NCBI GenBank assembly: GCA_964639285.1
Contig: CAZXCI010000004.1
Location: forward strand, 5,252 to 69,251
Direction: 5' to 3'
From: an uncultured Candidatus Saccharibacteria bacterium
Lineage (GTDB): Bacteria; Patescibacteriota; Minisyncoccia; Phycocordibacterales; XYD1-FULL-46-19
DNA length: 64,000 nucleotides
Position numbers and translations under genes: made by a program. Of this stretch, positions 1 to 64,000 are shown piece after piece. Numbering within the stretch: position 1 is the stretch's first letter; each line of letters begins with the position of its first letter. The notes beneath the pieces are model-generated. The model was not told the DNA's origin. It saw only the letters and a list, made by a program, of their open reading frames with translations, and did not search any database.

Positions 1-428
1 ATTCGGTCGATTTGCGAGCATAAAGACAATATTTGACCTTTTGGGTTGGTAAGGCCATTGGTTGGCTTATTTGGGCACTTATGGCTTGTATTTCCATATT
101 ATATTGATGACAGACCCCAAAACCTTGTAAAGCTATGCAGAATTGACCGTTTATTACATAATCGTGGGCTAGCTTTACAAATATTTTGATCAGCGATAGG
201 GTTGGACGGATACAATTTTTGGTTGTATTATTACATTAACAATTTAATAAGAGACCTAAACTTATTACTCCTAAGCATGGTCGTCAAATTCCCACCACGG
301 GTGCAAAAAACTCCTAGTCAGAGTTACCTGTGGTGGGTCATATTCCGAAAGGGATATGGGTGGTCCTCGGATCACCGGCTGGCTAGGAGCTTTTTGCAAC
401 TAGCCAGAACTCAAAACCCACCACGCAA

Positions 429-923
429 ATGAATATCGAAAAAGAACCTTCTGATTCTAGGGTTCAAAAATTTAATTGGAATCAACCGCTTATTAAGAAA
501 CTTATTATTATCTTTTCTATCGTAGTTTTAATTGCGGTCGGTGTTGTCATGAATGACGATTCAAACATCAAAAAAACTACGAAAGAGAATGTTAGCAGAC
601 AGAAAGTAGAGACAAAAGATTTTCTGACAATCGGCGATACTGGATATCTGCGATTGCCTAGCACCAAAAATCCAGAACAAATGATCTGTTTGGGTCCGAC
701 TAAAGAATCTTACAATCAAATAATGAAATCTATTTCAGCTAAAGATTTCCTCGGAGTCTTTGAAGCAGGAGGTTTCTGCACTGGAAACGGAACAAAAGTT
801 CAAGTCATAGACGTTAGTTTCTCAATGAAGAAAGTAAGGATCATGGAAGGTGTCCGAGAAATAGACCAAAATGTCTTATTGCGAACTGGTTGGGTCGCAA
901 CAGAATGGGTCGTTAAAGACTAA
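429..923 (+). CDS. hypothetical membrane-anchored protein
   Basis: 164-aa ORF; N-terminal hydrophobic segment (LIIIFSIVVLIAVGVV); no recognisable domain. Confidence 0.4.
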   Translation: MNIEKEPSDSRVQKFNWNQPLIKKLIIIFSIVVLIAVGVVMNDDSNIKKTTKENVSRQKVETKDFLTIGDTGYLRLPSTKNPEQMICLGPTKESYNQIMKSISAKDFLGVFEAGGFCTGNGTKVQVIDVSFSMKKVRIMEGVREIDQNVLLRTGWVATEWVVKD

Positions 924-933
924 ATCCACCGAT

Positions 934-1485
934 ATGTCGACTTTCGCCATTCAATTTCCTGAATACGATATCGCTAATAAACTTAAGGAGGAATTTCCTC
1001 AAAAGGATAATTTCTCGGTAGCAATACCACTTAGTCGCCAACAGAAATATTATGACTTACTATTGGTTAACGGAGCCAAAAATAAATTTGTGACGATTCA
1101 AGTTAAGAGTTCGCGAACATATCTAGGCAAAGAAAAAGATATTTTCGATTACTATTCTTGGTTTAATCGGTTCGATATTAAAGACAATTATAGTGATTTC
1201 TATTTCCTCTATATGACTTATCCTTTCTTCGACAAGAATGGAAAACCTCGGGCCAAATGGAACACGAAGATTCTTGTTTTTAATCAGAGAGAGATGAAGC
1301 AAATACTGGATCAAGTCAAAACTAAATCGGGAAAGCCAGACTTATTTTTTTCTTTCGGCTTTAATCAAGACAAAGATTCCAAGATTTATGGCCAACGAGG
1401 TTTTTCATCACAAAAGGAAAAAGATTATTCAGCTAATCTACTAGAAAATAGAATTACCGGATTAAGGGCGAAATTTAAAGATTAA
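934..1485 (+). CDS. hypothetical protein, possible PD-(D/E)xK-like nuclease fold
   Basis: ORF track 871..1485; an internal ATG at 934 follows the upstream stop by 10 nt. D..(Q)VK pattern (YDLLLVNG...VTIQVKSS) is weak. Confidence 0.35.
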   Translation: MSTFAIQFPEYDIANKLKEEFPQKDNFSVAIPLSRQQKYYDLLLVNGAKNKFVTIQVKSSRTYLGKEKDIFDYYSWFNRFDIKDNYSDFYFLYMTYPFFDKNGKPRAKWNTKILVFNQREMKQILDQVKTKSGKPDLFFSFGFNQDKDSKIYGQRGFSSQKEKDYSANLLENRITGLRAKFKD

Positions 1486-1871
1486 CTCCCTTGAGGGGCT
1501 TCTTCATTTGGTTTACGTCCCGGAACAATCTCGACCGTAATCTTTTCGACCCTTTCGCTTCCAGCATAGTTCTCCCAAAACATCTTCGGCCTTGGTCGGA
1601 CGTAATTCTTCTTGTTGTTATCTAACCAGTATCTGATCGCCCAAGGCTTACCTTCTTGAACAGCTTTGATCAGCCGACTTTCCGCAATATCATTACCTGA
1701 ATCAATACCCATCGCTAATGCTTTGTCCATTTCTTTTTTAAACTCGAGATCCTCTTCTCGCCAACGATAAATAGTATTTCTCGCTAGCCCCACCTTGGCA
1801 CAGACAGAACTAACAATCGGCACCAAGGCTAGTTCTTCTAAGAATCTATTTGATAATTTAGACTTCTTCAT
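1482..1871 (-). CDS. phage terminase small subunit-like HTH protein
   Basis: HTH segment (ARNTIYRWREEDLEFKKE) followed by the ...AIRYWLDNNKKNY... pattern, which resembles the ...aaIFwLKNR.p.W.dk signature of terS families. Confidence 0.45.
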   Translation of the reverse strand: MKKSKLSNRFLEELALVPIVSSVCAKVGLARNTIYRWREEDLEFKKEMDKALAMGIDSGNDIAESRLIKAVQEGKPWAIRYWLDNNKKNYVRPRPKMFWENYAGSERVEKITVEIVPGRKPNEEAPQGS

Positions 1872-3135
1872 TTTCTTTTAATACTTCGACCTTTAGACCT
1901 GTTAATGCTTCATAACGCTTGATGATCAAATCACAGAAGATGGGCTCAAGCTCGACAGAATAGACTCGGCGTTTTAATTGTTCGCCGGCGATTAAGGTAC
2001 TCCCCGAACCAGCAAAGCTGTCTAAGATGATGTCACCGGGCTTAGTACAACGAGTAATTGCTTTGTGGTGAAGTTCTGGTGGTTTAGTGGTAGCGTGTTC
2101 GTAATCGTTACTAGCCACCCTCTTCTCCATCCAAATATCACCGATTTGATCAAGAAGATCGTTACCTGTGCCTAACTCGTTATTCATCGCTTCGTTAAGG
2201 TCAGTTTTGTCGGTGGCGAGATACGGTTTGCCTTTGGTGCCATAGGTACAAGGCTCATAGCATTTGTTGAAAGCGACTCCCGGGGTTGGGTTCTGGCTAT
2301 TTTTAATCCAGAGACAGACTCGTTTGTTCTCGATCCCTAATTCTCGGTAGAGGGTCTGAATGAGCCAAATATATTTCTGATCAGACCAGTAGAAGACGTG
2401 GAGATTAGGTGAGGCGACCATCAGGGCATTCTCTAAGCTTCTCTTGAGAAAATCGTGGTACTCTGAATCAGTGCGGTCGTCTTTGACTTGGCCACCATAA
2501 TTATTCTTTCCGCCAATTCCACCGTTGTAGTCGATTTTGATGTTGTAGACAGGATCAGAGTAGATCATGTTAGCCTTATCGTCACCAAATAGCCGTTTAA
2601 GGACATTGGGATCAGTGGAATCACCACAGATGAGCTTGTGGCGACCTAAGAGGATTAAATCACCCTTTTGGGTTGTTGGAGTCTTGATATCTCGAAGGGC
2701 TTTCTTGAGATCAAACTTTTCCTTCTTCTCGACTTCCTCGCTATCCCAAATCTCAGCCAGTTCAGTCATATCGAAACCAATATTAGCAAGAAAGTCGACA
2801 TCGAAGTCCTTAAGAGCTTCGTAGTCCCAATCGCCAGTGACGGCGTTGCTGGTTAGGAGGTATCGTTCATATTCCTCATCGGTTAAGGGGCGGTTAGGAA
2901 CTCGAACATCTATCAACTCCTCACCACGGCCCAAGAGTTGCAAGGCCTTAATGCGTTGATGCCCAGCGATGATCTTGTTGTCAGTATCAATCGCGGGAAT
3001 TTCGACGAGATTGAATAATTTGAGACTCTTTTTCAGATCAGCCATTTGCTTGTCTGAAATTAGACGTGGGTTCTTCGAGGAGGGTAAGAGGTCGTTGACT
3101 TTGCGCTTCTCGGTGGACCAAATTAAGTTATCCAT
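1858..3135 (-). CDS. ParB-like nuclease domain fused to a beta-class DNA N6-adenine/N4-cytosine methyltransferase
   Basis: N-terminal ParB motif (NKIIAGHQRIKAL); motif IV variant LICGDS...SDPVYN; C-terminal SAM motif I LDSFAGSGST; overlaps the terS-like gene. Confidence 0.7.
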   Translation of the reverse strand: MDNLIWSTEKRKVNDLLPSSKNPRLISDKQMADLKKSLKLFNLVEIPAIDTDNKIIAGHQRIKALQLLGRGEELIDVRVPNRPLTDEEYERYLLTSNAVTGDWDYEALKDFDVDFLANIGFDMTELAEIWDSEEVEKKEKFDLKKALRDIKTPTTQKGDLILLGRHKLICGDSTDPNVLKRLFGDDKANMIYSDPVYNIKIDYNGGIGGKNNYGGQVKDDRTDSEYHDFLKRSLENALMVASPNLHVFYWSDQKYIWLIQTLYRELGIENKRVCLWIKNSQNPTPGVAFNKCYEPCTYGTKGKPYLATDKTDLNEAMNNELGTGNDLLDQIGDIWMEKRVASNDYEHATTKPPELHHKAITRCTKPGDIILDSFAGSGSTLIAGEQLKRRVYSVELEPIFCDLIIKRYEALTGLKVEVLKENEEV

Positions 3136-3211
3136 AATAAAAATGAAGCTAAATTAATAATAGCCTCATTAAATCAGAGGGCTAAAATTCAATTCGGAAA
3201 ATAACAGGTTG

Positions 3212-3982
3212 TTATTTTCCGAGACCAAATATTTTTTGTCGAGCTCTATCTAAGGCTCGTTTGCTATCATAAGTTTTTTTAACATCAGGATGGCCCTCTA
3301 ATTCTCTGGTCGCCTCATTAATTGTCATTTTGTATTCCTTATTTTCAACTTCATCAAGACGCTCAAGATCTCCCCTTGTTTCTTCATAAAGGATGTCCCG
3401 GTCGATATTTCTTAACTTAGGAGCCTTCTCTAACTTGCAGAGATTATTAACAAAATATTTAAGGTCGGTAAGGTCGTCATCGGTCAATTGGTGGTAAATA
3501 TTGACTCTCAACGATCTCGGCTTTTGGTCCATGTCTTTGGGAAAAGGATCTGTAACCGTAAAATTATTTGTTGGTGCAGTTATCTTGTTTAATAGTAGGT
3601 AATCTCTTATGTGGTTAATAAAGTTAGCGGGTAGATTAAACCTTAGAGCTATCTCCCTTGTTTTATGAGAAAAGTAAGTCCACGGGATATCAGTGACAGA
3701 ATATTGAGAATTGCCGTTTTTAATTTCGAGGATCATCTTATCTGAACTTTTAGACATCTCGTCAACCCATTTTTCACATTCTTCGTTTGTTTCCAAGCCG
3801 TCAACAGGGATACCCAGATATTCCCTTACTTCGTCAATTATGATCTGAAATTCTTCGGTAGAGACTAATAATTTCATTATTGAGAGATTTCTCTGGTGGG
3901 TCTTTGATTGTCTCTCTGTTTTTTCTCTCCTTTTTGCCATATTTAGATTATACGACAGTTTAGAAATAAAAAAGTTATCCAC
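3212..3982 (-). CDS. hypothetical protein
   Basis: 256-aa ORF with no recognisable motif; true start may be internal (MAKRREK.. or MKLLVS..). Confidence 0.35.
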   Translation of the reverse strand: MDNFFISKLSYNLNMAKRREKTERQSKTHQRNLSIMKLLVSTEEFQIIIDEVREYLGIPVDGLETNEECEKWVDEMSKSSDKMILEIKNGNSQYSVTDIPWTYFSHKTREIALRFNLPANFINHIRDYLLLNKITAPTNNFTVTDPFPKDMDQKPRSLRVNIYHQLTDDDLTDLKYFVNNLCKLEKAPKLRNIDRDILYEETRGDLERLDEVENKEYKMTINEATRELEGHPDVKKTYDSKRALDRARQKIFGLGK

Positions 3983-4078
3983 AGGTAGTTAAAAAAAGAG
4001 AAAAACCTTATATTTCAAGGTATTTTTGATTGCTTGAAAACGAAAAATATGGTATAATAGGGTCATTATTAGCTAATT

Positions 4079-4330
4079 TTGAAGAAAATGGCAAATTATC
4101 ATGTTACTAAGGACAAGGATTCTGGAGATTGGAGAGTAAAAAGAGAAGGGGCCAGCAGAGCGAGTGACTTCGCTGATACCCAAAAGGAAGCTATAAAAAT
4201 CGCCAAAGAATTATCTTCAAATTCTGGCGGTGGAGAAGTCCGGATTCATAGTCCCAAAGGTCCAATTATCGACAGTGACACCGTTGCCCCAGCAAAAGAT
4301 CCCTGTCCTCCGATTGATAAAAAACACTAA
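4079..4330 (+). CDS. DUF2188-family small protein
   Basis: MANYHVTKDKDSGDWRVKREGASRASDFADTQKEAIKIAKELS...EVRIHSPKG matches the DUF2188 pattern. Confidence 0.5.
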   Translation: MKKMANYHVTKDKDSGDWRVKREGASRASDFADTQKEAIKIAKELSSNSGGGEVRIHSPKGPIIDSDTVAPAKDPCPPIDKKH

Positions 4331-4343
4331 AACAAATTTATTG

Positions 4344-5402
4344 ATGAAAAAGAAGTTTGATTTAAAGAAAAAAATCACAGAGGATGCTATCAGTGAATTT
4401 TTAAAGCAAAAACCTGACTTAAGCCTTTTTCATCGTGAGCAGACAGATTTAGAATTTAAAGAATCATTTAATCTTGCCGGATTGGCAGAGTATTTTCGTG
4501 ACTTTGCGGGATTCTCCAATAATTCTGGAGGTTTTATTATTTTTGGAGTAACAAATAGACCAAGGCGCCCCAACGGTTTATCAAAAAAGAGTTTGGTTCA
4601 ATTTTCAAGTATCGATGAAGAGAGAATTTCTGGTTATATTAATGAACACTTTGCTCCTTATATAGAATGGGAAATGGATACATTAAAAATTAAAGGCAAA
4701 ACGTTTGGTGCTTTTTATGCCTACCAGTCTTCTAACAAACCTGTTATTTGCAAAAAGGGAGATGATAAACAGATCATAAAAAACGGTGAGGTATATTATC
4801 GCTATGCAGGAAGAACAGAAGTTATCCAATATTCTGAACTTTCCAACATTATCGAAAATAGGATTAAAGAAAACAATAAACAATGGATTCAGAAGGTTAA
4901 AAAAATAGGAGAAATTGGTCCCGGGAATGCTGGTATTCTTGATACCGCAAATGCGACAATCGAAAGTGGAAATGGAACACTTTTAATAGATCAAGATCTT
5001 ATAAAGAATATTAATTTTATAAAAGACGGAGAATTTGATGAGAAAAAAGGTTCAAAAACTTTAAAACTAATTGGATCTGTAAAACCTGTAAATAAGTTGG
5101 AGGTCGAAAAAGTAATCAAAGAGAGATTAATAGATGAATACCCTTATTCATACAAACAACTAGAGGGAGAGATCAGGAAAAAAGACCCTCGAGCAAAGAT
5201 CAGCCGAATACAAGGAATAATTAAAGAGAACAATTTAAAAAATGATAAAAAATATTCAGCTTACAATTTTAGAAACAGGAATCAAGAGGAAAAGTATAAA
5301 GAAAATAAAATTATACCAAGTTCGGTCCCTTCTATTTTTAACATGGCAGCGATACAGTTTGTTTTAAAAGTCCTCTCTCAAGAAGTTATAGACAAATCTT
5401 AA
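4344..5402 (+). CDS. AlbA_2 (Schlafen-like divergent AAA) domain protein
   Basis: REQTDLEFKESFNLAGLAEYFRDFAGFSNNSGGFIIFGV matches the AlbA_2 signature (E.LEFK...AFAN..GG.l.iGV). Start taken at the internal MKKKFDL of ORF 4230..5402. Confidence 0.55.
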   Translation: MKKKFDLKKKITEDAISEFLKQKPDLSLFHREQTDLEFKESFNLAGLAEYFRDFAGFSNNSGGFIIFGVTNRPRRPNGLSKKSLVQFSSIDEERISGYINEHFAPYIEWEMDTLKIKGKTFGAFYAYQSSNKPVICKKGDDKQIIKNGEVYYRYAGRTEVIQYSELSNIIENRIKENNKQWIQKVKKIGEIGPGNAGILDTANATIESGNGTLLIDQDLIKNINFIKDGEFDEKKGSKTLKLIGSVKPVNKLEVEKVIKERLIDEYPYSYKQLEGEIRKKDPRAKISRIQGIIKENNLKNDKKYSAYNFRNRNQEEKYKENKIIPSSVPSIFNMAAIQFVLKVLSQEVIDKS

Positions 5403-5403
5403 A

Positions 5404-6156
5404 ATGGATGTCAAATTTACTAATTCAGAAAATTGTCTAATCGGTGAAGAAGAATTTACTTATTTCAGAGATTTTGTCTCCCTCTTAAAACAAATTGAGG
5501 AAACTCTAAAAGAAATTGGGGCGAAAAAGTTTTTTTCAAGTCCTGATCAGAAAATTCAAAGAGCAAGAGAAAGCCTAGCAGAATTCTTTTTTATTTCCGG
5601 CCTAAAAAAAGATACTGGTAAGGACTGGTGGTTATTGCAACCTAAAGATGAATTTCCTGATTTTATTTTAATGACCGTCAACAATGACCCCCTAATGGTT
5701 ACTTTGGACCAATTTGAACTAGTTGAGATACAGGAAAGATGCCAAACATTCGATGAGATGCTCTCTATTGTTAATAAGAAAATTAAAAAGGGTTATCCAG
5801 AAAACTACAATCTTCTGATTTTCATTAACCACAAGGAGAGTATAAACTGGCTATCTCGTTTAGAAGAAAAAATTGAAAGCTTCCACCCTTTCAAATCGAT
5901 TTGGTCTATACATCTCCTTTTCCGTGATCCGAAGGATATTTTTAGTGCTGTCATAACACAAATAAGACCTTACCCCATTAAAAGAATAGAAGTTAAGTTT
6001 AGCGATGAAGAATTATATAAACAATCATCGATCTTGAATATTACCGAAAAAATAGAAACTAGCGAAGGAATTTTTCTCCAATTCAAATCTGGGGTGGTCT
6101 CTGAATTAAAAAAAGAATTGAGAAAAATTAAAAAAGAGAAAAAGGAACAACAATAG
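5404..6156 (+). CDS. hypothetical protein (operon partner of the AlbA_2 gene)
   Basis: 250-aa ORF; starts 1 nt after the upstream stop; no known domain recognised. Confidence 0.4.
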   Translation: MDVKFTNSENCLIGEEEFTYFRDFVSLLKQIEETLKEIGAKKFFSSPDQKIQRARESLAEFFFISGLKKDTGKDWWLLQPKDEFPDFILMTVNNDPLMVTLDQFELVEIQERCQTFDEMLSIVNKKIKKGYPENYNLLIFINHKESINWLSRLEEKIESFHPFKSIWSIHLLFRDPKDIFSAVITQIRPYPIKRIEVKFSDEELYKQSSILNITEKIETSEGIFLQFKSGVVSELKKELRKIKKEKKEQQ

Positions 6157-6166
6157 CAAATAAATA

Positions 6167-7273
6167 ATGGAAGAAAAATCTGGGAAAAACCTCAAATCAC
6201 ACCAATACTACTCAGACCTCTACGATCGCCACACTGTTGAAGAATGTCGGCGCTGGGTCAAAAAATCAGACGACAAAGAACAAATAAATAAAGGAGTTAA
6301 AGATCTCAAAATAACCCGAGCTAAGGCAAAAATCGTACTCAAGTGTGTTAACGAACTCTCGCTTTATTTCATTTCTGGTGAACGCTATGCCAATAAATCA
6401 ATGACAATTCGTGAATGGGAAGAAAGAGACAGAGCTCGAGATGAGTTACTAGAAAAGGCTAAAGCCCCCGATTCAATCGCTTGTTTATCTTGTGGTCGTC
6501 TAATGTTTGTTTCTTCTAAACACCTTGACCTTGGAGGTGTAAAAGGTCCCGAGCGTGTCCTCTTTATGTATGATTGCCCTCTTGGTCACTTACCTCGTCG
6601 AGCTTTCTATCACACAGGTGAAGAATGGCGTCGTCCTCCTCACGAATGTCCTAAATGTAAATCTGAATTTAAAAGAGAAACCGAGCGAGAAGAAGGAAAG
6701 AAAATTGTTATGAAATACGCCTGTCACAAATGTGGCTATGTCGAAAATGAAGAAATAGACCTAATTGATAAGCCTAAGGAAAAAGAGAAGATTGACCGAG
6801 ATTTTGCAAAAGATAGAGATCGTTTTTGTTTGTCTAAAGAGGAGGGTGAAAAATATCTTGAGGGAAAAGCGACATTAGAATCAATCGGACCCCTTCTTGA
6901 AGAATGGAAAGAAAGGGATGAGCACAAAGAAGAATACGAAGCTGTGTCTAAACTCAAGAAATTAAAAATAACCGAACTTGAGGAATTGTTAATTCCCACC
7001 TTAGAAAAAGCTGATTATACTAAGCTTCAATTCAAAGATCCTGAGATGAATAAAGATGTTTTTCTTCCTTTTACTGTTTACGACAAACAAGCCAATCGGA
7101 GTGATCGAGAAAGCGAGATCAAACTCAAAAAATTGCTCGATAAGACCCTTGAAGATACTAATTGGCGACTTATGAGTGACGGGGTAAATTATCGCTTAGG
7201 AATGCTTAGTGGACGGCTAAGGGGTTATGAAAGAGAAGAAGATATGCTGAAAATTGTATATCTTTCTAATTAA
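6167..7273 (+). CDS. hypothetical protein with two zinc-ribbon-like Cys pairs
   Basis: CLSCGRL...DCPLGH and ECPKCK...CHKCGY pairs; charged K/E-rich C-terminal half. Confidence 0.4.
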   Translation: MEEKSGKNLKSHQYYSDLYDRHTVEECRRWVKKSDDKEQINKGVKDLKITRAKAKIVLKCVNELSLYFISGERYANKSMTIREWEERDRARDELLEKAKAPDSIACLSCGRLMFVSSKHLDLGGVKGPERVLFMYDCPLGHLPRRAFYHTGEEWRRPPHECPKCKSEFKRETEREEGKKIVMKYACHKCGYVENEEIDLIDKPKEKEKIDRDFAKDRDRFCLSKEEGEKYLEGKATLESIGPLLEEWKERDEHKEEYEAVSKLKKLKITELEELLIPTLEKADYTKLQFKDPEMNKDVFLPFTVYDKQANRSDRESEIKLKKLLDKTLEDTNWRLMSDGVNYRLGMLSGRLRGYEREEDMLKIVYLSN

Positions 7274-7296
7274 AAATCATTATTTAAAAATAAAAT

Positions 7297-8001
7297 ATGG
7301 AAAATAAAAAAGAATTCCTCGGGACACTTAAACAGATTTCGCCAAGGCTTTTAGTTGACGAGAAAGACGAAAAAGAAATCCAAAACTTCTTTCTTATCCT
7401 TGGCCTTATCTTTAACGATTTAAAAGGTCTGGTGTTTTTTCAAAAATTTCTTGAAGAAAATTACCGGAAACCAAAGGAAGATGAGACGACCGAACATGCT
7501 GGGGAATACAATGGGCTAATGGCTCAAGCTGATAGACTACTAATCTCCACAGTTGGCGAATTTTACAAATTTATAGAAAAAAATAAATCTGTATTAAACA
7601 GCTACCCTTTTTTATTTATTATTAAAAAACTTAGCCCAAATATCAGAAATAAATGGAGTGACCTTGTTAATTTAGAGCATGGTTCAACCATTTTGTCGAA
7701 AATAGCAAAAATCAGATCAAATGTTGCCTTTCATTATGATCACCCGATGAAAGTATTAAGGAAAGGATTTATTGGTAGCTTCTTTTCAGAAAGAAAGAAT
7801 ATCGCTCAACATCTGAAAGCTTGCTATTCTCTTGGTGAAGATATGGAACATACTCGCTTTTATTTTTCAGATGCATCCGCTCAAGACTACGTCAATTCTT
7901 TAATCGGTGCTGAAGATAGGGCAAAAATTAAGGGATCTGTAGAAGACATGAACAACACGATTCAGGCTTTGCTAAGGGCATATTTGGAAAATCTAAAATA
8001 A
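7297..8001 (+). CDS. hypothetical all-alpha protein, possible HEPN-like Rx4-6H motif
   Basis: RSNVAFH matches Rx5H; last gene of the tight four-gene operon. Confidence 0.35.
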   Translation: MENKKEFLGTLKQISPRLLVDEKDEKEIQNFFLILGLIFNDLKGLVFFQKFLEENYRKPKEDETTEHAGEYNGLMAQADRLLISTVGEFYKFIEKNKSVLNSYPFLFIIKKLSPNIRNKWSDLVNLEHGSTILSKIAKIRSNVAFHYDHPMKVLRKGFIGSFFSERKNIAQHLKACYSLGEDMEHTRFYFSDASAQDYVNSLIGAEDRAKIKGSVEDMNNTIQALLRAYLENLK

Positions 8002-8014
8002 TCTTTAATTTGTT

Positions 8015-8049
8015 AAAAAGTGTCACTTTTGTCACTTTTTGCTAGAATG
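8015..8049. repeat. 35-bp direct repeat copy 1 (palindromic operator-like, AAAAGTGtCACTTTT plus GTCACTTTTT)
   Basis: Identical 35-mer aaaaagtgtcacttttgtcactttttgctagaatg at 8015-8049 and 19948-19982. Here it is followed by TATAAT. Confidence 0.85.
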
Positions 8050-8068
8050 TATAATATATTTAGCCATT

Positions 8069-8599
8069 ATGGTTTTAGATGACAATATAAAACATTATAA
8101 AAAGGAACTCGGGGATCTACCCTTGTGGTTAAAATATGCAGTCGCTATCGCCACTATTTTTGGAACCATATTTGGCGGTTGGGGTGTATATATAGTTATT
8201 AGTGATAAAAACAATAAAGATCGATTGTTAGACAGCACGACTGCAACATCCTCAATTCCAATAAACATAACGAGTATATTATCTATGGCTCTTCATAAAG
8301 ATACTGCAATGGAACAGAGAGATTTTTTAAATAAGTATGAGGATGTTAAAGTCTTTGTCGATGGATATTTCAAAGATATATTGAATTACGGCGAAAACTA
8401 CCAAGTGTTTATAGATTCTTCCCTTTTACCTTTCAGAAATATACCGATTGTGTGCTCCTTAGACAATTTAAGCGAAGATGAAAAAAGAGAGTTATTCCTA
8501 TTCAAAAAACGTGACAAAGTATTACTTAGAGGTGTATTCACAGGTGGTAATTACAATGGAATTGCATGGTACGTGAAAGAGTGTCGCGTAGAAAAATAG
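8069..8599 (+). CDS. small membrane protein (cassette between repeat A and repeat B)
   Basis: ORF track 8039..8599 begins at TTG inside the repeat; the first ATG is at 8069. Hydrophobic segment (YAVAIATIFGTIFGGWGVYIVI). Confidence 0.4.
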   Translation: MVLDDNIKHYKKELGDLPLWLKYAVAIATIFGTIFGGWGVYIVISDKNNKDRLLDSTTATSSIPINITSILSMALHKDTAMEQRDFLNKYEDVKVFVDGYFKDILNYGENYQVFIDSSLLPFRNIPIVCSLDNLSEDEKRELFLFKKRDKVLLRGVFTGGNYNGIAWYVKECRVEK

Positions 8600-8600
8600 A

Positions 8601-8614
8601 GGTGCTCGAGTTGC
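8601..8614. repeat. 14-bp direct repeat B copy 1 (ggtgctcgagttgc)
   Basis: Exact repeat of 19985-19998. Lies 2 nt after the cassette gene stop. Confidence 0.7.
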
Positions 8615-8801
8615 TTCACCAATGATTATAAATTACACTAAAAATAACCTTATGGGGCTTGACCGAGAAAGGTTCTAGCTCTAGTCGGCCAGCCAGCTTG
8701 AGCTAGCTCAAAGATAACTAGTTTGAAGACAAAAAACACTTTTTATTTCGAAGGTGTTTTTTGTTGTTTTATATTACAACAAACTATGCTATAATCTTTG
8801 T

Positions 8802-9008
8802 ATGAAAGATGATGCCAAAAAGTTGGGAGAAAATCTCAAAAAACTTAGGATCAAAAAAGATATTAGCCAAATAGAACTCGCTCGTATGTTGAGTGTTGAT
8901 CGATCTTTTGTGAGTAATATCGAGAATGGAAAAAATAATCCAACTCTTTCAACCATTACTAGCTTAGCCAAGGCGTTAGGTGTTTCAACTAACGAACTTT
9001 TAAAATAA
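8802..9008 (+). CDS. XRE-family HTH transcriptional regulator
   Basis: ISQIELARMLSVDRSFVSNIENGKNNPTLSTITSLAKALGVSTNEL is a classic Cro/C1 HTH; TATAAT lies 11 nt upstream. Confidence 0.75.
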   Translation: MKDDAKKLGENLKKLRIKKDISQIELARMLSVDRSFVSNIENGKNNPTLSTITSLAKALGVSTNELLK

Positions 9009-9009
9009 T

Positions 9010-10320
9010 ATGTCGTCATCAATAACAAACACCGGTGATAATACGCTTTCGTCAAACTTAAAGAGCATTTTGCCTAATTGCGATAAGGTAGATGCTTTGG
9101 TTGGATATTTTTACTTCTCTGGTTTTCGGGATTTACATAATGAACTAAAAGATAAACAAATTAGAATCTTGGTTGGAATGGATATTGATAAGAAAATTAT
9201 TGATAAAGTATCAACACTCAAAGATTTAAACCTAGACTCATATACAACAGATACAAAAACATCTTCTCGCTCTATTGCAAAGGATGATTACATTGAGAAC
9301 TTTTCAAGGATTTTTAACGACACAGATTTTTTTGATAATGACGAATCTCAGAAAGCTTTTGAGATATTTTTTTCGCAGGCAGACGAGACTAAAGAGTTAA
9401 ATATTTATAAAATCGAACACAAGATCTTAACACTAACGACTTGCGCGGTTATGGAAGATAAAAATAATTTAACCTCTTTTGAAATTGACGGTGTTAAATT
9501 TTCTCATTGGGAATTTAATTATCGAGACGGTTGGACAAATGACGCTTGGTTAGCGACGGCAGAAATTTCAGCTGAAAGTTTTTTGGATGCTTTAAATGAA
9601 TTAGCGAGAAAACTTTCAAAATTAATCTCTCGTATTTCTTTAATTTCCCAATCTTATATTGAATATATCAACGAACCATTTCTTATTCATAAAAAAGGGA
9701 GTGACGTATTTTTCTTCCGCTACGTAGCAGATGCTCATGTTGGAGGATTGATGTTTATGGAAAATGAACAAAAAGCTTTAAATCAACTTCTTAATAATAA
9801 AAACGTTCCAGAACCTTTTTATTATTATTGGAATGATGCAATCAACGCTTCTGGGTATTCAGCCAAATTACTTCTCATGTTTTCTGCGATTGAGTCACTT
9901 GTTAAAGATAATGGTAAAAAAAATTGGAATTTAACAAATGAAATATTAGGAAAAGATCTAGTTAAAGAATTGTTTGGGACGAAAGAAAATTCAAATACTG
10001 GACTTAGGCACAGACTTGTCCATGGAGAATATTTTGGAAATCTCGATCATGGGAAAAATTATCTGGAACTCGTTCACAATAAAGTAATATCTTACTTTAA
10101 TAAAAAAGTTTTAGACGAAAAATTAATACTAGAAAATATTGTTAATCCTCAGAGAAATTTGTTTGGAAATAAAGAACAAGAAAATTTCTTCTTGAAGGGT
10201 AAAGTCGAGCATAGAGATTTAAATCTGAAAGAAGTACTCAAAGATTTTGATGAAAACCGACCAATTTTACCCCAAAATTATGAAATTATTTATGACAAAA
10301 ATCTAGTGAATGTCTATTAA
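9010..10320 (+). CDS. hypothetical 436-aa protein with PLD-like N-terminal signature, co-operonic with the XRE regulator
   Basis: VDALVGYFYFSGFRDLHNELKDKQIRILVGMDID resembles the a.GYF..SGf..l...l....iRiLvG N-terminus of PLDc_2/NgoFVII-type nuclease domains; starts 1 nt after the XRE stop. Confidence 0.4.
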   Translation: MSSSITNTGDNTLSSNLKSILPNCDKVDALVGYFYFSGFRDLHNELKDKQIRILVGMDIDKKIIDKVSTLKDLNLDSYTTDTKTSSRSIAKDDYIENFSRIFNDTDFFDNDESQKAFEIFFSQADETKELNIYKIEHKILTLTTCAVMEDKNNLTSFEIDGVKFSHWEFNYRDGWTNDAWLATAEISAESFLDALNELARKLSKLISRISLISQSYIEYINEPFLIHKKGSDVFFFRYVADAHVGGLMFMENEQKALNQLLNNKNVPEPFYYYWNDAINASGYSAKLLLMFSAIESLVKDNGKKNWNLTNEILGKDLVKELFGTKENSNTGLRHRLVHGEYFGNLDHGKNYLELVHNKVISYFNKKVLDEKLILENIVNPQRNLFGNKEQENFFLKGKVEHRDLNLKEVLKDFDENRPILPQNYEIIYDKNLVNVY

Positions 10321-10361
10321 AAGCTTAGAAATTGCCATATTATTAAGCTACCAAAGCAAAA

Positions 10362-10392
10362 GGGCCTGCGCGGAATAAATCCTTGCAGGCCC
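10362..10392. terminator. bidirectional hairpin terminator between convergent genes
   Basis: GGGCCTGCgcggaataaatccttGCAGGCCC, 8-bp GC stem. Confidence 0.55.
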
Positions 10393-10396
10393 TGTG

Positions 10397-12073
10397 TTAG
10401 ATAGTTCTAAGCAACTTGCGTGCCTTCTGCTCGGCCATGGCGACATACTCGTGAAAGTCGTCGACTTTGTTTAATTTGTTGTCAGCGATGAGATAAGCGA
10501 AATCGATTCTTGCCTTCTCAAGGAAATCGCGGTCATGAGATACCAAGATCACGGTTCCCTTGTAACTCGATAGAACTTCTTCAAGTGCTTCGACAGCTTC
10601 GGCGTCAAGATGATTGGTTGGCTCATCAAGCACTAAAGCGTTAACCGACAACAGAGAGAATAGGCTGAGCAATAAGCGAGCACGGCCACCCGGACTAATC
10701 TCAGAGATTTTGCCTCGGATGTCTTTCTCTCCGAAGCCAAACCTCACTAGGGCGGCGAAAACTTCCTGATCGATTCGTCCCGTTCGCTCTTTGATAAAAG
10801 CGAGCAAAGTTTCTTCGCGAGAGAGTGTCTCGTGCTCTTGCATCATGTTGCCGATCTTGAGACCAGAACCAATTGAGACTTGACCAGAGATCGGGGCCAG
10901 TTTGCCCGTGATCGTCTTGAGGAGTGTTGACTTGCCACTGCCGTTAAGCCCAAGAAAACCGACTCGATTGCCGTAACTGATGGCCAAACTAATCGGTCCA
11001 ATTTCAAACCGACCAGGATAACCAGCAACTACTTGGTCAAGCGAGATATCCATCGGACTACCATTGCTGTAGGCTTCAAGCGAGATAGACAACGGTTCGT
11101 GATCAACGACTCTTTCCACTTTATCCATTCGTTCGATCCGCTTCTCAAGAACCTTGGCCACCTTACCGGACTTTGACGATTTGTCTTGCTTGAAACCGCG
11201 CAAGAACTTATCATTGTCGCTACCTTGCCAACGAGAACCGCGAGTTGCTGCCGCTTTTTTCTCTCTGGCTTGTTCGGTGAGTCGGCTTATTTCCTCCTGT
11301 TGTTGACGATACTGCTCTTTCTGTCGGCTACGATCTTTCGCTTTTCGTTCGAGATACTCACTATATGAGCCGTTGCTCACATTGAGCAATCGAGTTTGTC
11401 GATCAAGTTCGAAAACTCGATCGGTTACTCGATCTAAGAAGCGTCGATCGTGCGAGACGATGATGCAGGCCACATCAGACTTCAACAAAAAATCTTCCAA
11501 CCAAATCAAGGCTGGCAGATCCAAGTTGTTCGTCGGCTCGTCGAGCAGAAGCAGGTCGATGCCGGTTAGCAGGATGCCTATCAGAGCAACTTTGCTCTTT
11601 TGACCGCTAGACAGATCGGATAACGGCCGATCAAGTCCAACATTGTCCATACTGAAACCAGACATCATCACTTCGGCTCGATGTTTGAGTGAGTAGCCAT
11701 CGAGATGGTCATAACGCTCATGGACGTTGGCATAGTGATCGCTTATCGCTTTGTCACTCAAACCAGTTTCCAGTCGAACCAACTCTTCTTCCAGTGCGGC
11801 GATACCTGTCACCCGGTGCAGATACTGCCAAATCGTCTCGGTCCCAGCCATGCTGGTATCTTGGGGCATATAGCCAAGACAGGTGCCTCGACTAATTTCG
11901 ACTTGACCGCTCTCTGCTACATCCAAACCAGCGATAATCTTAAGCAGGGTTGTTTTACCAACCCCATTACTACCAACCAAAGCCACTCTTTGCCCACGTT
12001 CCAAGCTAAAGGAGACGTCGGAGAACACGACTTTAGTACCGTAGCTTTTGCTGATTTTCTTAACTTTTAGCAT
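10397..12073 (-). CDS. ABC-F family ATPase (EttA/ARE-like translation factor; two ABC domains, no TM)
   Basis: Two Walker A motifs (GSNGVGKTT, GLNGSGKST), two LSGGQ-type signatures, charged ~85-aa interdomain linker; GC richer than the host. Confidence 0.75.
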   Translation of the reverse strand: MLKVKKISKSYGTKVVFSDVSFSLERGQRVALVGSNGVGKTTLLKIIAGLDVAESGQVEISRGTCLGYMPQDTSMAGTETIWQYLHRVTGIAALEEELVRLETGLSDKAISDHYANVHERYDHLDGYSLKHRAEVMMSGFSMDNVGLDRPLSDLSSGQKSKVALIGILLTGIDLLLLDEPTNNLDLPALIWLEDFLLKSDVACIIVSHDRRFLDRVTDRVFELDRQTRLLNVSNGSYSEYLERKAKDRSRQKEQYRQQQEEISRLTEQAREKKAAATRGSRWQGSDNDKFLRGFKQDKSSKSGKVAKVLEKRIERMDKVERVVDHEPLSISLEAYSNGSPMDISLDQVVAGYPGRFEIGPISLAISYGNRVGFLGLNGSGKSTLLKTITGKLAPISGQVSIGSGLKIGNMMQEHETLSREETLLAFIKERTGRIDQEVFAALVRFGFGEKDIRGKISEISPGGRARLLLSLFSLLSVNALVLDEPTNHLDAEAVEALEEVLSSYKGTVILVSHDRDFLEKARIDFAYLIADNKLNKVDDFHEYVAMAEQKARKLLRTI

Positions 12074-12191
12074 AGTTCTTAGTCTCCTTTCCCTTGTTGT
12101 TAGGCCTAATTGCCTAGAATTATAGCATTTACGAAGAACACCCCAAAGTGATTCTACTCTAATTTACCATAATGTAAATACTATAAAACTA

Positions 12192-12218
12192 AATCCCCGA
12201 GTAGTCCAGAGCTACTCG
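12192..12218 (-). terminator. rho-independent terminator of the rSAM-MTAP operon
   Basis: CCCCGAGTAGtccagagCTACTCGGGG, a perfect 10-bp stem followed by a U-run on the minus strand. Confidence 0.6.
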
Positions 12219-12240
12219 GGGATGGGAACAAAGGGATAAT

Positions 12241-13137
12241 TCAGCTTTCATAGTAGGCTTTGATGGAGGTTTCGGCGCATCGACACTGCATCCGACTGGA
12301 CATCAGATCGATAAAACCGAGAAGTAACTGCTTGGTTCTGGCGATATCGTCTCGAAAGACGGTCAGCACTGCTTCCCGATTCGATGTATTAAAAAGGTCC
12401 ATGGTTAAGGCCTTACCAACACCGACATCATAGTCGGTGATCGCGGCAATCGCTCCGTAGCACAACCCCAATTCGCGGGCAAAGTAACATTCGGGATATT
12501 GAGTCATGTTGACCAGATCCCAACCATTCTTCGCCAGCCACTCGCTTTCTGCTCGTGTCGAGAAGCGAGGACCTTGGATCACCGCAACTGTCCCAGTCGG
12601 GGTGACAGCTAACGGAATTCTCCTTGCCAGCTCGATTAAAAGCATTCGCATTTCGGTACAATAGGGGTTAGCCATCGGTAGGTGCAGAAACGAGTGGTCC
12701 GTCTCGAAATGATCGTCTCGACCCCACGTCAGATTGACGAATTGATCAAGAACAACCAAACTTCCCGGGACTAACTCCTTTTGCAAACTACCGGCGATAC
12801 AAGTCGCAACAATGTGACGAACACCGATTTCCTTCAATGCCCACAAATTGGCTTTGTAGGGCACGCGATGCGGTGGCCAGTTGTGCTTTTCTCCGTGTCT
12901 TGGTAGAAAAGCGACAACTTTTCCGGCATATTCTCCGATCAAGATTTGATCAGACGTTGGACCGTAAGGGGTGACAACATCAACCTTCTCAATCGGATTT
13001 AACTCGGAAAAACTGCATAGGCCGGAACCGCCGATGATCGCTAGCTCGGGTCTTTGGCCCGAAGCCAGTTTAACACTTGAACTTGGACCAGATGAGCTCA
13101 TTGAACACCTCCTGCGTAAAAACGCGACTAGATTCAT
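12241..13137 (-). CDS. mtnP: 5'-methylthioadenosine/purine nucleoside phosphorylase (MtnP/MTAP family)
   Basis: ELAIIGGSGL N-terminal PNP motif and family-like length; likely start at the internal MSSSGP (13101). Overlaps the rSAM gene end. Confidence 0.6.
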   Translation of the reverse strand: MNLVAFLRRRCSMSSSGPSSSVKLASGQRPELAIIGGSGLCSFSELNPIEKVDVVTPYGPTSDQILIGEYAGKVVAFLPRHGEKHNWPPHRVPYKANLWALKEIGVRHIVATCIAGSLQKELVPGSLVVLDQFVNLTWGRDDHFETDHSFLHLPMANPYCTEMRMLLIELARRIPLAVTPTGTVAVIQGPRFSTRAESEWLAKNGWDLVNMTQYPECYFARELGLCYGAIAAITDYDVGVGKALTMDLFNTSNREAVLTVFRDDIARTKQLLLGFIDLMSSRMQCRCAETSIKAYYES

Positions 13138-14395
13138 CCATCGCCATAAGGTTGCCAGTTAACTCGCGACAACCCCAGGCGCAACCAGCTCCACACAAAC
13201 TCTTGAAATCATCCTCACGGAAACCGGGGTGATAGAGTGGCAGACGTTTCCGCCACTCAGTGACAACTGACGTGTTCCAGATTCGGAAATCCGAGGCCAA
13301 CACTTGAACAGCACCAAGCTCTTCTCTCGCGAATGGACAATTGGACACCTGGCCGTTGGCCAAGACAACCAATTGATTACCGTAGCAAGTACAATCAACA
13401 GGGAAGAAATCTTGACCATCAAAGGCCTCAATCTTTTTCTCCATCTGGTAATCGCCATGATGCTTAGCGTTGGCGATTACCGCTTGGGCCGCTTGGTGAT
13501 AATAACGATCCAGACCATCAACTCCGACAATCTCAAGCAGAGCTTTCCCTTTTAGGAAATTGAAGCCGAATTTCTCGACTCCGAGTCCTTCAAAGAACTG
13601 GCTGTAACTCTCGAGCTGATCGATGTTGTGTGGGGTGATCGTTACCGAAGCGAAGGTCTTAACCCTATGATTAACAAGGGCATTGATCGCTTCAACCGTT
13701 CGCTCATAGGTGCCTTTCCCACCAGCATCGGGACGATAGATATCATTGATCTCGGGTGGGCCATCAAGCCCCACCGCTACCAACAAATCATATTCTCGAC
13801 ATAGACGCAGGAAATTATCGTTTACCAACGAGCCGTTGGTTGTCACCATCAGGAAGATACGCGAAGTCGGCAAAGCACCATTCTCGCGCAAACCTTTCAA
13901 GTAGACAAGGACATCCTCCATCACTTCGCAGTTCAGGAGCGGTTCGCCTCCATAGAAAATGACATAGTAATCAATCTCCGGGTCAGCGACTTCCCTCAGA
14001 TGATCCAGCCAAAGATTAACTCCGGCGATCGCGTTGTCTCGACTTAAACATTTTTCCGCTTGGGACAAAGAGGCTTTAGCCGGACAGTAACGACAACCAA
14101 AATTGCATCTTTGAGAAAGCATGAGGTACAAGATTACAGGTTGATTCAGCTTCTTTAACAGTTTAGCCGAGACCAACCGATACTCCGCCTCATCCTCTTC
14201 CACTGAGTTGATAACCAATTTCTTGGCCAGCAACCCATCCAGTATCTCTTGAGGAATATCTCCTATCGAACCAGTTGTGAGCCCCACCCATTCGCCATCA
14301 GGCAAATATATAGGACTCGGGTGAAGGTCGTGAAAGAGGGCCACCAAGCCACTCTTCCGGCGAACTCTCAGATAACGCGACCATTGTAGTGACAT
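13070..14395 (-). CDS. radical SAM/SPASM-domain enzyme (anSME/peptide-maturase type)
   Basis: CNFGCRYC matches CxxxCxxC; C-terminal Cys cluster (CTCYGN...NCPF, CGAGCAWGC). Start set at MSLQWS (14395), preceded by AGGAGGG; the longer track ORF has an implausible Arg/Pro-rich extension. Confidence 0.7.
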   Translation of the reverse strand: MSLQWSRYLRVRRKSGLVALFHDLHPSPIYLPDGEWVGLTTGSIGDIPQEILDGLLAKKLVINSVEEDEAEYRLVSAKLLKKLNQPVILYLMLSQRCNFGCRYCPAKASLSQAEKCLSRDNAIAGVNLWLDHLREVADPEIDYYVIFYGGEPLLNCEVMEDVLVYLKGLRENGALPTSRIFLMVTTNGSLVNDNFLRLCREYDLLVAVGLDGPPEINDIYRPDAGGKGTYERTVEAINALVNHRVKTFASVTITPHNIDQLESYSQFFEGLGVEKFGFNFLKGKALLEIVGVDGLDRYYHQAAQAVIANAKHHGDYQMEKKIEAFDGQDFFPVDCTCYGNQLVVLANGQVSNCPFAREELGAVQVLASDFRIWNTSVVTEWRKRLPLYHPGFREDDFKSLCGAGCAWGCRELTGNLMAMDESSRVFTQEVFNELIWSKFKC

Positions 14396-14502
14396 AAGCC
14401 CTCCTTTCTGTTTTGTCGCATCTATATTAAAAGCCCCCGCCAACACAGACGTCATTGTCCGTATCAGCAAAGGGCTTTGTTTTCGCGGCGCGGTGCCCGC
14501 GC

Positions 14503-14679
14503 TTACTCGGCGGTCTGTTTCAGGGCCATCCACTGGTCGTGTGTCAGCTTGACGTGGCCACCGTGGTCGTCCTTGATGTGGACCTCGCCGGGCGTGTTGA
14601 AGTCGACGGTCGGGCAACAACCCTGAACACCGCACAGCGTAACAACGCCCTTTTTCACCATACTCGTGGGAGCATCCAT
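14503..14679 (-). CDS. 58-aa Cys-rich small protein, candidate precursor/substrate peptide of the adjacent rSAM
   Basis: MDAPTSMVKKGVVTLCGVQGCCPTVDFNTPGEVHIKDDHGGHVKLTHDQWMALKQTAE; GGAGG lies 9 nt upstream of the second ATG; same strand, 107 nt upstream of the rSAM gene. Confidence 0.45.
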   Translation of the reverse strand: MDAPTSMVKKGVVTLCGVQGCCPTVDFNTPGEVHIKDDHGGHVKLTHDQWMALKQTAE

Positions 14680-14801
14680 GATACTTCTTACCTCCATATT
14701 ATAGGGAACATTGCCATATACCTTTTCTCCACATAGAGAAAGGTAATGACTCTGGTTAAAGGATAGTATGAATAAAGAGAGGTGTCAAGCTCTCATAGAT
14801 A

Positions 14802-15185
14802 TTATCTCCGGTCAAAATAGTCTTGTACCTTAGCCGCTAAAGCCATCGGCATTAGTTCGGTTTTGCCCCAGAATTCAGTCGCTCCCAGTGCCATAAATTT
14901 TTCTTTAACCTCTTTCTTGTCAAGATTAGTAAAAACAATGACTGGGATATCTTTAGTTTCAGGATCGACTTTCAGTCTTTTTAATACTTCTTCACCATCG
15001 ACATCTTCCATGACAATATCGAGAACGATAACTTTGGGATGCCATCTTTTAGCTTGTTGGATACCAACTTCACCACCATTGGCCATAACACTAGGAATTT
15101 TCATTAAGTCAAAAGCTGATTTGTATAAAAACATCTGATCCGAATCATCCTCAATCATTAATACTTGTTTTATTTCTTCGGCCAT
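14802..15185 (-). CDS. stand-alone response regulator receiver (CheY-like REC) protein
   Basis: VLMIEDD...KVIVLDIVMEDVDG...IPVIVFTN receiver motifs; no output domain. Confidence 0.7.
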   Translation of the reverse strand: MAEEIKQVLMIEDDSDQMFLYKSAFDLMKIPSVMANGGEVGIQQAKRWHPKVIVLDIVMEDVDGEEVLKRLKVDPETKDIPVIVFTNLDKKEVKEKFMALGATEFWGKTELMPMALAAKVQDYFDRR

Positions 15186-15216
15186 AATATTTATTTATAG
15201 TGAGTTTATTGAACTG

Positions 15217-17376
15217 TTATTTAGTTTTTGGGATTGTAATTGTAAATTCAGTACCTTTACCTTCTTCACTAGTGAATGTAATTGTTCCACCAGAGTGAGC
15301 CTCGATGATTTCTTTAGTGATAAAAAGACCTAAGCCAGAACCATCAGTGTACATATCGACAGCATTTTTTGCCCGTTCAAATTTGCCAAACATCCTCGCT
15401 TGATCATCTTTCGGGATACCGACACCCGTATCTTTAACCTTAATGATAATACTTTGGGGATTTTCGTCCAGTAGCACTTCTACCTTACCCTCTTTGGTGT
15501 ACTTCAGCGCGTTATCAACCAGATTGAAGCAGGCCTGTTCCAAGTAATCGGGATCAGAATTGATTTGCGGATTGGCCAGATTAGGAGTAAAGATTAATTG
15601 TAGCTTCTTCTCATTGGCAAAGGTTTGATTGTCAGCAATGACATCAGTCAATATTTTGTTAAGCTCAACGGGTACGATCCTTTTCTCCACAAAACTAAAT
15701 TTCTCTGTATCAAATTCCGAAGCTTGAAGAATGTCGCGAATGATTTGGCTAATCTTAAGCGACTTTTGATAGATATTATCAATCAACTTATTCTGCGTCT
15801 CGACTGGCATTTTTTGGACCGAACCCTCTTTGAACATTGAGATAGTGCCAGAAATAACAGAGATTGGAGTTTTAAGTTGGTGAGAAGCGATGTCCAAAAA
15901 TTCTGACCTCATCGCTAACAATTTCTTTAAGTGTTCCGCTTGCTCTTCAAGCACCTTGGTCTTATCTTGCAAGCTCATTGTCTGCTCGTTGACTTTTTGT
16001 TTGAGTGTTTTGTTGAAATCCTTAACTTCCTTGTATAGTTCGGCGTTATCAATCGCGATCGCGGCTTGATTTGAGAGTGTCATTAGCAACTCAAGGTCTT
16101 CAACTGTAAATGGATCACCGATCACTTTTGGGCCTAAAATAATTAAGCCAATCAAACGCTCGTTACTAACCATGGGCAAACAAATTGTTGCCCCTAAACT
16201 CTTAACTTGCTCATAAACAGCACTAAAAATTTCTCGCTGTTCTTTTAATCTCTCGTCGTTAACTAAAATACTCAATTCTTCAAGTACCACCGGGCGTTGA
16301 TTAGTTTGCAGGTATTTTATAAGTGGGTCTTTTTTTACTGAACGGTCATTCTTCTGAAATAAATTAATCTCTACTCGGGTGATGCCAAGAGATTCTCTGA
16401 TTGTTGTCGAAACCAAATCATTAATTTTAGACAAGTCGGTATAGTGAGTTAATTGACCAGAGACCCGATTAATAGTTTCTTGGTAATTGTAGAGCGAAAA
16501 AAATAAATATTTATTGGCTAATTTTTCAATCCACTTGGAAGAATACTGGAAAAGTGTGACAAAAAGAACCGCAATGACAATTCCAAGGAGGAAAGATTTA
16601 TTAGAATAAGCTCCACCAAGTAGATTATTTTCAAACCAGAGAATAACGTAATAGGCGACATAAGCAATAACACTCGCTCCGGCAAAAATAAAAATCTTTC
16701 GAGCGACGATGCGAATGTCCATTAAGCGATAGCGGATAATTGAATAAGCCACGGTGGCAACATAAGCTGAAGTAAAGATATTAAAAATCGGCGGAATAGG
16801 GATATAATACCAGAGAAAATAATTAGTCGAACCGCCAGCAAAACCAAAAATCATACCTAGTAAAACATATTTAATTTGAAGTCGTTGCAAGCCTTCAGCA
16901 GAACGATAACGTTGATAAAGCAGATAGGAAGAATAGATGACGTAGGCTAACCAAATCGGCAAGAAGATATTAAAGATTGGACCAGCAATTGGCCAGAAAG
17001 CAAAGCCGAGAAGTGGTTCGACATGACTAATAAACAAAGGAGTAGCATTAAATAGAAGGAAGATAACAAAAAGAAAATAACTAAGAACCAGAAATATCTT
17101 TTGTTTTGGGATATTTAAAAAACGAAGGACAAAGTGTAAATAAGTAACCGGAATAAAAATTGCACCCGCCATTAATACTCGGCACCAAAATAGGGCTGAA
17201 TCAGGATTATTAGCAATCTGCCAGAGATAATAAAAGAAACTCCAAAAAGCGATAGTAAAAGCAAAGGCCGAAAAAGCCTGACTCGTTCGGTCTTTTTTAT
17301 TCTTAACTAAAACAAAAAGCCCAAGTCCCAAACTCGTTAAAAAATTAAATAGTGCCGAGAAAGCGTAAAAAGTCAT
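15217..17376 (-). CDS. sensor histidine kinase (multi-TM N-terminus, GAF, HisKA, HATPase_c)
   Basis: H-box SHQLKTPIS, G-boxes (DTGVGIP, GSGLGLFI), ~7 N-terminal hydrophobic helices. Confidence 0.75.
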   Translation of the reverse strand: MTFYAFSALFNFLTSLGLGLFVLVKNKKDRTSQAFSAFAFTIAFWSFFYYLWQIANNPDSALFWCRVLMAGAIFIPVTYLHFVLRFLNIPKQKIFLVLSYFLFVIFLLFNATPLFISHVEPLLGFAFWPIAGPIFNIFLPIWLAYVIYSSYLLYQRYRSAEGLQRLQIKYVLLGMIFGFAGGSTNYFLWYYIPIPPIFNIFTSAYVATVAYSIIRYRLMDIRIVARKIFIFAGASVIAYVAYYVILWFENNLLGGAYSNKSFLLGIVIAVLFVTLFQYSSKWIEKLANKYLFFSLYNYQETINRVSGQLTHYTDLSKINDLVSTTIRESLGITRVEINLFQKNDRSVKKDPLIKYLQTNQRPVVLEELSILVNDERLKEQREIFSAVYEQVKSLGATICLPMVSNERLIGLIILGPKVIGDPFTVEDLELLMTLSNQAAIAIDNAELYKEVKDFNKTLKQKVNEQTMSLQDKTKVLEEQAEHLKKLLAMRSEFLDIASHQLKTPISVISGTISMFKEGSVQKMPVETQNKLIDNIYQKSLKISQIIRDILQASEFDTEKFSFVEKRIVPVELNKILTDVIADNQTFANEKKLQLIFTPNLANPQINSDPDYLEQACFNLVDNALKYTKEGKVEVLLDENPQSIIIKVKDTGVGIPKDDQARMFGKFERAKNAVDMYTDGSGLGLFITKEIIEAHSGGTITFTSEEGKGTEFTITIPKTK

Positions 17377-17461
17377 TTGATATTTTTGAGAAAGAAAAAT
17401 CGCCCCGACTCAGTGTTTATTATAATACCAAGTCCGGGCGACGTCAGGCTCTTTCTGTTGA

Positions 17462-18508
17462 TTAAGCCTTCTTGTGAGCGACAACGATACCGTGGATCAT
17501 AAGGGGCTCGTAAATCAGGCGGAAATCATCGAAGTAGGACTGCTCGATGACGTCAGCGAGTTCTCGTGGCGACCGATAGATCATTGGCCAGTTGATAACC
17601 CACTTGAGGAAGTGCTGTTCGAAGTTCGGAGCAATGTTGCAGGTCAGATACAGACCGCCAGGCATTAGTGACTGCCTGATTTGCGACGACAGATGGATCG
17701 CCGTTTCTTGTGGTAGGTAGTCGAGCAGGCCCAACATCTCTACCACATGCGGTTTGAAGTCACGAGCAAAGTCCAAATTCTTGAGTGCGTTCGCTTGCAA
17801 GGTTTGGATTCGATCACGAACTCCATACTGTTCTGCTAATTGCTCAGCGTAAGCCAGTGCGGCCGGATTGATGTCGACCAGAAGCACTTTGACCGTGATG
17901 CCTTGTCGCTTGAGACGTGACACCACTTTAATCACGGCTTCGGCCGATCCGCAAGCCAAGGACATAATCCGCACTTCCGGCTCATTCGCGAACTGCACCA
18001 GCGCCCGACGGACCTCCATGGTCACAACTTTCAAACGGTTACGCACCGCTTGAGCGTTGACCATACCGATCCAGAAATCATCTAGTAATCCGCCAATTGT
18101 GCGTTTTCCACCAAATTGGTGGTTGTAGATGATGTCAAGAGCCTTCCAACCGGCCGCCGTTCCCTTGATCTGCATCAATTCCGATCCAAGACCATCAAAC
18201 CAGAGAGTATTGATGGACGGACCAGGCAGACCGAGGGCTTGGCGCAATTGTTTCTTGGCCATCACCCAGAGGGTGAGTAACCAAGAGATTGGCAGGGTTA
18301 GCACATACGGCCAGTAGCGCTTCTCGTACACAGAACGAGATGTCCCGACAGTATGCCCAACCGTTCCCGCTTCTTCGGCCAACCAATTGGCTTCCGAGGC
18401 AATTTCGATAGTCAAACCTTGTCCGTTCATTGCTATTCTCTCCTTTCTCAGGTTGTTTTTCACAAAGACCAAGTTATTGTTTGATTCCATTTTCCATGGA
18501 ACCACCAA
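17462..18508 (-). CDS. class I SAM-dependent methyltransferase-like protein
   Basis: IMSLACGSAEAV...VKVLLVDINPAAL is a Rossmann-type motif I / post I; GC-rich; start may be the internal MNGQ. Confidence 0.45.
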   Translation of the reverse strand: MVVPWKMESNNNLVFVKNNLRKERIAMNGQGLTIEIASEANWLAEEAGTVGHTVGTSRSVYEKRYWPYVLTLPISWLLTLWVMAKKQLRQALGLPGPSINTLWFDGLGSELMQIKGTAAGWKALDIIYNHQFGGKRTIGGLLDDFWIGMVNAQAVRNRLKVVTMEVRRALVQFANEPEVRIMSLACGSAEAVIKVVSRLKRQGITVKVLLVDINPAALAYAEQLAEQYGVRDRIQTLQANALKNLDFARDFKPHVVEMLGLLDYLPQETAIHLSSQIRQSLMPGGLYLTCNIAPNFEQHFLKWVINWPMIYRSPRELADVIEQSYFDDFRLIYEPLMIHGIVVAHKKA

Positions 18509-18591
18509 ATATAAGACTAGTCAAGTTTTTGTGCACAAAACTAAAGGGGGCCTGGATTTCTCCACACCCCCCGTTTCTCCTTTCTCTTGTT

Positions 18592-19806
18592 CTAGTTCAT
18601 TTTGCCACCGAAGTAATAGGTCACTCCGGCCGACACAATCCCCACATCAACTACGTTACGACCTGGCGCCAATATCCCGCAATCTGGTTCAGTCTCTCGA
18701 CTGATTTGACCGTAGAGCAGAGCGAGATCAATCCCCAAGTTGCCTTGGTGATTCTTCCAGCCAACGCCGACTGAACCGCAGTACCCCATACCATCAGGAA
18801 TGATCGGGACGGTCTTCGCTTTGGGCACTGATGGCCAGAGACCAGCCAGACCAAAACGCAGTTTCCAGTTCTCATTGATCGTCCTCTCAACACCAAGATG
18901 AAGGCTAGTATTGTTGCTCCAGTTCATCGTTTGCGTGATAGTGATCCAGTCAAAGTCAAACTTGATCTTGTCTAGCCCAGAGTAGTCATAGTGGTTGAAG
19001 TCGAGAGCAATGAGCCACTTGTCGGCTGGCTTGATAGCGACACCCAGACCCAGACGACCTGGAAAACCAATTGAGGTTTTTCCACGAAGTTCGCCCAGAC
19101 CTAAGCCAAGAACAGAGACATCGCTCTGGCAATCCATCTCCACCTTGCGTTTTGAGGCATAGCTGACGCCAAAGGCGAGCCAGTCATACGGTTCATAACG
19201 AAGGCCTAAGCGATACCCTAAACCCCAACCATCAGCTTTGTTTCTGAGAAAGACACCATCGATCGGAAAACCAAGTTGATCGAAGACGGCATTCTCAATC
19301 ATCTGACCGTAAACGACATCGAGGCCGATTCCGACAGACAGTTCGTCGCTAATCTGCCAGGCAATGGTTGGTGTGAAGTTAATCGAAGCGAGCAGGCTCT
19401 TTTGATACTTCAAGCCTTGGTACTCGACTCCGAGACCATCACTTGGGTACAGAGACAGACCCAGCGTCAGTTTGTCATCTAACTGATGAGTTAACGCAAA
19501 CATCGGCATCGGGAACAGTCCTAGCTCCGACTCGTGTTCAGTGTTGCTCCCAGATTCTCGAAAGTGAGCCTTGGTCACAATCGTGTCCAAGTCAAACTCC
19601 AAGAAGTCAGGAGCTTGGCTGATGTTGGCGACGTTGTGGTAAAAGGCGGCACCGTCACCAGAAACCGCGTTATGAGCACCACCCATACCGAGAGCCCGAG
19701 GACTCAGACTACCACCAGGACGGATGTTGCCACCCGCCCAAACGTTGTTAGACATAACCATGACCGACAGGGCCACGATTATGGCCAGTTTCCACCATTT
19801 TTTCAT
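18592..19806 (-). CDS. FadL/TodX-like outer-membrane beta-barrel transporter
   Basis: Signal peptide MKKWWKLAIIVALSVMVMSNNVWA; GMGGAHNAVSGDGAAFYHNVANIS matches the FadL N-terminal signature (G.GGA..A..D..A.f.NPA); alternating beta-strand pattern; GC-rich. Confidence 0.5.
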   Translation of the reverse strand: MKKWWKLAIIVALSVMVMSNNVWAGGNIRPGGSLSPRALGMGGAHNAVSGDGAAFYHNVANISQAPDFLEFDLDTIVTKAHFRESGSNTEHESELGLFPMPMFALTHQLDDKLTLGLSLYPSDGLGVEYQGLKYQKSLLASINFTPTIAWQISDELSVGIGLDVVYGQMIENAVFDQLGFPIDGVFLRNKADGWGLGYRLGLRYEPYDWLAFGVSYASKRKVEMDCQSDVSVLGLGLGELRGKTSIGFPGRLGLGVAIKPADKWLIALDFNHYDYSGLDKIKFDFDWITITQTMNWSNNTSLHLGVERTINENWKLRFGLAGLWPSVPKAKTVPIIPDGMGYCGSVGVGWKNHQGNLGIDLALLYGQISRETEPDCGILAPGRNVVDVGIVSAGVTYYFGGKMN

Positions 19807-19947
19807 GGCCGTTCTCCTTCTGCTAAGTTAATGTGAGTTTGTTGACAAAGGTTAGTATTCCTTTATCAGGATACCATTGATTGAGAGAATAGTCAAATTT
19901 TGTTTTTTTATAAAAAATTGAGAGGGTTGGATAGGGTCAGAAACATC

Positions 19948-19982
19948 AAAAAGTGTCACTTTTGTCACTTTTTGCTAGAATG
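19948..19982. repeat. 35-bp direct repeat copy 2
   Basis: Identical to 8015-8049. Followed after 2 bp by repeat B (19985-19998); lies between the divergent FadL-like and ECF sigma genes. Confidence 0.85.
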
Positions 19983-19984
19983 GG

Positions 19985-19998
19985 GGTGCTCGAGTTGC
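19985..19998. repeat. 14-bp direct repeat B copy 2
   Basis: ggtgctcgagttgc is identical to 8601-8614. The downstream ~30 bp is degenerately similar (TGATTAyAAAaATTA). Confidence 0.7.
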
Positions 19999-20110
19999 GT
20001 CGAGGTTGATTACAAAAATTAGCTTTGAAAAAAGTTCGAATTTCATCCAATAAACACAGCAAGAGTCAGCGCGTTATCGGCGCGACCAGAGAGCGTTATT
20101 TTTAGAATTT

Positions 20111-20695
20111 ATGAATAAGGAAGACACCATTCTTGTTCAGGAAGCCAAAGCTGATACAAGGCAATATGAGGCCTTGTATAAAAAATACGCAGACAAAGTG
20201 TTTAACTACTTCTGGTACCGTACTGGCCACGATAGAGATCTCTCAGAAGACTTGATGCAAGAGACATTTTTACGTGCTTTTCAAAATCTTTCTAAATTTA
20301 AAATCAGAGGGTATTCGTATCTCACTTATCTTCTCACCATTGCTCGCCATCTCCTCATTGATCATTATCGAAAACCAAACTCTCTTCCGATTGAAGATGC
20401 AGAAAATATTCCATATGAAATTACTGAGGATATTGATAGAAAATCTGATGCTGAAGCACTTTGGCATGCCATTCAAGACTTGCCATCTTCTAACAGGGAT
20501 GTTTTGCTCATGCGTTATCAGGACGAAAAATCAATCAAAGATATAGCAACAATTACTGAGTCAACAGAAAATGCTGTAAAACTCAACCTTTCTCGCACTC
20601 GTAAAAAACTAGCAGCCCACCCCCACCTCAAGGATATGGTTGGATTTGGTCAGAAGAAACGAACGTATACAAAACCACGATTTTTAAATAAATGA
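20111..20695 (+). CDS. RNA polymerase ECF-type sigma-70 factor
   Basis: Region 2 (LMQETFLRAFQNL...YLLTIARHLLIDHYRK) and region 4 HTH (IKDIATITESTENAVKLNLSRTRKKL). Confidence 0.7.
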   Translation: MNKEDTILVQEAKADTRQYEALYKKYADKVFNYFWYRTGHDRDLSEDLMQETFLRAFQNLSKFKIRGYSYLTYLLTIARHLLIDHYRKPNSLPIEDAENIPYEITEDIDRKSDAEALWHAIQDLPSSNRDVLLMRYQDEKSIKDIATITESTENAVKLNLSRTRKKLAAHPHLKDMVGFGQKKRTYTKPRFLNK

Positions 20696-20727
20696 CACCT
20701 TTTTGATGTCCTTTCGTTTATTAAAAC

Positions 20728-21069
20728 ATGAAAGACCGTCAAATTATCTACATAATCGGGGCTCTTTTGGTGGCAAGCCTCACTGCAAACATATACTTCT
20801 GGAATAAACCAAAAGAGTTTTCTGTTTCAGGATTAAATAAAGTTGCCACAACTTCTGAGGAGGTTTCTATTGACTCGCCCTACGGATTTCGAAGCGAGGC
20901 TGTAACTGTGTATGAGAATGGGAAAGCTAAGACGTATTCCACTACAACTCCTATTACAGAAAAAGATTTGGAGCAAATGCGAAAACAGACCGAAGCCCGG
21001 TTTAAGGCTATGGATGATTATTTCCGCGAACAAGAGAAATTCTTTAGGTCATTCTGGTACAGCTTCTGA
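20728..21069 (+). CDS. small membrane protein, possible anti-sigma factor
   Basis: Immediately downstream of the ECF sigma gene; single N-terminal TM; no zinc-binding anti-sigma motif seen. Confidence 0.3.
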   Translation: MKDRQIIYIIGALLVASLTANIYFWNKPKEFSVSGLNKVATTSEEVSIDSPYGFRSEAVTVYENGKAKTYSTTTPITEKDLEQMRKQTEARFKAMDDYFREQEKFFRSFWYSF

Positions 21070-21402
21070 TGACACCTTTTTCGGCAAGATACGTTAAATA
21101 GAGTGTAGACGGAGTGGTCGACCGTCGCTAAGCAGAAAATAATGCATGACTTTAGTGAAGCAAGTAATGAGAGGTGCTTGGCTAAAGAAATTCATTCGTT
21201 CGATTTCTGATGCCACTTAGCATCTCAAATACAATTGAATAGTGTTTAGATAAACTCGCAAAAGCGAGAATAAGAGAATTAAGATTCTCTAAAGCTAAGG
21301 GGAAACCTTGTAGGTATCTTTAGTTTGCGTGTAATGAAGTTCCAATTCCTTGTGTAAGGTCGAATGCAAGGGGACATTACTAGAAGTTAATCGCAAAGAA
21401 GT

Positions 21403-21903
21403 ATGAAAACAGAAATCCAAAAGAGAGATAACCAAAACCAAGCTCTATCAAGACGCGATGACTTCGCGAGCCCCTTCTCTCTCATTGATAGATTCTTCGA
21501 CGATTCGTGGGATCCGTTCAGCATCATGACGCCGAGTCTCTTCCGCAGTCGCGGGCTCGGTAATGTCTCCACGATGTTCCCACGGGTTGATGTTGAAGAA
21601 ACGGATAACGAGATCAAGGTCACGGCAAATGTACCGGGTATTGATCCAAAAGACATCAATGTAGAGGTTGGGGACGACTACATCTCTCTTTCCGGCAAGA
21701 TTGAGAAAGAAGATAAAGAAGAGAAAAAGGGTAAAGTGTATCGCTATGAGCGTGAGTACGGCGAATTCAGGCGAGAGTTTGCTCTCCCTGCTAGGGTAAA
21801 GAAGGACAACATTGTGGCGAAATCAAAAAATGGTGTCCTCACGATCACACTCCCGAAGTCGGAGGAAGAGATAAAGAAACGCGTCAAGATAGATGTTGAG
21901 TAA
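21403..21903 (+). CDS. Hsp20/alpha-crystallin small heat-shock protein
   Basis: ACD motifs (VDVEETDNEIKVTANVPGI...YGEFRREFALP...GVLTITLPK). Confidence 0.8.
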   Translation: MKTEIQKRDNQNQALSRRDDFASPFSLIDRFFDDSWDPFSIMTPSLFRSRGLGNVSTMFPRVDVEETDNEIKVTANVPGIDPKDINVEVGDDYISLSGKIEKEDKEEKKGKVYRYEREYGEFRREFALPARVKKDNIVAKSKNGVLTITLPKSEEEIKKRVKIDVE

Positions 21904-21907
21904 ACAT

Positions 21908-21932
21908 AAAACCGCCTCAAAGGCGGTTTTAT
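21908..21932 (+). terminator. rho-independent terminator
   Basis: AAACCGCCtcaaaGGCGGTTTTatgttt. Confidence 0.7.
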
Positions 21933-22331
21933 GTTTGTAATGAAATAATCTTATTTCTTAATATTATTTTGCTTTTAATTGATCCGAGGAATAACCTTTT
22001 CTCTTCAATTGACCCCTGAGTCAGAACATACACGACGGTGCAAGCCTGCCTCTGGCTGAAAAGGCACGTTGAGTTCAAACCCGAACACATCCCCGAACTG
22101 GAAGTAGCTCTAAGGGAACGCCTCAAGGAAAAACTTGTCGCCGTTGACGCCTAAGCCCCGCCCGCAAGGGACAGCAAGCACGCTGTCATTTTGCGAGGCG
22201 GGTTTGTTGTTTTCAATGAGTAAAAGATGGGCTAAAATAAAAGAAGTTGCTTTTTCCTTGCAACATTATGGTTCTAACTTCGTTTAAGAGACCCAGCCCA
22301 ATTTTTTAATTATCAATTAATTTTATATTTT

Positions 22332-22730
22332 ATGTTCATAAAACTTTATGCAATCGCACTTCCCGTATTCTTTGCTATCGACATGGTGTGGCTTGGGCTT
22401 GTTGCTAAAGGCTTCTACTCTAAGCAAATTGGCTCGCTTCTAAAGCCGGATGTGAATTGGCTGGCGGCGATACTTTTCTACCTTCTGTTTATCGTTGGTT
22501 TGGTCGTCTTTGTAATCACTCCAGCTATGGAGAAAGGTTCGTGGATCCACACCCTCTTATTCGGCGCATTGTTTGGTCTGGTTTGTTACGCGACCTATGA
22601 TCTTACCAACCTGGCTCTGGCTAAAGATTGGCCCCTTCTTGTGACGATTGTTGATTTGATTTGGGGTGCAGTGCTTGCGGCTTCGGTCTCTACCTTAACC
22701 TATCTTATCGCTAGTAAAATTGGCTTATAA
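22332..22730 (+). CDS. DUF2177-like small integral membrane protein
   Basis: Four predicted TM helices; N-terminal pattern resembles DUF2177. Confidence 0.4.
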   Translation: MFIKLYAIALPVFFAIDMVWLGLVAKGFYSKQIGSLLKPDVNWLAAILFYLLFIVGLVVFVITPAMEKGSWIHTLLFGALFGLVCYATYDLTNLALAKDWPLLVTIVDLIWGAVLAASVSTLTYLIASKIGL

Positions 22731-22739
22731 GAATAAAAT

Positions 22740-23084
22740 ATGCGCGTTTGGGACATACATCCAAAACATTTGTGTCGGAAACATTTGCTCGCTGAGCATC
22801 GTGAACTCCACGGACTTTGGAATATTTTGACTAAGCATAAGGGTAAAGGAGGGTACTCACGTCATCCAGAGACTCTACGCTGGGCTGGTAAACAAAAGGC
22901 GCTTTACTTACGTCACGAAGCCTTAGTTAAAGAATTTTTAAATAGGGGATACCGCCATCACACTCCCCTTGAGAAAAGGCTTGCTACCGGTTTGGGCAGT
23001 CAAAGAGTATTTATAAATACAGTAAGTGAGCAAAAAGTGATTTTGAAACAGAAGCCGTGCGAATGTCTTCTACATATGTCGTAA
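22740..23084 (+). CDS. pyrimidine dimer DNA glycosylase (T4 endonuclease V / Pyr_excise family)
   Basis: MRVWDIHPKHL...HLLAEHRELHGLW matches the MRLWSLHP...L.AEYREL N-terminus of the family. Confidence 0.6.
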   Translation: MRVWDIHPKHLCRKHLLAEHRELHGLWNILTKHKGKGGYSRHPETLRWAGKQKALYLRHEALVKEFLNRGYRHHTPLEKRLATGLGSQRVFINTVSEQKVILKQKPCECLLHMS

Positions 23085-23142
23085 ATCTTATATATTACTC
23101 ATGTTATTAAATGTGTTGAGAAGACTCTAAGAATAAAAATTT

Positions 23143-23469
23143 ATGCTAAAAGGGACAATCATTGAGAATAGTTTGGGGGACAAGGGGATTCTTGAACGAC
23201 TAAAAATTGAGAGAACTTATAACGATGAAGATTGGATTTTGCACGATGTTTTGGTTGCCGAAGAACAGGTTGCTGATTTAGCCAAGAGTTTGGCCAATGG
23301 CCCTTGGTATATCCATCTCTGGGAGCCAGGCAGAGATGAGGTCCGAATTATTTTCAAAGATAAAACTTTTCTTATTAATCATTCTGACAAGGCGACTTGG
23401 TCAGAGGCCATTGCTTATGGCGAATCTCTCGGGATTCCTAAAGAGCAATTAGATTTTGTGATAAAATGA
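23143..23469 (+). CDS. hypothetical protein
   Basis: 108-aa ORF; no motif recognised. Confidence 0.35.
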   Translation: MLKGTIIENSLGDKGILERLKIERTYNDEDWILHDVLVAEEQVADLAKSLANGPWYIHLWEPGRDEVRIIFKDKTFLINHSDKATWSEAIAYGESLGIPKEQLDFVIK

Positions 23470-23604
23470 TAAAGTATTAGGGAGTAGGAGGTCGGTCCTT
23501 CTTTAGGGGGTTGGATGTGTTGTAATTTTGTCATTATTATTAATGAATCTGGGTGCGTCTAATTTCTTGCTATTTGACCAAAAAGAGCATATAATTTGTA
23601 ATAT

Positions 23605-24129
23605 ATGAAAAACTTTAATCAGGGCAGGGGCCAGTTCGGGGGTAATCGTGGTGGCGGTTCGAGATTTGGTGGTGGTGACCGACGCTCTGGTGGTGATCGT
23701 GGCTCTGTGACCATGCACGACGCTATTTGTAGTAAGTGTGGTAAAGATTGCGAAGTTCCTTTTCGCCCAACTGGTGATAAACCCATTTATTGCAATGACT
23801 GCTTCAGTGAGAATCGTGATCGTGGTGGCGATCGGGGCCGTTCTTCGAGAAGGGATTTTGGTTCTCGTCTTCCGATGAGACCAAGTTTTGGTGACAGTCG
23901 TGGCGGGGGATCAAGCGATGAGGTTAAGAAACAACTAGAATTTCTAGGTCTTAAGATTGACCGTTTGACCAAGGTGATAGAAAGTTTTGCTTCGGCTCAT
24001 GTCCACGCGACGCCCGAGAAATCTGCTCAAGTGAAGAAGGCCATTAAGGAGGCAACCAAAGAAGTGGTGGAGAAGGTTGCCAAGAAGAAAGTTGTTAAGA
24101 AAAAAGTTGCTAAGAAATCTAAGGCTTAA
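23605..24129 (+). CDS. Gly/Arg-rich zinc-ribbon protein with Lys-rich histone H1-like tail
   Basis: CSKCGKDCEVPFRP...PIYCNDCF (CxxC...CxxC), flanked by RGG/GGDRG repeats; C-terminal KKKVVKKKVAKKSKA; TTGCTA-N17-TATAAT promoter upstream. Confidence 0.5.
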   Translation: MKNFNQGRGQFGGNRGGGSRFGGGDRRSGGDRGSVTMHDAICSKCGKDCEVPFRPTGDKPIYCNDCFSENRDRGGDRGRSSRRDFGSRLPMRPSFGDSRGGGSSDEVKKQLEFLGLKIDRLTKVIESFASAHVHATPEKSAQVKKAIKEATKEVVEKVAKKKVVKKKVAKKSKA

Positions 24130-24145
24130 TTAGCTAAAAATTAAA

Positions 24146-25273
24146 ATGCGACAAAAGCTTCGCCGGGTCAGTAAAACAAAAATTGTTGGGGGGATGGCGA
24201 TTCTTTTGGTTTTGGCTGTTGGTTATATTTATTTGGGCGAATTGTTTCCCGAACAATATACGCAAGCTGGACTTGTCGCTGTAGGTTTGGCTAACAGCAC
24301 AACGACGATTCCGGTTTATGCGGCCCCTGTCTTTGACTTCGTCGATTATGACCGGAGGATGAATCTTTTGGCTAATTATCCAATTACTCCTCTGGCCTCT
24401 AGCTCGGAGGGAATTTCGACGACAGACGCTACCTCTACTCCTGTTGAGAAGAATCCATGGCCGACTAAAGCTCCTTATCCTAGGGTTGGGGCAATCTTAC
24501 CGTTCAAACGGGTTGTTGCTTATTATGGCAATCTCTATTCTAAGGGTATGGGGATTCTTGGCGAGTATCCTCCCGAAGAGGTTCTCCGTCGGCTTGATGT
24601 GGAGGTGGAGAGGTGGGAGCTTGCTGACCCTGAGACGCCTGTTCAGCCGGCTTTACACTATATTGTGGCGACGGCTCAAGAGAGCAAGGGGGTTGACGGC
24701 AAATATCGCTTTCGTATGCCAGCAACAGAGATCGACAAAGTTCTGGCCATGGCTAAGAAGAGAGACGCCCTTGTCTTCTTGGATATTCAAGTTGGGTTGA
24801 GTAATTTGCAATCAGAGATTCCCGTTTTGGAAGAGTATCTTAAGTTGCCCAACGTTCACTTGGGAGTTGACCCTGAATTTTCGATGAAGGCTGGTGATCG
24901 GCCGGGGACAGTGATCGGCACCTTTGATGCGGTGGATATTAATTATGCGACAGATTATTTGGCTAATTTAGTTAAAGAAAATAACTTGCCACCCAAAATT
25001 TTGATAATTCATCGCTTCACTCGTCCAATGCTTACCAATTATCGATCGATCAAACTTTTACCCGAAGTTCAGGTTGTTGTCGACATGGACGGTTGGGGTG
25101 CGCCGGCCAAGAAAATCGACACCTATCAAGGTTTCGTTGCCGGGGAGCCGGTGCAGTTTACTGGTTTCAAATTGTTTTACAAAAATGATCTTAAGCAAAC
25201 ACCAAATCGTCTCATGACTCCAGCCGAATTGCTTGAACTTCAGCCTCGTCCGATCTATATTCAGTATCAATAG
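24146..25273 (+). CDS. hypothetical membrane-anchored secreted protein
   Basis: N-terminal TM (IVGGMAILLVLAVGYIYL); 375 aa. Confidence 0.4.
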   Translation: MRQKLRRVSKTKIVGGMAILLVLAVGYIYLGELFPEQYTQAGLVAVGLANSTTTIPVYAAPVFDFVDYDRRMNLLANYPITPLASSSEGISTTDATSTPVEKNPWPTKAPYPRVGAILPFKRVVAYYGNLYSKGMGILGEYPPEEVLRRLDVEVERWELADPETPVQPALHYIVATAQESKGVDGKYRFRMPATEIDKVLAMAKKRDALVFLDIQVGLSNLQSEIPVLEEYLKLPNVHLGVDPEFSMKAGDRPGTVIGTFDAVDINYATDYLANLVKENNLPPKILIIHRFTRPMLTNYRSIKLLPEVQVVVDMDGWGAPAKKIDTYQGFVAGEPVQFTGFKLFYKNDLKQTPNRLMTPAELLELQPRPIYIQYQ

Positions 25274-25312
25274 GAAAAAGGAATTCTTTTTAATTCGTGG
25301 TAAAATAACTAC

Positions 25313-26212
25313 ATGACAAGAATTACCATTATCGGGGCTGGGGAGCTAGGCCAAGCCTTAGGAAAGATCTTGACACGAGAGGATCGCCATCTTGTCTATT
25401 GGGATTGTGATGAGTCCAAACTAATTAACCTCAATCAAAACAGTATTTCTCTACCTGAGGCTCTGGACGAGCCTGAGTTTATTTTTCTTTGCATCCCATC
25501 TTGGCGGGTTAAAGAATTTCTTGCTTTTGCTCGACCTTATTGGCCGAGGCAAGCGATTATCGTTTTCTTGTCTAAAGGGCTCGATAGCCAGACGGGCAAA
25601 TTGTCTTTTGAGATTGGTAGTAAGTTATTACCGCTTGGAGTTGTTTGGGTCGTGGTGAGTGGGGCGATGATCGCCGAAGAGATTTGGGCTGGTCGAGCAG
25701 GGGCTTGCCTCGTGTCTGCCAAGACCGGGGTGGCGGCAGAAAAAGTGATAAATCTTTTCCACGGGACAAATATCCTTGCTCTATACTCAGCTGACTATAA
25801 GGGGGTTGTCTGGTCTGGTGTCTTAAAAAATATTTATGCACTTGGCCTTGGTATTGCCGAAGGAGCGGATTGGACTATGAATGAGCGAGGGATTCTCTTT
25901 GCCCAATCGACGGAAGAGATTCTCCGTTTGATTAAAATTCTTGGAGGCAAGAGAGAGACCTTCCTTGCCTCACCGACCTTAGCCGATTTTGTCTCCACCA
26001 GTTTTGACAAACATTCTCTTAATCACCAAGCTGGAGTTGAGATTGGCCGAACCGGTCAGACTGATAAGGAGAGCGAGGGCTTAATGTCTCTGGCTCCACT
26101 TCTTGATCGCTTGGGTCGCAAGGCTGAAGCTTTTCCACTTCTTAATAACTTGGCCAAAATAATTATCGGCCACGAAGCTCCTCAAAAAAGTTTTTGGGAA
26201 GTGGTTAAGTAA
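25313..26212 (+). CDS. gpsA: NAD(P)H-dependent glycerol-3-phosphate dehydrogenase-like protein
   Basis: ITIIGAGELGQALG; SKGLDSQTGKL; VSGAMIAEEI; SGVLKNIYALGLG; the layout parallels GpsA motifs. Confidence 0.55.
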   Translation: MTRITIIGAGELGQALGKILTREDRHLVYWDCDESKLINLNQNSISLPEALDEPEFIFLCIPSWRVKEFLAFARPYWPRQAIIVFLSKGLDSQTGKLSFEIGSKLLPLGVVWVVVSGAMIAEEIWAGRAGACLVSAKTGVAAEKVINLFHGTNILALYSADYKGVVWSGVLKNIYALGLGIAEGADWTMNERGILFAQSTEEILRLIKILGGKRETFLASPTLADFVSTSFDKHSLNHQAGVEIGRTGQTDKESEGLMSLAPLLDRLGRKAEAFPLLNNLAKIIIGHEAPQKSFWEVVK

Positions 26213-26657
26213 ACAAACTCTCCACCACCTCTTTGATCAGGTTGCCATCGGCAGAACCTTTGGTTTCGCGCGAGATAGCGCCGATAAGTATCCCCATTTT
26301 AGTTTTGTCGAAAACACCGAGCTCCGCTTTTTTGGTTTCAGCAATTTTCATAATATCTTCACGAGACATCTGAGCGGGAAGAAAACTCTCGACGATAGCC
26401 AGTTCACGCTTCTCGGCCTCGGCTTTTTCTGGTCGATTGCCGATAGTGAATTGTTCAATTGATTCTTTTCTTTGTTTGGCGAGACGCTTAAGAACAGTAA
26501 TGGCCCCATCATCATCAATGAGTTCATCGGGTTTCTTGCCCTTAGTCATGACTTCATTGGTGAAGGCGGTCACAATATTGCGGAGGGCACTTAAGCGTTC
26601 AGTTTCTTTAGCTAGCATCGCTTTTTTAATTTCATCTCTGATTTGTTGGTGTAACAT
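26205..26657 (-). CDS. GatB/YqeY domain protein
   Basis: MLHQQIRDEIKKAMLAKETERLSALRNI... is typical of YqeY. Confidence 0.65.
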   Translation of the reverse strand: MLHQQIRDEIKKAMLAKETERLSALRNIVTAFTNEVMTKGKKPDELIDDDGAITVLKRLAKQRKESIEQFTIGNRPEKAEAEKRELAIVESFLPAQMSREDIMKIAETKKAELGVFDKTKMGILIGAISRETKGSADGNLIKEVVESLFT

Positions 26658-26811
26658 TTTATTATTTAGAATTAAATTTTAGTAATTAATAAGATAATAA
26701 CATTTTTTATCGTTTTTAAAAGTAGATCTCACTTGACTAGAAAAGATTTGTAGGCCGATCCACCTTTAAATTGCAGGCCTAAAGGCAGAAAAGTCAAAAA
26801 GTGTTATACTT

Positions 26812-29784
26812 TTGTTGATGATTACTAAAGAGTTCGAACAAGCTTATAAACGCTTAAATAAGGCCCAGAAGGAGGCGGTGGACGCTATTGAGGGGCCTGT
26901 TTTAGTCGCGGCTGGGCCAGGGACGGGCAAAACTCAGATTTTGGCCCTACGAATCGCCAATATTCTATGGAAGACAGATACGAGGCCAGAGAATATTTTG
27001 GCTATTACCTTCACCGAATCGGGGGTGTTGTCGATGAGAAGACGCCTAGCTGAGATTATTGGTACGCCAGCCTACGCGGTCGCTATCAACACCTTCCATG
27101 GATTTTGTAACGATATTATTAAAGATGAGCCAGAGAGCTTTCCCCGTATTATCGGGGCGACGAATATTACTGAAGTTGATCAAATTAGAATTCTTGAAGA
27201 GATACTTTTAGCCGAGAAATTTACCGAACTCACAACTCGCAATGATCCTTTCTATTATTTGCGGGCCATTCTTTCCTCTATCAATGAACTCAAACGTGAA
27301 GGGATAAGTGTTCTGAGGTTCCATGACGAGGTCAAAAAAGGGTTCGAAAATTTTGCTCAAATTTCTGACCTCTATCATGACAAGGGGAGATATGAGGGCC
27401 AGATGAAAACTAAGTATGCTGATGAACAGAAGCGTTTGAAGAAGAATGAAGAGTTGGGGGTTATTTATGAAGCTTATCAAGCTAAGCTACAGGCAGAGAA
27501 GCACTATGATTATTCGGACATGATTAGTGAGGTTGCGACTGTTCTCACTCTTAACAAAGAGCTTCTCCTCAAACTGCAAGAACAATATCAATACCTTCTT
27601 GTTGACGAACATCAAGATACCAACAATGCTCAGAATAAGGTAATTGAATTGTTAGCGAGCTATTTTGATAACCCGAATCTCTTTGTGGTGGGAGATGACA
27701 AGCAGGCTATTTACCGCTTCCAAGGGGCTTCGCTTGAGAATTTTCTCTATTTTCAGGAGAAATATCCCGAGGCCAAACTCATTATTCTTGATGAAAATTA
27801 TCGCTCAAGCCAGGCGATTCTTGACACTGTTCACAGTCTGCTTCCTGGTGATTCGCCTTCGTCGGCTGGTAAGAAATTAAAAGCTAAGAGTGGTCACTCT
27901 AACGAGCCGGTAAAACTTTATGAGTTTAGTCAGAAGGCAGTTGAAGAATATTTCTTAGCTCAAGATATTGCTAATAAAATAAAGGCGGGGATTCCACCTG
28001 AGCAAATCGCTGTTTTTTATCGTGATAATCGCGATGTCTTTGCTATTGCCAAGAGTCTAGAGCAGATTGGTGTGCCGGTGGCAATTGAATCTGAACAGGA
28101 TATTTTGAGTGACGTTGATTTGCGCAAACTTATCACCATCTTTCGGGCCGTAGATAAGGTTGGCGATGAGAAATTATTTGCCGAGACTTTGCATTTAGAC
28201 TTCCTTCGTTTTCCGCCACTTGGGGTCTACAAACTTATTCAAGAAGGGTACAAAAAGAAAATTTCTATTCTAGATTTGGCCCAGGAAAATCCGATTTTTT
28301 CTGGTTGGTTTGCGAAGTATATGTCTCTGGTGCAGATTGCTAAGAACGAGAGCCTGGCGGAGTGTTTCGAGCAGATTGTGCGAGAAAGTGGTTTTCTTAA
28401 TTATCTTTTATCTCGACCGGAGACCGTGGAGAAGATTGAGAAATTGAACGGATTTTTTGCTGAAGCAAAAAGTTTGGTTGAACGTCATAAAGAAGGCAGG
28501 CTGACGGACTTTATCGCGTACCTTGATTTGTTGGTGACGCACAATATTTTATTGAAGAAAGGGCCTGAGACAGTCATTACCAAGAGAGTTCGGCTAATGA
28601 CCGCGCATAAGTCCAAGGGTCTAGAGTTCGACCATGTTTATATTGTCTACGCTCATGATGGTCATTGGGGCAATAAGAAGAAAAGGGAGTTAATTAAATT
28701 GCCCAGACAGCTCTTCTCTCTCGCTAGCGCGAATGGCAACTTCGAAGCCGTGGATAAATCTAATGACGACGAGCGCCGGTTGTTCTACGTAGCTCTTACC
28801 CGGGCCAGGAAGACGGTGACAATTACTTATTCACGCCAAGGTGAGAATAATCGCGAGCTCTTGCCGTCACAGTTTATTGGCGAGCTTAACCAAGCCCTGA
28901 TTGAGAAAATGGATAGTTCAAGTTATGAACAGGCTTTTGCTGATCACCGGGAGTTAGTTTTTGCCCCTCGGGTTTCTCACTCTGTCTCTGTCCAAGACAA
29001 AGAATTTGTTCGCACTCTTTTTCTCGAACGGGGCTTAGCGGTTACGCATCTTAATAATTACCTTAAGTGTCCGTGGAATTATTTTTACACCAACCTTCTT
29101 CGTCTGCCGAAGGCCCAAGAACCGCATTTAATGTATGGGACGGCTATCCATGGAGCGCTCCAAGATTTCTTCAATAAATTTGGAGCTGAGAAAGATCCTG
29201 ATAAAGCTTATCTTTTAGCTAGATTCGAAGATCATCTCAATCGCCAGTCACTTACGGCCCGTGATTATGGTTTGCTTCTCGAAAGAGGGGAGAAGTCTTT
29301 GGGGGGGTATTATGACTTCTGGGAGGGGCAGTGGCGAACGAGGGTTCTAACTGAATTTAATATTTCGGGAGTAGTTCTAACGCCAGAAATTAGATTAACT
29401 GGCAAAATTGATAAATTAGAATTCTTGGGAGACAAAGGGGAGGTGAATGTTGTTGATTACAAAACGGGCAAACCGAAGACTCGGGGTTACGTCGAAGGTT
29501 CGACCAAAAATTCTGAAGGAGACATTAAACGGCAGATTGTTTTCTATAAATTGTTGTTAAATGATAGCAAGTACAAAATGGTGAGTGCTACCGTTGATTT
29601 TGTCGAGCCGGACGAAAAGGAGAAATACAAACAAGAGCACTTCACCGTGATGAAAGAAGAAGAGCAGGAGTTGATTGGTTTGATCAAGAAAGTTTCGGGC
29701 GAGATCTTGAGCCTTGATTTCTGGGATAAAAAATGTGATGACCCCGCTTGTGAGTTTTGTTCTCTTCGCGAAATGATGAATTAA
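26812..29784 (+). CDS. UvrD/PcrA-like ATP-dependent helicase fused to a C-terminal RecB-family (PD-(D/E)xK, Fe-S) nuclease
   Basis: Walker A AGPGTGKT; helicase motifs; C-terminal VVDYKTGKP nuclease motif and CDDPACEFC Cys cluster. Confidence 0.7.
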   Translation: MLMITKEFEQAYKRLNKAQKEAVDAIEGPVLVAAGPGTGKTQILALRIANILWKTDTRPENILAITFTESGVLSMRRRLAEIIGTPAYAVAINTFHGFCNDIIKDEPESFPRIIGATNITEVDQIRILEEILLAEKFTELTTRNDPFYYLRAILSSINELKREGISVLRFHDEVKKGFENFAQISDLYHDKGRYEGQMKTKYADEQKRLKKNEELGVIYEAYQAKLQAEKHYDYSDMISEVATVLTLNKELLLKLQEQYQYLLVDEHQDTNNAQNKVIELLASYFDNPNLFVVGDDKQAIYRFQGASLENFLYFQEKYPEAKLIILDENYRSSQAILDTVHSLLPGDSPSSAGKKLKAKSGHSNEPVKLYEFSQKAVEEYFLAQDIANKIKAGIPPEQIAVFYRDNRDVFAIAKSLEQIGVPVAIESEQDILSDVDLRKLITIFRAVDKVGDEKLFAETLHLDFLRFPPLGVYKLIQEGYKKKISILDLAQENPIFSGWFAKYMSLVQIAKNESLAECFEQIVRESGFLNYLLSRPETVEKIEKLNGFFAEAKSLVERHKEGRLTDFIAYLDLLVTHNILLKKGPETVITKRVRLMTAHKSKGLEFDHVYIVYAHDGHWGNKKKRELIKLPRQLFSLASANGNFEAVDKSNDDERRLFYVALTRARKTVTITYSRQGENNRELLPSQFIGELNQALIEKMDSSSYEQAFADHRELVFAPRVSHSVSVQDKEFVRTLFLERGLAVTHLNNYLKCPWNYFYTNLLRLPKAQEPHLMYGTAIHGALQDFFNKFGAEKDPDKAYLLARFEDHLNRQSLTARDYGLLLERGEKSLGGYYDFWEGQWRTRVLTEFNISGVVLTPEIRLTGKIDKLEFLGDKGEVNVVDYKTGKPKTRGYVEGSTKNSEGDIKRQIVFYKLLLNDSKYKMVSATVDFVEPDEKEKYKQEHFTVMKEEEQELIGLIKKVSGEILSLDFWDKKCDDPACEFCSLREMMN

Positions 29785-29787
29785 GTT

Positions 29788-30912
29788 TTATTTTGTATCT
29801 CGAAGGTTCCAGACAAATTTGAGGCTGACGAGCATGACAAAGCCTAGGAGAAGGAAGATATATTTAAAATCGAGGAAAGAGATAACAATAGAAACAAAGA
29901 TTGGGCCCACTAAGTAAGAAAGGGGGACATTGACGCGAGAGAGGGAAATGATGCCGGTATCAACACCGTCAATTTTTTTGAACAAATAAGTTTCCTTCAT
30001 GATTTCGATAGTTGAAGCGCCGGTGCGAGTTAAGAAAAGAACGATTGCCCACAAGACCCAATTGGGAGAGAGGAGGAAGGATGTTGCTATTGTCGAGAGG
30101 GTGATGATAATTATCCCACCAATCATGATTTCTTTCTCACCTAGCCACTTATCGGCAATTTTGCCGAGGGGTAATTCGAAAAAGACAAAGGGTAAAAGCA
30201 TGATGCTAAAGACCAAGCCAATTGAAGCCCAAGAGAGGCCAATATGGTCGTGAAGATAGAGGGGCATATAGACGACCATGACAGCGTAGAAAAAATTGAG
30301 TAAAAAATCTATAGCTAATATATCCTTGATATTGCGAGCGGTCTGGGATTTGTTTTTCCAAAGATATCTTAATTCTTGTTCGACAGTTGAACTTTCGGAT
30401 TTAATATCAGGAATTTCTTTTAGTTCGAAAACGGCAAGGATTAAGAGAGGAATAAGGACAACCCCGGCGATACCATAAACCAAGCTATAACCCCCCTCGC
30501 TAATAAGATAGGCCGCCAGAAGGGGGGAGACAAGCCAGGCAAAATTATAAAAGGTTAAATATACACCACGGATGAAGCCTGTGCCCTTATCTTCGGAAAC
30601 GTTCTCGAGGTAGACGTCAAGGGTGTATCTTGTGAGATACCCCAATACAAGATAGATACCAAAAGCTGTCAAGCTGTGGATAACTTTGAGAGTAGGGAAG
30701 GCGAGGGGAATAACAGCCAGGAAACTTAAACAGACGAGGCTGATTAGAATATTTTTGTTTCCAAAACGTTTGATAAGTCTTGGCGCCGCCAGCATCAAAG
30801 AGATAGTAATAAGTGAGGTCATGGCATAGAAGGCCCCAATCCCCTCCTCGCCTAAGAAACCTTTTAAGAAAGAAGAGTTGATGTAGGCTGGGATAGAAGA
30901 ATTCGCCGCCAT
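29788..30912 (-). CDS. MFS-type transporter
   Basis: ~12 hydrophobic helices; 374 aa. Confidence 0.55.
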   Translation of the reverse strand: MAANSSIPAYINSSFLKGFLGEEGIGAFYAMTSLITISLMLAAPRLIKRFGNKNILISLVCLSFLAVIPLAFPTLKVIHSLTAFGIYLVLGYLTRYTLDVYLENVSEDKGTGFIRGVYLTFYNFAWLVSPLLAAYLISEGGYSLVYGIAGVVLIPLLILAVFELKEIPDIKSESSTVEQELRYLWKNKSQTARNIKDILAIDFLLNFFYAVMVVYMPLYLHDHIGLSWASIGLVFSIMLLPFVFFELPLGKIADKWLGEKEIMIGGIIIITLSTIATSFLLSPNWVLWAIVLFLTRTGASTIEIMKETYLFKKIDGVDTGIISLSRVNVPLSYLVGPIFVSIVISFLDFKYIFLLLGFVMLVSLKFVWNLRDTK

Positions 30913-30969
30913 AAAAATAGCCCCGGCATATGTGTAGATGCGTAATTTTTTTTGTTCATGACTTCCCTA

Positions 30970-32877
30970 TTATACCTCAATTAGAACCGGCAAGATAATT
31001 GGGCGTTTGTGAGTTTTTTGGAATAAATGTTTTCCTAGTTCTTCGCGGACATTATTTTTCACATAATCCATGTTGATGGGGTGCATTTTCGCTGTCGAGT
31101 CTTCAATCGTTTTCTTAACTAAGATCCGGACATAACGGAGTAAGTCTTGAGACTCTTTGAGATAGACAAAACCACGAGAAATAATATCTGGTGACTTGCG
31201 AACTTTACCTGTACCCATGTCGATAATGGCGATGACGACAAACATTCCATCTTGAGCGAGCAATTGTCGGTCGCGGATCACTAATTCTTGGACGTTACCA
31301 GTACCAAGGCCGTCAACCATGACAAGACGAGAAGAGGCCTTGGCCTTAAGCATCGTAATTTTTTGACCCTGGTCTTGGACCTCGATGATAGAACCGTTGT
31401 CGGGGACAACAATATTTCTCTCTGGTATTCCCATTCTCTCGGCTAGGTCAGAGTGGACTCTCAGCATGTAATGGTTCCCGTGGACAGGGATGAAGAACTT
31501 AGGTTTGATCATTTTTTGAATCCATTCTAATTCGCCTTGATAGGCGTGACCAGACGAGTGAACGTCAGCGATGCCATAGTGAATGATTTTTGCTCCTTGG
31601 CGCGTCAAGTTATCTTTTAGTTTTTGGACAGCCTTCTCGTTACCGGGGATGACAGAGGATGAGAGCAAAATGGTATCCCCCTTTTTTAGCTTGACGGTAC
31701 GGTGTTCTCTCTGAGAGATCCGCATTAGAGCGGCGTATTCGTCACCTTGGGCTCCGGTAGCAAGGATGACGATTTTGTTGTCAGGATGACTATCGATTTC
31801 TTCGGAACTGATAAAGGTTGATTTCCCGACCTTGAGGTAGCCGAGTTCTTTAGCAATCTCAATATTGGTCTTCATCGCTCGCCCCTCGATGGCCACTTTT
31901 TTGCCAAGAGCTTCGCAGGCTTCGATTATAGATATGACTCGCTCAAAGAGAGAGGCAAATGTCCCGACAATGATTCGGCCTTGAACTTTCTCGATGATAT
32001 CTTTAAGGTTTTTCTGCACTTCTTCTTCAGGAAAAGAGAAGCCAGGTTTCTCAACATTTGTTGATTCGGCGATCAAAAGTAAATTTTTCTCTTCGCCAAT
32101 TTTTTTGTAGACAGCGTTTTCTGTTTCTTTGATTTTGCCATTATCATGTTCAAGTTTTATGTCCCCCGTTACGATGACGTTGCCATAAGGGGTCTCGACG
32201 ATGATGCCAATTGAGTCTGGGATAGTATGATTGGTGGCAAAGAAGCGTATTGTCAGGTTTCCCAATTTTAATTTATCCTTGGCTTCAATAACTTGAATAT
32301 TTAACTTAGGAACATGGGGAAATTCCTCTTGGCGCTTTTTGATCATTACCGCCGTAAGGAGTGAGGTATAGATAGGTGGGTTGCCGATTTTCTCCATTAA
32401 ATAAGGAATGCCACCGATGTGGTCTAGGTGTCCGTGAGTGACGAGGAGTCCTCGAATTTTACTCTTTCTTTCTTCTAGATAAGTTGTATCGGCAATGACG
32501 TAATCGACGCCCGGGACTTCTTCGCCGGGAAGGAGAAAACCGGCATCGATCACGAGAATATCATTACCATATTCGACAACTGTCATATTCTTGCCAACTT
32601 CTTCAACTCCACCAAGGGGAATAATCCTAAGGTTGCCTTGAGCAAGCTCGGGAATTTTCTCTCTCGGCTTTGCCTCATCATTTTCGTTGGTTCCGTTTCT
32701 GTCTAGGGAAGGGAAACGTCGATGCTTGGGTCGTGGTCCTCGAGAAGGGCTACTTTTTGTCTGGCGAGGGGGAGTTGTCTTACGAGAGCTCGATTGGGCA
32801 ATGGGCTCTTTTTGTTGGTGTCCGATAAAGGTCTGAACGTGGCCGTTCTCGTCAACCCGGATGCGTCTAATAGCCAT
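30970..32877 (-). CDS. rnj: ribonuclease J (metallo-beta-lactamase/beta-CASP)
   Basis: LLVTHGHLDHIGGIPYL motif; beta-CASP region; N-terminal basic low-complexity extension. Confidence 0.8.
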   Translation of the reverse strand: MAIRRIRVDENGHVQTFIGHQQKEPIAQSSSRKTTPPRQTKSSPSRGPRPKHRRFPSLDRNGTNENDEAKPREKIPELAQGNLRIIPLGGVEEVGKNMTVVEYGNDILVIDAGFLLPGEEVPGVDYVIADTTYLEERKSKIRGLLVTHGHLDHIGGIPYLMEKIGNPPIYTSLLTAVMIKKRQEEFPHVPKLNIQVIEAKDKLKLGNLTIRFFATNHTIPDSIGIIVETPYGNVIVTGDIKLEHDNGKIKETENAVYKKIGEEKNLLLIAESTNVEKPGFSFPEEEVQKNLKDIIEKVQGRIIVGTFASLFERVISIIEACEALGKKVAIEGRAMKTNIEIAKELGYLKVGKSTFISSEEIDSHPDNKIVILATGAQGDEYAALMRISQREHRTVKLKKGDTILLSSSVIPGNEKAVQKLKDNLTRQGAKIIHYGIADVHSSGHAYQGELEWIQKMIKPKFFIPVHGNHYMLRVHSDLAERMGIPERNIVVPDNGSIIEVQDQGQKITMLKAKASSRLVMVDGLGTGNVQELVIRDRQLLAQDGMFVVIAIIDMGTGKVRKSPDIISRGFVYLKESQDLLRYVRILVKKTIEDSTAKMHPINMDYVKNNVREELGKHLFQKTHKRPIILPVLIEV

Positions 32878-32886
32878 GGTTAGTTT

Positions 32887-34620
32887 TTATAAGTAAGTGA
32901 ATATTTTCCAAACCCGATCAGTTTTGAAGTACCACTTGTGGATACGAGCAAAGCGATCGGCGGGGCTAGTAATAGTTGGGATTTTTATTCCCTTTAGATC
33001 ATTGGGTACTGCGTAGAGGAAATAAGGAGAGTAAAGGAAGATCGCAGGATGGTCATTGTTTATTTCTTTAGCGATATCGCGATATTTTTCGGCTAATTGT
33101 GGGGAATTAAGATTCCCTCCGTCAGCTGTTGCACGAATTTCTTCAAGTAATTTATCGACTGTCGAGTTGGTATACATTGAGATATTGAGCCCTGGGTCAA
33201 GTCTCTGAGAAGAATGCCAGAAGGGGTAGAGATCAGAACCTCGGCCGATTACTTCGCCAAAGAGGAGGGCCTCAAATTTACGCGGACGAATGAGGTCCTG
33301 ATTGAGGTTGCTCGGCTCGAAGAACTCAAGATTGACCTGAGCCCCTAATTTTGTCCAATTGCTAGCGACCATTGTGGCGACAGCCTTGAGTTCCGGGATA
33401 TTGGCGGTAGCCAGAGAAAAACTCAGAGTTTGGACGGAGCTAGCCTTAGTCCCTTTCTTAACTGAGGGTTTTTTCTCTAAGATACTACTTGACCCAGTTG
33501 TCCAGCCAGCTTTGCTAAGTATCCCTTTAGCTTTGTCTAGATCATAACTAAGGTTTGCCCCGCTATTAAGATTTTCAGGCAAGACGCCATTAAGTGGTTG
33601 GCCGTAGCCACCCAGGAGATTATTTACAATTGTTTGGCGATCAACAGCTTCGTCCAAGGCTTCGCGAACCTCCTTATTTAGAAGAACGGGAGATCTGTTT
33701 TGATTTAAGAAAATGGCAAAGGTCCTTGGAAGGTTTGATTTTATGATTCTTCTTCCTTCTTTCTCTAATTTTTGAGCAGAGCTTGGGCTGATTGAGCTGG
33801 CGCTTGTAATTTCTCCTTGGTTGTAAGCATCAATGAGAGCCTTTTCGTCGCCATAGAAACGGATGGTGAGACTGCTAATTTTAGCCTCGCCCAGAGCAAA
33901 TTTCTTAAAGGGGATGAGCTTGTAGCTTATTGGTATTCCTGAGGAATCTTTGTTGATATTTTTTATAACATAAGGACCAGAACCGATAGGGTCAACGTTG
34001 AGGCTAGAGAGGGCGAATTTTTCTGCTTTGATTTTACCCCAAAGATGTTTGGGCATAATACCAAGGGTGGCATTGTCAAGAAAAGAGAAAAAAGGTTTTT
34101 TAAGGATAAATTGAACAGTTTTTTCGTCTATTTTTTTAACAAGGACCCCGTTCCAACTGGCTCGACGAAAACTCTTTATCGATGGGTCTTGAGTGCTATT
34201 TATAGTGAAGACGATATCATCGGCGGTCAAAGCTTCACCATCAGACCAATGAAGATTAGGTTTTAGTTTAAAGGTATAAACAAGCCCGTCGGATGAAATC
34301 TCGTAACTTTCGGCCAGGTCTGGTTCTAATCCCCCATCAGCTTTTAAGCGCAGGAGTCCTGAGTAAACGAGAGAGACCAGGTCTCTATCCGCATCGGAGA
34401 CGGCGAGAAGGGGGTTGATAAAACGGGGTGACCCGAGAACCCCTTCCGTCAATTGTCCCCCAGATATGGGTTTGTCGACCATGAGCTTGCGGTTGAGGTG
34501 TTCGATAGTGATGAGACTACTAAGGGCAAAGATAATTACTAGAACAACGACAGCAACCTTTGTTCGGCGACCAAAAGTTTCGAAACTAAAAGCGAGCTCG
34601 GTTAAGAATTTGTTTTTCAC
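32887..34620 (-). CDS. ABC transporter substrate-binding protein (family 5, peptide/nickel type)
   Basis: N-terminal TM anchor; size and pattern fit SBP_bac_5. Confidence 0.55.
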   Translation of the reverse strand: MKNKFLTELAFSFETFGRRTKVAVVVLVIIFALSSLITIEHLNRKLMVDKPISGGQLTEGVLGSPRFINPLLAVSDADRDLVSLVYSGLLRLKADGGLEPDLAESYEISSDGLVYTFKLKPNLHWSDGEALTADDIVFTINSTQDPSIKSFRRASWNGVLVKKIDEKTVQFILKKPFFSFLDNATLGIMPKHLWGKIKAEKFALSSLNVDPIGSGPYVIKNINKDSSGIPISYKLIPFKKFALGEAKISSLTIRFYGDEKALIDAYNQGEITSASSISPSSAQKLEKEGRRIIKSNLPRTFAIFLNQNRSPVLLNKEVREALDEAVDRQTIVNNLLGGYGQPLNGVLPENLNSGANLSYDLDKAKGILSKAGWTTGSSSILEKKPSVKKGTKASSVQTLSFSLATANIPELKAVATMVASNWTKLGAQVNLEFFEPSNLNQDLIRPRKFEALLFGEVIGRGSDLYPFWHSSQRLDPGLNISMYTNSTVDKLLEEIRATADGGNLNSPQLAEKYRDIAKEINNDHPAIFLYSPYFLYAVPNDLKGIKIPTITSPADRFARIHKWYFKTDRVWKIFTYL

Positions 34621-34658
34621 GGTAATTTAAAATGGAGAGAGTTGTAAAAATTTAAAAT

Positions 34659-34904
34659 TTAGAGAAGAAAAAGGGCGGCCAGTGCCGAGAGGGCAAAAAG
34701 GAGAGCGAGGATTATGGTTGCTATAAAAAGTTGTTTCTCAAGACCTCGTTTGGTGTGCCAAGTTGAGGCGCCACTTTGTCCTCCGCCGAAAGCCGAACCA
34801 AGGCTTCCCTCACTTTGTTGCAACAAAATAGCTCCGACCAAAAGGGCGGATAAAATAATCTGGATGTACGGCAAAACAGTACCAAGGGCTAACATTAAAT
34901 ACAT
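34659..34904 (-). CDS. secG: preprotein translocase subunit SecG
   Basis: ILSALLVGAILLQQSEGSLGSAFGGG is a SecG signature. Confidence 0.7.
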   Translation of the reverse strand: MYLMLALGTVLPYIQIILSALLVGAILLQQSEGSLGSAFGGGQSGASTWHTKRGLEKQLFIATIILALLFALSALAALFLL

Positions 34905-35002
34905 TATAGCAAATCCTCAAAAAAAGGCAAACCCCCTTGCTTTAATTTGTGAAGTGACACTATAATAAGATATTAATAGACCATTTAATTTTTTTAGGTT
35001 TT

Positions 35003-35314
35003 ATGCCAAACAAAAAAGACAAAATTAGACCACTTGGTGACAAGATTCTGGTTAGAACCGAAAAAGAGTCCAACGAGAAAAAAACCAAAAGCGGGATTAT
35101 TATTCCCGAGACAATTAATAAAGAGCGTCCAGAGACAGGGGTGGTTGTTGCTGTTGGTCCCGGTCGAAGATCAGACGACGGCAAACTTGTTCCTCTTCAG
35201 GTGAGAAAAGGGGATCATGTTATTTTTTCTAAATATGGCCCAGATGAAGTTAAAATTGATGGGGAAGAATATCTTATTGTCAGCGAGTCGAATATTCTAG
35301 CAATAATTGATTAA
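35003..35314 (+). CDS. groES: co-chaperonin GroES
   Basis: IRPLGDKILVR...GIIIPE...GEEYLIV; TTGCTT-N18-TATAAT promoter upstream. Confidence 0.9.
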   Translation: MPNKKDKIRPLGDKILVRTEKESNEKKTKSGIIIPETINKERPETGVVVAVGPGRRSDDGKLVPLQVRKGDHVIFSKYGPDEVKIDGEEYLIVSESNILAIID

Positions 35315-37191
<1,877 letters not shown>

Positions 37192-37264
37192 TTCCCTATT
37201 CTAGTATGTTTGACTATTTTGTGCTATATTATAGACAGTAATTAACAATTTAATTTTTATTATT

Positions 37265-37828
37265 ATGATGATGTGGATTCTATTAATTATTGTTGCTATC
37301 GTCGTCTTGGCTCTAGCTTGGATTGCTCTTAGCTACAACGGTTTCGTTCGCCTTATTAATCAAACCAAGGAAGCTTGGGCCGATATCGATGTCCAGCTTA
37401 AGCGACGCTATGATCTTATCCCCAATCTTATCGAGACGGTGAAGGGTTATGCTGCTCATGAAGAGTCTGTTTTTGCCAAGGTTACCGAGGCGCGAGCCCA
37501 AGCTCTCTCGGCTCAAGGCCCGGCGGAGAAGGGCAAGGCCGAGAATATGTTAACCGAGAGTTTGAAGAGCGTTTTTGCTGTCGCTGAGGCTTATCCGCAA
37601 CTTCGAGCAGTAGAGAGTTTTACCAGTTTGCAAACGGAGCTTGCTGATACAGAGAATAAGATTCAGGCTGCTCGTCGTTTCTACAACGGTAATGTTCGGG
37701 ATTTAAACATTCGGGTTGAAACTTTCCCTTCTAATATCATTGCTGGCATTTTTCATTTTGCCAAGCAAGAATTCTTTCAGCTTGAGGAAGGGAGCGCCGC
37801 CAAAGAGCCAGTAGCCGTTAAGTTTTAG
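37265..37828 (+). CDS. LemA family membrane protein
   Basis: N-terminal TM; LKRRYDLIPNLIETVKGYAAHE is LemA-like. Confidence 0.7.
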   Translation: MMMWILLIIVAIVVLALAWIALSYNGFVRLINQTKEAWADIDVQLKRRYDLIPNLIETVKGYAAHEESVFAKVTEARAQALSAQGPAEKGKAENMLTESLKSVFAVAEAYPQLRAVESFTSLQTELADTENKIQAARRFYNGNVRDLNIRVETFPSNIIAGIFHFAKQEFFQLEEGSAAKEPVAVKF

Positions 37829-37915
37829 CCCCCACTAAAATTTATAGAAATTAAAGATCGCGAATTACATCGGATTGCGATTACTGCTATTATCTATAAT
37901 GATAAAGGGGAATAT

Positions 37916-38329
37916 TTGGTGACCAAGCGTAGTCCGACCAAAAAAGCTTTTCCCAATAAATGGACGGTCCCTGGTGGTGGTCTAGAAGTCGACGATTATA
38001 TTAATGATACTCCGAGCACTCTGGCTGGGCAATGGTATGGGGCCCTTGAGAAAACTTTGCGCCGTGAAGTTAAAGAAGAAGTTAGTGTTGAAATTGGTAA
38101 ACCGAAGTATCTGCTAGACTTAACCTTCATTACGCCACAAGGAATTCCGTCTGTTGTTCTTAGTTATTATGCCCCTTATGAATCTGGTGAAGTAGAATTA
38201 GACGAAGACGCGACTGAATACAAGTGGGTGACGCTGGCCGAGGCCAAAGATTTAGACATGATTGATGGCATTTGGGAGGAGATAGAATTAGTGGAGAAAA
38301 TTTTAAATCAGCAGGGGACAATTAAATAA
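37916..38329 (+). CDS. NUDIX hydrolase (N-terminus apparently lacks a canonical start)
   Basis: Nudix box GGGLE...REVKEEVSVEIG. The conserved strand RIAITAIIYNDKGEYL is encoded in-frame upstream (37862-37912) with no ATG/GTG/TTG. Confidence 0.6.
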   Translation: MVTKRSPTKKAFPNKWTVPGGGLEVDDYINDTPSTLAGQWYGALEKTLRREVKEEVSVEIGKPKYLLDLTFITPQGIPSVVLSYYAPYESGEVELDEDATEYKWVTLAEAKDLDMIDGIWEEIELVEKILNQQGTIK

Positions 38330-38432
38330 AAACTCCCTTATTTAACAACACCAATGGAGGTCTCGCCTCCATAATGTTTCTGTAAGATTAGAATTTTAGA
38401 AATATTATGTTAAAATTAAACGGCTCTCCCTT

Positions 38433-39323
38433 ATGGCGACTCTATATACTCAACGACGATCTAATACGCAGAAGACCTGGCTCTTGATGGCTGTGTTTTT
38501 GACGATCGTAGTGGCTCTTGGGTACTTGATTAGTTTTTATTATAACAATCAAGCTATTCTCTATGTAGCGATCATCTTCAGTCTGATCATGAATTTTGCG
38601 AGTTTCTGGTGGAGTGACAAAATTGTTCTCTCGCTTGCTGGGGCCAAACCGGCCAGCCATGACGAGAATATGGAGTTGTATCATCTGGTAGAAAATCTTT
38701 CTATTGCGGCTGGTCTGCCCATGCCCAAGATTTATATCATAGAAGATCAGGCTCCTAACGCCTTCGCGACTGGTCGTGATAAGAAACATGCTGTTGTCGC
38801 GGTGACGACGGGTTTGCTCGGGATACTAAATAAAAATGAATTAGAAGGGGTTATTGCTCACGAGCTCTCGCATATTGGTAATCGAGATATTCTTCTTCAA
38901 TCGGTCGTTGTCGTTTTGGTCGGCTTAATTGCTATTTTATCTGACATGTTTATTCGCTCCCGTTTCATTTTTGGCAGTAGAGATAACAATAAAGCGGGGG
39001 GAATTATGGCGGTTGTGGGGGTTGTCTTTATCATTATTTCTCCTATTATTGCCACGATTATTCAATTGGCCATTTCTCGTCAGCGGGAGTACCTAGCCGA
39101 TTCTTCTGGTGCTCTCCTTACTCGTTATCCTGAAGGTCTGGCTGGGGCTCTAGAAAAAATTGGTTCTTATGACCAACCGTTGAAAAGGGCAAGCAATGCC
39201 ATGGCTCACCTCTACATCTCTAACCCCTTTGGTCCCAAGAGAACAAAAGGGTTGGCTAAATTATTCATGACTCATCCTCCCATCGAAGAACGGGTGGCCA
39301 AATTGCGCGGATTGAGAATCTAG
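38433..39323 (+). CDS. htpX: zinc metalloprotease HtpX (M48)
   Basis: HELSHIGNRD HExxH motif; 4 TM segments. Confidence 0.8.
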   Translation: MATLYTQRRSNTQKTWLLMAVFLTIVVALGYLISFYYNNQAILYVAIIFSLIMNFASFWWSDKIVLSLAGAKPASHDENMELYHLVENLSIAAGLPMPKIYIIEDQAPNAFATGRDKKHAVVAVTTGLLGILNKNELEGVIAHELSHIGNRDILLQSVVVVLVGLIAILSDMFIRSRFIFGSRDNNKAGGIMAVVGVVFIIISPIIATIIQLAISRQREYLADSSGALLTRYPEGLAGALEKIGSYDQPLKRASNAMAHLYISNPFGPKRTKGLAKLFMTHPPIEERVAKLRGLRI

Positions 39324-39352
39324 GGTAATCTTGGTTAGATTAGAGAAATTAA

Positions 39353-39439
39353 GGAGGGTTCGCATAGTGGTCTAGTGCGCTCGCTTGGAAAGCGGGTAAG
39401 GCTTAACGGCCTTCAAGGGTTCAAATCCCTTACCCTCCG
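39353..39439 (+). tRNA. tRNA-Ser (GGA), type II long variable arm
   Basis: GGAGGGT acceptor stem pairs with ACCCTCC; anticodon loop tTGGAAa; T-loop GGTTCAAATCC; no encoded CCA. Confidence 0.75.
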
Positions 39440-39655
39440 CTGATTAGCAAGTAACTGTTTTTCGTTGGCCTGTCTTTTGTGAGGGCTTCCCGTTAATACT
39501 AATCTCAAAACAACAAATTTTGCTTGTGAATTATCTTTTTCTTCTTCTGATAGGGCCATTCTTTCAAATGAATTCCAGTGGTAAAAATGAAACCCCCTAG
39601 GCAAGATCCTTGTCTAGGGGGTGCGAATTGAACAAAAAACAAAAGAGTATGGTGG

Positions 39656-40672
39656 CTAACGGCCAAGATTCAGTGACAAACGCCATTTATAATACTCTCT
39701 GGTGACATCCACTCTTCCTTTCTTTTCCCCTCTCCAAGGGAAATAAGCAAATCTTGCTTTATAGGAATAGGTTTTGCCGACTTTCGGATTTCTAACGATA
39801 TACTGCCAATCCCAGGCTGGTCGGTGGGTGTTCCCGCTGAAATTGAATAATGCAAATCGTATTGGGAGGCATTGATTAAACATCATTAGGTAGCACATCG
39901 TGTCTCCTGTCGTTGAGAAATCTCCGTCGCCATCTACTAGGCCATAGTAGAATGGGGTATAGAATTTTCGTCCCTCATAATCATCTGAGAAGTTGTGAAC
40001 GGAGAAGTCAGGGTCCCATGGGTCGAACTCGAGTTCCTTTGTCCCAATTGAAGGTATTATCCCCTGATCGATCATTTCTTCTCCTCCTGGTGTTAGGCCG
40101 TTGCTATCTCCATAGCTACACCATCCCCATTGGTTATTGCTTGGGTCTCGACCCCAGAAGTAAATTCTTCGATCGATGGCAGCATCTACGTAACTTGCCC
40201 ACATGAAGCCAAGCCAGCCCTTAGTCCAAACATTCACCGTCGGTTTAGCTTGGAAGATCATGTCTAGGAAGTAGCTACTTAGGTGAAAACTCATCGAGCA
40301 CTCAACTCCCCAGGTTGATCCAATACTTGGCCAATAGAGTGTCCCTTTGTTTGGAGAAGAACTTGAGATAAAGCAGGGGTCTGTTTCCGGAGTAAATAGT
40401 TGACGCCAGCCATCATCTTTGTCTCCATTGAAGACATGCTCGAAGTAGCATCCCGCTTGCCAAAAAAGGTTTCTGTTCTCGAAAGACTTATCTTCCAGAT
40501 AACGAAACCCGTTGGTCCCTTCTCCCCCCACCAAAAAGGGGTTGTTACCAAATAGTTCTCCCAGGAAAATTGGTGTCTCCATAACAATACTTGGGTCTTC
40601 AAGCTCCTGACTTTGGCCTAGTGGAGAAACAATTGAGAGCACCACCACCAAGAACAATTTTGACAGCTTCAT
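39656..40672 (-). CDS. secreted Trp-rich hypothetical protein
   Basis: Signal peptide MKLSKLFLVVVLSIVSPLGQSQE; no known domain. Confidence 0.45.
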   Translation of the reverse strand: MKLSKLFLVVVLSIVSPLGQSQELEDPSIVMETPIFLGELFGNNPFLVGGEGTNGFRYLEDKSFENRNLFWQAGCYFEHVFNGDKDDGWRQLFTPETDPCFISSSSPNKGTLYWPSIGSTWGVECSMSFHLSSYFLDMIFQAKPTVNVWTKGWLGFMWASYVDAAIDRRIYFWGRDPSNNQWGWCSYGDSNGLTPGGEEMIDQGIIPSIGTKELEFDPWDPDFSVHNFSDDYEGRKFYTPFYYGLVDGDGDFSTTGDTMCYLMMFNQCLPIRFALFNFSGNTHRPAWDWQYIVRNPKVGKTYSYKARFAYFPWRGEKKGRVDVTREYYKWRLSLNLGR

Positions 40673-40841
40673 TTTTTCCTTCCTTTCTTAGTTGTTCAGT
40701 AGATTGAATTACAAATAACACTTCTAACTCTGTCTCTAGGGTAAAACTTTTACAGCATAATGTCAATTTATTTCACTATCCCCAGATTTCTTCAGTTTCT
40801 CCGACATTTTTTCTTTTTTCTTGGTATAATAAGGATGCCGT

Positions 40842-43800
40842 ATGTTGACCGTCCTGTCTAAGAAAGACATCAAGATCTTTGAGTGCCTTTTAGGTAGTCT
40901 GGTTTTTCTCGTTTTATTTTTCCCGCTAGTTTCCTCAGCTGTATTTACTAAACAAATCAATTACCAAGGCAAATTAACGGATGCCAGCGGGGTGGCTGTA
41001 GCTGATGGCAATTACAGTATCGAATTTAAGCTCTATGCCGCATCCTCTGGTGGTTCAGCTCTCTGGACAGAGACACAGACGGTGTCTGTCACCGGGGGGC
41101 TTTTCTCCACTATGCTGGGTTCGGTCACTTCGCTTGATGCTTTTGATTTTAATCAGGCCCTCTACTTAACTCTTAATGTCGAGGGCGATGGTGAGATGAC
41201 TCCGCGTAAGACCATTGGTTCAGTTCCCAATGCCTTTAACGCTGAAAAATTCGATGGTCTAGCCACCACATCGTTTGCTGTACTTAGTGCCGATAATATT
41301 TTCACGGGCCTGAATACTTTTTCGGCGACCACAACTTTGGCAACAACTACTTTAGCTTATGATACTTGGATTGGTAGTAACCTAACAAACAAGAGTATTC
41401 AGTTTTCGGACTACCTTTTTTCAAATGGAAGCTTTCTTGATGGCAGTAGTGTGAATCTTATAAAATCATTGAATGATTCTGGGTACTCATTGATTGCTGA
41501 GGATACCGTGGCGGCTTTGTCAATCGGTAATATTAATCCAGCTTTTTATTGGCTCAGTGATAGCTCTTCTGATTATGCCTATGCTCAGTTCGCCACCTCA
41601 ACAGGAATCTTGACTCTTGCCGGGGCCGACAGCTATTTGCTTGACGATAAAGTAGAGATTTCTGGGGGAGACCCTACTCTTGTCTCCGAGTTGACAACTT
41701 TACCCTATTCGGCAACAGGAGGGCATTCGGTTGAAATGAAAATTGTCGGTAATTATCTGTATATGAGTTTTGCTATTGATGGGGCCGGTAACCAATTTAG
41801 GATCTTAGACATCTCTGATCCGGCCAACCCGGAGATATTGGGGGGGGCAGACCTCTCTCTTCCCGGTCAGGCGAGAGGCTTGGATGTTGTCGGAAGATAC
41901 GCTTATGTCGGCTTTGAAGCCAGCGTCTTCCCCGGGGATGATGTCTTCAGAATAATAGACATCTCTGACCCAACTAACCCGGTTGTTGTTGGGGGAGAAG
42001 CTTTGACTTTTGATAACAGCGTAAGGTCTATCAAAGTCGTCGGAAAATACGCTTATCTAGGTATCTATCAATTTAATGGGACTCTCAATAAAAGCTTAGA
42101 CATTATCGATATCTCTGACCCCTATAATCCTCGGAAGGTTAGCCCGACGACAATCAGTGGCTTAACTGCAGAAGTTAGGTCTCTTGATGTCGTTGGCAAG
42201 TACGCTTATCTCGTGTCGTACTTTGATGACGACCTTCCAGGTTCAGAAAGCACAAACATTATGAGAATCGTAGATATCTCTAACCCAAGTAGTCCTGTTG
42301 TGGTTGGCGGATCATCTCTAACTTTACCTAATTACGCTAGGCAAATTGAAGTTGTCGGGCGCTATGCTTATGTAACTTTTGATGCTTTTGGCCCCCCCAT
42401 CGATAATGGTTTGCTTACTAGTCAATTTTTTAGAATAATAGATATCTCTGATCCAACCAGTCCAGTAGTAGTGGGAGGTGAGTCACTCCCCTTTGCAAAT
42501 GAATTTGAACCAAATGGGGGTATGAAGATGATGTTCATCGCGGATAACCTGGTCTATTCGGTGGGAAACAGTGAGACTAACAATGACACCTTTTATGTTA
42601 TTGATGTAGAAGAAGCTGATAATCCAAGTCTTTTGAAATCATTTAACACGGATTCAGGCGGTTCATCTGTTGGCATCTGGGGGATAGCTGTTTCTGGTAA
42701 TTATGTCTATCTCGGGCTTTCCGCGAATACTACCAATGTTGACACTCAGGTTGGCTTAAGGGTTATGGATCTAAGAGGGCTAGAAACAGGCTCAGCTAAT
42801 ATTAATTCTCTCAAAGTCGGTTCCTTAAATGTCTCTTCTGATCTAATTATTGGTGGAGATATCCAAGCCAATGGCTTAAGTACCGGTGTCGGGGGGATTG
42901 AGACAGATGGGATTCTGAGTATAAATGGTACCACTACCGCTAGTTATTTCGGTGGCTCTCTCGGTGTTGGTACCACTAGCCCAATATCTAAGTTATCGGT
43001 TGTAGGGACTACAACTTTATCCGTTGACAGCACCTATTGGCAGACATCCAAGTTCTTTATGAATGGCTATGGCGATATCCCTCTTCTTCTCGCACATGGT
43101 GCAAGCACTACTGACCCGACAACAACATATGATTTCGGGGCGATTAGCAATGGACTATATCTTGTCAACAATGACGGAGCCGACAACTTGCCTCTAACTT
43201 TTTTTCAAGTTGATGCGGCTGGCGATGCGGTCAGCGGGGGGTCATTAGTCTTTGATTTTGGTAGTAGTTACTTCACTTCCGATGCCAATTTTAACCCGAG
43301 CGACAACAATACTCTTGATTTGGGCTCTCCTGACTTGAGCTGGCGGGGTATTTATGCGAGCACAAGTATCAGTCTTGGCTCGCTTGATACCAATGGCCCT
43401 GTTTATTCTAATAATGGGTCTTTGACCAACGTCAATCCCTCTTCGCGGGATTATAAGGACAATATCACTGATGCCACCCTTAATATTGACGCTCTACTTG
43501 GCTTGCAGATAAAATCTTTTGTTTGGAAGACCAATGGTCAGAACGACTTCGGTTTGATCGCTGAAGAAATCAGAGATGTCTTGCCTGAACTCTATGTGGA
43601 TGATGGGGTAACCAAGGGTTATCGTTCTGGTCAATTACCATTCTATCTTCTTCAGATTGCTCAACGTCAAGAACAGAAGATTGCCGAGCTTGATACTCGA
43701 ATTGCTTCAGGCACAGTGGCGGTCGCCACCAGTAGTACCGAAACTCTCAATCTTCAGGCTATTCAATCGATTTCTGGCAATTGGAGTATCTCGGAAGACG

Positions 43801-44183
43801 GGACGCTTATTGCTAAGAATATCAAGGCCGAGAACGCTATTATCGAAAATGGCGTAACGGTCCGTGACCGAGCGACGGGAGATTATTCCTGCATCTTTGT
43901 TGAGGGTGGGACGGTTAAGACAAGTTCTGGCGAATGTCAGCCTGGAGTCTCGTCGATTCTTCCTTCGAGCGGAGGAGGAATCTCGTCTGGCGAAGAAGAG
44001 AGCGAGCCTGTTGCTACTAGCACAGAGGATGAAGTCGTCGCGACAACGACAGAACCTGTGGCAGCAGAACCAGATCCTGCCCCTGATGATTTGCCCTCTT
44101 CTGGCCCTGAAGAGGAGGCTCCTGCGCCCGATCCTGCTCCTCCAGTGGTAATTCCTGAAGAGACTTCTTCTCCAGCTGAGTAA
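40842..44183 (+). CDS. large surface protein: LVIVD beta-propeller repeats plus C-terminal phage tail-fibre intramolecular chaperone (peptidase S74) domain and Pro/acidic tail
   Basis: N-terminal TM/signal. Six repeats of R[IV]IDISDP.NP.VVGG with GxYAY motifs (LVIVD). The SSRDYKDNI...DALLGLQIKSF.WK...FGLIAEE...VLPELV....RSGQLPFYLLQIAQRQEQKIAELDTRIA block matches the S74 chaperone signature. TGnTATAAT promoter at ~40823. Confidence 0.6.
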   Translation: MLTVLSKKDIKIFECLLGSLVFLVLFFPLVSSAVFTKQINYQGKLTDASGVAVADGNYSIEFKLYAASSGGSALWTETQTVSVTGGLFSTMLGSVTSLDAFDFNQALYLTLNVEGDGEMTPRKTIGSVPNAFNAEKFDGLATTSFAVLSADNIFTGLNTFSATTTLATTTLAYDTWIGSNLTNKSIQFSDYLFSNGSFLDGSSVNLIKSLNDSGYSLIAEDTVAALSIGNINPAFYWLSDSSSDYAYAQFATSTGILTLAGADSYLLDDKVEISGGDPTLVSELTTLPYSATGGHSVEMKIVGNYLYMSFAIDGAGNQFRILDISDPANPEILGGADLSLPGQARGLDVVGRYAYVGFEASVFPGDDVFRIIDISDPTNPVVVGGEALTFDNSVRSIKVVGKYAYLGIYQFNGTLNKSLDIIDISDPYNPRKVSPTTISGLTAEVRSLDVVGKYAYLVSYFDDDLPGSESTNIMRIVDISNPSSPVVVGGSSLTLPNYARQIEVVGRYAYVTFDAFGPPIDNGLLTSQFFRIIDISDPTSPVVVGGESLPFANEFEPNGGMKMMFIADNLVYSVGNSETNNDTFYVIDVEEADNPSLLKSFNTDSGGSSVGIWGIAVSGNYVYLGLSANTTNVDTQVGLRVMDLRGLETGSANINSLKVGSLNVSSDLIIGGDIQANGLSTGVGGIETDGILSINGTTTASYFGGSLGVGTTSPISKLSVVGTTTLSVDSTYWQTSKFFMNGYGDIPLLLAHGASTTDPTTTYDFGAISNGLYLVNNDGADNLPLTFFQVDAAGDAVSGGSLVFDFGSSYFTSDANFNPSDNNTLDLGSPDLSWRGIYASTSISLGSLDTNGPVYSNNGSLTNVNPSSRDYKDNITDATLNIDALLGLQIKSFVWKTNGQNDFGLIAEEIRDVLPELYVDDGVTKGYRSGQLPFYLLQIAQRQEQKIAELDTRIASGTVAVATSSTETLNLQAIQSISGNWSISEDGTLIAKNIKAENAIIENGVTVRDRATGDYSCIFVEGGTVKTSSGECQPGVSSILPSSGGGISSGEEESEPVATSTEDEVVATTTEPVAAEPDPAPDDLPSSGPEEEAPAPDPAPPVVIPEETSSPAE

Positions 44184-44198
44184 AATTAAGTTATCAAC

Positions 44199-44224
44199 AG
44201 TTTATAAGAGTTCTTGTAGAACTC
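44199..44224 (+). terminator. rho-independent terminator
   Basis: AAGAGTTCTtgtAGAACTCTTTTT, a perfect 9-bp stem plus T-run. Confidence 0.7.
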
Positions 44225-44292
44225 TTTTTGGTTTAGAATAGGAATAGTTTTATCAGTTTTTATTATAAATTAGTAACTTTTTTGTAAAAAAA

Positions 44293-46650
44293 ATGGTCAA
44301 AAAACAGAAAATTGCGCGAAAAACAGTAAAAAAGGTCAAAAGCGAGAAGAAAAAAATTCTGGTGGTTAGAAATATTCAGAAACGCGATGGGGCGAAGGTC
44401 GCTTATGACGAACAGAAGATCGCGAACGCAATTTTCAAGGCCATGAGAGCGGCGGGTGAGGGAACTTTGGCTGACGCCATGAAAGTGGCTGGCTCTGTCC
44501 AGGCCGAGCTAGTTAAGATCTGTCTAGCTAAAGGAGCGAAGACTAGTGCCGATTGCGTCCCGGTCGTCGAGGATATCCAGGACGTGGTGGAGAGACAATT
44601 AATTTTCCATAAATTTGCAGTAACCGCGAAGAGTTATATTCTCTATCGTGAGAAGAGAACGGAATTGCGTCGCGAACGAGGAGAGGTCCCTGCTCGTGTT
44701 CGTGAGTTAGCGACTGAGAGTAAAAAATATTTTCAAAATGAACTTTCCGAATTTGTTTATTATCGTTCTTATTCGCGTTGGATTGACGAGGAGAATCGTC
44801 GTGAGACTTGGGTTGAGTCGGTCGACCGCTATCTTTCTTTTATGAAAGAAAATTTGGGTAATAAGCTCAAAGAGTCAGAATACGCTGAACTTCGTGAAGG
44901 AATGTTGGCTCAGAAGGCAATGCCTTCGATGCGTCTTATGTGGAGTGCCGGGCCAGCTGCTCGTCGGACCAATGCCACTGCTTATAATTGTTCTTATATT
45001 GCTCCGACCACCTTTCAGGATTTAGCGGAGATTATGTACCTCTCTATGTCTGGTTGTGGTGTTGGCTATTCCGTTGAGAGTCAGACAGCTCAGCAATTCC
45101 CCATAATTCAAAGGCAGACAGGCAAGACCAGAAGGACCCATATTGTTGTTGATAGTCGTGAGGGTTGGTGCGATGCCCTTGTGGTAGGGCTCAAAACTTG
45201 GTTCGCAGGGGAAGATATTGAATTTGATTATTCACAATTGCGTCCAGCTGGCGCTCGCCTTAAGACGATGGGAGGCCGTTCGTCTGGCCCTGAACCACTC
45301 GTTTCTCTTATGGTTTTCACTCGAGCGAAAGTTTTAACGAGACAAGGCAAGCGTTTGCGCAATATTGATGTCCATGACATTATTTGCAAAATCGGAGAAG
45401 TTGTTGTCTCCGGCGGAGTTCGACGGACAGCGATGATCTCTCTTTCTGATCTTGATGATACCGAGATTCGCCATTCGAAGGAAGGACAATTCTATATGAC
45501 CGAACCACAACGCAGTTTATCTAATAATTCAGCGGTCTACAACGAGAAGCCGACGAGTGCTGAATTCTTAGAAGAGTGGATTGCCTTAATGCGAAGTGGT
45601 TCAGGTGAACGGGGTATTTTCAATCGTGGATCACTTGAAAAACAATTACCGAAGCGTCGCTGGGAACGTTTTGAAAAAGATGCGGCAACTTGCGGAATGA
45701 ATCCTTGCGGAGAGATTGTCCTCAAGTCTAAACAATTTTGTAATCTGACAGAGGTTGTCGCCCGTGCTGGCGATACGATTGAGGATCTCTTGGCAAAGGC
45801 AAGAATCGCCGCTATCCTCGGTACCTATCAGGCTAGTCTAACCAATTTTACTTATCTTTCTGACGACTGGAAGGAGAATTGCGAAGAAGAGGCCCTCCTT
45901 GGTGTCTCGGTGACAGGTCAATGGGATTGCAAGACTGTCCGTGATCCAGAGGTCATGCAGAAGATTAGAGATGAGGTCGTCAAGACAAATCGAGAATATG
46001 CCAAGCGTTTCGGTATCAATCGAGCTTCGGCCGTAACTTGCGTGAAGCCATCAGGGACCGTCTCTCAACTCGTTGATTCCTCTTCAGGGATGCACCCAAG
46101 ACATGCCCGTTATTATATTCGTCGTATTCGTATCTCGGCTACCGATGCCCTCTTCAAGATGATGAAGGATCAGGGTTGTCCTTATTACCCAGAGGTCGGT
46201 CAGAACATGGACTCGGCCAACACCTATGTTTTTGAATTTCCGGTTAAAGCGCCAGAAAATTCTATTTACAAGGACGACCAGAGCGCAATTGAGCAACTTG
46301 ATTATTGGAAGATGGTTAAGGAAAATTACACTGAGCATAACCCATCTGTCACTATTTCTATTGGTCCCGATGAGTGGATTGAGGTAGCCAATTGGCTTTA
46401 TAAAAATTGGGATATTATTGGGGGGCTCTCTTTTCTTCCTCGCTCTGAACATGTCTATAAGTTGGCACCTTACGAGGAGATTAGCAAGGAGCGTTATGAT
46501 TCTCTGAAGAAAAACTTTCCTAATCTTGATTTTTCCAAAATTGTTTTATATGAGGAGAGTGACCAAACTCAAGGTTCTAAGGAGTTAGCTTGTTCGTCTG
46601 GAGTTTGTGAGATAGACATGGCGCCAACAAGTGAAGAAGAGAAGAAATAA
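44293..46650 (+). CDS. nrdJ: class II (adenosylcobalamin-dependent) ribonucleotide reductase with N-terminal ATP-cone
   Basis: N-terminal ATP-cone (VVRNIQKRDGAKVAYDEQKIANAI); NPCGEI active-site motif; 785 aa monomeric type. Confidence 0.75.
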   Translation: MVKKQKIARKTVKKVKSEKKKILVVRNIQKRDGAKVAYDEQKIANAIFKAMRAAGEGTLADAMKVAGSVQAELVKICLAKGAKTSADCVPVVEDIQDVVERQLIFHKFAVTAKSYILYREKRTELRRERGEVPARVRELATESKKYFQNELSEFVYYRSYSRWIDEENRRETWVESVDRYLSFMKENLGNKLKESEYAELREGMLAQKAMPSMRLMWSAGPAARRTNATAYNCSYIAPTTFQDLAEIMYLSMSGCGVGYSVESQTAQQFPIIQRQTGKTRRTHIVVDSREGWCDALVVGLKTWFAGEDIEFDYSQLRPAGARLKTMGGRSSGPEPLVSLMVFTRAKVLTRQGKRLRNIDVHDIICKIGEVVVSGGVRRTAMISLSDLDDTEIRHSKEGQFYMTEPQRSLSNNSAVYNEKPTSAEFLEEWIALMRSGSGERGIFNRGSLEKQLPKRRWERFEKDAATCGMNPCGEIVLKSKQFCNLTEVVARAGDTIEDLLAKARIAAILGTYQASLTNFTYLSDDWKENCEEEALLGVSVTGQWDCKTVRDPEVMQKIRDEVVKTNREYAKRFGINRASAVTCVKPSGTVSQLVDSSSGMHPRHARYYIRRIRISATDALFKMMKDQGCPYYPEVGQNMDSANTYVFEFPVKAPENSIYKDDQSAIEQLDYWKMVKENYTEHNPSVTISIGPDEWIEVANWLYKNWDIIGGLSFLPRSEHVYKLAPYEEISKERYDSLKKNFPNLDFSKIVLYEESDQTQGSKELACSSGVCEIDMAPTSEEEKK

Positions 46651-46661
46651 AGGATAAAAGC

Positions 46662-46688
46662 AAAAAATCCCCTTCTAGGGGATTTTTT
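46662..46688. terminator. bidirectional terminator shared by nrdJ (+) and rnpB (-)
   Basis: AAAAAATCCCCttctaGGGGATTTTTT. Confidence 0.7.
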
Positions 46689-46689
46689 G

Positions 46690-47100
46690 CTGATCTGCTG
46701 TCTATAAGCCGAATTCTGTTATCGACAATTATTTATCTGGGATCAACATTGCTGTTGGCCTCTAGCGGCACTTCCCTCGATTTCTCTCGGGACACGGCCT
46801 TGCACTCAGGTAAGGATTTAGCACGTTTCAACAAAACCTTCGGTTTTGTTGTCCCTCCGTAGCTCATTAGAGCGAAGGGGGACAACGGACCTTATAATTT
46901 TGACGCCCTGCTTCGCATAAAGCTTCGCAGGGCGGATGTTTCCTTTCGTCAACATCCGTTTCTGTTCGCACCTCGTGGCTTACGCCAGACGGGCGTTACC
47001 CGCTACCCTGCTACCCGCACCGAAGTGTGGGTGAGTGTTCGGACTTTCCTCCCTATACCGTACGGTACGGGGCAATTGCCCGACAGCAGATCAGGATGAT
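46690..47100 (-). ncRNA. rnpB: RNase P RNA (bacterial type A)
   Basis: Minus strand contains GGGAGGAAAGTCCGAAC (P4 consensus GAGGAAAGUCCGG), AGGGTAGCGGGTAACGCCCGTC (GGGUAACGCC) and ACAGAAACGGAT. P1 helix 46693-46703 (gatctgctgtc) pairs with 47086-47096 (gacagcagatc). GC-rich with no ORF. Confidence 0.8.
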
Positions 47101-47127
47101 TATAGCACAGAAATTGAGAAAAGGGAA

Positions 47128-47340
47128 TTAATCCGACAGCCTAGCCTTTTTTGTTTGAGAAGGCTTGGGTTTAGCCGTTTTTAGATGTTCTTGGATTTGA
47201 GAGATAGAGTAGAGGCGATAACCGTTTTGGGGGTCACGTTTTGATTTTAATTTGCCTTGTTTGTCCCAATTACGAAGGGTCTCAATTGACACTCCGGCAA
47301 TCTCAGCGGCTGATTTAATTGTGATGAAACCTTTTTCCAT
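47128..47340 (-). CDS. excisionase/MerR-family HTH DNA-binding protein
   Basis: ITIKSAAEIAGVSIETLRNWDKQGKL matches the excisionase-family HTH pattern; start at the internal MEKGF. Confidence 0.55.
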   Translation of the reverse strand: MEKGFITIKSAAEIAGVSIETLRNWDKQGKLKSKRDPQNGYRLYSISQIQEHLKTAKPKPSQTKKARLSD

Positions 47341-47403
47341 ATTAAAAATCCTGCTAGTATTATATAATACTAGCATTAATAGAAAAAATAAATACTAGGC
47401 TCT

Positions 47404-49830
47404 ATGGAAGAATCTTCTCACTCTAGGTCATTTTGGTCTTTTGACAATCTCGTGCTGTTTGTTTTGACGGCTGGTTTTCTTGCTTTACCAATTTTTACTC
47501 TACCTTTTTGGGGCACTTCTCTTGAAATTAGCAAGCATTTACTCATTGTTTTGACTGTTTTTGTGGCCTTTGTTCTTTGGTTGCTTGGTCGTCTACAGGC
47601 CGGGAAATTGGTTTTGCCAAAGAATTTAATTGTTGCCGGGGCCTTCCTTGTCTCTTTTTTCACTCTTTTGTCTGCCACCTTTTCGGGTTCTTTTTGGAAC
47701 TCTTTTTCTGGTCTTGGGTATGAAGTTGACACTTTTCTAACAATTTTTAGCTTATCTCTTCTCCTTTTCCTTTTTGGTATTTATTTTCAATCTAGGAAAC
47801 GCTTTCTCGCTGTTTATGTTGGGGTCTTTGTCGTAGCGGTTACCCTCTTTGCCCTAGAGCTTATTTCTCTTATTGTTCTTCGCACTAGTTGGTTTGGTTT
47901 TGCCCAACCATTCTTTTCTTTCTTGTCTAATAATCTCTTGACGAGTTTGGTGGGCAAATGGTATGACTTTGGGGTTTATTCTGGTTTTATCCTTCTTTCC
48001 TCCCTTGTGATGTTAGAATTCTTTTCTCTCAAGGAGATGCCAATTTTTAAGAGTTTTATCTCTGTTTGTTTTACCCTTTCCCTTTTTGTTTTAATTTTTA
48101 CTAATTATTTGCCTGTCTGGATAGTTTTAGGCATTGCTGCTTTGGTCCTCTTTGTATATAAGATTTCTTTTTGGGACAGAGGAAAAGATAAGGAAGAAGA
48201 TCGAGGATTAGGACAGGTCAATAAAGTCCTTCATCCGTCTTTTGTTGTTGTTTTGGTGGCCTTGTTTTTCATTACTCTTGGTGGGGCCGATAAATTGGGC
48301 CAGAATATTGGTCAAATTAGAGATCGTCTTGGTGTCCCGATCTTTGAGGTTCGGCCGTCTTGGCGAGGGACTTGGGGTCTTGCCTCAAAAACTTTGACCA
48401 AAGATCCTCTTTTGGGGGTTGGGCCGAATAACTTTGTAACCGAGTGGGTTAAGTCTAAGCCGTCTTCAGTTAACAACAGCTATTTTTGGAATATCGATTT
48501 TCGCTATGGAATAGGACTTATCCCTTCTCTTCTCGTGACCACTGGAATCCTTGGGGTCTTGGCTTGGCTCGCTTTCTTTGGGGCGATCCTCTGGTATGGT
48601 TTGCGTTTTATCTTTACCACCAAACAAGACAGGAGTACTCGGGCTTTACTCCTTCTCTCTTTTCTTGGCTCGGTTTATCTTTGGCTTTTCACTATTATCT
48701 ATGTCCCTGATACCGCGCTCTTGGCCTTAGCCTTTATGGTTACTGGTTTGTTCGTGGCGATTTTAACAGATACAAAGATTATTAAATATGGGGAGATTTC
48801 GCTTGTTGAGAACCCTCGTCATTCCTTCATCGCTACATTAATTTTTGTGGCTCTGATCATTGGAGCTATTACCGTCGGCTATCTATCTCTTCAGAAATAT
48901 GTTTCGGTTTACATCTTCCAACGAGGACTAGTTGCTCTACGCCAAGAGGGAGATCTCGATAAGGGTCGAATGTTGATAAATCAGGCGGCTAGTCTGAGTC
49001 GCCAAGATGTTTATTACCGAACTCTATCCGAGATTGATTTATCTCAAATTAGTCAATTATTATCCAACAAGAACTTATCGCAAGAGGAACTTCGAGCTCG
49101 TTTCTTAGCGCAAACCGATTCGGCAATTAAGAGTGCCATGAAAGCGACGACTATCAATGGTGATAATTACCTCAACTGGCTATCCCTTGGTCGAGTCTAT
49201 GAGACTCTTGTTCCTCTCGGCGTTGATAAGGCCTATGAGAGAGGCCAAGAAGCTTTTGGTAAGGCTAGAGCTCTGAAACCGGCCGATCCATCCATTCTCC
49301 TCAATTATTTTGCCCGTCTTGAGCTTAGTAATAAGAATCTGTCTAAGGCTCGTAGCTATGCGAACGAGTCTCTCATGGTAAAAAATGATTATGCTTCGGC
49401 AATTTCTCTCCTTTCTCAGCTTGATGTCCAAGAGGGGAATCTTGATGTCGCTGCCCGTCGATTAGAAGAGTTCTTGGCGAATTATCCCCAAACAAGAGAT
49501 GCTAATCCTTATTTCCAACTTGGTTTTTTGAAATATCAAAGGGAGAATTATTTGGGGGCTGTCCCGGCGCTAGAACGAGCTGTGGCTATTGTTCCTAATT
49601 TCTCTAATGCGAGATACTTCTTAGGTCTCAGTTATGATCGATTAGGGAGGAAAGCTGAAGCCCTAAAGCAGTTCCAAGAAATCGCCAAGTCTAATCCCGA
49701 CAATAAAGAAGTAGAGAAAATTATTGGTAATCTGTTGGCTGGCCGCCCGGCTCTCTCCGAAGGAGCGGGAGCGATGATTGGATCGAGCAAGGATTCTCTC
49801 AAGACCGAGATAAGCACTAAGGCTCAGTAG
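47404..49830 (+). CDS. O-antigen ligase/Wzy-like polytopic membrane protein with C-terminal TPR repeats
   Basis: ~12 TM helices over the N-terminal 480 aa, then TPR-like repeats (AYERGQEAFGKARALKP..., ARYFLGLSYDRLGRKAEALKQFQE). Confidence 0.55.
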   Translation: MEESSHSRSFWSFDNLVLFVLTAGFLALPIFTLPFWGTSLEISKHLLIVLTVFVAFVLWLLGRLQAGKLVLPKNLIVAGAFLVSFFTLLSATFSGSFWNSFSGLGYEVDTFLTIFSLSLLLFLFGIYFQSRKRFLAVYVGVFVVAVTLFALELISLIVLRTSWFGFAQPFFSFLSNNLLTSLVGKWYDFGVYSGFILLSSLVMLEFFSLKEMPIFKSFISVCFTLSLFVLIFTNYLPVWIVLGIAALVLFVYKISFWDRGKDKEEDRGLGQVNKVLHPSFVVVLVALFFITLGGADKLGQNIGQIRDRLGVPIFEVRPSWRGTWGLASKTLTKDPLLGVGPNNFVTEWVKSKPSSVNNSYFWNIDFRYGIGLIPSLLVTTGILGVLAWLAFFGAILWYGLRFIFTTKQDRSTRALLLLSFLGSVYLWLFTIIYVPDTALLALAFMVTGLFVAILTDTKIIKYGEISLVENPRHSFIATLIFVALIIGAITVGYLSLQKYVSVYIFQRGLVALRQEGDLDKGRMLINQAASLSRQDVYYRTLSEIDLSQISQLLSNKNLSQEELRARFLAQTDSAIKSAMKATTINGDNYLNWLSLGRVYETLVPLGVDKAYERGQEAFGKARALKPADPSILLNYFARLELSNKNLSKARSYANESLMVKNDYASAISLLSQLDVQEGNLDVAARRLEEFLANYPQTRDANPYFQLGFLKYQRENYLGAVPALERAVAIVPNFSNARYFLGLSYDRLGRKAEALKQFQEIAKSNPDNKEVEKIIGNLLAGRPALSEGAGAMIGSSKDSLKTEISTKAQ

Positions 49831-49836
49831 GAATAT

Positions 49837-51525
49837 ATGGTTAAGCGTTTTTTGAAGATTTTTAACAGAGAATTTGGCGGCCTACATGAGGCCGCCTTGC
49901 TCTTGGCCTTATCAATGTTTCTTTCTCAGCTTCTGGCGTTGGCTCGCGACCGCTTATTGGCGGGGACTTTTGGAGCCGGCTCAGTTCTTGATGTTTATTA
50001 TAGCGCTTTTCGTCTCCCGGATTTGCTCTATGCAACTATTGCCTCCTTCGTTTCGGTGGCCGTCTTGATACCTTTTTTAGTTGAGCGTTTAGAAAAAGGG
50101 GAGGAGGATTCAGCGCGCAATTTTCTCTCAGCGGTCTTCACTCTCTTCATGCTCATAATGGTTGTCGCTAGTACTGTCGCCTGGGTCTTCATGCCTAGAT
50201 TGGCCCCTTGGTTGGCTCCGGGTTTTGATTTGTCGGCTCAGACTTCAATGATCGAGATGAGTAGAATTCTTCTCTTATCTCCAATTTTGCTTGGCCTGTC
50301 TAACCTTCTTGGCAGTGTAACTCAGGTTTACCGAAGATTTTTTGTTTATTCTCTTAGTCCCATTTTCTATAACTTAGGGATTATCGTTGGGGTTGTCTTT
50401 CTTGTCCCTTTTCTGGGTTCAACTGGTTTGGTTTGGGGGGTGATTTTGGGGGCATTTCTTCATCTGGCTGTTCAATTGCCAGCCCTTAGTTCCGTTGGTT
50501 TTTGGCCTCGCTGGTCTTTGTTGCAAATAAAGATTAATGGCCGACAAATTTATCGGATGATAATGACTTCTTGGCCCAGAACCCTAACTCTTTCTACTAG
50601 CCAATTAGTTATTCTTATTTTTGTCGCGTTGGCCTCCTATTTTGGTCGAGGTTCGATTGCGATTTTTAATTTTGCTTATAACTTGCAATCAGTTCCGCTT
50701 TCTATTGTTGGGATAAGTTATTCAGTTGCGGCTTTTCCCACCTTGTCAAAATATTTTGCCCAGGGACACCTCGATAAGTTTATTGGACAAATAAGTTCGG
50801 CAACTCGACATGTCATTTTCTGGTCTATGCCCGCGATGGTAATGTTTGTTGTTCTTCGGGCCCAGATTATTCGTGTTGTTCTTGGTACGGGCCGTTTTGA
50901 TTGGACAGCAACACGACTCACCGCCGCTTGTCTGGCTCTCTTTGCTTTTTCTGTTTTGGCTCAAAGCTTAATTCTCCTTTTCCTTCGTGGCTATTATGCG
51001 AGCGGACAAACAACGAAGCCTCTTTTGTTAAACTTATTTTCTTCTGCTCTGATGGTTGGAGGGGCGATTGTCCTTAGTTCTTGGTGGCAAGCCGATTCAT
51101 TTTTCCGTCATTTTTGGGAAAATGTTTTACGAGTTGAAGATTTGCCCAATACTTCGGTTCTAGTCTTACCAATAGCTTATTCTCTCGGCACTATTATTAA
51201 TTGTCTCTTACTGGGTGTAGTTTTTGCTTATCAGCATCGTTTCTCGGTCTGGCCAATTATTCGAACTTTCAATGAGACTCTCTGGTCGGCGGTAGCGGGT
51301 GGTTTTGTCGCTCATTATCTCCTTAATATCTTAAGCTCTTTCCTTACTTTAGAATCCTCGGTTGGTATTTTCTTGCAGGGTCTTCTGGCTGGGCTGGGCG
51401 GTTTAGCGGTCAATTTCTTACTCTTGGGGATCCTGGGAAGTGGGGAATTGCGAGAATTGGTTAGTGCAGTGCAACACAAATTCTGGCAAGGCGAAACTAT
51501 TATCCCAGAGCAGTCTGAGCTATAA
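49837..51525 (+). CDS. murJ: lipid II flippase MurJ/MviN
   Basis: 14-TM profile; AALLLALSMFLSQLLALARDRLLA...FRLPDLLY is a MurJ N-terminal signature. Confidence 0.7.
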   Translation: MVKRFLKIFNREFGGLHEAALLLALSMFLSQLLALARDRLLAGTFGAGSVLDVYYSAFRLPDLLYATIASFVSVAVLIPFLVERLEKGEEDSARNFLSAVFTLFMLIMVVASTVAWVFMPRLAPWLAPGFDLSAQTSMIEMSRILLLSPILLGLSNLLGSVTQVYRRFFVYSLSPIFYNLGIIVGVVFLVPFLGSTGLVWGVILGAFLHLAVQLPALSSVGFWPRWSLLQIKINGRQIYRMIMTSWPRTLTLSTSQLVILIFVALASYFGRGSIAIFNFAYNLQSVPLSIVGISYSVAAFPTLSKYFAQGHLDKFIGQISSATRHVIFWSMPAMVMFVVLRAQIIRVVLGTGRFDWTATRLTAACLALFAFSVLAQSLILLFLRGYYASGQTTKPLLLNLFSSALMVGGAIVLSSWWQADSFFRHFWENVLRVEDLPNTSVLVLPIAYSLGTIINCLLLGVVFAYQHRFSVWPIIRTFNETLWSAVAGGFVAHYLLNILSSFLTLESSVGIFLQGLLAGLGGLAVNFLLLGILGSGELRELVSAVQHKFWQGETIIPEQSEL

Positions 51526-51566
51526 TTAGGTTGGTCGCCAGTTATTAGGTAATTATTTTAATAAAT

Positions 51567-52214
51567 ATGGAACAGGTAAACTTGGCTCAACCAGAAAAAA
51601 GAAGTCTTCGTGATAAATTAGAGAGAGCTCTTCGTTTGTCTGTTGTTCCGCTAGTTCTCTTGGCCGCTGGTTGTGGAAGGGATGTAACTTCATCTTCTTT
51701 GGATACTGTTTCCGAAAAACCAAAGATCGGTCTTTCGGAAAAAGAAATGGGGCAGGAAAAATCTGATTCAGAAATATTACTTGAATGTCTTATCAGAGTA
51801 TCGGGCGATTCGCAAAGTGTTGATACTTTAGACAATGGAGATTGGGCGATTTTGATAGGAGACGAGGTCTTTCGTCTCGATGATGAAGCAAAAGAGAAAA
51901 TCTTGTCTACTGCGAAAGAGTATCGCTCAGATAATGATTTGGATTTTAACTTTGAGAAGATTGATATTAAAATTCAGAACTCTAAAGTCAGGAAGGAAAT
52001 TATGGAACTTTGCCCTAAACTGAGTTCTGATGAACTAACCCCTGGGCTTCGGGAAATAATAAAGGTTAGAGAAGAGCTCCGCCAGCTCACTCGGCCTAAA
52101 TCTCAGGGTGGTATCTATGAGACAAAAGATGGGGAGCATTTTCTCCAAGAAGAAGGGGGTGATCATATTCATGCTGAGATTAAGACTAATCCAGACGCTA
52201 AAGACTTTTTGTAA
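51567..52214 (+). CDS. putative lipoprotein
   Basis: Signal plus lipobox LLAAGCG. Confidence 0.45.
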   Translation: MEQVNLAQPEKRSLRDKLERALRLSVVPLVLLAAGCGRDVTSSSLDTVSEKPKIGLSEKEMGQEKSDSEILLECLIRVSGDSQSVDTLDNGDWAILIGDEVFRLDDEAKEKILSTAKEYRSDNDLDFNFEKIDIKIQNSKVRKEIMELCPKLSSDELTPGLREIIKVREELRQLTRPKSQGGIYETKDGEHFLQEEGGDHIHAEIKTNPDAKDFL

Positions 52215-52219
52215 AGATT

Positions 52220-52534
52220 ATGGATCAGGCAATTGATGAAAATTTAAAAGCAGAAATCATCAGTGACTTAGGAATTAAGGAGCTGACTTCTTTTGAACAA
52301 GAAGCGATTATTGCTGAGCTCGAAGAGAAAATTATTGAACAAGTAAATTCGATTATTCTCGATCGTCTTACACAAGAAGAGAAAGAGGAATTAGAAAATT
52401 TAAGTGAAGATGAGGAGATCACTCTTTTCCTACAGAAAACGATCTCCGATCTCGATCAGGTCAAACAAGAGGCGGCTCTCTGGGTGGTCAAAAATTGGCG
52501 CCAAGAATTTGCTAAAAAGGCCCAAGAAATGTAA
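52220..52534 (+). CDS. acidic hypothetical protein
   Basis: 104 aa, Glu-rich, co-directional between the lipoprotein gene and lepA. Confidence 0.35.
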   Translation: MDQAIDENLKAEIISDLGIKELTSFEQEAIIAELEEKIIEQVNSIILDRLTQEEKEELENLSEDEEITLFLQKTISDLDQVKQEAALWVVKNWRQEFAKKAQEM

Positions 52535-52537
52535 GAT

Positions 52538-54334
52538 TTGTTTTCTATGGACCTAAAACATATCCGAAACTTTAGTATTATTGCCCACATTGATCACGGG
52601 AAGTCGACTCTGGCTGACCGTCTTTTAGAGATTACTGGAACAGTAGTCAAGCGCCAGATGAAAGAACAATTCCTCGATATGATGGAACTTGAGCGTGAAC
52701 GGGGGATTACAATCAAAATGCAGCCGGTGCGAATGACTTGGCAAGGTTATGAGATGAATTTGATTGATACACCTGGTCATATTGATTTCTCTTATGAGGT
52801 CTCACGAGCACTAAAGGCGGTGGAAGGAGTCTTGCTTTTGGTTGACGCTACCCAGGGAGTTCAGGCTCAAACCTTTACGGTCTTAGCGATGGCCCGGGAA
52901 TTGGGCCTTACCATTATCCCAGTTTTGAATAAAATTGACTTGCCCATGGCTCGAGTCGAAGAGGCAAAATTAGAAATTATTAAATTACTTAATTGTGAGG
53001 CAGATGACATTTTGGCAGTTTCTGGTAAAACTGGTGAGGGAGCAGAGCAACTCCTCGATGAAATAATAAGAAAGATTCCTCCGCCAATCTCTGAATATCC
53101 TGAGACCGATAGTCTTCGTTCTCTTGTTTTTGATTTTGAGTACTCAACACACAAAGGGATTATTGTTTATGTTCGAGTTCTTGACGGTCTGGTAAAAAAG
53201 GGTGACCAATTAGTTTTTAGTGCTGCTCGGGAAAAATTCACAGTTCAAGAAATCGGTATCTTTAGCCCAAACAAAGAGCCTACTAGCAAATTGTCGGCTG
53301 GCGAAATTGGTTATATTGTCACGGGGATAAAAGAAAGAGGGCAGGCCCGTGTTGGCGAGACAATTACTAAGAATATTCATTCCCTACCGGCGATTGCGGG
53401 CTATATGTTGCCACGGTCGGTGGTTTGGGCTTCTGTCTATCCTGAGAGCCAGGATGATTTTCCTCTTCTTAAGCAATCACTTGAACGTCTTAATCTTCAA
53501 GATGCGGCATTGTCTTTTGAGGAAGAATATTCTGGAGCTCTCGGTCGAGGCTTTCGTTGTGGTTTCTTAGGCATGCTTCACTTGGAGATCATCACTGAGC
53601 GTTTGCGGCGAGAATTTAATCTCGAACTTGTTGTCACTACCCCTACGATCAGTTACGAAATTATTGACAAGAAAACCGGGAAATCAGAGATTGCCTATTC
53701 CCCTCATCTTTTTCCTAAAGAGATTAAAGATAAATTGATAAAGGAGCCCTGGATCAAAGTCAAAATCATTACTCCTCAAATTTACATGGGTCCGATCATG
53801 ACTCTACTCTATGATCATGAGGCGACGATTTTGGAGACTCAGAACTTTGGTGATGATCGGATGGCTTTCGACCTTGATATGCCCTTACGGGAGTTAATGC
53901 GCAATTTTTTTGACGAAGTGAAGAGCGTTTCTTCAGGCTTTGCTTCGCTCTCATATGAAATTGGTGATAAAAAAGAAGCTGATGTTGTGCGTCTTGATGT
54001 CTTATTAAACGAGGAATTGATGGCTGCTTTTTCTCGTATTGTTCCGCGGCGTCGAGCTGAGAAGGAGGCGGAAGAGATGGCCGATAAGTTAAAAGAATTT
54101 TTACCTCGTCAGATGATTATTATCAAAATTCAGGTTGAGGGAATGGGGCGAATTATTGCTTCTCGTTCAATCTCAGCTATGAAAAAGGATGTTACAGGTT
54201 ATCTTTATGGCGGAGATATTACGAGGAAGATGAAATTACGAGAGAAACAAAAGAAGGGAAAGAAGAAAATGCAGTCGCATGGCACAGTAAATGTCCCACA
54301 TGAAGTTTTCCTCAAGATGATGAAGTCTAATTGA
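52538..54334 (+). CDS. lepA: elongation factor 4 (LepA)
   Basis: IRNFSIIAHIDHGKSTLADRLL; DTPGHIDF; NKID; C-terminal LepA domain. Confidence 0.9.
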   Translation: MFSMDLKHIRNFSIIAHIDHGKSTLADRLLEITGTVVKRQMKEQFLDMMELERERGITIKMQPVRMTWQGYEMNLIDTPGHIDFSYEVSRALKAVEGVLLLVDATQGVQAQTFTVLAMARELGLTIIPVLNKIDLPMARVEEAKLEIIKLLNCEADDILAVSGKTGEGAEQLLDEIIRKIPPPISEYPETDSLRSLVFDFEYSTHKGIIVYVRVLDGLVKKGDQLVFSAAREKFTVQEIGIFSPNKEPTSKLSAGEIGYIVTGIKERGQARVGETITKNIHSLPAIAGYMLPRSVVWASVYPESQDDFPLLKQSLERLNLQDAALSFEEEYSGALGRGFRCGFLGMLHLEIITERLRREFNLELVVTTPTISYEIIDKKTGKSEIAYSPHLFPKEIKDKLIKEPWIKVKIITPQIYMGPIMTLLYDHEATILETQNFGDDRMAFDLDMPLRELMRNFFDEVKSVSSGFASLSYEIGDKKEADVVRLDVLLNEELMAAFSRIVPRRRAEKEAEEMADKLKEFLPRQMIIIKIQVEGMGRIIASRSISAMKKDVTGYLYGGDITRKMKLREKQKKGKKKMQSHGTVNVPHEVFLKMMKSN

Positions 54335-54488
54335 GGGTTATTATCGCCAGAAGGCTGGCAAGTAGAGCAAAAGCATGCTCAGAATCACCAAAACGCCGAC
54401 GACGGAGGAAATTATCCTAAGATATTTTCTTTGTTTCTTACCGTAAAACATAATATAATTCACTCAGTAGTATATTATTTTTCTGATC

Positions 54489-54845
54489 ATGATACAAGGG
54501 AAAAAAGTAAACAAAAAAAACTGGTCCGAGATTCTAACTCTGTTGGGGTTAATCATCATTTTGTTGTTCGTCCTTCGAGCAACTTGGGGTTTGTATCGCA
54601 AGAGTCAGATGGCGAGGGAAAATCTGCAAGCTTCAGCCGAGAGGGTGGCCAAGTTAGAGGAACGGCAGGTTATTCTGCGGGAGAAAATTGAGAGACTGAA
54701 GACTCCTCGAGGAATAGAAGAGGAAATCCGTAATAATTACCCAGTAGTTAAAGAGGGAGAACAAGTTATCAATATTGTCGAGACCGAGGCTCAGCTTGGA
54801 ACGACAACGGCTCCTGTTGAGAAGCATTGGTGGCAAATATTTTAA
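54489..54845 (+). CDS. FtsB/DivIC-like septum formation initiator
   Basis: Single N-terminal TM followed by a coiled coil (ASAERVAKLEERQVILREKIERLK). Confidence 0.45.
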   Translation: MIQGKKVNKKNWSEILTLLGLIIILLFVLRATWGLYRKSQMARENLQASAERVAKLEERQVILREKIERLKTPRGIEEEIRNNYPVVKEGEQVINIVETEAQLGTTTAPVEKHWWQIF

Positions 54846-54867
54846 TTTTAGGTAGAATATAAGGCAA

Positions 54868-54940
54868 GCGGAATTGGTTCAGTGGTAGAACATGTGCTTC
54901 CCAAGCATAAGACGCGGGTCCGATTCCCGCATTCCGCACC
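54868..54940 (+). tRNA. tRNA-Gly (CCC)
   Basis: GCGGAAT pairs with ATTCCGC; anticodon loop TTCCCAA; T-loop GGGTCCGATTCCC. Confidence 0.75.
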
Positions 54941-54943
54941 CCT

Positions 54944-55237
54944 ATGACTCAAAATTTTAAACGTCGGATTGAGAACTTTGTTTGTGAGAATTGTGGCGAA
55001 AAGGTGGCGGGCAACGGCTTCACTAACCATTGTCCGTGCTGTCTCTTTAGCAAACATGTTGATATTATGCCTGGTGATCGGGCGGAGGAGTGCGGGGGCC
55101 TAATGGAGCCGATTGGGCTTGAGTTGGAGAAGGGAAAATATGTCATTACTCAAAAATGTCTCAAATGTGGTCGAATTTGGCGCAATGAGTCTCGACCCGA
55201 GGATGACATTAGCCAATTTTTGACAAGTTTGTTATAA
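54944..55237 (+). CDS. RNHCP-domain zinc-binding protein
   Basis: CENCGEK...FTNHCPCC...CLKCGRIW matches the RNHCP domain. Confidence 0.55.
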   Translation: MTQNFKRRIENFVCENCGEKVAGNGFTNHCPCCLFSKHVDIMPGDRAEECGGLMEPIGLELEKGKYVITQKCLKCGRIWRNESRPEDDISQFLTSLL

Positions 55238-55246
55238 TAGAAATCT

Positions 55247-55480
55247 ATGAAAAAAGTAGAAATTTACACTTCGCCAACTTGCCATTATTGTCATATGGCT
55301 AAGGATTTCTTTACTAGGAATTCTATTGCCTATGAGGAGTTTGATGTTATGGCCGATATTAATAAACGTCAGGAGATGATCGAGAAGAGTGGTCAGATGG
55401 GGGTGCCGGTTATTGTCATTGACGATCAGGTTATGGTCGGTTTTGATGAAGGGCATCTCAAGTCTGTTTTGGGCCTCTAG
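55247..55480 (+). CDS. glutaredoxin/NrdH-like redoxin
   Basis: CHYC (CxxC) active site; ...GVPVIVIDDQVMVGFD thioredoxin fold. Confidence 0.7.
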   Translation: MKKVEIYTSPTCHYCHMAKDFFTRNSIAYEEFDVMADINKRQEMIEKSGQMGVPVIVIDDQVMVGFDEGHLKSVLGL

Positions 55481-55547
55481 TTTGCTTCTGGGCGCTAATA
55501 TGTCAAAATAAGGGTGGCCAAACCGGCTACCCTTTAACGTTTTTATT

Positions 55548-55619
55548 GCCCCCGTAGTTCAATGGATAGAACAGCCCCGTCCTAAGGGGTAGATGTCAGT
55601 TCGATTCTGGCTGGGGGCA
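55548..55619 (+). tRNA. tRNA-Arg (CCT)
   Basis: GCCCCCG pairs with TGGGGGC; anticodon loop gTCCTAa; T-loop AGTTCGATTCT; an imperfect hairpin plus T-run upstream at ~55510-55546 is a probable terminator. Confidence 0.65.
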
Positions 55620-55620
55620 C

Positions 55621-56886
55621 ATGGTAAAAGACTTATTTGAGCAGAATATTGGCTACAAGGGGGCGCCACTGGCTGATAGGTTAAGACCGGGGGAATTGGC
55701 TGATTTTGTCGGCCAAGATGAGGTGATTAGTGAGGGGAAACTTCTCCGTCAATTGATTGAGAAGGATGAGGTGCCCTCTCTTGTCCTCTGGGGGCCACCA
55801 GGTTGCGGTAAGACCACGCTGGCCCGAATTATTGCTCAAATTACCGGGGCCGAGTTTATAGCTCTGCCAGCGGTCACTTCTGGCGTGGCTGAATTACGTG
55901 CCGTGATTAAGAAGGCTCAGGACAGAAGGAAATTTAATAATAAAAAGACAATTCTTTTTATTGATGAAGTTCACCGTTGGAATAAGGCTCAGCAAGATGC
56001 CCTTCTCCCTCACGTTGAGACTGGAACGGTGACCTTAATTGGCGCGACAACAGAAAATCCGAGCTTCGAAGTTAATTCGGCCCTCTTGTCTCGTTGCCGT
56101 GTCTTTGTCTTTGGCCAATTAGATGAGTCGGCAATTTTGAAGATTTTAAACAGAGCTCTAAAAGATAAGGAGAGAGGTTTGGGTTTGTTGAAAATTAAAG
56201 TTGACAAAAAGACTTTAGAATTTTTGGCTAAGGCCTCAGACGGTGACGCGCGGAATGCTCTCAATGCCCTTGAGCTGGCCTCAAAGATCGCTAAACCAAA
56301 CAAAGGGGGTCAATTAGAGATTGATAAGAATTTAGCAAAAGAGTCATTGCAAAAATCTCATCTGCTTTATGATAAAAAAGGGGATGAGCATTATAATATT
56401 ATCTCTGCTTTGCACAAATCGCTACGGGGGAGCAATGCTGATGCCGCTCTTTATTGGCTGGCTAGGATGATTGAAGGTGGAGAGGATCCACTTTATGTGG
56501 CTCGCCGTTTGGTGCGCTTTGCTAGTGAAGATGTTGGTTTGGCTAATTCGCAAGCGCTCACGCAAGCGGTGGCCGGCTATCAGGCTTGCCACTTTATTGG
56601 GCTACCGGAGTGCAATGTGATCTTGGCTCAAGTTGTTGTCTATCTTGCTAAATGTAAAAAAAGTAATGAACTCTATGAAGCTTATCTCGCTGTTCAAAAA
56701 GATGTGAAAGAGACAATGAATGAGCCGGTCCCTATCCATCTTCGAAATTCTCCGACCAAATTAATGAAAGATCTTGGCTTTGGTAAGGATTACAAATACA
56801 GTCCGGACTTCAATTATGAAGAAATCCAGGACTATTTACCGAAGAAGTTAAAGGGTAAAAAATATTTGAAAAACGGGCCCGAATAA
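55621..56886 (+). CDS. rarA: replication-associated recombination protein A (RarA/MgsA AAA+ ATPase)
   Basis: LVLWGPPGCGKTTLARIIA; FIDEVHRWNKAQQDALLP; C-terminal MgsA domain. Confidence 0.85.
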   Translation: MVKDLFEQNIGYKGAPLADRLRPGELADFVGQDEVISEGKLLRQLIEKDEVPSLVLWGPPGCGKTTLARIIAQITGAEFIALPAVTSGVAELRAVIKKAQDRRKFNNKKTILFIDEVHRWNKAQQDALLPHVETGTVTLIGATTENPSFEVNSALLSRCRVFVFGQLDESAILKILNRALKDKERGLGLLKIKVDKKTLEFLAKASDGDARNALNALELASKIAKPNKGGQLEIDKNLAKESLQKSHLLYDKKGDEHYNIISALHKSLRGSNADAALYWLARMIEGGEDPLYVARRLVRFASEDVGLANSQALTQAVAGYQACHFIGLPECNVILAQVVVYLAKCKKSNELYEAYLAVQKDVKETMNEPVPIHLRNSPTKLMKDLGFGKDYKYSPDFNYEEIQDYLPKKLKGKKYLKNGPE

Positions 56887-56903
56887 CCTATAATCTAAGT
56901 ATT

Positions 56904-56979
56904 GCCCAGGTAGCTCAGTTGGTAGAGCATTTCCCTGAAGAGGAAGGGGTCGCCAGTTCGAGCCTGGCCCTGGGCACCA
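56904..56979 (+). tRNA. tRNA-Phe (GAA), CCA encoded
   Basis: GCCCAGGTAGCTCAGTTGGTAGAGC...CTGAAGA...GGTCGCCAGTTCGAGCCTGGCCCTGGGCACCA. Confidence 0.85.
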
Positions 56980-56991
56980 GAAAAGAAAAAA

Positions 56992-57021
56992 ACCTCGCCA
57001 AGTCTGGCGGGTTTTTTTTCT
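56992..57021. terminator. bidirectional rho-independent terminator
   Basis: CGCCAagtcTGGCGGGTTTTTTTTC. Confidence 0.7.
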
Positions 57022-57028
57022 TATGTTT

Positions 57029-57283
57029 TTATTGTCCTGGTAAGACACTAATACTTGTATCGCTTAGGGTGCCAAGGAGTTCAGAATAGGTGCTAAAAAG
57101 GTCCTCAATTAGGGGCTGAATATAGTATAAGGCTCCAAGAGTTGTCCCGATGACAATAATCCATTTGATTATATTAAGCCAACGGGCCCATTTCTGGTAC
57201 CAGACAAGCTTATTGAGAAGCTTGTTATTTTCTTTGTTAACTTCTAAATCTTCTTTGATTAATTTTTTTGTCTCTTCGTCCAT
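57029..57283 (-). CDS. small membrane hypothetical protein
   Basis: 84 aa, one TM (WIIVIGTTLGALYYI). Confidence 0.35.
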   Translation of the reverse strand: MDEETKKLIKEDLEVNKENNKLLNKLVWYQKWARWLNIIKWIIVIGTTLGALYYIQPLIEDLFSTYSELLGTLSDTSISVLPGQ

Positions 57284-57289
57284 GCTGTC

Positions 57290-57787
57290 TTATAGTGATC
57301 GAACCTTGATCTTTTGTGTTCGTTCCTTATCAATCTTTGGCATGCGGAGAGTCAGGAGACCATTTTTTTCATAAGCTTCAGATTCTGATGGTTCGACTTC
57401 GCAAGGAAGAAGAATCTTCCGCGAGAAGGAGCCCCAATAAAGTTCTTTCATAAAATAACCATCACCTTCAACCTCGCTGGCTTTATGACGACGGCCTTCA
57501 ATATTGACCATTTCTCGGGTGATAGAGACATTAAGGTCTTCAGATTTCACTCCGGCGATCATGGCTTGAATGACGATGTCGCTGTCTGTTTGATAAACGT
57601 CTACCGAAAGTTCCCCCACTTCTTCAACAGCCGGCTCCTCTTCATCTAACCAGCCGTTCTTACCATTGACTTTAATTTTAGGAGAAAAGGCTTTTTCTAG
57701 GGGGCGAGTTTCAATCTCCTCCTCATCATTTACCGAAATACTGCCAGTAATTCTCTCAAAGAATGAACGCTTATCTTTGTTGAACAT
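57290..57787 (-). CDS. Hsp20/alpha-crystallin small heat-shock protein (second copy)
   Basis: ACD (LSVDVYQTDSDIVIQAMIAGV...GSFSRKILLP...GLLTLRMPK). Confidence 0.75.
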   Translation of the reverse strand: MFNKDKRSFFERITGSISVNDEEEIETRPLEKAFSPKIKVNGKNGWLDEEEPAVEEVGELSVDVYQTDSDIVIQAMIAGVKSEDLNVSITREMVNIEGRRHKASEVEGDGYFMKELYWGSFSRKILLPCEVEPSESEAYEKNGLLTLRMPKIDKERTQKIKVRSL

Positions 57788-57791
57788 ATTT

Positions 57792-58583
57792 TTAATTCGT
57801 TATGGACTTAGTAATAATTCTGGCCCGAGCCAGCTTTTTAACAATTTCAAAAAGGAAGACAACAAACATTGCAAATATCCAAAGAACGAGGAGAACACAA
57901 AAAACATTACCCCCTTCATTCACAATTATAAAGAAGTTGAAGAGGGTGTGCAAGATGGTGGCGACCAGTAAACCGAGAAAACCACTTAAGAATTTTATTT
58001 TTTTTGAGCGATAGAAACTAAAGCTTAAGAATGCCCCCATGGTGGCGGAGGTAACGGTGTGGAGGAGGGTCGCTCCTAAGAAGCGAAGGTTGCCAGTGAG
58101 GAGAAAGGAGTCCAAGGCAAAGTTGTCAGTATGCAAAACATTGAGAAGGAAAAGGAAGTTTTCAACCGCGGCAAAACCGAGGGCGGCGGTAATCATATAA
58201 ATCATGGCGTCGACCGGCTCATCAAAGTTTTTGTTCTTAAGGGCGGCAACGTGGGCGGCGGCATATTTTACAAATTCTTCGATCAGAGACCAGGCGATAA
58301 GGGGCCAACTAACAAAGAAGATTAAAGTCCAAGAAAAATTTTTTTGCCAGACGTCGAGGATTTGATCAACAAGGTTACTGTCTGGGGCGACCAACTTCTC
58401 AAGTAAAAAGGCGGCGAGAATGAAGAAACCCCCGATAATGAATGTTTTCATTATCAGACGTGCCGGTTCTGGCTTCTTTTTGTCCTCATGAAGCCAAAAC
58501 CACAGCCAAAAAATTGTTGGCAAAAAACCACCCAAAATTGCGAGTAATAAAAATAAACTTATCTGGCTAGCGCCACCAGTCAT
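57792..58583 (-). CDS. PrsW-family intramembrane metalloprotease
   Basis: Multi-TM; EEFVKYAAA and FAAVENFLF match the PrsW EExxK / FxxxENxxY motifs. Confidence 0.55.
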   Translation of the reverse strand: MTGGASQISLFLLLAILGGFLPTIFWLWFWLHEDKKKPEPARLIMKTFIIGGFFILAAFLLEKLVAPDSNLVDQILDVWQKNFSWTLIFFVSWPLIAWSLIEEFVKYAAAHVAALKNKNFDEPVDAMIYMITAALGFAAVENFLFLLNVLHTDNFALDSFLLTGNLRFLGATLLHTVTSATMGAFLSFSFYRSKKIKFLSGFLGLLVATILHTLFNFFIIVNEGGNVFCVLLVLWIFAMFVVFLFEIVKKLARARIITKSITN

Positions 58584-58607
58584 GCTTCCTAGATTATAGC
58601 ATGAAGA

Positions 58608-60803
58608 CTATTCAACAGGCCATGGGGTGATCATTAGAAGTGAGTTCTTGCCAAGTGATTGCCAAATTTCTTCGGTTATGAAAGGCATGAAAGGGTGCAG
58701 GGCGATTAAGATTTTTTCTAAAGTGTTTGCCAAGAATAGCTCGCGGGATTTTTTGGCTTTGTCATCATTGCCTGAGAAAATATTTTTGCTGTCCTCGAGA
58801 ATGTTTGAGGCGAACTCATCCCAGACGTAATGATAGAGTTTCTCTGCGGCAAGGTGGAAGCGATAATTGTTGAGATCTTTGGTGATGTCTTGGAGAAGTT
58901 CTTCGAATCTGGCCTCTAGATTTTGGTCATCTTTAGTGAGCGAACCTGACGACTCTTGGGCACCCCTAAGAGTCGTGGCGGTGTCCGTGTTAGATAGAAC
59001 GAAACGGGTGATATTCCAAAGTTTGTTGGCAAAGAGTTTGTAACCTTTAATCTTGTCTTCAGCCAGAGCCATGTCTATTCCCGGTGTATTGCCGACAATA
59101 AGGGCCATGCGCAAAGCGTCGGTTCCATATTTCTCACCGATTTCCACTGGGCTGATAACGTTACCTTTACTTTTGCTCATTTTTTGTCTGGCACCGTCAC
59201 GGACCATACCATGGAGGTATATGGTGTGGAAGGGGATTTTGCCGGTGCGGTAAATTCCCAGCATAATCATTTTGGCAACCCAGAAGAAGATAATGTCGGC
59301 AGCTGTCTCCATTACATCGGTAGGGTAAAAAGTTTTAAAATCAGGACTGTCTGGATAGCCCAAAGAGGCAAAAGGCCATTGGCTAGACGAGAACCAAGTA
59401 TCGAAGGTGTCGGGATCGGGAAGGAGTTCGCCAGATTTACACTTAGGACATTCCCCGCTTAACTTATTGTCGAGATCGACTATTCCATAATCACAATCAG
59501 GATTAGAGCAAATTTTGGCTGGGATAGGGATACCCCAGGCAATCTGACGTGAGATATTCCAGTCACGGATATTTTCGAGCCAGTGGAAATAAATTTTCTC
59601 TTGGAAGTTGGGAATGATTTTTATTTCACCAGACTTTACTGCCTGGATGGCTTCCTTGGCTAGGGGTTCCATTTTTACAAACCATTGGGGCATAATGCGC
59701 GGTTCAAGAATCCTATTACATTTGTAACAAGTGACAACATTGTGTTCGTAGACTTCTTCTTTAACAAGGAGTCCTAGTTCCTTCAACCTCTCGACAACTT
59801 TCTCTCGGGCAATTTCAATTTTGAGGCCTTTAAATTCTCCGGCGACGTCAGTTAATCTGCCATTTTTATCAATTACTTCAACACCGCTTAAGTTGTGTCG
59901 TTGAGCAATCTCGAAATCAGCCATATCGTGCCAAGGGGTAATTGTCATAACGCCGGTGCCAAACTGCATATCAATAGATTCGTCTTTTATTACCGTAGCG
60001 GTGATTTCACCCTCAAGCCACTTAACTGAGAGTTTGTCTCCATCTTTGTACTGGGCATAACGAGAATCATTAGGATGCATGACAACGTATTTGTCGCCAA
60101 ATTTTGTTTCTGGTCGGGAAGTAGCGATAACAAAGGGTCCATATTGCATATAGTAAAGTTTGTCAGTGCGAGTCTCGGCGAGAGCTTCAAGATCAGAGAG
60201 GGATGTTTGATGCTTGGTGCACCAATTCACAATCCGGTTGCCACGGTAGATAAGGTTATCTTTGAACATTTGCTCGAAGGTCTCATAAACCGTTTTGATG
60301 ATATTGGCATCGAGAGTAAATTTTTCTCGTGACCAATCGCAAGAGGCACCGAGGGCTCGCAAGTCGGCTTCGGTGTTGGCTTTGTTGTCGAGGGTGAATT
60401 TTAGAATTTCGGCATATAATTCTTCTCGGGTTAGGTTGAAGCGGGAGCGCCCCTCTTTCTCTAGCTTTTTCTCATAGACGACCTGAGTCTCGAAGCCAGC
60501 ATGGTCGGTACCAGGCAGCCAAAGGGTCTTATAGCCTTGTAAGCGCTTGTAGCGAGTCATCACATCCTCAAGGGTAACAAAGAGGGCATGGCCAGCGTGG
60601 AGACGCCCGTTGGCATTCGGTGGAGGCATAATGATAGTGAAGGGAGGGGATATCAAGGACGGTTCTTGGGGTCCTGTAAGGACCGTCCTTGAGGGCAAGT
60701 TGTCAGGGTTAAAATAGCCACTTTTTTCCCACAAGTCATAAATCCGCTTCTCGGTCTGAGACGGATTATAGGGCTCCATAAATTTTGAGTCTTCGCTTAG
60801 CAT
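58608..60803 (-). CDS. valS: valyl-tRNA synthetase (short form)
   Basis: PPPNANGRLHAGHA (ValRS-type HIGH), KMSKSKGN, LWLPGTDHAGFETQ; tRNA-Val gene nearby. Confidence 0.75.
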   Translation of the reverse strand: MLSEDSKFMEPYNPSQTEKRIYDLWEKSGYFNPDNLPSRTVLTGPQEPSLISPPFTIIMPPPNANGRLHAGHALFVTLEDVMTRYKRLQGYKTLWLPGTDHAGFETQVVYEKKLEKEGRSRFNLTREELYAEILKFTLDNKANTEADLRALGASCDWSREKFTLDANIIKTVYETFEQMFKDNLIYRGNRIVNWCTKHQTSLSDLEALAETRTDKLYYMQYGPFVIATSRPETKFGDKYVVMHPNDSRYAQYKDGDKLSVKWLEGEITATVIKDESIDMQFGTGVMTITPWHDMADFEIAQRHNLSGVEVIDKNGRLTDVAGEFKGLKIEIAREKVVERLKELGLLVKEEVYEHNVVTCYKCNRILEPRIMPQWFVKMEPLAKEAIQAVKSGEIKIIPNFQEKIYFHWLENIRDWNISRQIAWGIPIPAKICSNPDCDYGIVDLDNKLSGECPKCKSGELLPDPDTFDTWFSSSQWPFASLGYPDSPDFKTFYPTDVMETAADIIFFWVAKMIMLGIYRTGKIPFHTIYLHGMVRDGARQKMSKSKGNVISPVEIGEKYGTDALRMALIVGNTPGIDMALAEDKIKGYKLFANKLWNITRFVLSNTDTATTLRGAQESSGSLTKDDQNLEARFEELLQDITKDLNNYRFHLAAEKLYHYVWDEFASNILEDSKNIFSGNDDKAKKSRELFLANTLEKILIALHPFMPFITEEIWQSLGKNSLLMITPWPVE

Positions 60804-60973
60804 TTTACTCTACAGGGTTAATGATACCAAAAAGACCCCAATTTTCAAAGGGAATCAGGGGGAGGGCCAAAGTGTTCAACATCGGGAAGTGTTCAACACC
60901 GGGTGTTGGCCACTTTTCCCTTTAGGGAATTTAGTAAAACCTTAACGATCGTTAAATGTTTGCTAAATTTTAT

Positions 60974-62203
60974 TTATTTTAAATTTAAATTTCCTTCGGC
61001 TTTGAAAGTGCGGGAGGTTTTAGCTTTTTGAGCGAGGAGGCGGAAGCCGGCGGCGATGGCAATCATGGTGGCATTATCAGTGGAATAGGAGAGTTCAGGG
61101 ATGAGAAGATTTAGCTTGGAGTTGGTAGCTGTAAGCTTTAAAGAATTACGCAGAGCTGAGTTGGCAATGACGCCACCACCGGCAATGATTGTTTTGGCTT
61201 TGTATTTTTTTGTCGCTGTCAGAGTTTTGGCGATAATTACTTCGATCACGGCACTTTGGAAATCGTGGGCAATCTCAGCTTTTATTTCCTTGGTAAATTT
61301 GTTTTCGTTTTTTAATTTTTGCACTAGATAAAGTACGGCGGTTTTGATACCAGAGAAAGAGAAGTCTAGGTCGCCCGAGTGTAACATCGGGCGAGGGAGT
61401 TTGATTGTCCTCGAGGACAGCCCTTGAACTTCTCCTAAAGGACTGTTCTCGGGGGCGAACGTAGAGGCTAATTTTGAAATCTCTGGTCCACCGGGATAAG
61501 GTAAGCCTAAAATTCGAGCCACTTTATCGAAGGCTTCACCCACGGCATCATCACGGGTGCGTCCGACAATTTTATATTTGAGCCAATCCTTCGATAAGAC
61601 TAGCTCAGTGTGCCCACCAGATATTATTAAAGAAATTGCCGGGAAGGGGAAGTTTTGAGTTTTGAGTTTTGAGCTTTGAGGATTAGAACCAAGGCAGGCG
61701 AGTATATGTCCCTCTAAGTGATTAATTGGGTAGAGCGGTTTGCCCCAAATTTCGGCCAAGGCTTTAGCAAAATTAATTCCGACCCAGAGAGCAGGTTCTA
61801 AACCCGGCCCTTTAGTTACCGCGATAGCATCGATTTTGGGGATCTTGAGCGTCGGGATAGTTTGCCAGAATTGTTCTTTTAATTCGGGCTCTTTGTCTAA
61901 AATTTTATTTATCTTTTTTGTCGATTTTTTCTCTCTATCCTCTCGAAAAGCCTTTATTGTGCGATATCCAATCTCGCACAAATCAGCGTTTTTTAGAGAT
62001 TTTATCAACAAGGGGATAAGATTTTTGCCATGTTCGCGTTTAGCCAAAGATGGAACAACTCCACCCCATTGTTCGTGGATCTTAGTTTGGGAAGAAATAT
62101 TGTGAGCTAGCACTTTAAAAAGGGGGTTTTTTGCAGAGCTCTTTACTTCCACAACGCTTATAGCTGTATCATCACAGCTTGTCTCAATAGCGAGAATTTT
62201 CAT
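60974..62203 (-). CDS. tsaD: tRNA N6-adenosine threonylcarbamoyltransferase TsaD (Kae1/YgjD) with internal insertion
   Basis: MKILAIETSCDDTAISVV..., HLEGHI, GGVIANSALR motifs; 409 aa with a repeat-encoded insert. Confidence 0.8.
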   Translation of the reverse strand: MKILAIETSCDDTAISVVEVKSSAKNPLFKVLAHNISSQTKIHEQWGGVVPSLAKREHGKNLIPLLIKSLKNADLCEIGYRTIKAFREDREKKSTKKINKILDKEPELKEQFWQTIPTLKIPKIDAIAVTKGPGLEPALWVGINFAKALAEIWGKPLYPINHLEGHILACLGSNPQSSKLKTQNFPFPAISLIISGGHTELVLSKDWLKYKIVGRTRDDAVGEAFDKVARILGLPYPGGPEISKLASTFAPENSPLGEVQGLSSRTIKLPRPMLHSGDLDFSFSGIKTAVLYLVQKLKNENKFTKEIKAEIAHDFQSAVIEVIIAKTLTATKKYKAKTIIAGGGVIANSALRNSLKLTATNSKLNLLIPELSYSTDNATMIAIAAGFRLLAQKAKTSRTFKAEGNLNLK

Positions 62204-62241
62204 GGGCCAAATATAACAGAAAATTGATCAAGATGTAAACC

Positions 62242-62808
62242 TTACCTTTTTTTGTTCGCCACTAGATAATAGCGAGAGTTGACTTGCTTAAGTTTTGATT
62301 GGAAGTTATCTTTGGAAAGAAGAGTAACCAAAGAGTCTGGGGTGTGGAAGGTGCTTCCAAGACGAAAAGCTTTTTCCATTAATTCTATTAACCAACCAAT
62401 CGTGGTTGAAGGGTCGTACTCTTCTAAGATAATTTGGCCATTTGGCTTCAGAATACGGTCGATCTCCTCCAGAGCTTTGCCTTGATCGGGCAAATGGTGA
62501 AAAGCGTCAACCATAACTATCTTGTCGAAGCTTTTGTCAGGAAAAGGTAATTTCTCGGCTGTTCCTAAGATACAAATTAAACCACTTTTATCCTGGCATT
62601 CTTTTATCATCCCGGCTGAAGGGTCAATGATAGTAACTTGTCCCACTTGGGGAGCGATAAGTTTAGCAATTCTCCCGCTGCCGCCACCAATATCTAGGAC
62701 TTGGTCTGTTGGTAAAAAATTTGCCATAGAGACCAAATGATCAAGGGTTTTCTTTTTGCCAAAAGCAAAGAATTCGTAGACTGGAGCAATGAGATTAAAA
62801 ATGTTCAT
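62242..62808 (-). CDS. class I SAM-dependent methyltransferase (Methyltransf_11-like)
   Basis: VLDIGGGSGRIAKLIAP motif I; DKIVMVDAFHH. Confidence 0.65.
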   Translation of the reverse strand: MNIFNLIAPVYEFFAFGKKKTLDHLVSMANFLPTDQVLDIGGGSGRIAKLIAPQVGQVTIIDPSAGMIKECQDKSGLICILGTAEKLPFPDKSFDKIVMVDAFHHLPDQGKALEEIDRILKPNGQIILEEYDPSTTIGWLIELMEKAFRLGSTFHTPDSLVTLLSKDNFQSKLKQVNSRYYLVANKKR

Positions 62809-62814
62809 ATCGAG

Positions 62815-62887
62815 TGGGCGGTACAGGAGTCGAACCTGTGACCTTTTCTACGTCAAAGAAACGCTCTACCAACTGAGCTAACCGCCC
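62815..62887 (-). tRNA. tRNA-Val (GAC)
   Basis: Minus-strand GGGCGGTTAGCTCAGTTGGTAGAGC...tTGACgt...GGTTCGACTCC...; no CCA. Confidence 0.75.
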
Positions 62888-63143
62888 TTGTGATTTCAAA
62901 AGATCAACCCCTAAAATTTACCAAATTTTTGAAATTTAAGCAAACAAAAAAGGTGCCGACTTCTGGAGAAAGAGTCGGCACGGTTCGGCGAGCCATGGCG
63001 GGGGGACAGGAGATAAAATTCAAGGGCGAAGATCTGCTCCTTTTGTCCGGCTCGTCTGCGTTATGAGGGCGGATAATCTGCTCTCATCTTATCTTTTCTA
63101 AAAATAAAAGCAAGTTTTTGGATTTGGGTTGTCGAGTTTTTGG

Positions 63144-63611
63144 TTAACCTAACGCAATGGCGTAGTTTAGATAAATTGCAAAAGTGACCCAGAGTAAGTA
63201 AGGCAAGAGAAGCCAGCCAGCTCGACGGTCAATTTTCCTGAAGAGAGTCAAGTTCCAGAGGATAGCCAACCAAAGAATAATTATCTCGACAAGGGCCCAA
63301 GATGGTCTCTGTAGATAGAAGAAGAGAAATGACCACCAGACGTTGAGAATAAGTTGAGCAGCAAAGAGAAGATAGACCAGCTTCTTCTTAGGTTGTTTTT
63401 GTTTACTCCAAACAAGATAAAGGGAAAGCCCCATCAAGATGAAGAGGGTTGTCCAGACGACCGGGAAGATCCAACTTGGAGGAACGAGGGCTGGTTTGGT
63501 TAATGCCTCATACCAGCCGCCCTTGATACTTGGCGTGGTGAAGAGCGAGCCAATAAAGCCAGCGAACAGTGGAATAATTATTGAAATAAAAAGTTTGAGA
63601 TAATTTTCCAT
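63144..63611 (-). CDS. TspO/MBR tryptophan-rich sensory protein family membrane protein
   Basis: GGWYEALTKPALVPPSWIFPVVWTTLFILMGLSLYLVW matches the TspO signature. Confidence 0.6.
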   Translation of the reverse strand: MENYLKLFISIIIPLFAGFIGSLFTTPSIKGGWYEALTKPALVPPSWIFPVVWTTLFILMGLSLYLVWSKQKQPKKKLVYLLFAAQLILNVWWSFLFFYLQRPSWALVEIIILWLAILWNLTLFRKIDRRAGWLLLPYLLWVTFAIYLNYAIALG

Positions 63612-63612
63612 A

Positions 63613-63687
63613 TGGTGACCCTACCGGGAATCGAACCCGGATTAACGGCTTGAAAAGCCGGCGTCCTAACCGTTAGACGATAGGGCC
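63613..63687 (-). tRNA. tRNA-Glu (TTC), CCA encoded
   Basis: Minus-strand GGCCCTATCGTCTAACGGTTAGGACG...TTTTCAA...GGTTCGATTCCCGGTAGGGTCACCA. Confidence 0.7.
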
Positions 63688-63807
63688 AAGAACTCGTATT
63701 TAGGGGCTAGTATTTAGTATATAGGGTAAACCTAAAATCGAGCCATTAAAATGTAACATTTTTTTGAAAAATTGCCAAGAAAATGGTAGGATCTATGAGG
63801 TTACCAG

Positions 63808-63897
63808 GGAGGCGTGGCAGAGTGGTTGAACGCGCATGTTTCGAAAACATGTATGCCTGCAAGGGCATCGGAGGTTCGAATCCTCCCGCCTCCGCCA
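63808..63897 (+). tRNA. tRNA-Ser (CGA), type II, CCA encoded
   Basis: GGAGGCG...CATGTttcgaaaACATG (anticodon CGA)...GGAGGTTCGAATCCTCCCGCCTCCGCCA. Confidence 0.8.
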
Positions 63898-64000
63898 ATT
63901 TTCACTTTTTGTGAAATCGTAAGAAACAGCCTCGGCGCAAAGCGCCTCGGCATGGTATTTTTCCGCAATTTTGAAGGCATTTTTGAAATCCAAAACCAAA

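Follow-up and report, generated by a model that had tools for sequence, protein, structure and literature searches.

FadL and TodX are characterised by the passage of hydrophobic molecules. Rhizobial FadL homologues reportedly aid in the perception of long-chain acyl-homoserine lactone signals, a finding ascribed to Krol and Becker in 2014. CPR bacteria are commonly regarded as lacking fatty-acid synthesis. They are also held to have no outer membrane (PMC10160955, PMC12102498, PMC11809585), and a common description has them as epibionts that depend on hosts and have minimal biosynthetic capacity (PMC12102498, PMC11809585).

In this work we focused on seven minus-strand genes at positions 10397-19806 of a 64,000-nucleotide stretch of DNA, referred to below as the window. 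In agreement with a preliminary description, Pfam assigns them to the ABC-F, PNP_UDP_1 (MTAP-like), radical SAM, receiver-only response regulator, HisKA_7TM-GAF histidine kinase, Methyltransf_20 and Toluene_X (FadL) families. They had been taken for a single foreign block; we found instead that the 9.4-kb block is made of two independently conserved CPR cassettes lying side by side and abutting at ~14.8 kb. The explanation that we favour as a whole, native CPR cassettes with a role connected to a hydrophobic molecule, appears probable to us.

The FadL/TodX-family protein (18592..19806, minus strand; 404 aa) is predicted to form a 14-strand beta-barrel channel. It scores 126.3 bits against Pfam PF03349 (Toluene_X), well above the cut-off of 29.7. 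Its AF2 model (pLDDT 80, pTM 0.78) retrieved E. coli FadL (3pgs) in Foldseek with a TM of 0.82 and an E value of 1e-23, followed by TodX, TbuX and CymD. A profile search of the PDB gave CymD at 80.7 bits, and also matched TodX, TbuX and FadL. The family assignment, on which the preliminary description had staked its reading, is thus supported by both the HMM threshold and the predicted fold. The protein starts with a signal peptide, MKKWWKLAIIVALSVMVMSNNVWA, that ends before GG, carries N-V-A in its hatch region in place of the family NPA (the two were aligned in the CymD match), and ends with a beta-signal (...GVTYYF) and a GGKMN tail. Signal peptide, hatch motif and a beta-signal with terminal Phe are kept in all members of the clade, and FadL has a dN/dS of 0.06-0.10, against 0.01-0.04 in the other three genes of its cassette. 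These values point to an intact gene under strong purifying selection, contrary to the earlier suggestion that it may be non-functional.

The host is a CPR bacterium, as had been supposed, judging from the named best matches of LepA, which are all Candidatus Paceibacterota, Vogelbacteria or Parcubacteria, and from the collinearity of window positions 40-62 kb with a Paceibacterota MAG contig; here and below, taxon labels stand for the MAG binning of others and for best-match names, with no phylogeny behind them. Because both the FadL assignment and the CPR host hold, the previously noted conflict with the view that CPR bacteria have no outer membrane is real. A crude screen of ~250 kb of FadL-bearing CPR contigs detected no other outer-membrane-protein-like open reading frames. 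The interesting point of the finding is the location of a beta-barrel in a supposedly monoderm cell, and an unusual envelope or a repurposed protein, both raised in the preliminary description, are still options.

The first cassette (14803..19908, minus strand) comprises FadL, the methyltransferase, the kinase and the regulator. It is 85-86% identical over 5115 bp to three near relatives (L001, L007 and L015) by blastn, which found no homology to them past either end, and its flanks differ from one near relative to the next. These comparisons delimit a discrete conserved unit of 5.1 kb. The class I SAM-dependent methyltransferase (17462..18463, minus strand; PF12147, 45.6 bits, cut-off 21) adjoins FadL in 9 of the 11 distinct contexts, shares 97-98% identity with its counterparts in near relatives (dN/dS 0.03-0.04) and has only generic matches in the PDB. 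The protein may be anchored in the membrane by the hydrophobic segment WPYVLTLPISWLLTLWVMAKK at its N terminus, and the TTG start at 18508 given by the ORF finder is probably too early. The sensor histidine kinase (15217..17376, minus strand; dN/dS 0.03-0.04) is composed of an N-terminal 7-TM region (HisKA_7TM), GAF, HisKA and HATPase_c domains. A HisKA_7TM protein adjoins FadL in the window and in L001-3/7, L015, L010, L014, L004/5, L011/12 and L008; two loci, L009 and L013, have FadL without the kinase. The last gene encodes the receiver-only response regulator (14802..15185, minus strand; Response_reg, 55.2 bits), which is 94-96% identical in L001 and L015, and homology to the relatives of the cassette stops at its stop codon. 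The adjacency of FadL, methyltransferase and 7-TM kinase spans FadL identities of 41-90%, several orientations and non-congruent partner types, which marks FadL as persistently linked to the methyltransferase and to a HisKA_7TM protein. A link with the ECF-type sigma factor gene lying divergently from FadL (20111..20695, plus strand; Sigma70_r2 and r4_2) is possible but weak. An ECF sigma factor is likewise divergent from FadL in the Buchananbacteria locus L009, but the two proteins are only 26% identical, too little to establish orthology.

Our best guess is that the first cassette serves in the passage and sensing of a hydrophobic molecule. The barrel would leave the cytoplasm through Sec and become embedded in a lipid layer beyond the cytoplasmic membrane, where it would let through a fatty acid, a lipid or a hydrophobic signal, as proposed here by likeness to FadL and TodX. 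The membrane-embedded 7-TM kinase would perceive this molecule, or its effect on the membrane, and signal via the single-domain regulator, and the probably membrane-anchored methyltransferase would modify the molecule. Since CPR bacteria are held to be without fatty-acid synthesis, scavenging is a plausible purpose. Taken alone, this mechanism is tentative, and we would put it at somewhat less than an even chance.

We also considered that FadL is an old capture from a diderm that now spreads laterally among CPR lineages and works outside their own envelope, for example by siphoning lipids off a Gram-negative host after insertion into that host's outer membrane or into vesicles. Such a scenario fits the patchy spread over two CPR groups, with at least 5 GTDB species, the variable flanks beside mobile or defence genes, the incongruence of the FadL tree with that of its partner genes, and the host-dependent epibiont lifestyle with minimal biosynthesis (PMC12102498, PMC11809585). 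The canonical beta-signal is retained and could in principle be read by the BAM complex of a host. However, FadL is tightly linked to the 7-TM kinase and methyltransferase of the cell itself, which suggests that the substrate ends up in the CPR cell, and no delivery system is linked to the FadL gene. Moreover, we know of no precedent for the delivery of a 14-strand barrel between bacteria. We regard this alternative as improbable.

The FadL clade is small and, so far, known only from CPR contexts. It comprises 12 protein clusters at 42-90% identity; the relatives at 41-90% identity all lie in CPR contexts where this could be checked, and the next-best FadL proteins reach at most 28%. At least 5 GTDB species genomes carry it. 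Two are Paceibacterota, one is Buchananbacteria, and two bear the label Gammaproteobacteria; one of these last two has an MreB 79-84% identical to Buchananbacteria/Patescibacteria proteins. The closest outgroups either occur in diderm-type contexts or are named Aminicenantes/Acidobacteriota, the latter at 25% identity. No viral relatives of FadL were found, and plasmid-borne FadL proteins are at most 26.5% identical. Because everything outside the clade is at most 28% identical, no diderm donor is visible for FadL, in disagreement with the donor proposed earlier.

The composition of the region had been one ground for regarding the block as foreign, and the mosaic pattern described was confirmed. 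Five genes of the block have 48.4-50.9% GC (GC3 51-60%) and are the GC-richest of the window, and the kinase and response regulator have 37.4-37.5%. The GC-rich run that had been quoted does occur, once, at 14587-14618, but inside an unannotated 64-aa open reading frame and in none of the listed genes. The genome could not be called otherwise low in GC, since the 35 genes of the core (20-64 kb) average 44.0% (sd 2.4), so that the excess of the five genes amounts to 4-7 points, or ~2-3 sd. Nor are AT-rich housekeeping genes found in the left flank (1-10.3 kb, 36% GC), which bears hypothetical genes, a type II DNA methylase and a Schlafen/AlbA_2 protein; the contrast in composition comes mostly from this AT-rich accessory island. 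The tetranucleotide profile proposed in the preliminary description, normalised for composition, departs most at 11-14 kb, where z is -3.7 to -4.7, and at 18-20 kb, where it is -3.1, and the signature of the AT-rich kinase matches that of the core.

The GC excess recurs in orthologues of these genes. FadL has 45-54% GC in hosts of 36-46% GC (in L013, 50.5% next to neighbours of 30-33%), and in 13 of 16 loci the second cassette exceeds its flanks in GC. Since such an excess over the flanks is seen for both cassettes in most relatives, the composition seems intrinsic to these genes, and the raised GC is best read as a maintained property rather than as a remnant of a recent donor. A recent transfer from a GC-richer diderm, with unameliorated GC and FadL as a useless or decaying passenger, would account for the GC excess, for the departing signatures and for the varying contexts of the first cassette in near relatives, beside defence and recombinase genes. 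This account is already largely refuted and we consider it very improbable: in addition to the lack of any diderm relative above 28% identity and the selection acting on FadL with its intact signal peptide and beta-signal, each of the eight genes has orthologues in CPR contexts, the GC excess is kept even where orthologues share as little as 41% of their amino acids, well past any amelioration time, and the AT-rich kinase and regulator belong to the same conserved cassette. No repeats, tRNA gene or integrase were found at the edges of the block. The evidence thus marks both cassettes as native to CPR (Paceibacteria-type) genomes and not as a foreign insert. The tetranucleotide signature of both cassettes departs from that of the core, which would allow for lateral transfer between CPR lineages, this genome included as a recipient, and the variable flanks, together with the incongruence of FadL with its partner genes, do suggest such movement.

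The steps in composition at ~10.3 kb and 19.9 kb could also betray a chimera, produced during assembly or binning, of CPR sequence with a diderm fragment, as had been envisaged. We give this hardly any credence, since the first cassette was assembled independently in at least 9 samples or records (ENA, JGI, Logan, NCBI), in CPR contexts that include Paceibacterota-labelled contigs of 98 and 131 kb, and FadL is directly flanked by CPR-type housekeeping genes in L004. The second cassette occurs on contigs of 84, 288 and 631 kb, and its orthologues bear CPR names. In the window, the kinase with its core-like signature sits between two GC-rich parts, and the block has CPR-like sequence on either side, that on the right being syntenic with the Paceibacterota MAG.

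The second cassette (~10343-14777, minus strand) keeps its gene order in ~30 metagenome loci, among them the contigs of 288 and 631 kb. Its first gene encodes the unannotated 64-aa protein (14503..14697, minus strand), a CxxxGCC protein with the conserved motif LCGVQGCCPTVDF...DDxGGxVxLTxxQW. It has no match in Pfam or NCBIfam, is conserved over its whole length and lies directly upstream of the radical SAM gene in ~25 loci; it is a candidate substrate or partner of that enzyme. The radical SAM enzyme, of peptide-maturase type (13070..14392, minus strand; Radical_SAM, 65 bits), is 47-86% identical in relatives; its SPASM score of 13.6 bits is under the cut-off, and its top NCBIfam matches are peptide maturases, all under their cut-offs. 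The listed GTG start at 14635 over-extends it across the 64-aa frame, and the true start is probably MSLQWSRY. The MTAP-like nucleoside phosphorylase (12241..13137, minus strand; PNP_UDP_1, 134.6 bits) invariably follows and falls just under the cut-offs of the NCBIfam MTAP models (283 versus 306; 247 versus 275). It likely removes 5'-deoxyadenosine or methylthioadenosine arising from the SAM enzymes. The last gene, again invariably following, encodes an ABC-F ATPase without membrane domain (10397..12073, minus strand), which matches the NCBIfam model NF000355 'ribosomal protection-like ABC-F' (407.5, cut-off 380) and is 91% identical in L019 and 47-63% elsewhere. The foreign origin once assumed for the ABC-F, MTAP and radical SAM genes is at odds with the conservation of the cassette in records named Vogelbacteria, Zambryskibacteria, Uhrbacteria, Woesebacteria and other Patescibacteria, names that the ABC-F orthologues bear.

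In the window the two cassettes meet without a spacer, and the whole 9.5 kb might form one functional supercluster around the 7-TM kinase. The radical SAM enzyme would convert the CxxxGCC protein to a signal, antibiotic or cofactor that is hydrophobic and derived from a peptide, the phosphorylase would clear the SAM by-products, the ABC-F protein would protect or tune the ribosome, the methyltransferase would tailor the product and FadL would let it cross an outer layer, and kinase and regulator would sense it, much as Agr or Nis systems do. The second cassette has HisKA_7TM kinases as direct neighbours in L019, L032 and L042, and probably also in L029 and L037, but these may just be the commonest kinase type in such genomes. 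L016 combines a 7-TM/GAF kinase, a B12-radical SAM gene and an ABC-F gene, L010 has a non-orthologous radical SAM/SPASM gene and a methyltransferase after the regulators of its FadL cassette, ABC-F is two genes from FadL in L011, and M16 and S9 peptidase genes lie just upstream of the small frame in L019. However, the second cassette is absent within 8-10 kb of most FadL cassettes, and FadL is absent from most loci of the second cassette. The small protein, conserved end to end, also does not have the leader and variable core of a typical RiPP precursor. This reading is in our opinion unlikely, although it is the one among the alternatives that we would discard last. A consensus scan also speaks against it, as the promoter-like and terminator-like sites that it found are distinct and point to more than one transcription unit. 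A terminator-like hairpin with a 12-bp stem and a T-run, a pattern match only, lies between the MTAP-like and ABC-F genes (12193..12223, minus strand), and a promoter-like site precedes ABC-F at 12178-12151, so that ABC-F is probably a transcription unit of its own.

The block at positions 10397-19806 is filled by seven large ORFs on the minus strand, which Pfam searches assigned to the families named in the preliminary description. The ORF at 18592-19806 (minus strand) encodes a FadL-family protein (Toluene_X/FadL), matching Pfam PF03349 over residues 95-365 with 126.3 bits, against a curated gathering score of 29.7. A model made with AF2 from 12 members of its clade (the FadL relatives at 41-90% identity) reached a pLDDT of 80.2 and a pTM of 0.78, and predicts the suspected beta-barrel, with 14 strands and an N-terminal hatch. 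The top Foldseek match of this model in PDB was E. coli FadL (TM 0.82, E 1e-23), with the P. aeruginosa FadL homologue, TodX, CymD and TbuX among the further matches. A profile of the clade searched against PDB scored 80.7 bits with CymD, 65.8 with TodX and 51 with FadL. By HMM and predicted fold, the window protein is thus a member of the FadL/TodX family.

It resembles the known members of this family (E. coli FadL, P. putida TodX, R. pickettii TbuX and CymD) in its Pfam score, its barrel and hatch fold, its Sec signal peptide, a beta-signal ending in Phe and a hatch motif at the position of NPA. In the profile alignment to PDB the family's NPA motif is aligned with N-[VI]-A in the clade (N-V-A in the window), Asn and Ala being retained and Pro substituted; H56, N57 and A59 are invariant across the clade. 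The clade is nevertheless distinct and deeply separated. The window protein is only 15-28% identical to any family member from outside the CPR (Patescibacteria-type bacteria), the proline of the hatch motif is replaced, and the host lineage, held to be without an outer membrane, is unexpected. The gene partnership is fixed and new, with a methyltransferase and a 7-TM histidine kinase in place of fad or tod catabolic genes.

An orthologue of the E. coli FadL type (NCBIfam NF007988) was ruled out, the score being 30.4 bits for a cut-off of 585. The best NCBIfam match was BamG (NF053685), yet it too was ruled out at 44.4 bits for a cut-off of 250. BamG of the BAM complex, PorV/PorQ of the T9SS and FilD, the FadL-like barrels of Bacteroidota, have the 14-strand FadL-like fold in common with the window protein, but chain F of the Bacteroidota BAM gave a Foldseek TM of only 0.62-0.65, clearly poorer than FadL/TodX. 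The cut-offs for BamG, PorV and FilD lie far above the scores obtained (44 vs 250, 20 vs 90 and 26 vs 970, respectively), and BAM, T9SS and pilus genes are absent near the window gene.

Judged by eye, every clade member carries the signal-peptide end AxA followed by GG[NV]IRPG, and every member ends in a beta-signal-type C-terminus (...TYRF, ...TYHF or ...RWLF, in some with a tail of 2-5 residues). FadL has a dN/dS of 0.06-0.10 between the window and its relatives at 90% identity, and its three partners have one of 0.01-0.04. As far as motifs and selection on the sequence tell, the FadL is genuine, intact and in working order, and not the non-functional gene that had been considered.

CPR, or Patescibacteria, account for much of the diversity of bacteria, and the host of the window had been taken to be one of them. 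This was confirmed by LepA: every named protein among its best 120 matches listed is from CPR (Candidatus Paceibacterota, Vogelbacteria, Pacebacteria, Parcubacteria group, Patescibacteria group), with identities ranging between 95% and 64%. The 90% LepA match lies on a contig (L017) that is collinear with the window at 40-62 kb, where both carry genes for a LVIVD protein, class II RNR, a TPR protein, MurJ, LepA, MgsA, Hsp20, PrsW, a class I aaRS and TsaD.

The block had been described as GC-rich foreign DNA between AT-rich housekeeping genes. Five of its genes, encoding the ABC-F ATPase, the MTAP-like phosphorylase, the radical SAM enzyme (rSAM), the methyltransferase and FadL, are indeed GC-rich (48.4-50.9%, GC3 51-60%), but their excess is only 4-7 points, or 2-3 sd, over the 35 core genes at 20-64 kb (GC mean 44.0%, sd 2.4; GC3 mean 43.3%, sd 5.1). 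The contrast arose because the left flank is AT-rich, the genes at 1-10.3 kb having a mean GC of 36.1% and a mean GC3 of 34.0%; this flank holds hypothetical genes, a type II DNA methylase and a Schlafen/AlbA_2 protein and not the supposed housekeeping genes. Within the block, the kinase and regulator genes are AT-rich (GC 37.4-37.5%, GC3 33-36%), and the tetranucleotide signature of the kinase region is core-like. In the composition-normalised comparison with the core, the tetranucleotide signature did deviate at 11-14 kb (z -3.7 to -4.7) and at 18-20 kb (z -3.1). A GC excess of the same kind is found in the orthologues of most other CPR hosts.

Among the relative loci from metagenomes and MAGs (L001, L008 and others), FadL has a GC content of 45-54% (GC3 45-61%) in every case, against a local background of 36-46%; in L013 it stands at 50.5% beside genes of 30-33%. 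The type-A methyltransferase is likewise GC-rich across relatives, the kinase and regulator remain AT-rich, and in 13 of 16 loci the cassette encoding the radical SAM enzyme, the phosphorylase and the ABC-F protein (cassette 2) is 5-14 points richer in GC than the DNA on either side. A GC excess that lasts down to 41% protein identity cannot be that of unameliorated donor DNA. A GC step in this CPR contig did not signal foreign DNA; both conserved cassettes have by nature a higher GC than the sequence around them.

For the same genome pairs (the window against L001 and L015), synonymous differences per site amounted to 0.21-0.27 in the methyltransferase, 0.39-0.43 in FadL and 0.58-0.70 in the kinase and regulator. 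Identity steps within the FadL cassette (cassette 1) fell at gene borders in all three pairwise comparisons. Some gene-specific factor holds the synonymous sites of its GC-rich genes; it could be either selection on the sites or frequent recombination with biased gene conversion. Synonymous divergence of housekeeping genes was saturated against L017, a contig not tied to the genomes of the FadL loci. No tRNA gene lies within 19 kb of the block and no convincing repeats were found at the edges of the block or of the cassettes; recombinase or IS200 genes occur near the relatives of cassette 1.

Acquisition of FadL from a diderm donor had been the first explanation offered for its presence. A search of 5.8 billion protein clusters resulted in 12 clusters at 42-90% identity to the window FadL, followed by a sharp fall to 28% or less. 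To one of these clusters NCBI gives the name 'outer membrane protein transport protein [Candidatus Paceibacterota bacterium]', its pipeline already having named the protein in MAGs. When one genome of each GTDB species was scanned by motif, five loci emerged, two in Paceibacterota (90%), one in Buchananbacteria (43%) and two under the label 'uncultured Gammaproteobacteria' (41%). This label was rejected for L008 (CAZHUO010000025.1), because the MreB encoded in its mreB-mreC-pbp2 genes has its best named matches, at 79-84%, exclusively in Buchananbacteria, Parcubacteria or Patescibacteria. For L010 (CAZCCC010000023.1), which carries the same four-gene FadL cassette and has no housekeeping gene in reach, the label is doubted, not disproved. 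The nearest FadL outgroups stand in diderm-type contexts, with a sigma-54 activator and a multihaem cytochrome nearby, or belong to named Aminicenantes/Acidobacteriota at 25%. No relative of the FadL clade was found in viral contigs, plasmid FadLs were at most 26.5% identical to that of the window, and an exact look-up of the window FadL sequence returned no record. The closest relatives of all genes tested in the block lie in CPR contexts and no diderm donor for FadL is visible, the FadLs from outside CPR being at most 28% identical, which largely refutes such an acquisition. Very probably, both cassettes are native to CPR and neither foreign nor chimeric.

Next to FadL in cassette 1 are a Methyltransf_20 methyltransferase (listed at 17462-18508), a HisKA_7TM-GAF-HisKA-HATPase_c histidine kinase (15217-17376) and a receiver-only response regulator (14802-15185), all on the minus strand and assigned by Pfam. 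The kinase scored 46.4 bits for HisKA, 99.7 for HATPase_c, 61.4 for HisKA_7TM and 35.3 for GAF, and the regulator 55.2 bits for Response_reg; with all five domains above their Pfam cut-offs, the pair has the composition of a two-component system. The methyltransferase carries a hydrophobic N-terminal segment. Sequence and profile searches of PDB gave generic class I methyltransferases alone, the StiE O-methyltransferase being second, and its single-sequence AF2 model was unusable (pLDDT 36).

In the window and in L001-3, L007 and L015, where FadL is about 90% identical, the genes for FadL, the Methyltransf_20 protein, the 7TM-GAF kinase and the receiver are all co-directional. The same partner genes, 52-56% identical, are divergent from FadL in L010 and L014 (FadL 41-42%). 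L004/5 and L011/12 (FadL 67-70%) have a 7-TM kinase that is shorter and lacks GAF, together with a divergent methyltransferase (28-36% identical), L013 (47%) has a divergent methyltransferase fragment at the contig end, L008 (41%) a 7-TM-only protein and L009 (43%) only a divergent ECF sigma factor. Similarity of the partner genes is not congruent with that of FadL, indicating that the association has been kept or rebuilt through exchanges, which in turn argues for a functional link between FadL and its partners. Nucleotide identity of the window to L001, L007 and L015 is 85-86% across precisely 14803-19908, with no match outside this interval, and the flanks of cassette 1 differ in each near relative, often containing defence, recombinase or IS200 genes. 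These sharp limits and differing flanks identify cassette 1 as a discrete unit of the flexible genome.

An ECF sigma factor gene (20111-20695, plus strand) is divergent from FadL in the window. Since it is only 26% identical to the one beside FadL in L009, the pairing of sigma factor and FadL appears weak. Directly 3' of it lies an ORF of 113 aa (20728-21069, plus strand) with one N-terminal hydrophobic segment and no family match, a candidate anti-sigma factor. In L016 (31-11680), a 954-aa HisKA_7TM/GAF kinase adjoins an alpha/beta hydrolase gene and an AMP-binding (acyl-CoA-synthetase-like) gene; downstream are a B12-binding radical SAM-like gene and an ABC-F gene whose product is 54% identical to that of the window. 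The arrangement is a hint that such 7-TM kinases go together with lipid-related and rSAM genes.

Cassette 2 (10343-14777) abuts cassette 1 and comprises, on the minus strand, the radical SAM enzyme (Pfam; listed at 13070-14635, with a GTG start at 14635), a PNP_UDP_1/MTAP-like phosphorylase (12241-13137; Pfam PNP_UDP_1, 134.6 bits) and the ABC-F ATPase (10397-12073; Pfam and NCBIfam NF000355). An unannotated ORF of 64 aa (MEVRS...LCGVQGCCPTVDF...DDHGGHVKLTHDQWMALK) lies at 14503-14697 on the same strand in another frame, overlapped by the listed rSAM ORF, which is over-extended across it, the true start being probably near 14392. The GC-rich run quoted in the preliminary description occurs once, at 14587-14618 inside this small ORF, and encodes CCPTVDFNTPG. 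Conservation of this 64-aa CxxxGCC protein extends along its full length (LCGVQGCCPTVDFT.P.KV.LKDDFGG.VQLT..QW..LK), and it had no match in Pfam or NCBIfam; its ORF stands directly upstream of the rSAM, MTAP-like and ABC-F genes in about 25 CPR loci.

The rSAM protein is above the cut-off for Radical_SAM (65 bits) and below that for SPASM (13.6 vs 21.5). Its best named NCBIfam model is the FibroRumin maturase (117.6 vs a cut-off of 400), and it resembles peptide maturases, reaching none of their NCBIfam cut-offs. The MTAP-like protein falls closely below the equivalog cut-offs of TIGR01694 and NF005876 (246.9 vs 274.85 and 283.3 vs 306). The ABC-F protein, made up of two ABC_tran stretches with an ABC_tran_Xtn linker and lacking a membrane domain, passes the 'ribosomal protection-like ABC-F' model NF000355 (407.5 vs 380) and is far below all cut-offs of the named antibiotic-resistance ABC-F subfamilies. 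Between the MTAP and ABC-F genes there is a strong terminator-like hairpin with a promoter-like site.

A metagenome scan with the trimmed rSAM protein resulted in 52 loci, about 30 of them with the order small protein, rSAM, MTAP-like and ABC-F, at identities to the window of 47-86% (rSAM), 56-88% (MTAP) and 47-91% (ABC-F). The best ABC-F match was 54% identical in a representative library clustered at 50%, against 91% in a metagenome locus found via rSAM. L019, the closest locus, has 81% nucleotide identity to window 10353-14417 and none beyond. The loci (L018-L050) include contigs of 631 kb, 288 kb and 115 kb, and exact look-ups of their ABC-F proteins returned Candidatus Vogelbacteria, Zambryskibacteria, Uhrbacteria, Woesebacteria and Patescibacteria group; an ABC-F labelled 'Aquabacterium' sp., on a contig of 11.7 kb, probably comes from a mis-binned CPR contig. 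The conserved gene order and these names indicate that cassette 2 is native to CPR.

Like the rSAM/SPASM maturation systems (PqqA/PqqE, MftA/MftC, ranthipeptide, sactipeptide), cassette 2 has a small Cys-bearing protein directly upstream of a maturase-like rSAM, and in one relative (L019) genes for M16 and S9 peptidases just upstream of the 64-aa ORF add to the likeness. It differs from them in that its rSAM is below all maturase cut-offs, with SPASM under the Pfam threshold, its small protein is without family assignment, and its fixed MTAP and ABC-F partners are not known from such systems. Cassette 2 has the appearance of a widespread CPR system, as yet uncharacterised, for peptide modification or a cofactor. 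HisKA_7TM kinases are found directly beside cassette 2 in L019, L032 and L042, and probably in L029 and L037; a different rSAM/SPASM gene is next to the FadL-cassette regulators in L010, and an ABC-F gene is two genes from FadL in L011. The juxtaposition of the cassettes in the window may thus be no accident.

CPR are held to be without an outer membrane (PMC10160955, PMC12102498, PMC11809585): 'Chloroflexi and CPR lost theirs' (PMC10160955), and a single membrane with murein has been inferred for a Paceibacteria genus (PMC11809585). They are treated as a monoderm lineage in debates on gain and loss of the outer membrane, direct envelope data being available for few CPR only (PMC8871954, PMC10160955). 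The paradox of a barrel in such a lineage, to which the preliminary description had drawn attention, is real, and it is sharper than a one-off transfer would make it because FadL is conserved and under selection within CPR. A conserved and strongly selected protein with export and beta-signal motifs must, by this argument, act in a lipid bilayer other than the normal cytoplasmic membrane. A crude, low-power screen covering about 250 kb of CPR contigs that bear FadL found no outer-membrane-protein-like ORF beyond the FadL genes. In the literature we found no discussion of FadL or of a beta-barrel outer-membrane protein in Patescibacteria, Parcubacteria or Paceibacteria, and nothing on this gene in that on PF12147 and HisKA_7TM.

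The 7-TM/GAF kinase coupled genetically to FadL is embedded in the membrane, and the receiver-only regulator and the methyltransferase share this coupling. By analogy with FadL, TodX and CymD, the barrel would pass a hydrophobic molecule across an outer lipid barrier, the 7-TM/GAF kinase would perceive this molecule and the methyltransferase would modify it; as a whole we put this mechanism forward tentatively. CPR are thought to rely on others for lipids and to be unable to make fatty acids, and the constant pairing of FadL with 7-TM kinase and methyltransferase therefore points to an uptake or sensing route for hydrophobic molecules. Organisms with such a presumed deficiency would be expected to scavenge fatty acids or lipids, and signal perception would fit a precedent in rhizobia, whose FadL homologues, as Krol and Becker are said to have reported in 2014, aid the perception of long-chain acyl-homoserine lactone signals. 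There the channel lies upstream of the sensor and lets the hydrophobic signal in, the same logic as we propose for FadL and the 7-TM kinase. The rhizobial sensor, however, is a cytoplasmic LuxR-type receptor genetically unlinked to fadL, whereas the sensor proposed for the window is a membrane kinase with a genomic link to FadL.

More doubtful still is a wider reading, that a small Paceibacteria-type clade of CPR has a working FadL barrel in a bilayer outside its own cytoplasmic membrane, through which a hydrophobic nutrient or signal would reach the 7-TM sensor kinase and methyltransferase dedicated to it. The bilayer would be either an unseen outer-membrane-like layer of the CPR cell or the outer membrane of a host cell. 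If true, the former version would make some CPR diderm, and either would break the view of CPR as uniformly monoderm and devoid of outer-membrane proteins. FadL provides a concrete, testable handle on CPR envelopes.

Other features of the window were also recorded. The left stretch (1-10320, 36% GC) contains mostly unassignable genes, together with the type II N4/N6 DNA methylase (1858-3135) and the Schlafen/AlbA_2 protein (4230-5402), and is probably an accessory or defence-type island. The window is poorest in GC (30.7%) at the gene of a 436-aa protein without family match (9010-10320). The Rfam LOOT RNA family (RF03000) was matched at 253-376 on the plus strand, where this AT-rich island has its left end, with 68.4 bits for a gathering score of 46.4. 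A bacterial class A RNase P RNA at 46689-47091 (minus strand) scored only 110.9 bits for a gathering score of 100 and is therefore a divergent RNase P RNA. Probably a surface or fibre-like protein, the 1113-aa product of 40842-44183 (plus strand), syntenic in L017 (1-2227), combines LVIVD repeats with a Peptidase_S74 domain (intramolecular chaperone of endosialidase).

Follow-up and report, generated by a model that had tools for sequence, protein, structure and literature searches.

A three-gene module that matches no curated family lies on the minus strand of a 64,000-nucleotide stretch of DNA (hereafter, the window) from an uncultured Candidatus Saccharibacteria bacterium, and encodes, in this order, a small Cys-loop protein, a radical SAM enzyme and an MTAP-family phosphorylase. 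The same trio, in the same order, was found in every related locus with enough sequence, for a total of about 40 distinct CPR/Patescibacteria loci. The initial annotation had regarded the three co-directional genes as one unit, and the arrangement is not a product of chance, because it recurs in dozens of other genomes. On balance, we lean towards a RiPP-like modification, inside the cell, of the small protein at its invariant Cys loop, with removal of 5′-deoxyadenosine by the MTAP-family enzyme, as the probable function of this module (hereafter, the cassette).

All the cassette features were located on the minus strand by ORF calls and inspection of the sequence (Table 1). The terminator that had been noted after the phosphorylase gene is there, with its T-run, and so is the adjacent two-component system. 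We consider the response regulator and the histidine kinase as context and not as a fixed part of the cassette: the C-terminal half of the kinase is 27-33% identical, in alignment, to the called HisKA/HATPase_c kinases of related loci, and a similar kinase, variable in position and strand, is found at no more than 10 kb in five other loci (L011, L012, L013, L019 and L022). As to composition, the cassette is the most GC-rich part of the window only marginally (0.497 at 13-14 kb vs 0.495 at 18-19 kb), and it had been placed inside an island incorrectly, the compositional outlier being the adjoining low-GC stretch at 1.8-10.3 kb, which is of defence type and has genes for a DNA methylase, a Schlafen-like protein and an XRE regulator.

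Table 1. Features of the cassette and of its flanks, with positions counted from the first nucleotide of the window
Feature	Coordinates	Strand	Basis
Promoter-like site, TTGACA–17 nt–TATCCT, upstream of small gene	14760..14788	-	Consensus scan, 10/12 matches, pattern match only
Small Cys-loop protein gene, 58 aa	14503..14679	-	ORF, sequence, homologues
Small hairpin, GCGCGG-gcac-CGCGC, directly 3′ of small-gene stop codon	14488..14502	-	Sequence
Terminator-like stem-loop (17 pairs) and T-rich tail, between small gene and radical SAM gene	14424..14473	-	Scan
Radical SAM enzyme gene, 441 aa	13070..14395	-	ORF, AGGAGG 6 nt upstream, CNFGCRYC
MTAP-family purine nucleoside phosphorylase gene, 286 aa	12241..13101	-	PF01048; GGAGG 6 nt upstream
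Intrinsic-terminator-like hairpin 3′ of phosphorylase gene, 12-bp stem, 7 GC pairs, T-rich tail	12193..12223	-	Sequence, scan
Promoter-like site, TTTACA–16 nt–TAGAAT, 5′ of ABC-F gene	12151..12178	-	Consensus scan, 10/12 matches, pattern match only
ABC-F translation ATPase gene, 558 aa	10397..12073	-	NF000355, 407 bits
Response regulator gene, upstream of cassette	14802..15185	-	Pfam PF00072
7TM histidine kinase gene, upstream of cassette	15217..17376	-	Alignment of C-terminal half to related-locus kinases

The distribution of the trio was followed from three different anchors. Profile scans of species-representative genomes with the small protein returned 14 loci, one of which was spurious; in the other 13, all from CPR MAGs, the small gene is followed by the radical SAM gene and, wherever the downstream sequence suffices, by the PNP gene, with order and strand unchanged. 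In look-ups anchored on the enzyme the small gene was always upstream, including at loci in which no such gene had been called, and metagenome loci anchored on the ABC-F gene provided about 20 more cassettes. Hence the co-occurrence of peptide, radical SAM enzyme and MTAP homologues, a check proposed in the initial annotation, was found across dozens of genomes. According to the submitters' labels, the hosts are Woesebacteria, Paceibacteria, Minisyncoccales, Uhrbacteria, Yonathbacteria, Howlettbacteria and Saccharibacteria. Since the flanking genes vary by locus, the module itself is the conserved unit.

The small protein (MDAPTS...KQTAE) is preceded by a GGAGG at 14695-14691, 11 nt 5′ of its ATG, as had been annotated, and an alternative ATG at 14697 would give a 64-aa product. 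It had been considered that this ORF might turn out to be unconserved or a fragment of a larger protein; we found 17 close homologues and 51 cassette-linked copies, and all the 343 family representatives are 47-127 aa in length. The cassette-linked copies correspond to 38 unique cores, or 39 with the window's own, and in their alignment L15, C16, C21, C22, P23, D37, D38, G40 and L45 are invariant. Position 26 (Cys22 + 4) is D, E, S, N, V or I, and F27, H/F39 and W50 are all variable, so that there is no invariant aromatic-x-x motif. Conservation spans the whole predicted domain, with only the first 5-25 residues varying, and the AF2 model (pLDDT 78) shows a predicted β4-α mini-domain. We therefore describe the product as a predicted folded mini-protein, remotely DUF397-like, of a family with at least 343 sequence clusters. 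Distant members keep the C...CCP motif with no adjacent radical SAM gene, both in T4-like phages (L028, L029 and L107) and in a bacterial stand-alone copy upstream of rpoB (L106); from this it follows that the Cys loop serves some function, perhaps metal binding, independently of the enzyme and is not necessarily the site of modification. A classic leader-core precursor was rejected on the grounds of the predicted fold, the domain-wide conservation, the wide DUF397-like family, the stand-alone members and the lack of any recurrent protease or exporter gene near the small gene in 20 loci. The small protein has no leader-cleavage motif, and the combination that defines a canonical RiPP cluster, that is a leader-core precursor together with a leader protease and/or an exporter, was not seen in these 20 loci.

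The spacer between the small gene and the enzyme gene is 107 nt long (14396-14502) and has a minimum free energy of -41.7 kcal/mol (z = -3.5 vs shuffles). Both of the hairpins that had been reported in it were found, the larger as a 17-bp stem-loop, then CTTTTAATAT, at 14473-14434. A strong GC stem-loop with a T-run occupies the same place in the window and in 18 of the 18 other distinct loci (z from -2.1 to -5.1), hence in 19/19 distinct spacers; its sequence differs among the loci and its structure is conserved. Most of the other spacers also have a small hairpin 5′ of the large stem-loop, with a conserved sequence (CATCGTGCACGATG) in several loci. The stem-loop did not match any Rfam family.

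The enzyme had been annotated as a 442-aa radical SAM protein with CNFGCRYC; the motif stands and the length is one residue shorter (Table 1). A 521-aa GTG ORF of the mechanical ORF list overlaps the small gene, and its start was rejected. Membership of the radical SAM superfamily is given by PF04055 (65.3 bits vs a gathering threshold of 29.5), and the three cysteines of CX3CX2C (C97, C101 and C104) are invariant in 54/54 homologues; the family includes at least 120 clusters at 90% identity (>435 bits). We considered as SPASM a C-terminal region with 7-8 cysteines and two auxiliary [4Fe-4S] clusters, in which CX9-15GX4C is followed by CX2CX5CX3C and then by C. The seven C-terminal cysteines ascribed to a SPASM/twitch region are present in the window copy, but a full SPASM is not. 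Precisely, only C335, C337, C353 and C405 are invariant in the 54 homologues; the first motif occurs as C337-x10-G348-x4-C353, there is no CX2CX5CX3C block, and of the CGAGCAWGC found in the window only C405 is invariant (C401 occurs in 52% and C409 in 13% of the sequences). The Pfam SPASM score (PF13186) is 16.8 bits, below the cut-off of 21.5, which leaves the enzyme outside the SPASM subfamily (PF13186 / TIGR04085). Because only four C-terminal cysteines are invariant, we assign to the enzyme one auxiliary cluster (twitch-like) and not a full SPASM.

In the AF2 model of the enzyme (pLDDT 92.9) the N-terminal domain (about residues 1-85) has a predicted β3α3 topology, which is that of an RRE, an N-terminal PqqD-like winged helix (β3α3) to which the precursor binds. 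This extension aligns with the RRE-bearing maturases CteB and TigE, in agreement with the earlier suggestion of a possible RRE. In a divergent cassette (L049/L051) the enzyme is 333 aa long and has no RRE-like domain, thus the RRE is not essential for the partnership. The best fold matches of the enzyme are the peptide maturases ChlB, CteB, anSME and TigE, and its best NCBIfam matches are all peptide maturases, all far below the cut-offs. A firm grouping with the anSMEs, envisaged in the initial annotation, was not observed (TIGR03942, 75 bits vs 349.45), nor was any sulfatase gene seen among the recurrent neighbours in 20 loci.

The phosphorylase had been described as fused to the radical SAM enzyme and overlapping it. 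The overlap is real (32 nt), but it is in another reading frame, hence the phosphorylase is overlapping and not fused. In every locus with enough sequence its gene is 3′ of the enzyme gene; the two genes overlap or abut, and the phosphorylase gene is absent, along with the small gene and the enzyme gene, from the cassette-less ABC-F loci (including L032 and L036); the two enzymes are therefore tied beyond adjacency, being gained and lost together. Membership is at superfamily level (PF01048). The best NCBIfam matches, which are the MTAP equivalogs, are just below their cut-offs (TIGR01694, 283.3 bits vs 306; NF005876, 246.9 vs 274.85); among solved structures, archaeal and human MTAPs are the closest (E from 5.5e-56 to 2e-50). 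For residue numbers and roles (T93 as a phosphate ligand, etc.) we presumed those of the human MTAP sequence. In the alignment of 40 cassette phosphorylases R60, H61, H65, F177, M196, T197 and D220 are invariant, D222 is present in 38/40, and the position of human Thr93 is a Cys in 40/40. The 5′-pocket is altered, as V233 is replaced by M or R and there is no C-terminal segment extending into the adjacent subunit. MtnP cleaves 5′-deoxyadenosine, the co-product of radical SAM enzymes (PMC8102628), so that the removal of this by-product is a plausible role for the cassette phosphorylase. RiPP clusters do not usually have a dedicated MTAP, and its presence could also have another meaning.

The scheme by which we would account for the module, in its substrate relationship, chemistry, phosphorylase substrate and cellular role, is the following. 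The small gene would be read from its own promoter and the transcript would mostly stop at a leaky terminator, making the mini-protein of about 58 aa abundant, and read-through would give lower levels of the two translationally coupled enzymes. The radical SAM enzyme, we infer, binds the mini-protein, probably via the conserved G-V-V-T-L of the β1 strand that immediately precedes Cys16, and the 5′-deoxyadenosyl radical, together with the single auxiliary [4Fe-4S] cluster, would modify the L-C-x4-C-C-P loop. The most likely product would be an intramolecular thioether cross-link and a less likely one a Cys oxidised to formylglycine at the C-C-P-x-V motif. The phosphorylase would convert the inhibitory 5′-deoxyadenosine to adenine and 5-deoxyribose-1-phosphate, which would keep the radical SAM enzyme turning over and return adenine to a salvage-dependent cell. 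The modified mini-protein would stay intracellular, given the lack of a linked gene for a leader protease or an exporter.

We counted in favour of modification the co-occurrence, the maturase-like enzyme, the invariant loop as target site, the stoichiometry provided by the stem-loop and the phosphorylase as part of the module. Against it, we counted the predicted fold of the small protein and its conservation at full length, in which it is unlike typical leader-core precursors. As regards the thioether in particular, the variable position 26 leaves no conserved acceptor residue in the small protein. The auxiliary cluster of CteB reportedly has an open iron site for the substrate thiolate, unlike that of the cassette enzyme, in which the four conserved cysteines would fully ligate the cluster and hence leave no such site.

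It is possible, even if we consider it unlikely, that the mini-protein is an accessory or regulatory partner (a DUF397-like regulator, or a metal/Fe-S helper through its three cysteines), that the enzyme acts on another protein or on a nucleoside-like small molecule, and that the MTAP-family enzyme processes the product or the co-product. The remote likeness to DUF397 points this way: hhalign of the family profile against a bona fide DUF397 protein of locus L051 gave a probability of 76.6% (E 2e-5), and five of 127 family members had weak matches to Pfam DUF397 (PF04149, best E 0.011), the window protein having none. The stand-alone members that keep the Cys motif, the variant enzyme with no RRE-like domain and the nucleoside-metabolism genes recurring near the cassette (PRK/uridine-kinase-like in six loci, but also HIT, NUDIX and nucleotidyltransferase) would fit as well, and in Streptomyces DUF397 proteins work with XRE regulators (PMC10364602, PMC10294661). 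The RRE topology and the best fold matches, however, point to peptide or protein substrates, and a small gene placed directly upstream, strictly co-occurring and followed by a terminator-type attenuator is what one normally sees for a precursor with its maturase; moreover, no other candidate substrate gene was seen to be conserved in the neighbourhood of 20 loci. Adenosylation is a reading to which we give a very low probability. Here the 5′-deoxyadenosyl radical would add to a loop Cys sulfur, and from the resulting protein-bound 5′-thioadenosine the phosphorylase would strip adenine to leave a Cys-S-(5-thio)ribose-1-phosphate adduct; the bound nucleoside would be an analogue of MTA with the protein in place of the methyl, and the MTAP a pathway enzyme rather than a scavenger. 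This would explain the translational coupling of the phosphorylase to the enzyme, their joint gain and loss, and the invariant change of Thr93 to Cys at the phosphate-binding position, with the rest of the catalytic set kept and the 5′-pocket altered, and the invariant residues of the small protein do include cysteines. There are precedents in HydE, for radical attack on a cysteine sulfur, and in MqnE followed by a nucleosidase, but we know of none on a protein substrate, nor of any description of the thio-ribose-1-phosphate Cys adduct. The reading is pure inference, a protein-sized 5′ substituent in the MTAP pocket is hypothetical, and the simpler by-product explanation fits all the data.

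The gene downstream of the cassette suggests a further reading, in which the cassette makes a secreted ribosome-targeting RiPP antibiotic and the ABC-F protein gives the producer self-resistance by ribosome protection. ABC-F resistance genes within producer gene clusters are an established theme, the ABC-F gene is directly downstream in 16 of the 18 distinct loci with enough flank, and its product passes the generic NCBIfam model for ribosomal protection-like ABC-F proteins (NF000355, cut-off 380 bits). We nevertheless hold this reading to be improbable, as it is already weakened by the present data. ABC-F genes with no cassette were found in 12 of the 32 ABC-F-anchored loci with enough upstream sequence, among them relatives (L032 and L036) whose ABC-F is 88-89% identical to that of the window, and two cassettes (L012 and L020) have no ABC-F within 10 kb. 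The scores against the Msr, Vga, Lsa, Sal, OptrA and TlrC-type resistance models of NCBIfam are all far below the cut-offs, the closest solved structures are the housekeeping YheS, EttA and YbiT, and the scan showed a terminator-promoter boundary that sets the ABC-F gene off from the cassette; the missing protease or exporter gene and the predicted fold of a small protein devoid of a leader-cleavage motif also argue against a secreted antibiotic. We thus rejected an antibiotic-resistance (ARE) type assignment, only the generic model being passed by a gene that occurs without the cassette in 12 of 32 loci. Because it is also found without the cassette, the ABC-F gene is probably a housekeeping rather than an immunity gene, and the usual docking site of the cassette; its constant position weakly hints at a link to translation.

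The genomes of CPR/Patescibacteria are among the smallest known in bacteria and their biosynthetic capacity is small, and it is notable that a putative modification module is nonetheless kept in many of their lineages. The combination is unusual, in that the candidate substrate is DUF397-like and predicted to be folded, the radical SAM enzyme has an RRE-like domain and a single auxiliary cluster, and an MTAP is dedicated to it. Should the mini-protein really be the substrate, the cassette would define a new family of modified mini-proteins and offer the first functional handle on the wider Cys-loop/DUF397-like family, also found in phages. An MTAP that acts solely on the co-product would make the cassette a clear case, in nature, of a radical SAM enzyme provided with its own relief from product inhibition; with an MTAP that acts on an intermediate, the chemistry would be new.

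Compared with known systems, the enzyme scores far from the SCIFF/ranthipeptide maturases (ScfB, TIGR03974, 74.3 bits vs 425; PapB, NF047865, 99.5 vs 340). The thioether maturases of the CteB/CteA and PapB/PapA pairs have two auxiliary-cluster Cys sets (SPASM) and the cassette enzyme one; SCIFF precursors have six cysteines and the mini-protein three, with no conserved C-x3-D/E acceptor motif of the ranthipeptide kind; and substrates of the CteA/PapA type are short and unstructured, whereas the cassette has a predicted folded β4-α domain and, unlike those systems, a dedicated MTAP. The anSMEs act on C/S-x-P-x-R, have no RRE-like N-domain and have eight auxiliary cysteines, whereas the cassette motif lacks the Arg, no sulfatase is linked, and the enzyme, below the TIGR03942 cut-off, has an RRE-like N-domain and four conserved auxiliary cysteines. 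All matches to ChlB and the three-residue cyclophane (triceptide) maturases are far below the cut-offs, and in place of an invariant triceptide aromatic-x-x motif the mini-protein has invariant residues that include cysteines. In the QhpD/QhpC system a radical SAM enzyme cross-links cysteines in a small protein that is kept in the cell as a functional subunit of quinohemoprotein amine dehydrogenase; the cassette enzyme scores 80 bits against QhpD (TIGR03906, cut-off 453), its small protein is of another family, and no dehydrogenase subunit genes are linked. The mini-protein is similar to the DUF397 proteins (BldB and the XRE-DUF397 pairs of Streptomyces) in size and in sequence pattern (C-x-V...V.I.D....L...eW.af), and both are known or predicted small stand-alone domains, but the CC-P loop and the DD-GG turn are specific to its own family, and it is paired with a radical SAM enzyme and not with an XRE protein. 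With the MtnP/MTAP salvage enzymes, finally, the cassette phosphorylase shares the superfamily and the catalytic residues, and it differs from them in having an invariant Cys in place of Thr93 and in being coupled to one radical SAM enzyme rather than to methionine-salvage genes.

All the cassette features listed in the initial annotation were found on the minus strand, from 14788 to 12193. The phosphorylase gene, there described as fused to the radical SAM gene, only overlaps it in another frame. For the small ORF another ATG at 14697 would give a protein of 64 aa; no second copy of the small gene was found in the window. We rejected, as the start of the enzyme, the GTG of a 521-aa ORF in the mechanical ORF list, an artefact that comes from extending the frame upstream across part of the small gene: homologues and ribosome binding site favour the ATG at 14395.

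Features of the cassette and of other genes considered in the window
Feature	Position	Strand	Remarks
Promoter-like site TTGACA, 17 nt, TATCCT	14788-14760	minus	pattern scan
Small-protein ORF, 58 aa	14679-14503	minus	GGAGG 11 nt 5′ of ATG
Spacer between small gene and enzyme gene, 107 nt		minus	small hairpin right after the stop codon, then 17-bp stem-loop and T-rich tail
Radical SAM gene, 441 aa	14395-13070	minus	AGGAGG 6 nt upstream; motif CNFGCRYC
PNP/MTAP-family gene, 286 aa	13101-12241	minus	32-nt overlap with radical SAM gene, different frame
Terminator hairpin, 12-bp	12223-12193	minus	
ABC-F gene	12073-10397		
N6/N4 DNA methylase	1858-3135	minus	
Schlafen/AlbA_2 protein	4230-5402	plus	
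XRE HTH gene	8754-9008	plus	
436-aa ORF	9010-10320	plus	no Pfam match; after XRE gene
Methyltransf_20 gene	17462-18508	minus	beside FadL/TodX-type gene
FadL/TodX-type outer-membrane transporter	18592-19806	minus	PF03349 E 1e-36

The small protein has 17 close homologues, which share the invariant stretch LCGxQGCCPTVDF...DDxGGxVxL...W..L. A profile scan with these homologues, considering one genome per species, gave 14 loci. In 13 of them the small gene is followed by the radical SAM gene and, wherever the downstream sequence suffices, by the PNP gene, with order and strand unchanged; all 13 belong to Patescibacteria (CPR) MAGs, a few of which carry wrong submitter labels. The remaining locus, on a high-GC actinobacterial contig (L018), was discarded as a 29-residue chance match in a long spurious ORF without a radical SAM gene. 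As for the enzyme, 519 proteins were found at E ≤ 1e-10 among 8,000 candidates scored, and the best 120 of these are 356-468 aa long (nearly all 425-468 aa) and score >435 bits; in every context inspected from the enzyme side the small gene was upstream, also where it had not been called. The closest relative is the Woesebacteria MAG GW2011_GWA1_39_21b, with identities of 91% for ABC-F, 88% for PNP, 79% for the enzyme and only 60% for the small protein; a Woesebacteria-type genome is therefore the most likely source of the window. Pooled, the loci comprise 51 small genes linked to a cassette. These give 38 unique cores, or 39 when that of the window is counted, and L15, C16, C21, C22, P23, D37, D38, G40 and L45 are invariant across them. 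We did not find a publication describing the three-gene cassette in the literature.

Neighbourhoods were evaluated in flanks of 6-10 kb around the loci. A PRK/uridine-kinase-like gene is near the cassette in six loci (in L012 directly after the phosphorylase), a 7TM histidine kinase in five and in the window, a nucleotidyltransferase gene upstream in three, and a 2OG-Fe(II) oxygenase in two, hence each in a minority of loci only; no recurrent protease or exporter gene was present among the neighbours. Since the neighbours vary between loci, the module itself is the conserved unit. The oxygenase (PF13640, prolyl-hydroxylase-like) lies in or beside the cassette in two lineages (L003, 10529-11194; L024, 6936-7733); that its target is the invariant Pro23 of the mini-protein, or a translation factor, is pure conjecture. 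Upstream of a Woesebacteria cassette (L019, 2053-9572) there are ThiF-like, nitroreductase-like, Peptidase_S9, NUDIX and M16_C genes, and 7 kb downstream of an Uhrbacteria cassette (L020, 18430-20649) there is a YcaO-nitroreductase fusion; these may be further peptide-modification genes of CPR genomes.

Among 1.84 billion cluster representatives, a search with the profile extended the small-protein family to 343 members (E ≤ 0.001), all 47-127 aa long, with consensus LCGxxGCCPTVE...V.I.DDfGG.V.LT..qW..L. Many C-termini resemble DUF397: weak Pfam matches to it occur in 5 of 127 members, and the family profile matched a bona fide DUF397 protein, a chance find in L051, with a probability of 76.6% and E 2e-5. 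No match was obtained for the family profile against PDB sequences, and in PHROGs neither the small protein nor its relatives from phages gave anything meaningful. Distant members are found in T4-like phage genomes (L028, L029/L030, L107), and a bacterial MAG (L106) has one 5′ of rpoB. No radical SAM gene adjoins any of them, hence the predicted fold and the Cys motif exist independently of the enzyme, and the cassette-linked branch represents one subfamily or several; a second sequence type of the small protein occurs in three loci (L024, L026, L105), yet with the full cassette. The phage members (L028, 8001-8198; L029, 8001-8219; L107, 6001-6219) lie amid small uncharacterised genes, and one phage-encoded member is next to genes for an Hc1 histone-like protein and a sigma factor. 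In the divergent cassette of L051 (2424-2645, 3891-7683; same content in L049) the enzyme has 333 aa without the RRE-like N-domain, the phosphorylase is only 24% identical to that of the window, and the DUF397 protein (Pfam E 2.4e-11, CCC motif) is encoded 1.3 kb upstream.

In Pfam the enzyme matched the radical SAM core only. Its best NCBIfam matches are peptide maturases throughout, all far under the cut-offs: FibroRumin (118 bits vs 400), PapB (99.5 vs 340), QhpD (80 vs 453), anSME (75 vs 349) and ScfB (74 vs 425). Across 54 aligned homologues the cysteines of CX3CX2C are invariant, and the only invariant cysteines of the C-terminal domain are C335, C337, C353 and C405; the CX9-15GX4C element is present (C337...G348...C353), the SPASM element CX2CX5CX3C is absent, and the Pfam SPASM model stays below threshold. 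From the cysteine pattern a single twitch-like auxiliary cluster, not two, is therefore expected in the enzyme. In the AlphaFold2 model (pLDDT 92.9) the first ~85 residues follow the β3α3 order of an RRE. The structure matches, given as score and aligned length, were ChlB solved with its leader peptide (31.3, 337), CteB (29.3, 384), anSME (28.1, 326), TigE (27.8, 393), SuiB (21.3, 293) and SkfB (20.1, 273), and small-molecule radical SAM enzymes scored ≤19. ChlB is a multiple cyclophane synthase (PMC12912966). The longer alignment of the model with CteB and TigE than with the RRE-less anSME fits the presence of an RRE.

The phosphorylase belongs to PF01048, just below the MTAP equivalog cut-offs, and among solved structures archaeal and human MTAPs are closest to it. 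We compared 40 cassette phosphorylases by alignment with human MTAP, in which Thr93 is a phosphate ligand and V233 a residue of the 5′-pocket. Ligands of phosphate, ribose and adenine are conserved except Thr93, which aligns with Cys in 40/40, that of the window included; M or R stands in place of V233, and at the C-terminus the cassette enzymes lack the segment around L279 that enters the neighbouring subunit. As MtnP enzymes act on 5′-deoxyadenosine as well as on MTA (PMC8102628), clearing of the radical SAM co-product is a plausible role for the cassette phosphorylase. Its coupling with the radical SAM enzyme is, however, unusually tight, with overlapping genes and joint gain and loss.

The spacer of the window folds with -41.7 kcal/mol (z = -3.5 vs shuffles). 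A strong GC-rich stem-loop with a T-run separates small gene and enzyme gene in 19/19 distinct spacers (76-157 nt), in most of them after a small hairpin; the structure of the stem-loops is kept while their sequences differ (z from -2.1 to -5.1). This supports the attenuator suggested for the spacer, and the varying quality of the T-runs would fit a leaky terminator. Such a hairpin is the usual route to much more precursor than enzyme. A riboswitch or known RNA was rejected, since Rfam gave no match with E ≤ 1, either in the 107-nt spacer or across 11900-15000. For the small hairpin that follows the stop codon, the sequence itself (CATCGTGCACGATG) is conserved in L005, L006, L008, L014 and L015, with related forms in L009, L011 and L017, in genomes whose proteins share only 50-65% identity with those of the window; it may serve RNA processing or stability, or be a palindrome to which a protein binds.

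The initial annotation placed the cassette inside an island, which composition does not support: the GC content of cassette and ABC-F gene is 0.42-0.50 vs a window mean of ~0.43, and the outliers are low-GC stretches, namely 1.8-10.3 kb (0.31-0.38) and the kinase-gene region. The first of these, at 1858-10320 and abutting the ABC-F gene, contains several further ORFs without Pfam match besides those of the table and looks like a defence or restriction-type island. For the cassette, a known anti-phage defence system was rejected, PADLOC giving only generic matches to radical SAM (pVip, 38 bits) and ABC ATPase. An outer-membrane β-barrel of FadL/TodX type is surprising for a CPR/Woesebacteria-type genome; the region (17462-19806) has a GC content of ~0.49, and horizontal transfer or a binning/assembly issue is possible.

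The reading of the module as a source of a secreted, ribosome-targeting antibiotic with ABC-F immunity draws on the ABC-F gene, which comes after that of the phosphorylase in 16 of the 18 distinct loci whose flanks are long enough. As a dedication test we used ABC-F as the anchor of a metagenome scan and considered the 32 loci in which the sequence reaches 3.3 kb or more upstream of its gene. The three-gene module was directly upstream in 20 and absent in 12, including two loci (L032, L036) whose ABC-F is 88-89% identical to that of the window. The module-free loci also lack the phosphorylase, which therefore travels with the enzyme and not with ABC-F. In one locus (L058, 265-474) the small gene alone, with an altered C-terminus, abuts ABC-F upstream, the other two genes are missing, and it appears to be a remnant of a cassette deletion. 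ABC-F passed no NCBIfam model but the generic one, failing every resistance-subfamily model, and among solved structures it is closest to YheS, EttA and YbiT; between it and the cassette of the window lie a terminator and a promoter-like site. ABC-F is probably a resident housekeeping translation factor, and the module beside it is accessory, judged by presence and absence among close relatives, and repeatedly lost. The antibiotic reading is weakened by this, and we hold it to be improbable.

We lean, slightly beyond an even chance, towards a RiPP-like but intracellular modification system. The mini-protein would be abundant and docked via the RRE-like domain of the enzyme, which would alter its invariant Cys loop, and the MTAP would clear 5′-deoxyadenosine, giving adenine back. 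A thioether cross-link is our first guess for the modification because of the Cys donors and the CteB/PapB/QhpD-like matches; conversion of Cys to formylglycine at the anSME-like C-C-P-x-V motif comes second, and cyclophane formation is unlikely because there is no invariant aromatic position. A PapB-type Cys-x3-Asp ranthionine site (C22...D26) was rejected, position 26 being D, E, S, N, V or I. The mini-protein is rather unlikely to be an accessory or regulatory partner and not the substrate. To adenosylation of a Cys sulfur, with adenine then released by the MTAP, we give very little credence.

Every equivalog test failed, so the module is not a member of a curated maturase family. It differs from a full SPASM enzyme, from anSME and from a canonical RiPP cluster, and its architecture resembles that of a precursor paired with an RRE-dependent radical SAM maturase.

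What the first reader, a model, noticed from the sequence alone, without database searches (positions are those of the whole stretch)
40842..44183. Cell-surface giant protein combining LVIVD beta-propeller repeats with a phage tail-fibre intramolecular-chaperone (peptidase S74) autoproteolytic domain
There are six R[IV]IDISDP.NP.VVGG…GxYAYV repeats (LVIVD family). A C-terminal block carries the hallmark S74 chaperone sequence (SSRDYKDNI…LGLQIKSFVWK…FGLIAEEIRDVLPEL…QIAQRQEQKIAELDTRIA), which in phage tail spikes and endosialidases catalyses trimer folding and then self-cleaves at the conserved Ser. After it comes a Pro/Asp/Glu-rich tail. An N-terminal TM/signal and strong TGnTATAAT promoter and terminator indicate a highly expressed host surface protein. 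In a putative episymbiont this could be an adhesin that self-processes like a tail fibre, or a domesticated phage receptor-binding protein.
Basis: partly seen in the sequence, partly recalled or inferred. Interest (0 to 1): 0.6.

Follow-up and report, generated by a model that had tools for sequence, protein, structure and literature searches.

The report
Self-cleaving surface fibre of a CPR bacterium
This chromosomal gene of an uncultured Patescibacteria (CPR) bacterium encodes a secreted fibre-type surface protein with a beta-propeller and an internal phage-style self-cleaving folding domain; it belongs to a large, uncharacterised CPR family distantly related to the prey-recognition fibres of Bdellovibrio, so it is a candidate host-attachment protein rather than a stray phage gene.

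Summary
Window 40842-44183 (+) is one 1113-aa ORF. It matches LVIVD (Pfam E 8e-24; seven blades, not six) and Peptidase_S74 (31.6 bits, cutoff 22). Ser867 and Lys872 sit in the catalytic columns of solved S74 chaperones.

- The protein is not a lone chimera or a recently captured phage receptor-binding protein. Only the S74 module resembles phage proteins (29-38% identity). The gene sits among housekeeping genes.
- It belongs to a large Patescibacteria family: signal peptide, invariant 'INYQGKLT' beta-sandwich N-domain, variable middle, then a C-terminal 'GNWSI..DG' two-Cys module and an acidic Pro-rich tail.
- All 31 N-domains tested match NCBIfam Bdello_MAT_N and nothing else, but below its cutoff. 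That family is the Bdellovibrio mosaic adhesive trimer fibres, 13 of 21 of which end in S74.
- S74 is internal here: 157 residues follow it. Relatives without S74 carry a Peptidase_G2-like autoproteolytic chaperone at the same position.

Best model: a MAT-like trimeric adhesin. S74 templates the preceding stalk and then cuts at Pro866|Ser867, separating an 833-aa fibre from a 247-aa C-terminal piece. Cleavage, trimer state, location and ligand are all inferred.

Verdict: new variant of a known kind, moderate interest.

The parts
40822..40830 (+). Extended -10-like element TGGTATAAT, with CCGACA as a possible -35 at 40801-40806.
   Evidence: This is a consensus match only. It ends 11 nt before the ATG and overlaps an AAGGA that could instead be a ribosome-binding site.
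40842..40940 (+). Signal peptide, aa 1-33 (MLTVLSKKDIKIFECLLGSLVFLVLFFPLVSSA|VF).
   Evidence: Read from the sequence. Equivalent A/S-x-A sites occur 4-6 residues before INYQGKL in 40 relatives. No predictor was run.
40941..41321 (+). Conserved N-domain, aa 34-160, with the 'INYQGKLT' motif; a beta-sandwich distantly homologous to the Bdellovibrio MAT N-terminal domain.
   Evidence: Present and always N-terminal in 43 of 121 relatives. All 31 of 31 tested match NCBIfam NF053851 and nothing else; the best E-value is 5e-11 and the scores seen for the window protein (30.2 and 35.2 bits) are below the 60-bit cutoff. No Pfam match. The AF2 core has pLDDT 86-97 and is all-beta. 85% identical to P0002.
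41322..41711 (+). Poorly conserved Thr/Ser-rich linker region, aa 161-290.
   Evidence: Only 4 of 121 relatives match it. 33% identity to P0002.
41712..42806 (+). LVIVD beta-propeller, aa 291-655, seven blades.
   Evidence: Pfam PF08309 E 8e-24. Blade motifs are listed. TIGR04312 choice_anch_B scores 52 bits, below its cutoff of 100. 31% identity to P0002.
42807..43439 (+). Stalk, aa 656-866, presumed trimeric beta-helix or fibre; contains the motif GVGTTSPISKLSV and ends at the predicted scissile bond after Pro866.
   Evidence: 18 relatives match it. AF2 gives beta-strands at pLDDT 71-80 for aa 656-695 and below 50 for most of aa 698-872. PHROGs tail-fibre families match aa 810-920 at E 1e-5. 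An allele hot spot lies at aa 738-743.
43440..43709 (+). Peptidase S74 intramolecular chaperone domain, aa 867-956. Ser867 is codon 43440-43442 and Lys872 is codon 43455-43457. It contains the G904-L-I-A907-E-E core and a long C-terminal helix at aa 929-955.
   Evidence: Pfam 31.6 bits against a cutoff of 22. S, K, G and A are invariant in alignment A1. The profile hits PDB 8jov (7e-14), 6f45 (9e-13), MYRF 7dc3 (4e-9), T5 8hqz (4e-6) and GA-1 3gud (6e-4). The 3gud chain starts at the residue aligned with Ser867. The five best Foldseek hits are chains of 3gw6.
43710..43949 (+). Post-S74 module, aa 957-1036 ('GNWSISEDG..GVTVRDRATGDYSC..GEC'), of unknown function. It holds the only two Cys of the mature protein (C1017, C1032).
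   Evidence: Found near the C-terminus of 23 of 121 relatives, with or without S74. 33 of the 150 nearest representatives have S74 followed by this module. AF2 pLDDT is 77-93. No family or PDB match.
43950..44183 (+). Acidic Pro/Glu/Ser/Thr-rich low-complexity tail, aa 1037-1113, plus the stop codon.
   Evidence: 15 Pro, 19 Asp+Glu and no Lys or Arg. All relatives with the post-module have a comparable tail. None has a hydrophobic anchor or an LPXTG motif.
44206..44231 (+). Terminator-like hairpin (9-bp stem, 3 G-C pairs) followed by a T-run.
   Evidence: This is a consensus match only.

Best explanation
The gene encodes a secreted surface fibre or adhesin of a Patescibacteria (Paceibacterota-like) bacterium. 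It is built on the same plan as the Bdellovibrio 'mosaic adhesive trimer' (MAT) fibres.

Proposed steps:
1. After Sec export and signal-peptide removal at about Ala33, the conserved N-terminal beta-sandwich (aa 34-160) holds the protein at the cell surface.
2. The fast-evolving linker and the seven-bladed LVIVD propeller (aa 161-655) form the ligand-binding part.
3. The stalk (aa 656-866) folds into a trimeric beta-helical fibre, templated by the S74 intramolecular chaperone (aa 867-956).
4. Once the trimer is formed, Ser867, activated by Lys872, cuts the Pro866|Ser867 bond.
5. This separates an 833-aa mature fibre from a 247-aa C-terminal piece made of S74, the two-Cys module and the acidic tail. 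That piece is shed and exposes the distal end of the stalk, as in phage T5 pb1 and Bd3182.

Shown here: the domain identities, the conserved catalytic residues, the family architecture and the chromosomal non-phage context.

Inferred: the trimeric state, actual cleavage, which end faces the cell, surface location, and binding to a host cell.
For: - Pfam LVIVD and S74 both score above their gathering cutoffs.
- S867 and K872 are invariant in relatives and lie in the catalytic columns of solved S74 domains. The released GA-1 chaperone chain 3gud begins at the aligned Ser. The best Foldseek hits are chains of 3gw6.
- The N-domain matches Bdello_MAT_N in all 31 of 31 family members tested and matches no other family. 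It directly follows the signal peptide, as described for MATs.
- In MATs, S74 cleavage was shown experimentally for Bd3182 (PMC10769870).
- 31 of the 150 nearest S74 representatives combine this N-domain with S74.
- Relatives without S74 carry a Peptidase_G2-like autoproteolytic chaperone in the same position: 5 of 11 match, best E 1.7e-8, and the only PDB hit is phi29 gp12 3gqh. So a self-removing chaperone at this site is a family trait.
- The ends are conserved (85-89% identity) and the middle is variable (31-33%).
- The context is housekeeping genes here and in relatives.
- Named relatives are almost all Patescibacteria.
Against: - S74 is not C-terminal. 157 residues follow it, including a module conserved across the family even where no S74 or G2-like block was detected (P0005, P0012). 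That is odd for a piece that is simply thrown away.
- The MAT_N match scores 30-35 bits against a 60-bit cutoff and covers only model positions 14-78 of 162. No Bdellovibrio protein appeared among the 120 listed N-domain hits.
- The stalk model is unreliable (pLDDT below 50), and no trimer prediction was possible.
- A globular propeller in the middle of a fibre has no counterpart among the described MATs.
- There is no experimental or expression evidence of any kind.
Confidence: 0.6

Rival explanations
1. MYRF-like release. The conserved C-terminal two-Cys module plus acidic Pro-rich tail is the element that holds the protein in the cell envelope. S74 trimerisation and self-cleavage then release the N-terminal trimer (N-domain, propeller, stalk) from the cell as a soluble or host-bound fibre.
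For: - S74 is internal, as in MYRF, and the MYRF chaperone domain 7dc3 is hit at 4e-9.
- The post-module and tail are conserved at the C-terminus across the family regardless of the preceding module.
- Pro-rich segments span the wall in many monoderm surface proteins (general knowledge).
Against: - There is no hydrophobic segment, LPXTG motif or known wall-binding domain in the C-terminal 157 residues.
- The tail carries 19 acidic residues and no basic ones.
- The homologous N-domain is the proposed cell-proximal end in MATs.
Confidence: 0.15
2. S74 acts only as a trimerisation and folding module and does not cleave, or it stays attached. The post-module would then be the true distal tip of an uncleaved 1080-aa fibre.
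For: - The post-module is a confidently predicted small folded unit (pLDDT 77-93).
- It occupies the C-terminal 'tip' position, which in non-S74 MATs is the adhesive domain.
- Other S74 relatives carry a different folded module after S74.
Against: - Ser and Lys are invariant in all 23 aligned relatives, which argues for retained catalysis.
- A low-complexity acidic tail follows the module, so the module is not the terminal residue cluster.
- The post-module is conserved (80% identity to P0002), whereas adhesive tips are expected to vary.
Confidence: 0.12
3. It is a phage or prophage tail-fibre gene, or a recently domesticated phage receptor-binding protein, sitting in the bacterial chromosome.
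For: - S74 is best known from phage tail fibres and spikes.
- Weak PHROGs tail-fibre hits, E 1e-5.
- 120 phage records match the S74 part.
Against: - Phage matches cover only aa ~846-981 at 29-38% identity. Nothing in phages matches the N-domain or linker.
- The neighbours are HtpX, class II RNR, RNase P RNA, MurJ and GroEL, with no phage genes. Relatives show the same kind of context.
- GC content matches the flanks.
- A Sec signal peptide is not a feature of virion fibres.
Confidence: 0.05

Closest known systems
Bdellovibrio bacteriovorus MAT (mosaic adhesive trimer) fibres, S74 subgroup, e.g. Bd3182 (Caulton et al. 2024, PMC10769870)
   Same: - A cellular (not phage) secreted protein of about 1000 aa.
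- A signal peptide followed directly by a conserved beta-rich N-domain; an NCBIfam Bdello_MAT_N match is seen in every family member tested.
- A fibre or stalk followed by an S74 chaperone with the S-x4-K motif.
- Encoded by a bacterium that lives on other bacteria.
   Different: - The N-domain match is below the curated cutoff and partial.
- The organism is a Patescibacteria bacterium (taken here, from general knowledge, to have a single-membrane envelope), a lineage absent from the paper's list of MAT-bearing taxa.
- A seven-bladed LVIVD propeller sits in the middle of the chain.
- S74 is followed by a further conserved module and an acidic tail, instead of ending the protein.
- The C-terminus is conserved and the middle is variable, the reverse of the MAT 'tip-swapping' pattern.
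Phage C-terminal intramolecular chaperone domains (MEROPS S74): K1F endosialidase endoNF (3GW6), T5 L-shaped tail fibre pb1 (8hqz), GA-1 neck appendage (3gud)
   Same: - Pfam family, Ser/Lys dyad, G-x-I-A-[EQ]-E core and terminal helix.
- Position immediately after a fibre or beta-helix.
   Different: - Only 29-38% identity to any phage in the collection.
- Not at the C-terminus.
- The protein has a Sec signal and a cellular N-domain.
- No virion context.
Eukaryotic MYRF intramolecular chaperone (ICA) domain (7dc3)
   Same: An internal S74-type domain whose cleavage separates an N-terminal trimer from a C-terminal portion. The profile hit is E 4e-9.
   Different: - MYRF's C-terminal part contains a transmembrane anchor; here there is none.
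- Unrelated flanking domains and biology.
LVIVD-repeat / 'choice-of-anchor B' surface proteins (PF08309, TIGR04312)
   Same: Tandem LVIVD blades in a secreted protein.
   Different: - The TIGR04312 score is 52 bits against a cutoff of 100.
- Typical members end in sorting signals (PEP-CTERM, T9SS and similar), not in an autoproteolytic chaperone.

Membership tests
Peptidase S74 / C-terminal intramolecular chaperone domain (PF13884) | Match to the family HMM above the curated gathering score | tested here: met
   31.6 bits against 22, E 2.1e-7, model positions 1-56 of 58, aa 867-917.
Peptidase S74 / C-terminal intramolecular chaperone domain (PF13884) | Catalytic Ser...Lys dyad (S-x4-K; 'SDxxxK') | tested here: met
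   The dyad is S867-S-R-D-Y-K872. Ser and Lys are invariant in 23 relatives. They align with SDERLK of 8jov, SDRRIK of 6f45 and SGIEYK of T5. The 3gud chain starts at this Ser. Position 2 is Ser rather than Asp.
Peptidase S74 / C-terminal intramolecular chaperone domain (PF13884) | Conserved G-x-I-A-[EQ]-E core and long C-terminal helix | tested here: met
   G904 and A907 are invariant. AF2 predicts a helix at aa 929-955, at moderate confidence (pLDDT 60-67). Weak Foldseek hits to 3gw6.
Peptidase S74 / C-terminal intramolecular chaperone domain (PF13884) | Domain lies at the extreme C-terminus of the polypeptide | tested here: not met
   157 residues follow the domain. This is common among its nearest relatives: 60 of 136 have more than 60 residues after S74.
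Peptidase S74 / C-terminal intramolecular chaperone domain (PF13884) | Preceded by a trimeric beta-helix or fibre whose folding depends on it | tested here: inconclusive
   The monomer AF2 model of aa 656-866 is mostly below pLDDT 50, with beta-strands only for aa 656-700. No multimer tool was available.
Peptidase S74 / C-terminal intramolecular chaperone domain (PF13884) | Autoproteolytic release of the domain | not testable with these tools
   Needs recombinant protein with and without S867A, or proteomics.
LVIVD repeat beta-propeller (PF08309) | Tandem repeats matching the HMM above the gathering score | tested here: met
   83.2 bits against 20.2, in 5 stretches. Seven blades by motif.
LVIVD repeat beta-propeller (PF08309) | Closed propeller fold | not tested
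Bdellovibrio MAT fibre family (NCBIfam NF053851 Bdello_MAT_N; PMC10769870) | Signal peptide followed immediately by a conserved ~130-aa beta-rich N-domain | tested here: met
   The predicted cleavage site ..SSA|VF lies 5 residues before INYQGKL. The AF2 model is a beta-sandwich with a core pLDDT of 86-97.
Bdellovibrio MAT fibre family (NCBIfam NF053851 Bdello_MAT_N; PMC10769870) | Score at or above the curated NF053851 cutoff (60 bits) | tested here: not met
   30.2 bits for the whole protein and 35.2 bits for the isolated domain, over model positions 14-78 of 162. Even so, 31 of 31 relatives match at E <= 0.01, best 5e-11. This makes it a distant homologue, not a member of the Bdellovibrio subfamily.
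Bdellovibrio MAT fibre family (NCBIfam NF053851 Bdello_MAT_N; PMC10769870) | Trimeric along its whole length; surface-exposed; binds another cell | not testable with these tools
   No multimer prediction and no experiment.
Bdellovibrio MAT fibre family (NCBIfam NF053851 Bdello_MAT_N; PMC10769870) | Ends in S74 or an alternative tip domain | tested here: inconclusive
   S74 is present but is followed by a conserved module and tail.
Choice-of-anchor B (TIGR04312) | Score at or above the curated cutoff (100 bits) | tested here: not met
   52.4 bits.

The most novel reading that the evidence does not exclude
Patescibacteria carry a phylum-wide family of MAT-like host-recognition fibres, of which this protein is the LVIVD/S74 version. 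The family would be homologous to the prey-recognition fibres of Bdellovibrio.

Its members would share:
- a conserved N-terminal base;
- swappable binding modules;
- interchangeable self-cleaving chaperones (S74 or G2-type);
- a CPR-specific C-terminal module whose removal acts as a maturation switch.

If so, these fibres would be primary determinants of which host cell an episymbiont attaches to.
Probability: 0.25. Interest if true: 0.75.

Novelty: new variant of a known kind. Interest (0 to 1): 0.5.

Why it matters
How ultrasmall CPR/Patescibacteria recognise and hold on to their host cells is largely unknown beyond type IV pili (abstracts listed). Searches of the held literature found no paper linking S74 or LVIVD proteins to this phylum.

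This gene exemplifies a large, modular surface-protein family in that phylum. Its N-domain ties it to the experimentally studied prey-binding fibres of Bdellovibrio. That link supplies concrete candidates for host-specificity determinants.

It also supplies a simple biochemical test: self-cleavage at Ser867, which can be done in E. coli without culturing the organism.

Two further points bear on how autoproteolytic chaperones are used outside viruses. S74 is internal here, and it is exchangeable with a G2-type chaperone in front of a shared C-terminal module.

Tried and rejected
- Single-sequence phmmer of aa 649-1113 and aa 1-300 against PDB found nothing useful. A family profile was needed.
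- The search for homologous proteins with the 186-aa S74+post segment returned no hit, not even the query's own protein. I treat this as a word-index miss, not as biology.
- The single-protein scan of GTDB genomes gave only two distant loci, so the species is not among the representatives.
- Exact look-ups of the protein and its neighbours returned no source names. The organism is therefore inferred only from named relatives: Paceibacterota, Buchananbacteria, Vogelbacteria and others.
- Foldseek of the N-domain against BFVD and PDB gave only generic Ig-like sandwiches, TM 0.3-0.5. The PDB profile search gave nothing significant.
- The AF2 monomer model of aa 656-1040 was too poor in the stalk to interpret.
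- No paralogue of any module exists elsewhere in the window.
- Prophage origin was rejected on context and on the limited phage similarity.
- 'Strong promoter, highly expressed' was rejected as unsupported.
Full report
**1. Observation**

Window 40842-44183 (+) is one ORF of 1113 aa. The identical protein is on record in a public metagenome assembly, with the same neighbours.

Pfam gives LVIVD at E 8e-24 (83 bits, cutoff 20) and Peptidase_S74 at E 2e-7 (31.6 bits, cutoff 22, aa 867-917).

Reading the sequence gives seven propeller blades, not six. Five have canonical xI[IVL]DIS[DN]P turns and two are degenerate. The acidic Pro-rich tail is real: 15 Pro, 19 Asp+Glu, no Lys or Arg.

The N-terminus looks like a Sec signal peptide with an S-S-A|V site. 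Relatives have equivalent sites just before the same conserved motif.

A TGGTATAAT element and a hairpin with a T-run flank the gene. However, such sites are not enriched over shuffles, and the -10 element lies only 11 nt from the ATG. 'Strong promoter' and 'highly expressed' are not established.

**2. Is S74 competent?**

The motif S867-S-R-D-Y-K872 fits the S-x4-K dyad. In 23 aligned relatives, Ser, Lys, Gly904 and Ala907 are invariant.

A profile of these domains hits solved S74 chaperones:
- phage fibre 8jov (7e-14);
- phage fibre 6f45 (9e-13);
- MYRF 7dc3 (4e-9);
- T5 pb1 8hqz (4e-6);
- GA-1 appendage 3gud (6e-4).

The released GA-1 chaperone chain starts exactly at the residue aligned with Ser867. 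That places the predicted scissile bond at Pro866|Ser867.

The AF2 monomer model is poor overall (mean pLDDT 53). It does give the expected long terminal helix at aa 929-955, and its five best PDB matches are all chains of endosialidase chaperone 3GW6, at E about 1e-2.

**3. What the protein is part of**

The full-length search returned 829 relatives. The best named ones are Patescibacteria: Paceibacterota, Buchananbacteria and Vogelbacteria. About 23 of the top 120 carry both Pfam families, and NCBI names some of them 'tail fiber domain-containing protein'.

Local domain mapping shows a modular family:
- a signal peptide;
- an N-domain with an almost invariant INYQGKLT motif, present in 43 of 121 relatives and always N-terminal;
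- a variable middle;
- near the C-terminus, a 'GNWSI..DG' module with two Cys, present in 23 of 121 relatives with or without S74;
- an acidic Pro-rich tail with no hydrophobic anchor and no LPXTG motif.

Against the closest full-length relative (P0002), identity is N-domain 85%, linker 33%, propeller 31%, stalk 70%, S74 89%, post-module 80% and tail 40%. Both ends are conserved and the middle is variable.

**4. The MAT link**

NCBIfam reported an unexpected N-terminal match to Bdello_MAT_N. When the N-domains of 31 family members were scanned separately, all 31 matched this model and no other. The best E-value was 5e-11, and the window protein scores 30-35 bits against a 60-bit curated cutoff. 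None matched any Pfam family.

The MAT paper describes 21 Bdellovibrio fibres. [quoted passage not shown] Thirteen end in S74 with SDxxxK. Self-cleavage was demonstrated for Bd3182 and blocked by S782A. The N-domain is proposed to sit at the cell surface (PMC10769870).

The paper's supplementary list of MAT proteins in other taxa includes Omnitrophica, PVC and FCB bacteria. It has no Patescibacteria and no propeller.

The AF2 model of the N-domain is a confident beta-sandwich with a core pLDDT of 86-97. It has no specific match in PDB or BFVD. That agrees with the paper's remark that the MAT N-domain has no PDB homologue, but it does not test the link. The decisive comparison with AFDB models could not be run.

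The N-domain profile search returned 437 proteins. The named ones are nearly all CPR lineages, plus a few Omnitrophota.

**5. S74 is internal, and it is exchangeable**

The exhaustive search with aa 850-1036 found 2841 representatives at E <= 1e-3. Among the best 150:
- 136 carry S74;
- 31 combine it with the N-domain;
- 8 combine it with LVIVD;
- 33 have S74 followed by the post-module;
- 60 have more than 60 residues after S74.

Relatives that lack S74 but keep the N-domain and post-module carry another conserved block of about 150 aa just before the post-module. Five of 11 such blocks match Pfam Peptidase_G2, the autoproteolytic chaperone of phi29 gp12, with a best E of 1.7e-8. The block's only PDB profile hit, though weak (E 0.06), is the gp12 auto-chaperone 3gqh.

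Two unrelated self-cleaving chaperones at the same position argue that self-removal is part of how the family works. Two relatives (P0005, P0012) have the post-module without either chaperone, so the post-module is not merely an appendage of the chaperone.

**6. Not a phage gene**

tblastn against 50,697 phage records matches only the S74 part, at 29-38% identity. The N-domain and linker match nothing.

The neighbours are HtpX, class II ribonucleotide reductase, RNase P RNA, MurJ, GroEL, RNase J and a helicase-nuclease. Relatives lie among other housekeeping genes, with no shared synteny. GC content matches the flanks.

**7. Mechanism**

The best-supported model is a MAT-like trimeric adhesin. 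S74 templates the stalk, then cuts at Pro866|Ser867. An 833-aa fibre (N-domain, propeller, stalk) is left, and a 247-aa C-terminal piece is shed.

By analogy with T5 pb1 and Bd3182, cleavage would expose the distal stalk. The fast-evolving propeller would supply a second binding surface.

The main uncertainty is which end is cell-proximal and what the conserved C-terminal module does. A MYRF-like release from a C-terminal tether, and a non-cleaving trimerisation role for S74, remain possible.

**8. Verdict**

The finding is real and its domain calls are correct. It is a member of an existing but uncharacterised Patescibacteria family, not a one-off chimera or a domesticated phage gene.

Relative to the known kind (cellular S74-type MAT fibres), it is a new variant in four respects:
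- a different phylum;
- an LVIVD propeller insert;
- an internal S74 followed by a CPR-specific module;
- S74/G2 interchange within the family.

Interest is moderate (0.5).

Noticed in passing
Relatives P0004, P0062, P0100, P0060, P0110, P0083, P0114, P0045, P0084, P0101, P0067 (alignment A3): Family members without S74 carry a conserved ~150-aa block (DLAENYP...IGVVST.PG...PVALSGRVPVKVN.EGG.I..GD.I..SS.PG.G.KA) just before the shared post-module. Five of 11 match Pfam Peptidase_G2 IMC (best E 1.7e-8). The only PDB profile hit is the phi29 gp12 auto-chaperone 3gqh (E 0.06).
   Followed up: partly
Relatives P0008, P0010, P0017, P0019, P0020, P0029, P0053: In these S74-bearing relatives, S74 is followed by a different conserved module (...FYGTITVIGEAGF.SKV.F.DHVYF..D.AG.A....GATS..V.F.KPYE..P.I..TP) instead of the GNWSI module. 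Several alternative domains can therefore sit downstream of S74 in this family.
   Followed up: no
window 43053-43070 (aa 738-743 of the stalk): A 99%-identical allele from another sample (P0121) differs at only 11 sites. Four of them are packed into six residues (F738L, M740V, N741E, Y743R). This could be a small diversifying patch or a recombination tract.
   Followed up: no
window 40822-40841: The TGGTATAAT -10-like element ends 11 nt before the start codon and overlaps an AAGGA. The transcript is either nearly leaderless or the AAGGA is the ribosome-binding site and the promoter lies elsewhere.
   Followed up: no
window 39656-40672 (-): A divergently transcribed 338-aa ORF with an N-terminal signal-like sequence (MKLSKLFLVVVLSIVSPLGQSQ). 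It has no Pfam match, and its exact sequence is not in the protein collection.
   Followed up: partly
window 253-376 (+) and 46689-47091 (-): Rfam finds a LOOT RNA (68 bits, gathering score 46) near the window start, and a bacterial class A RNase P RNA (111 bits) just downstream of the ribonucleotide reductase gene. Seven tRNA genes are also present.
   Followed up: no
L006 4723-5859 (+), upstream of relative P0003: The gene immediately upstream of the 41%-identical relative encodes a 378-aa protein with faint LVIVD hits. This may be a second propeller protein next to the fibre gene; nothing comparable flanks the window gene.
   Followed up: no
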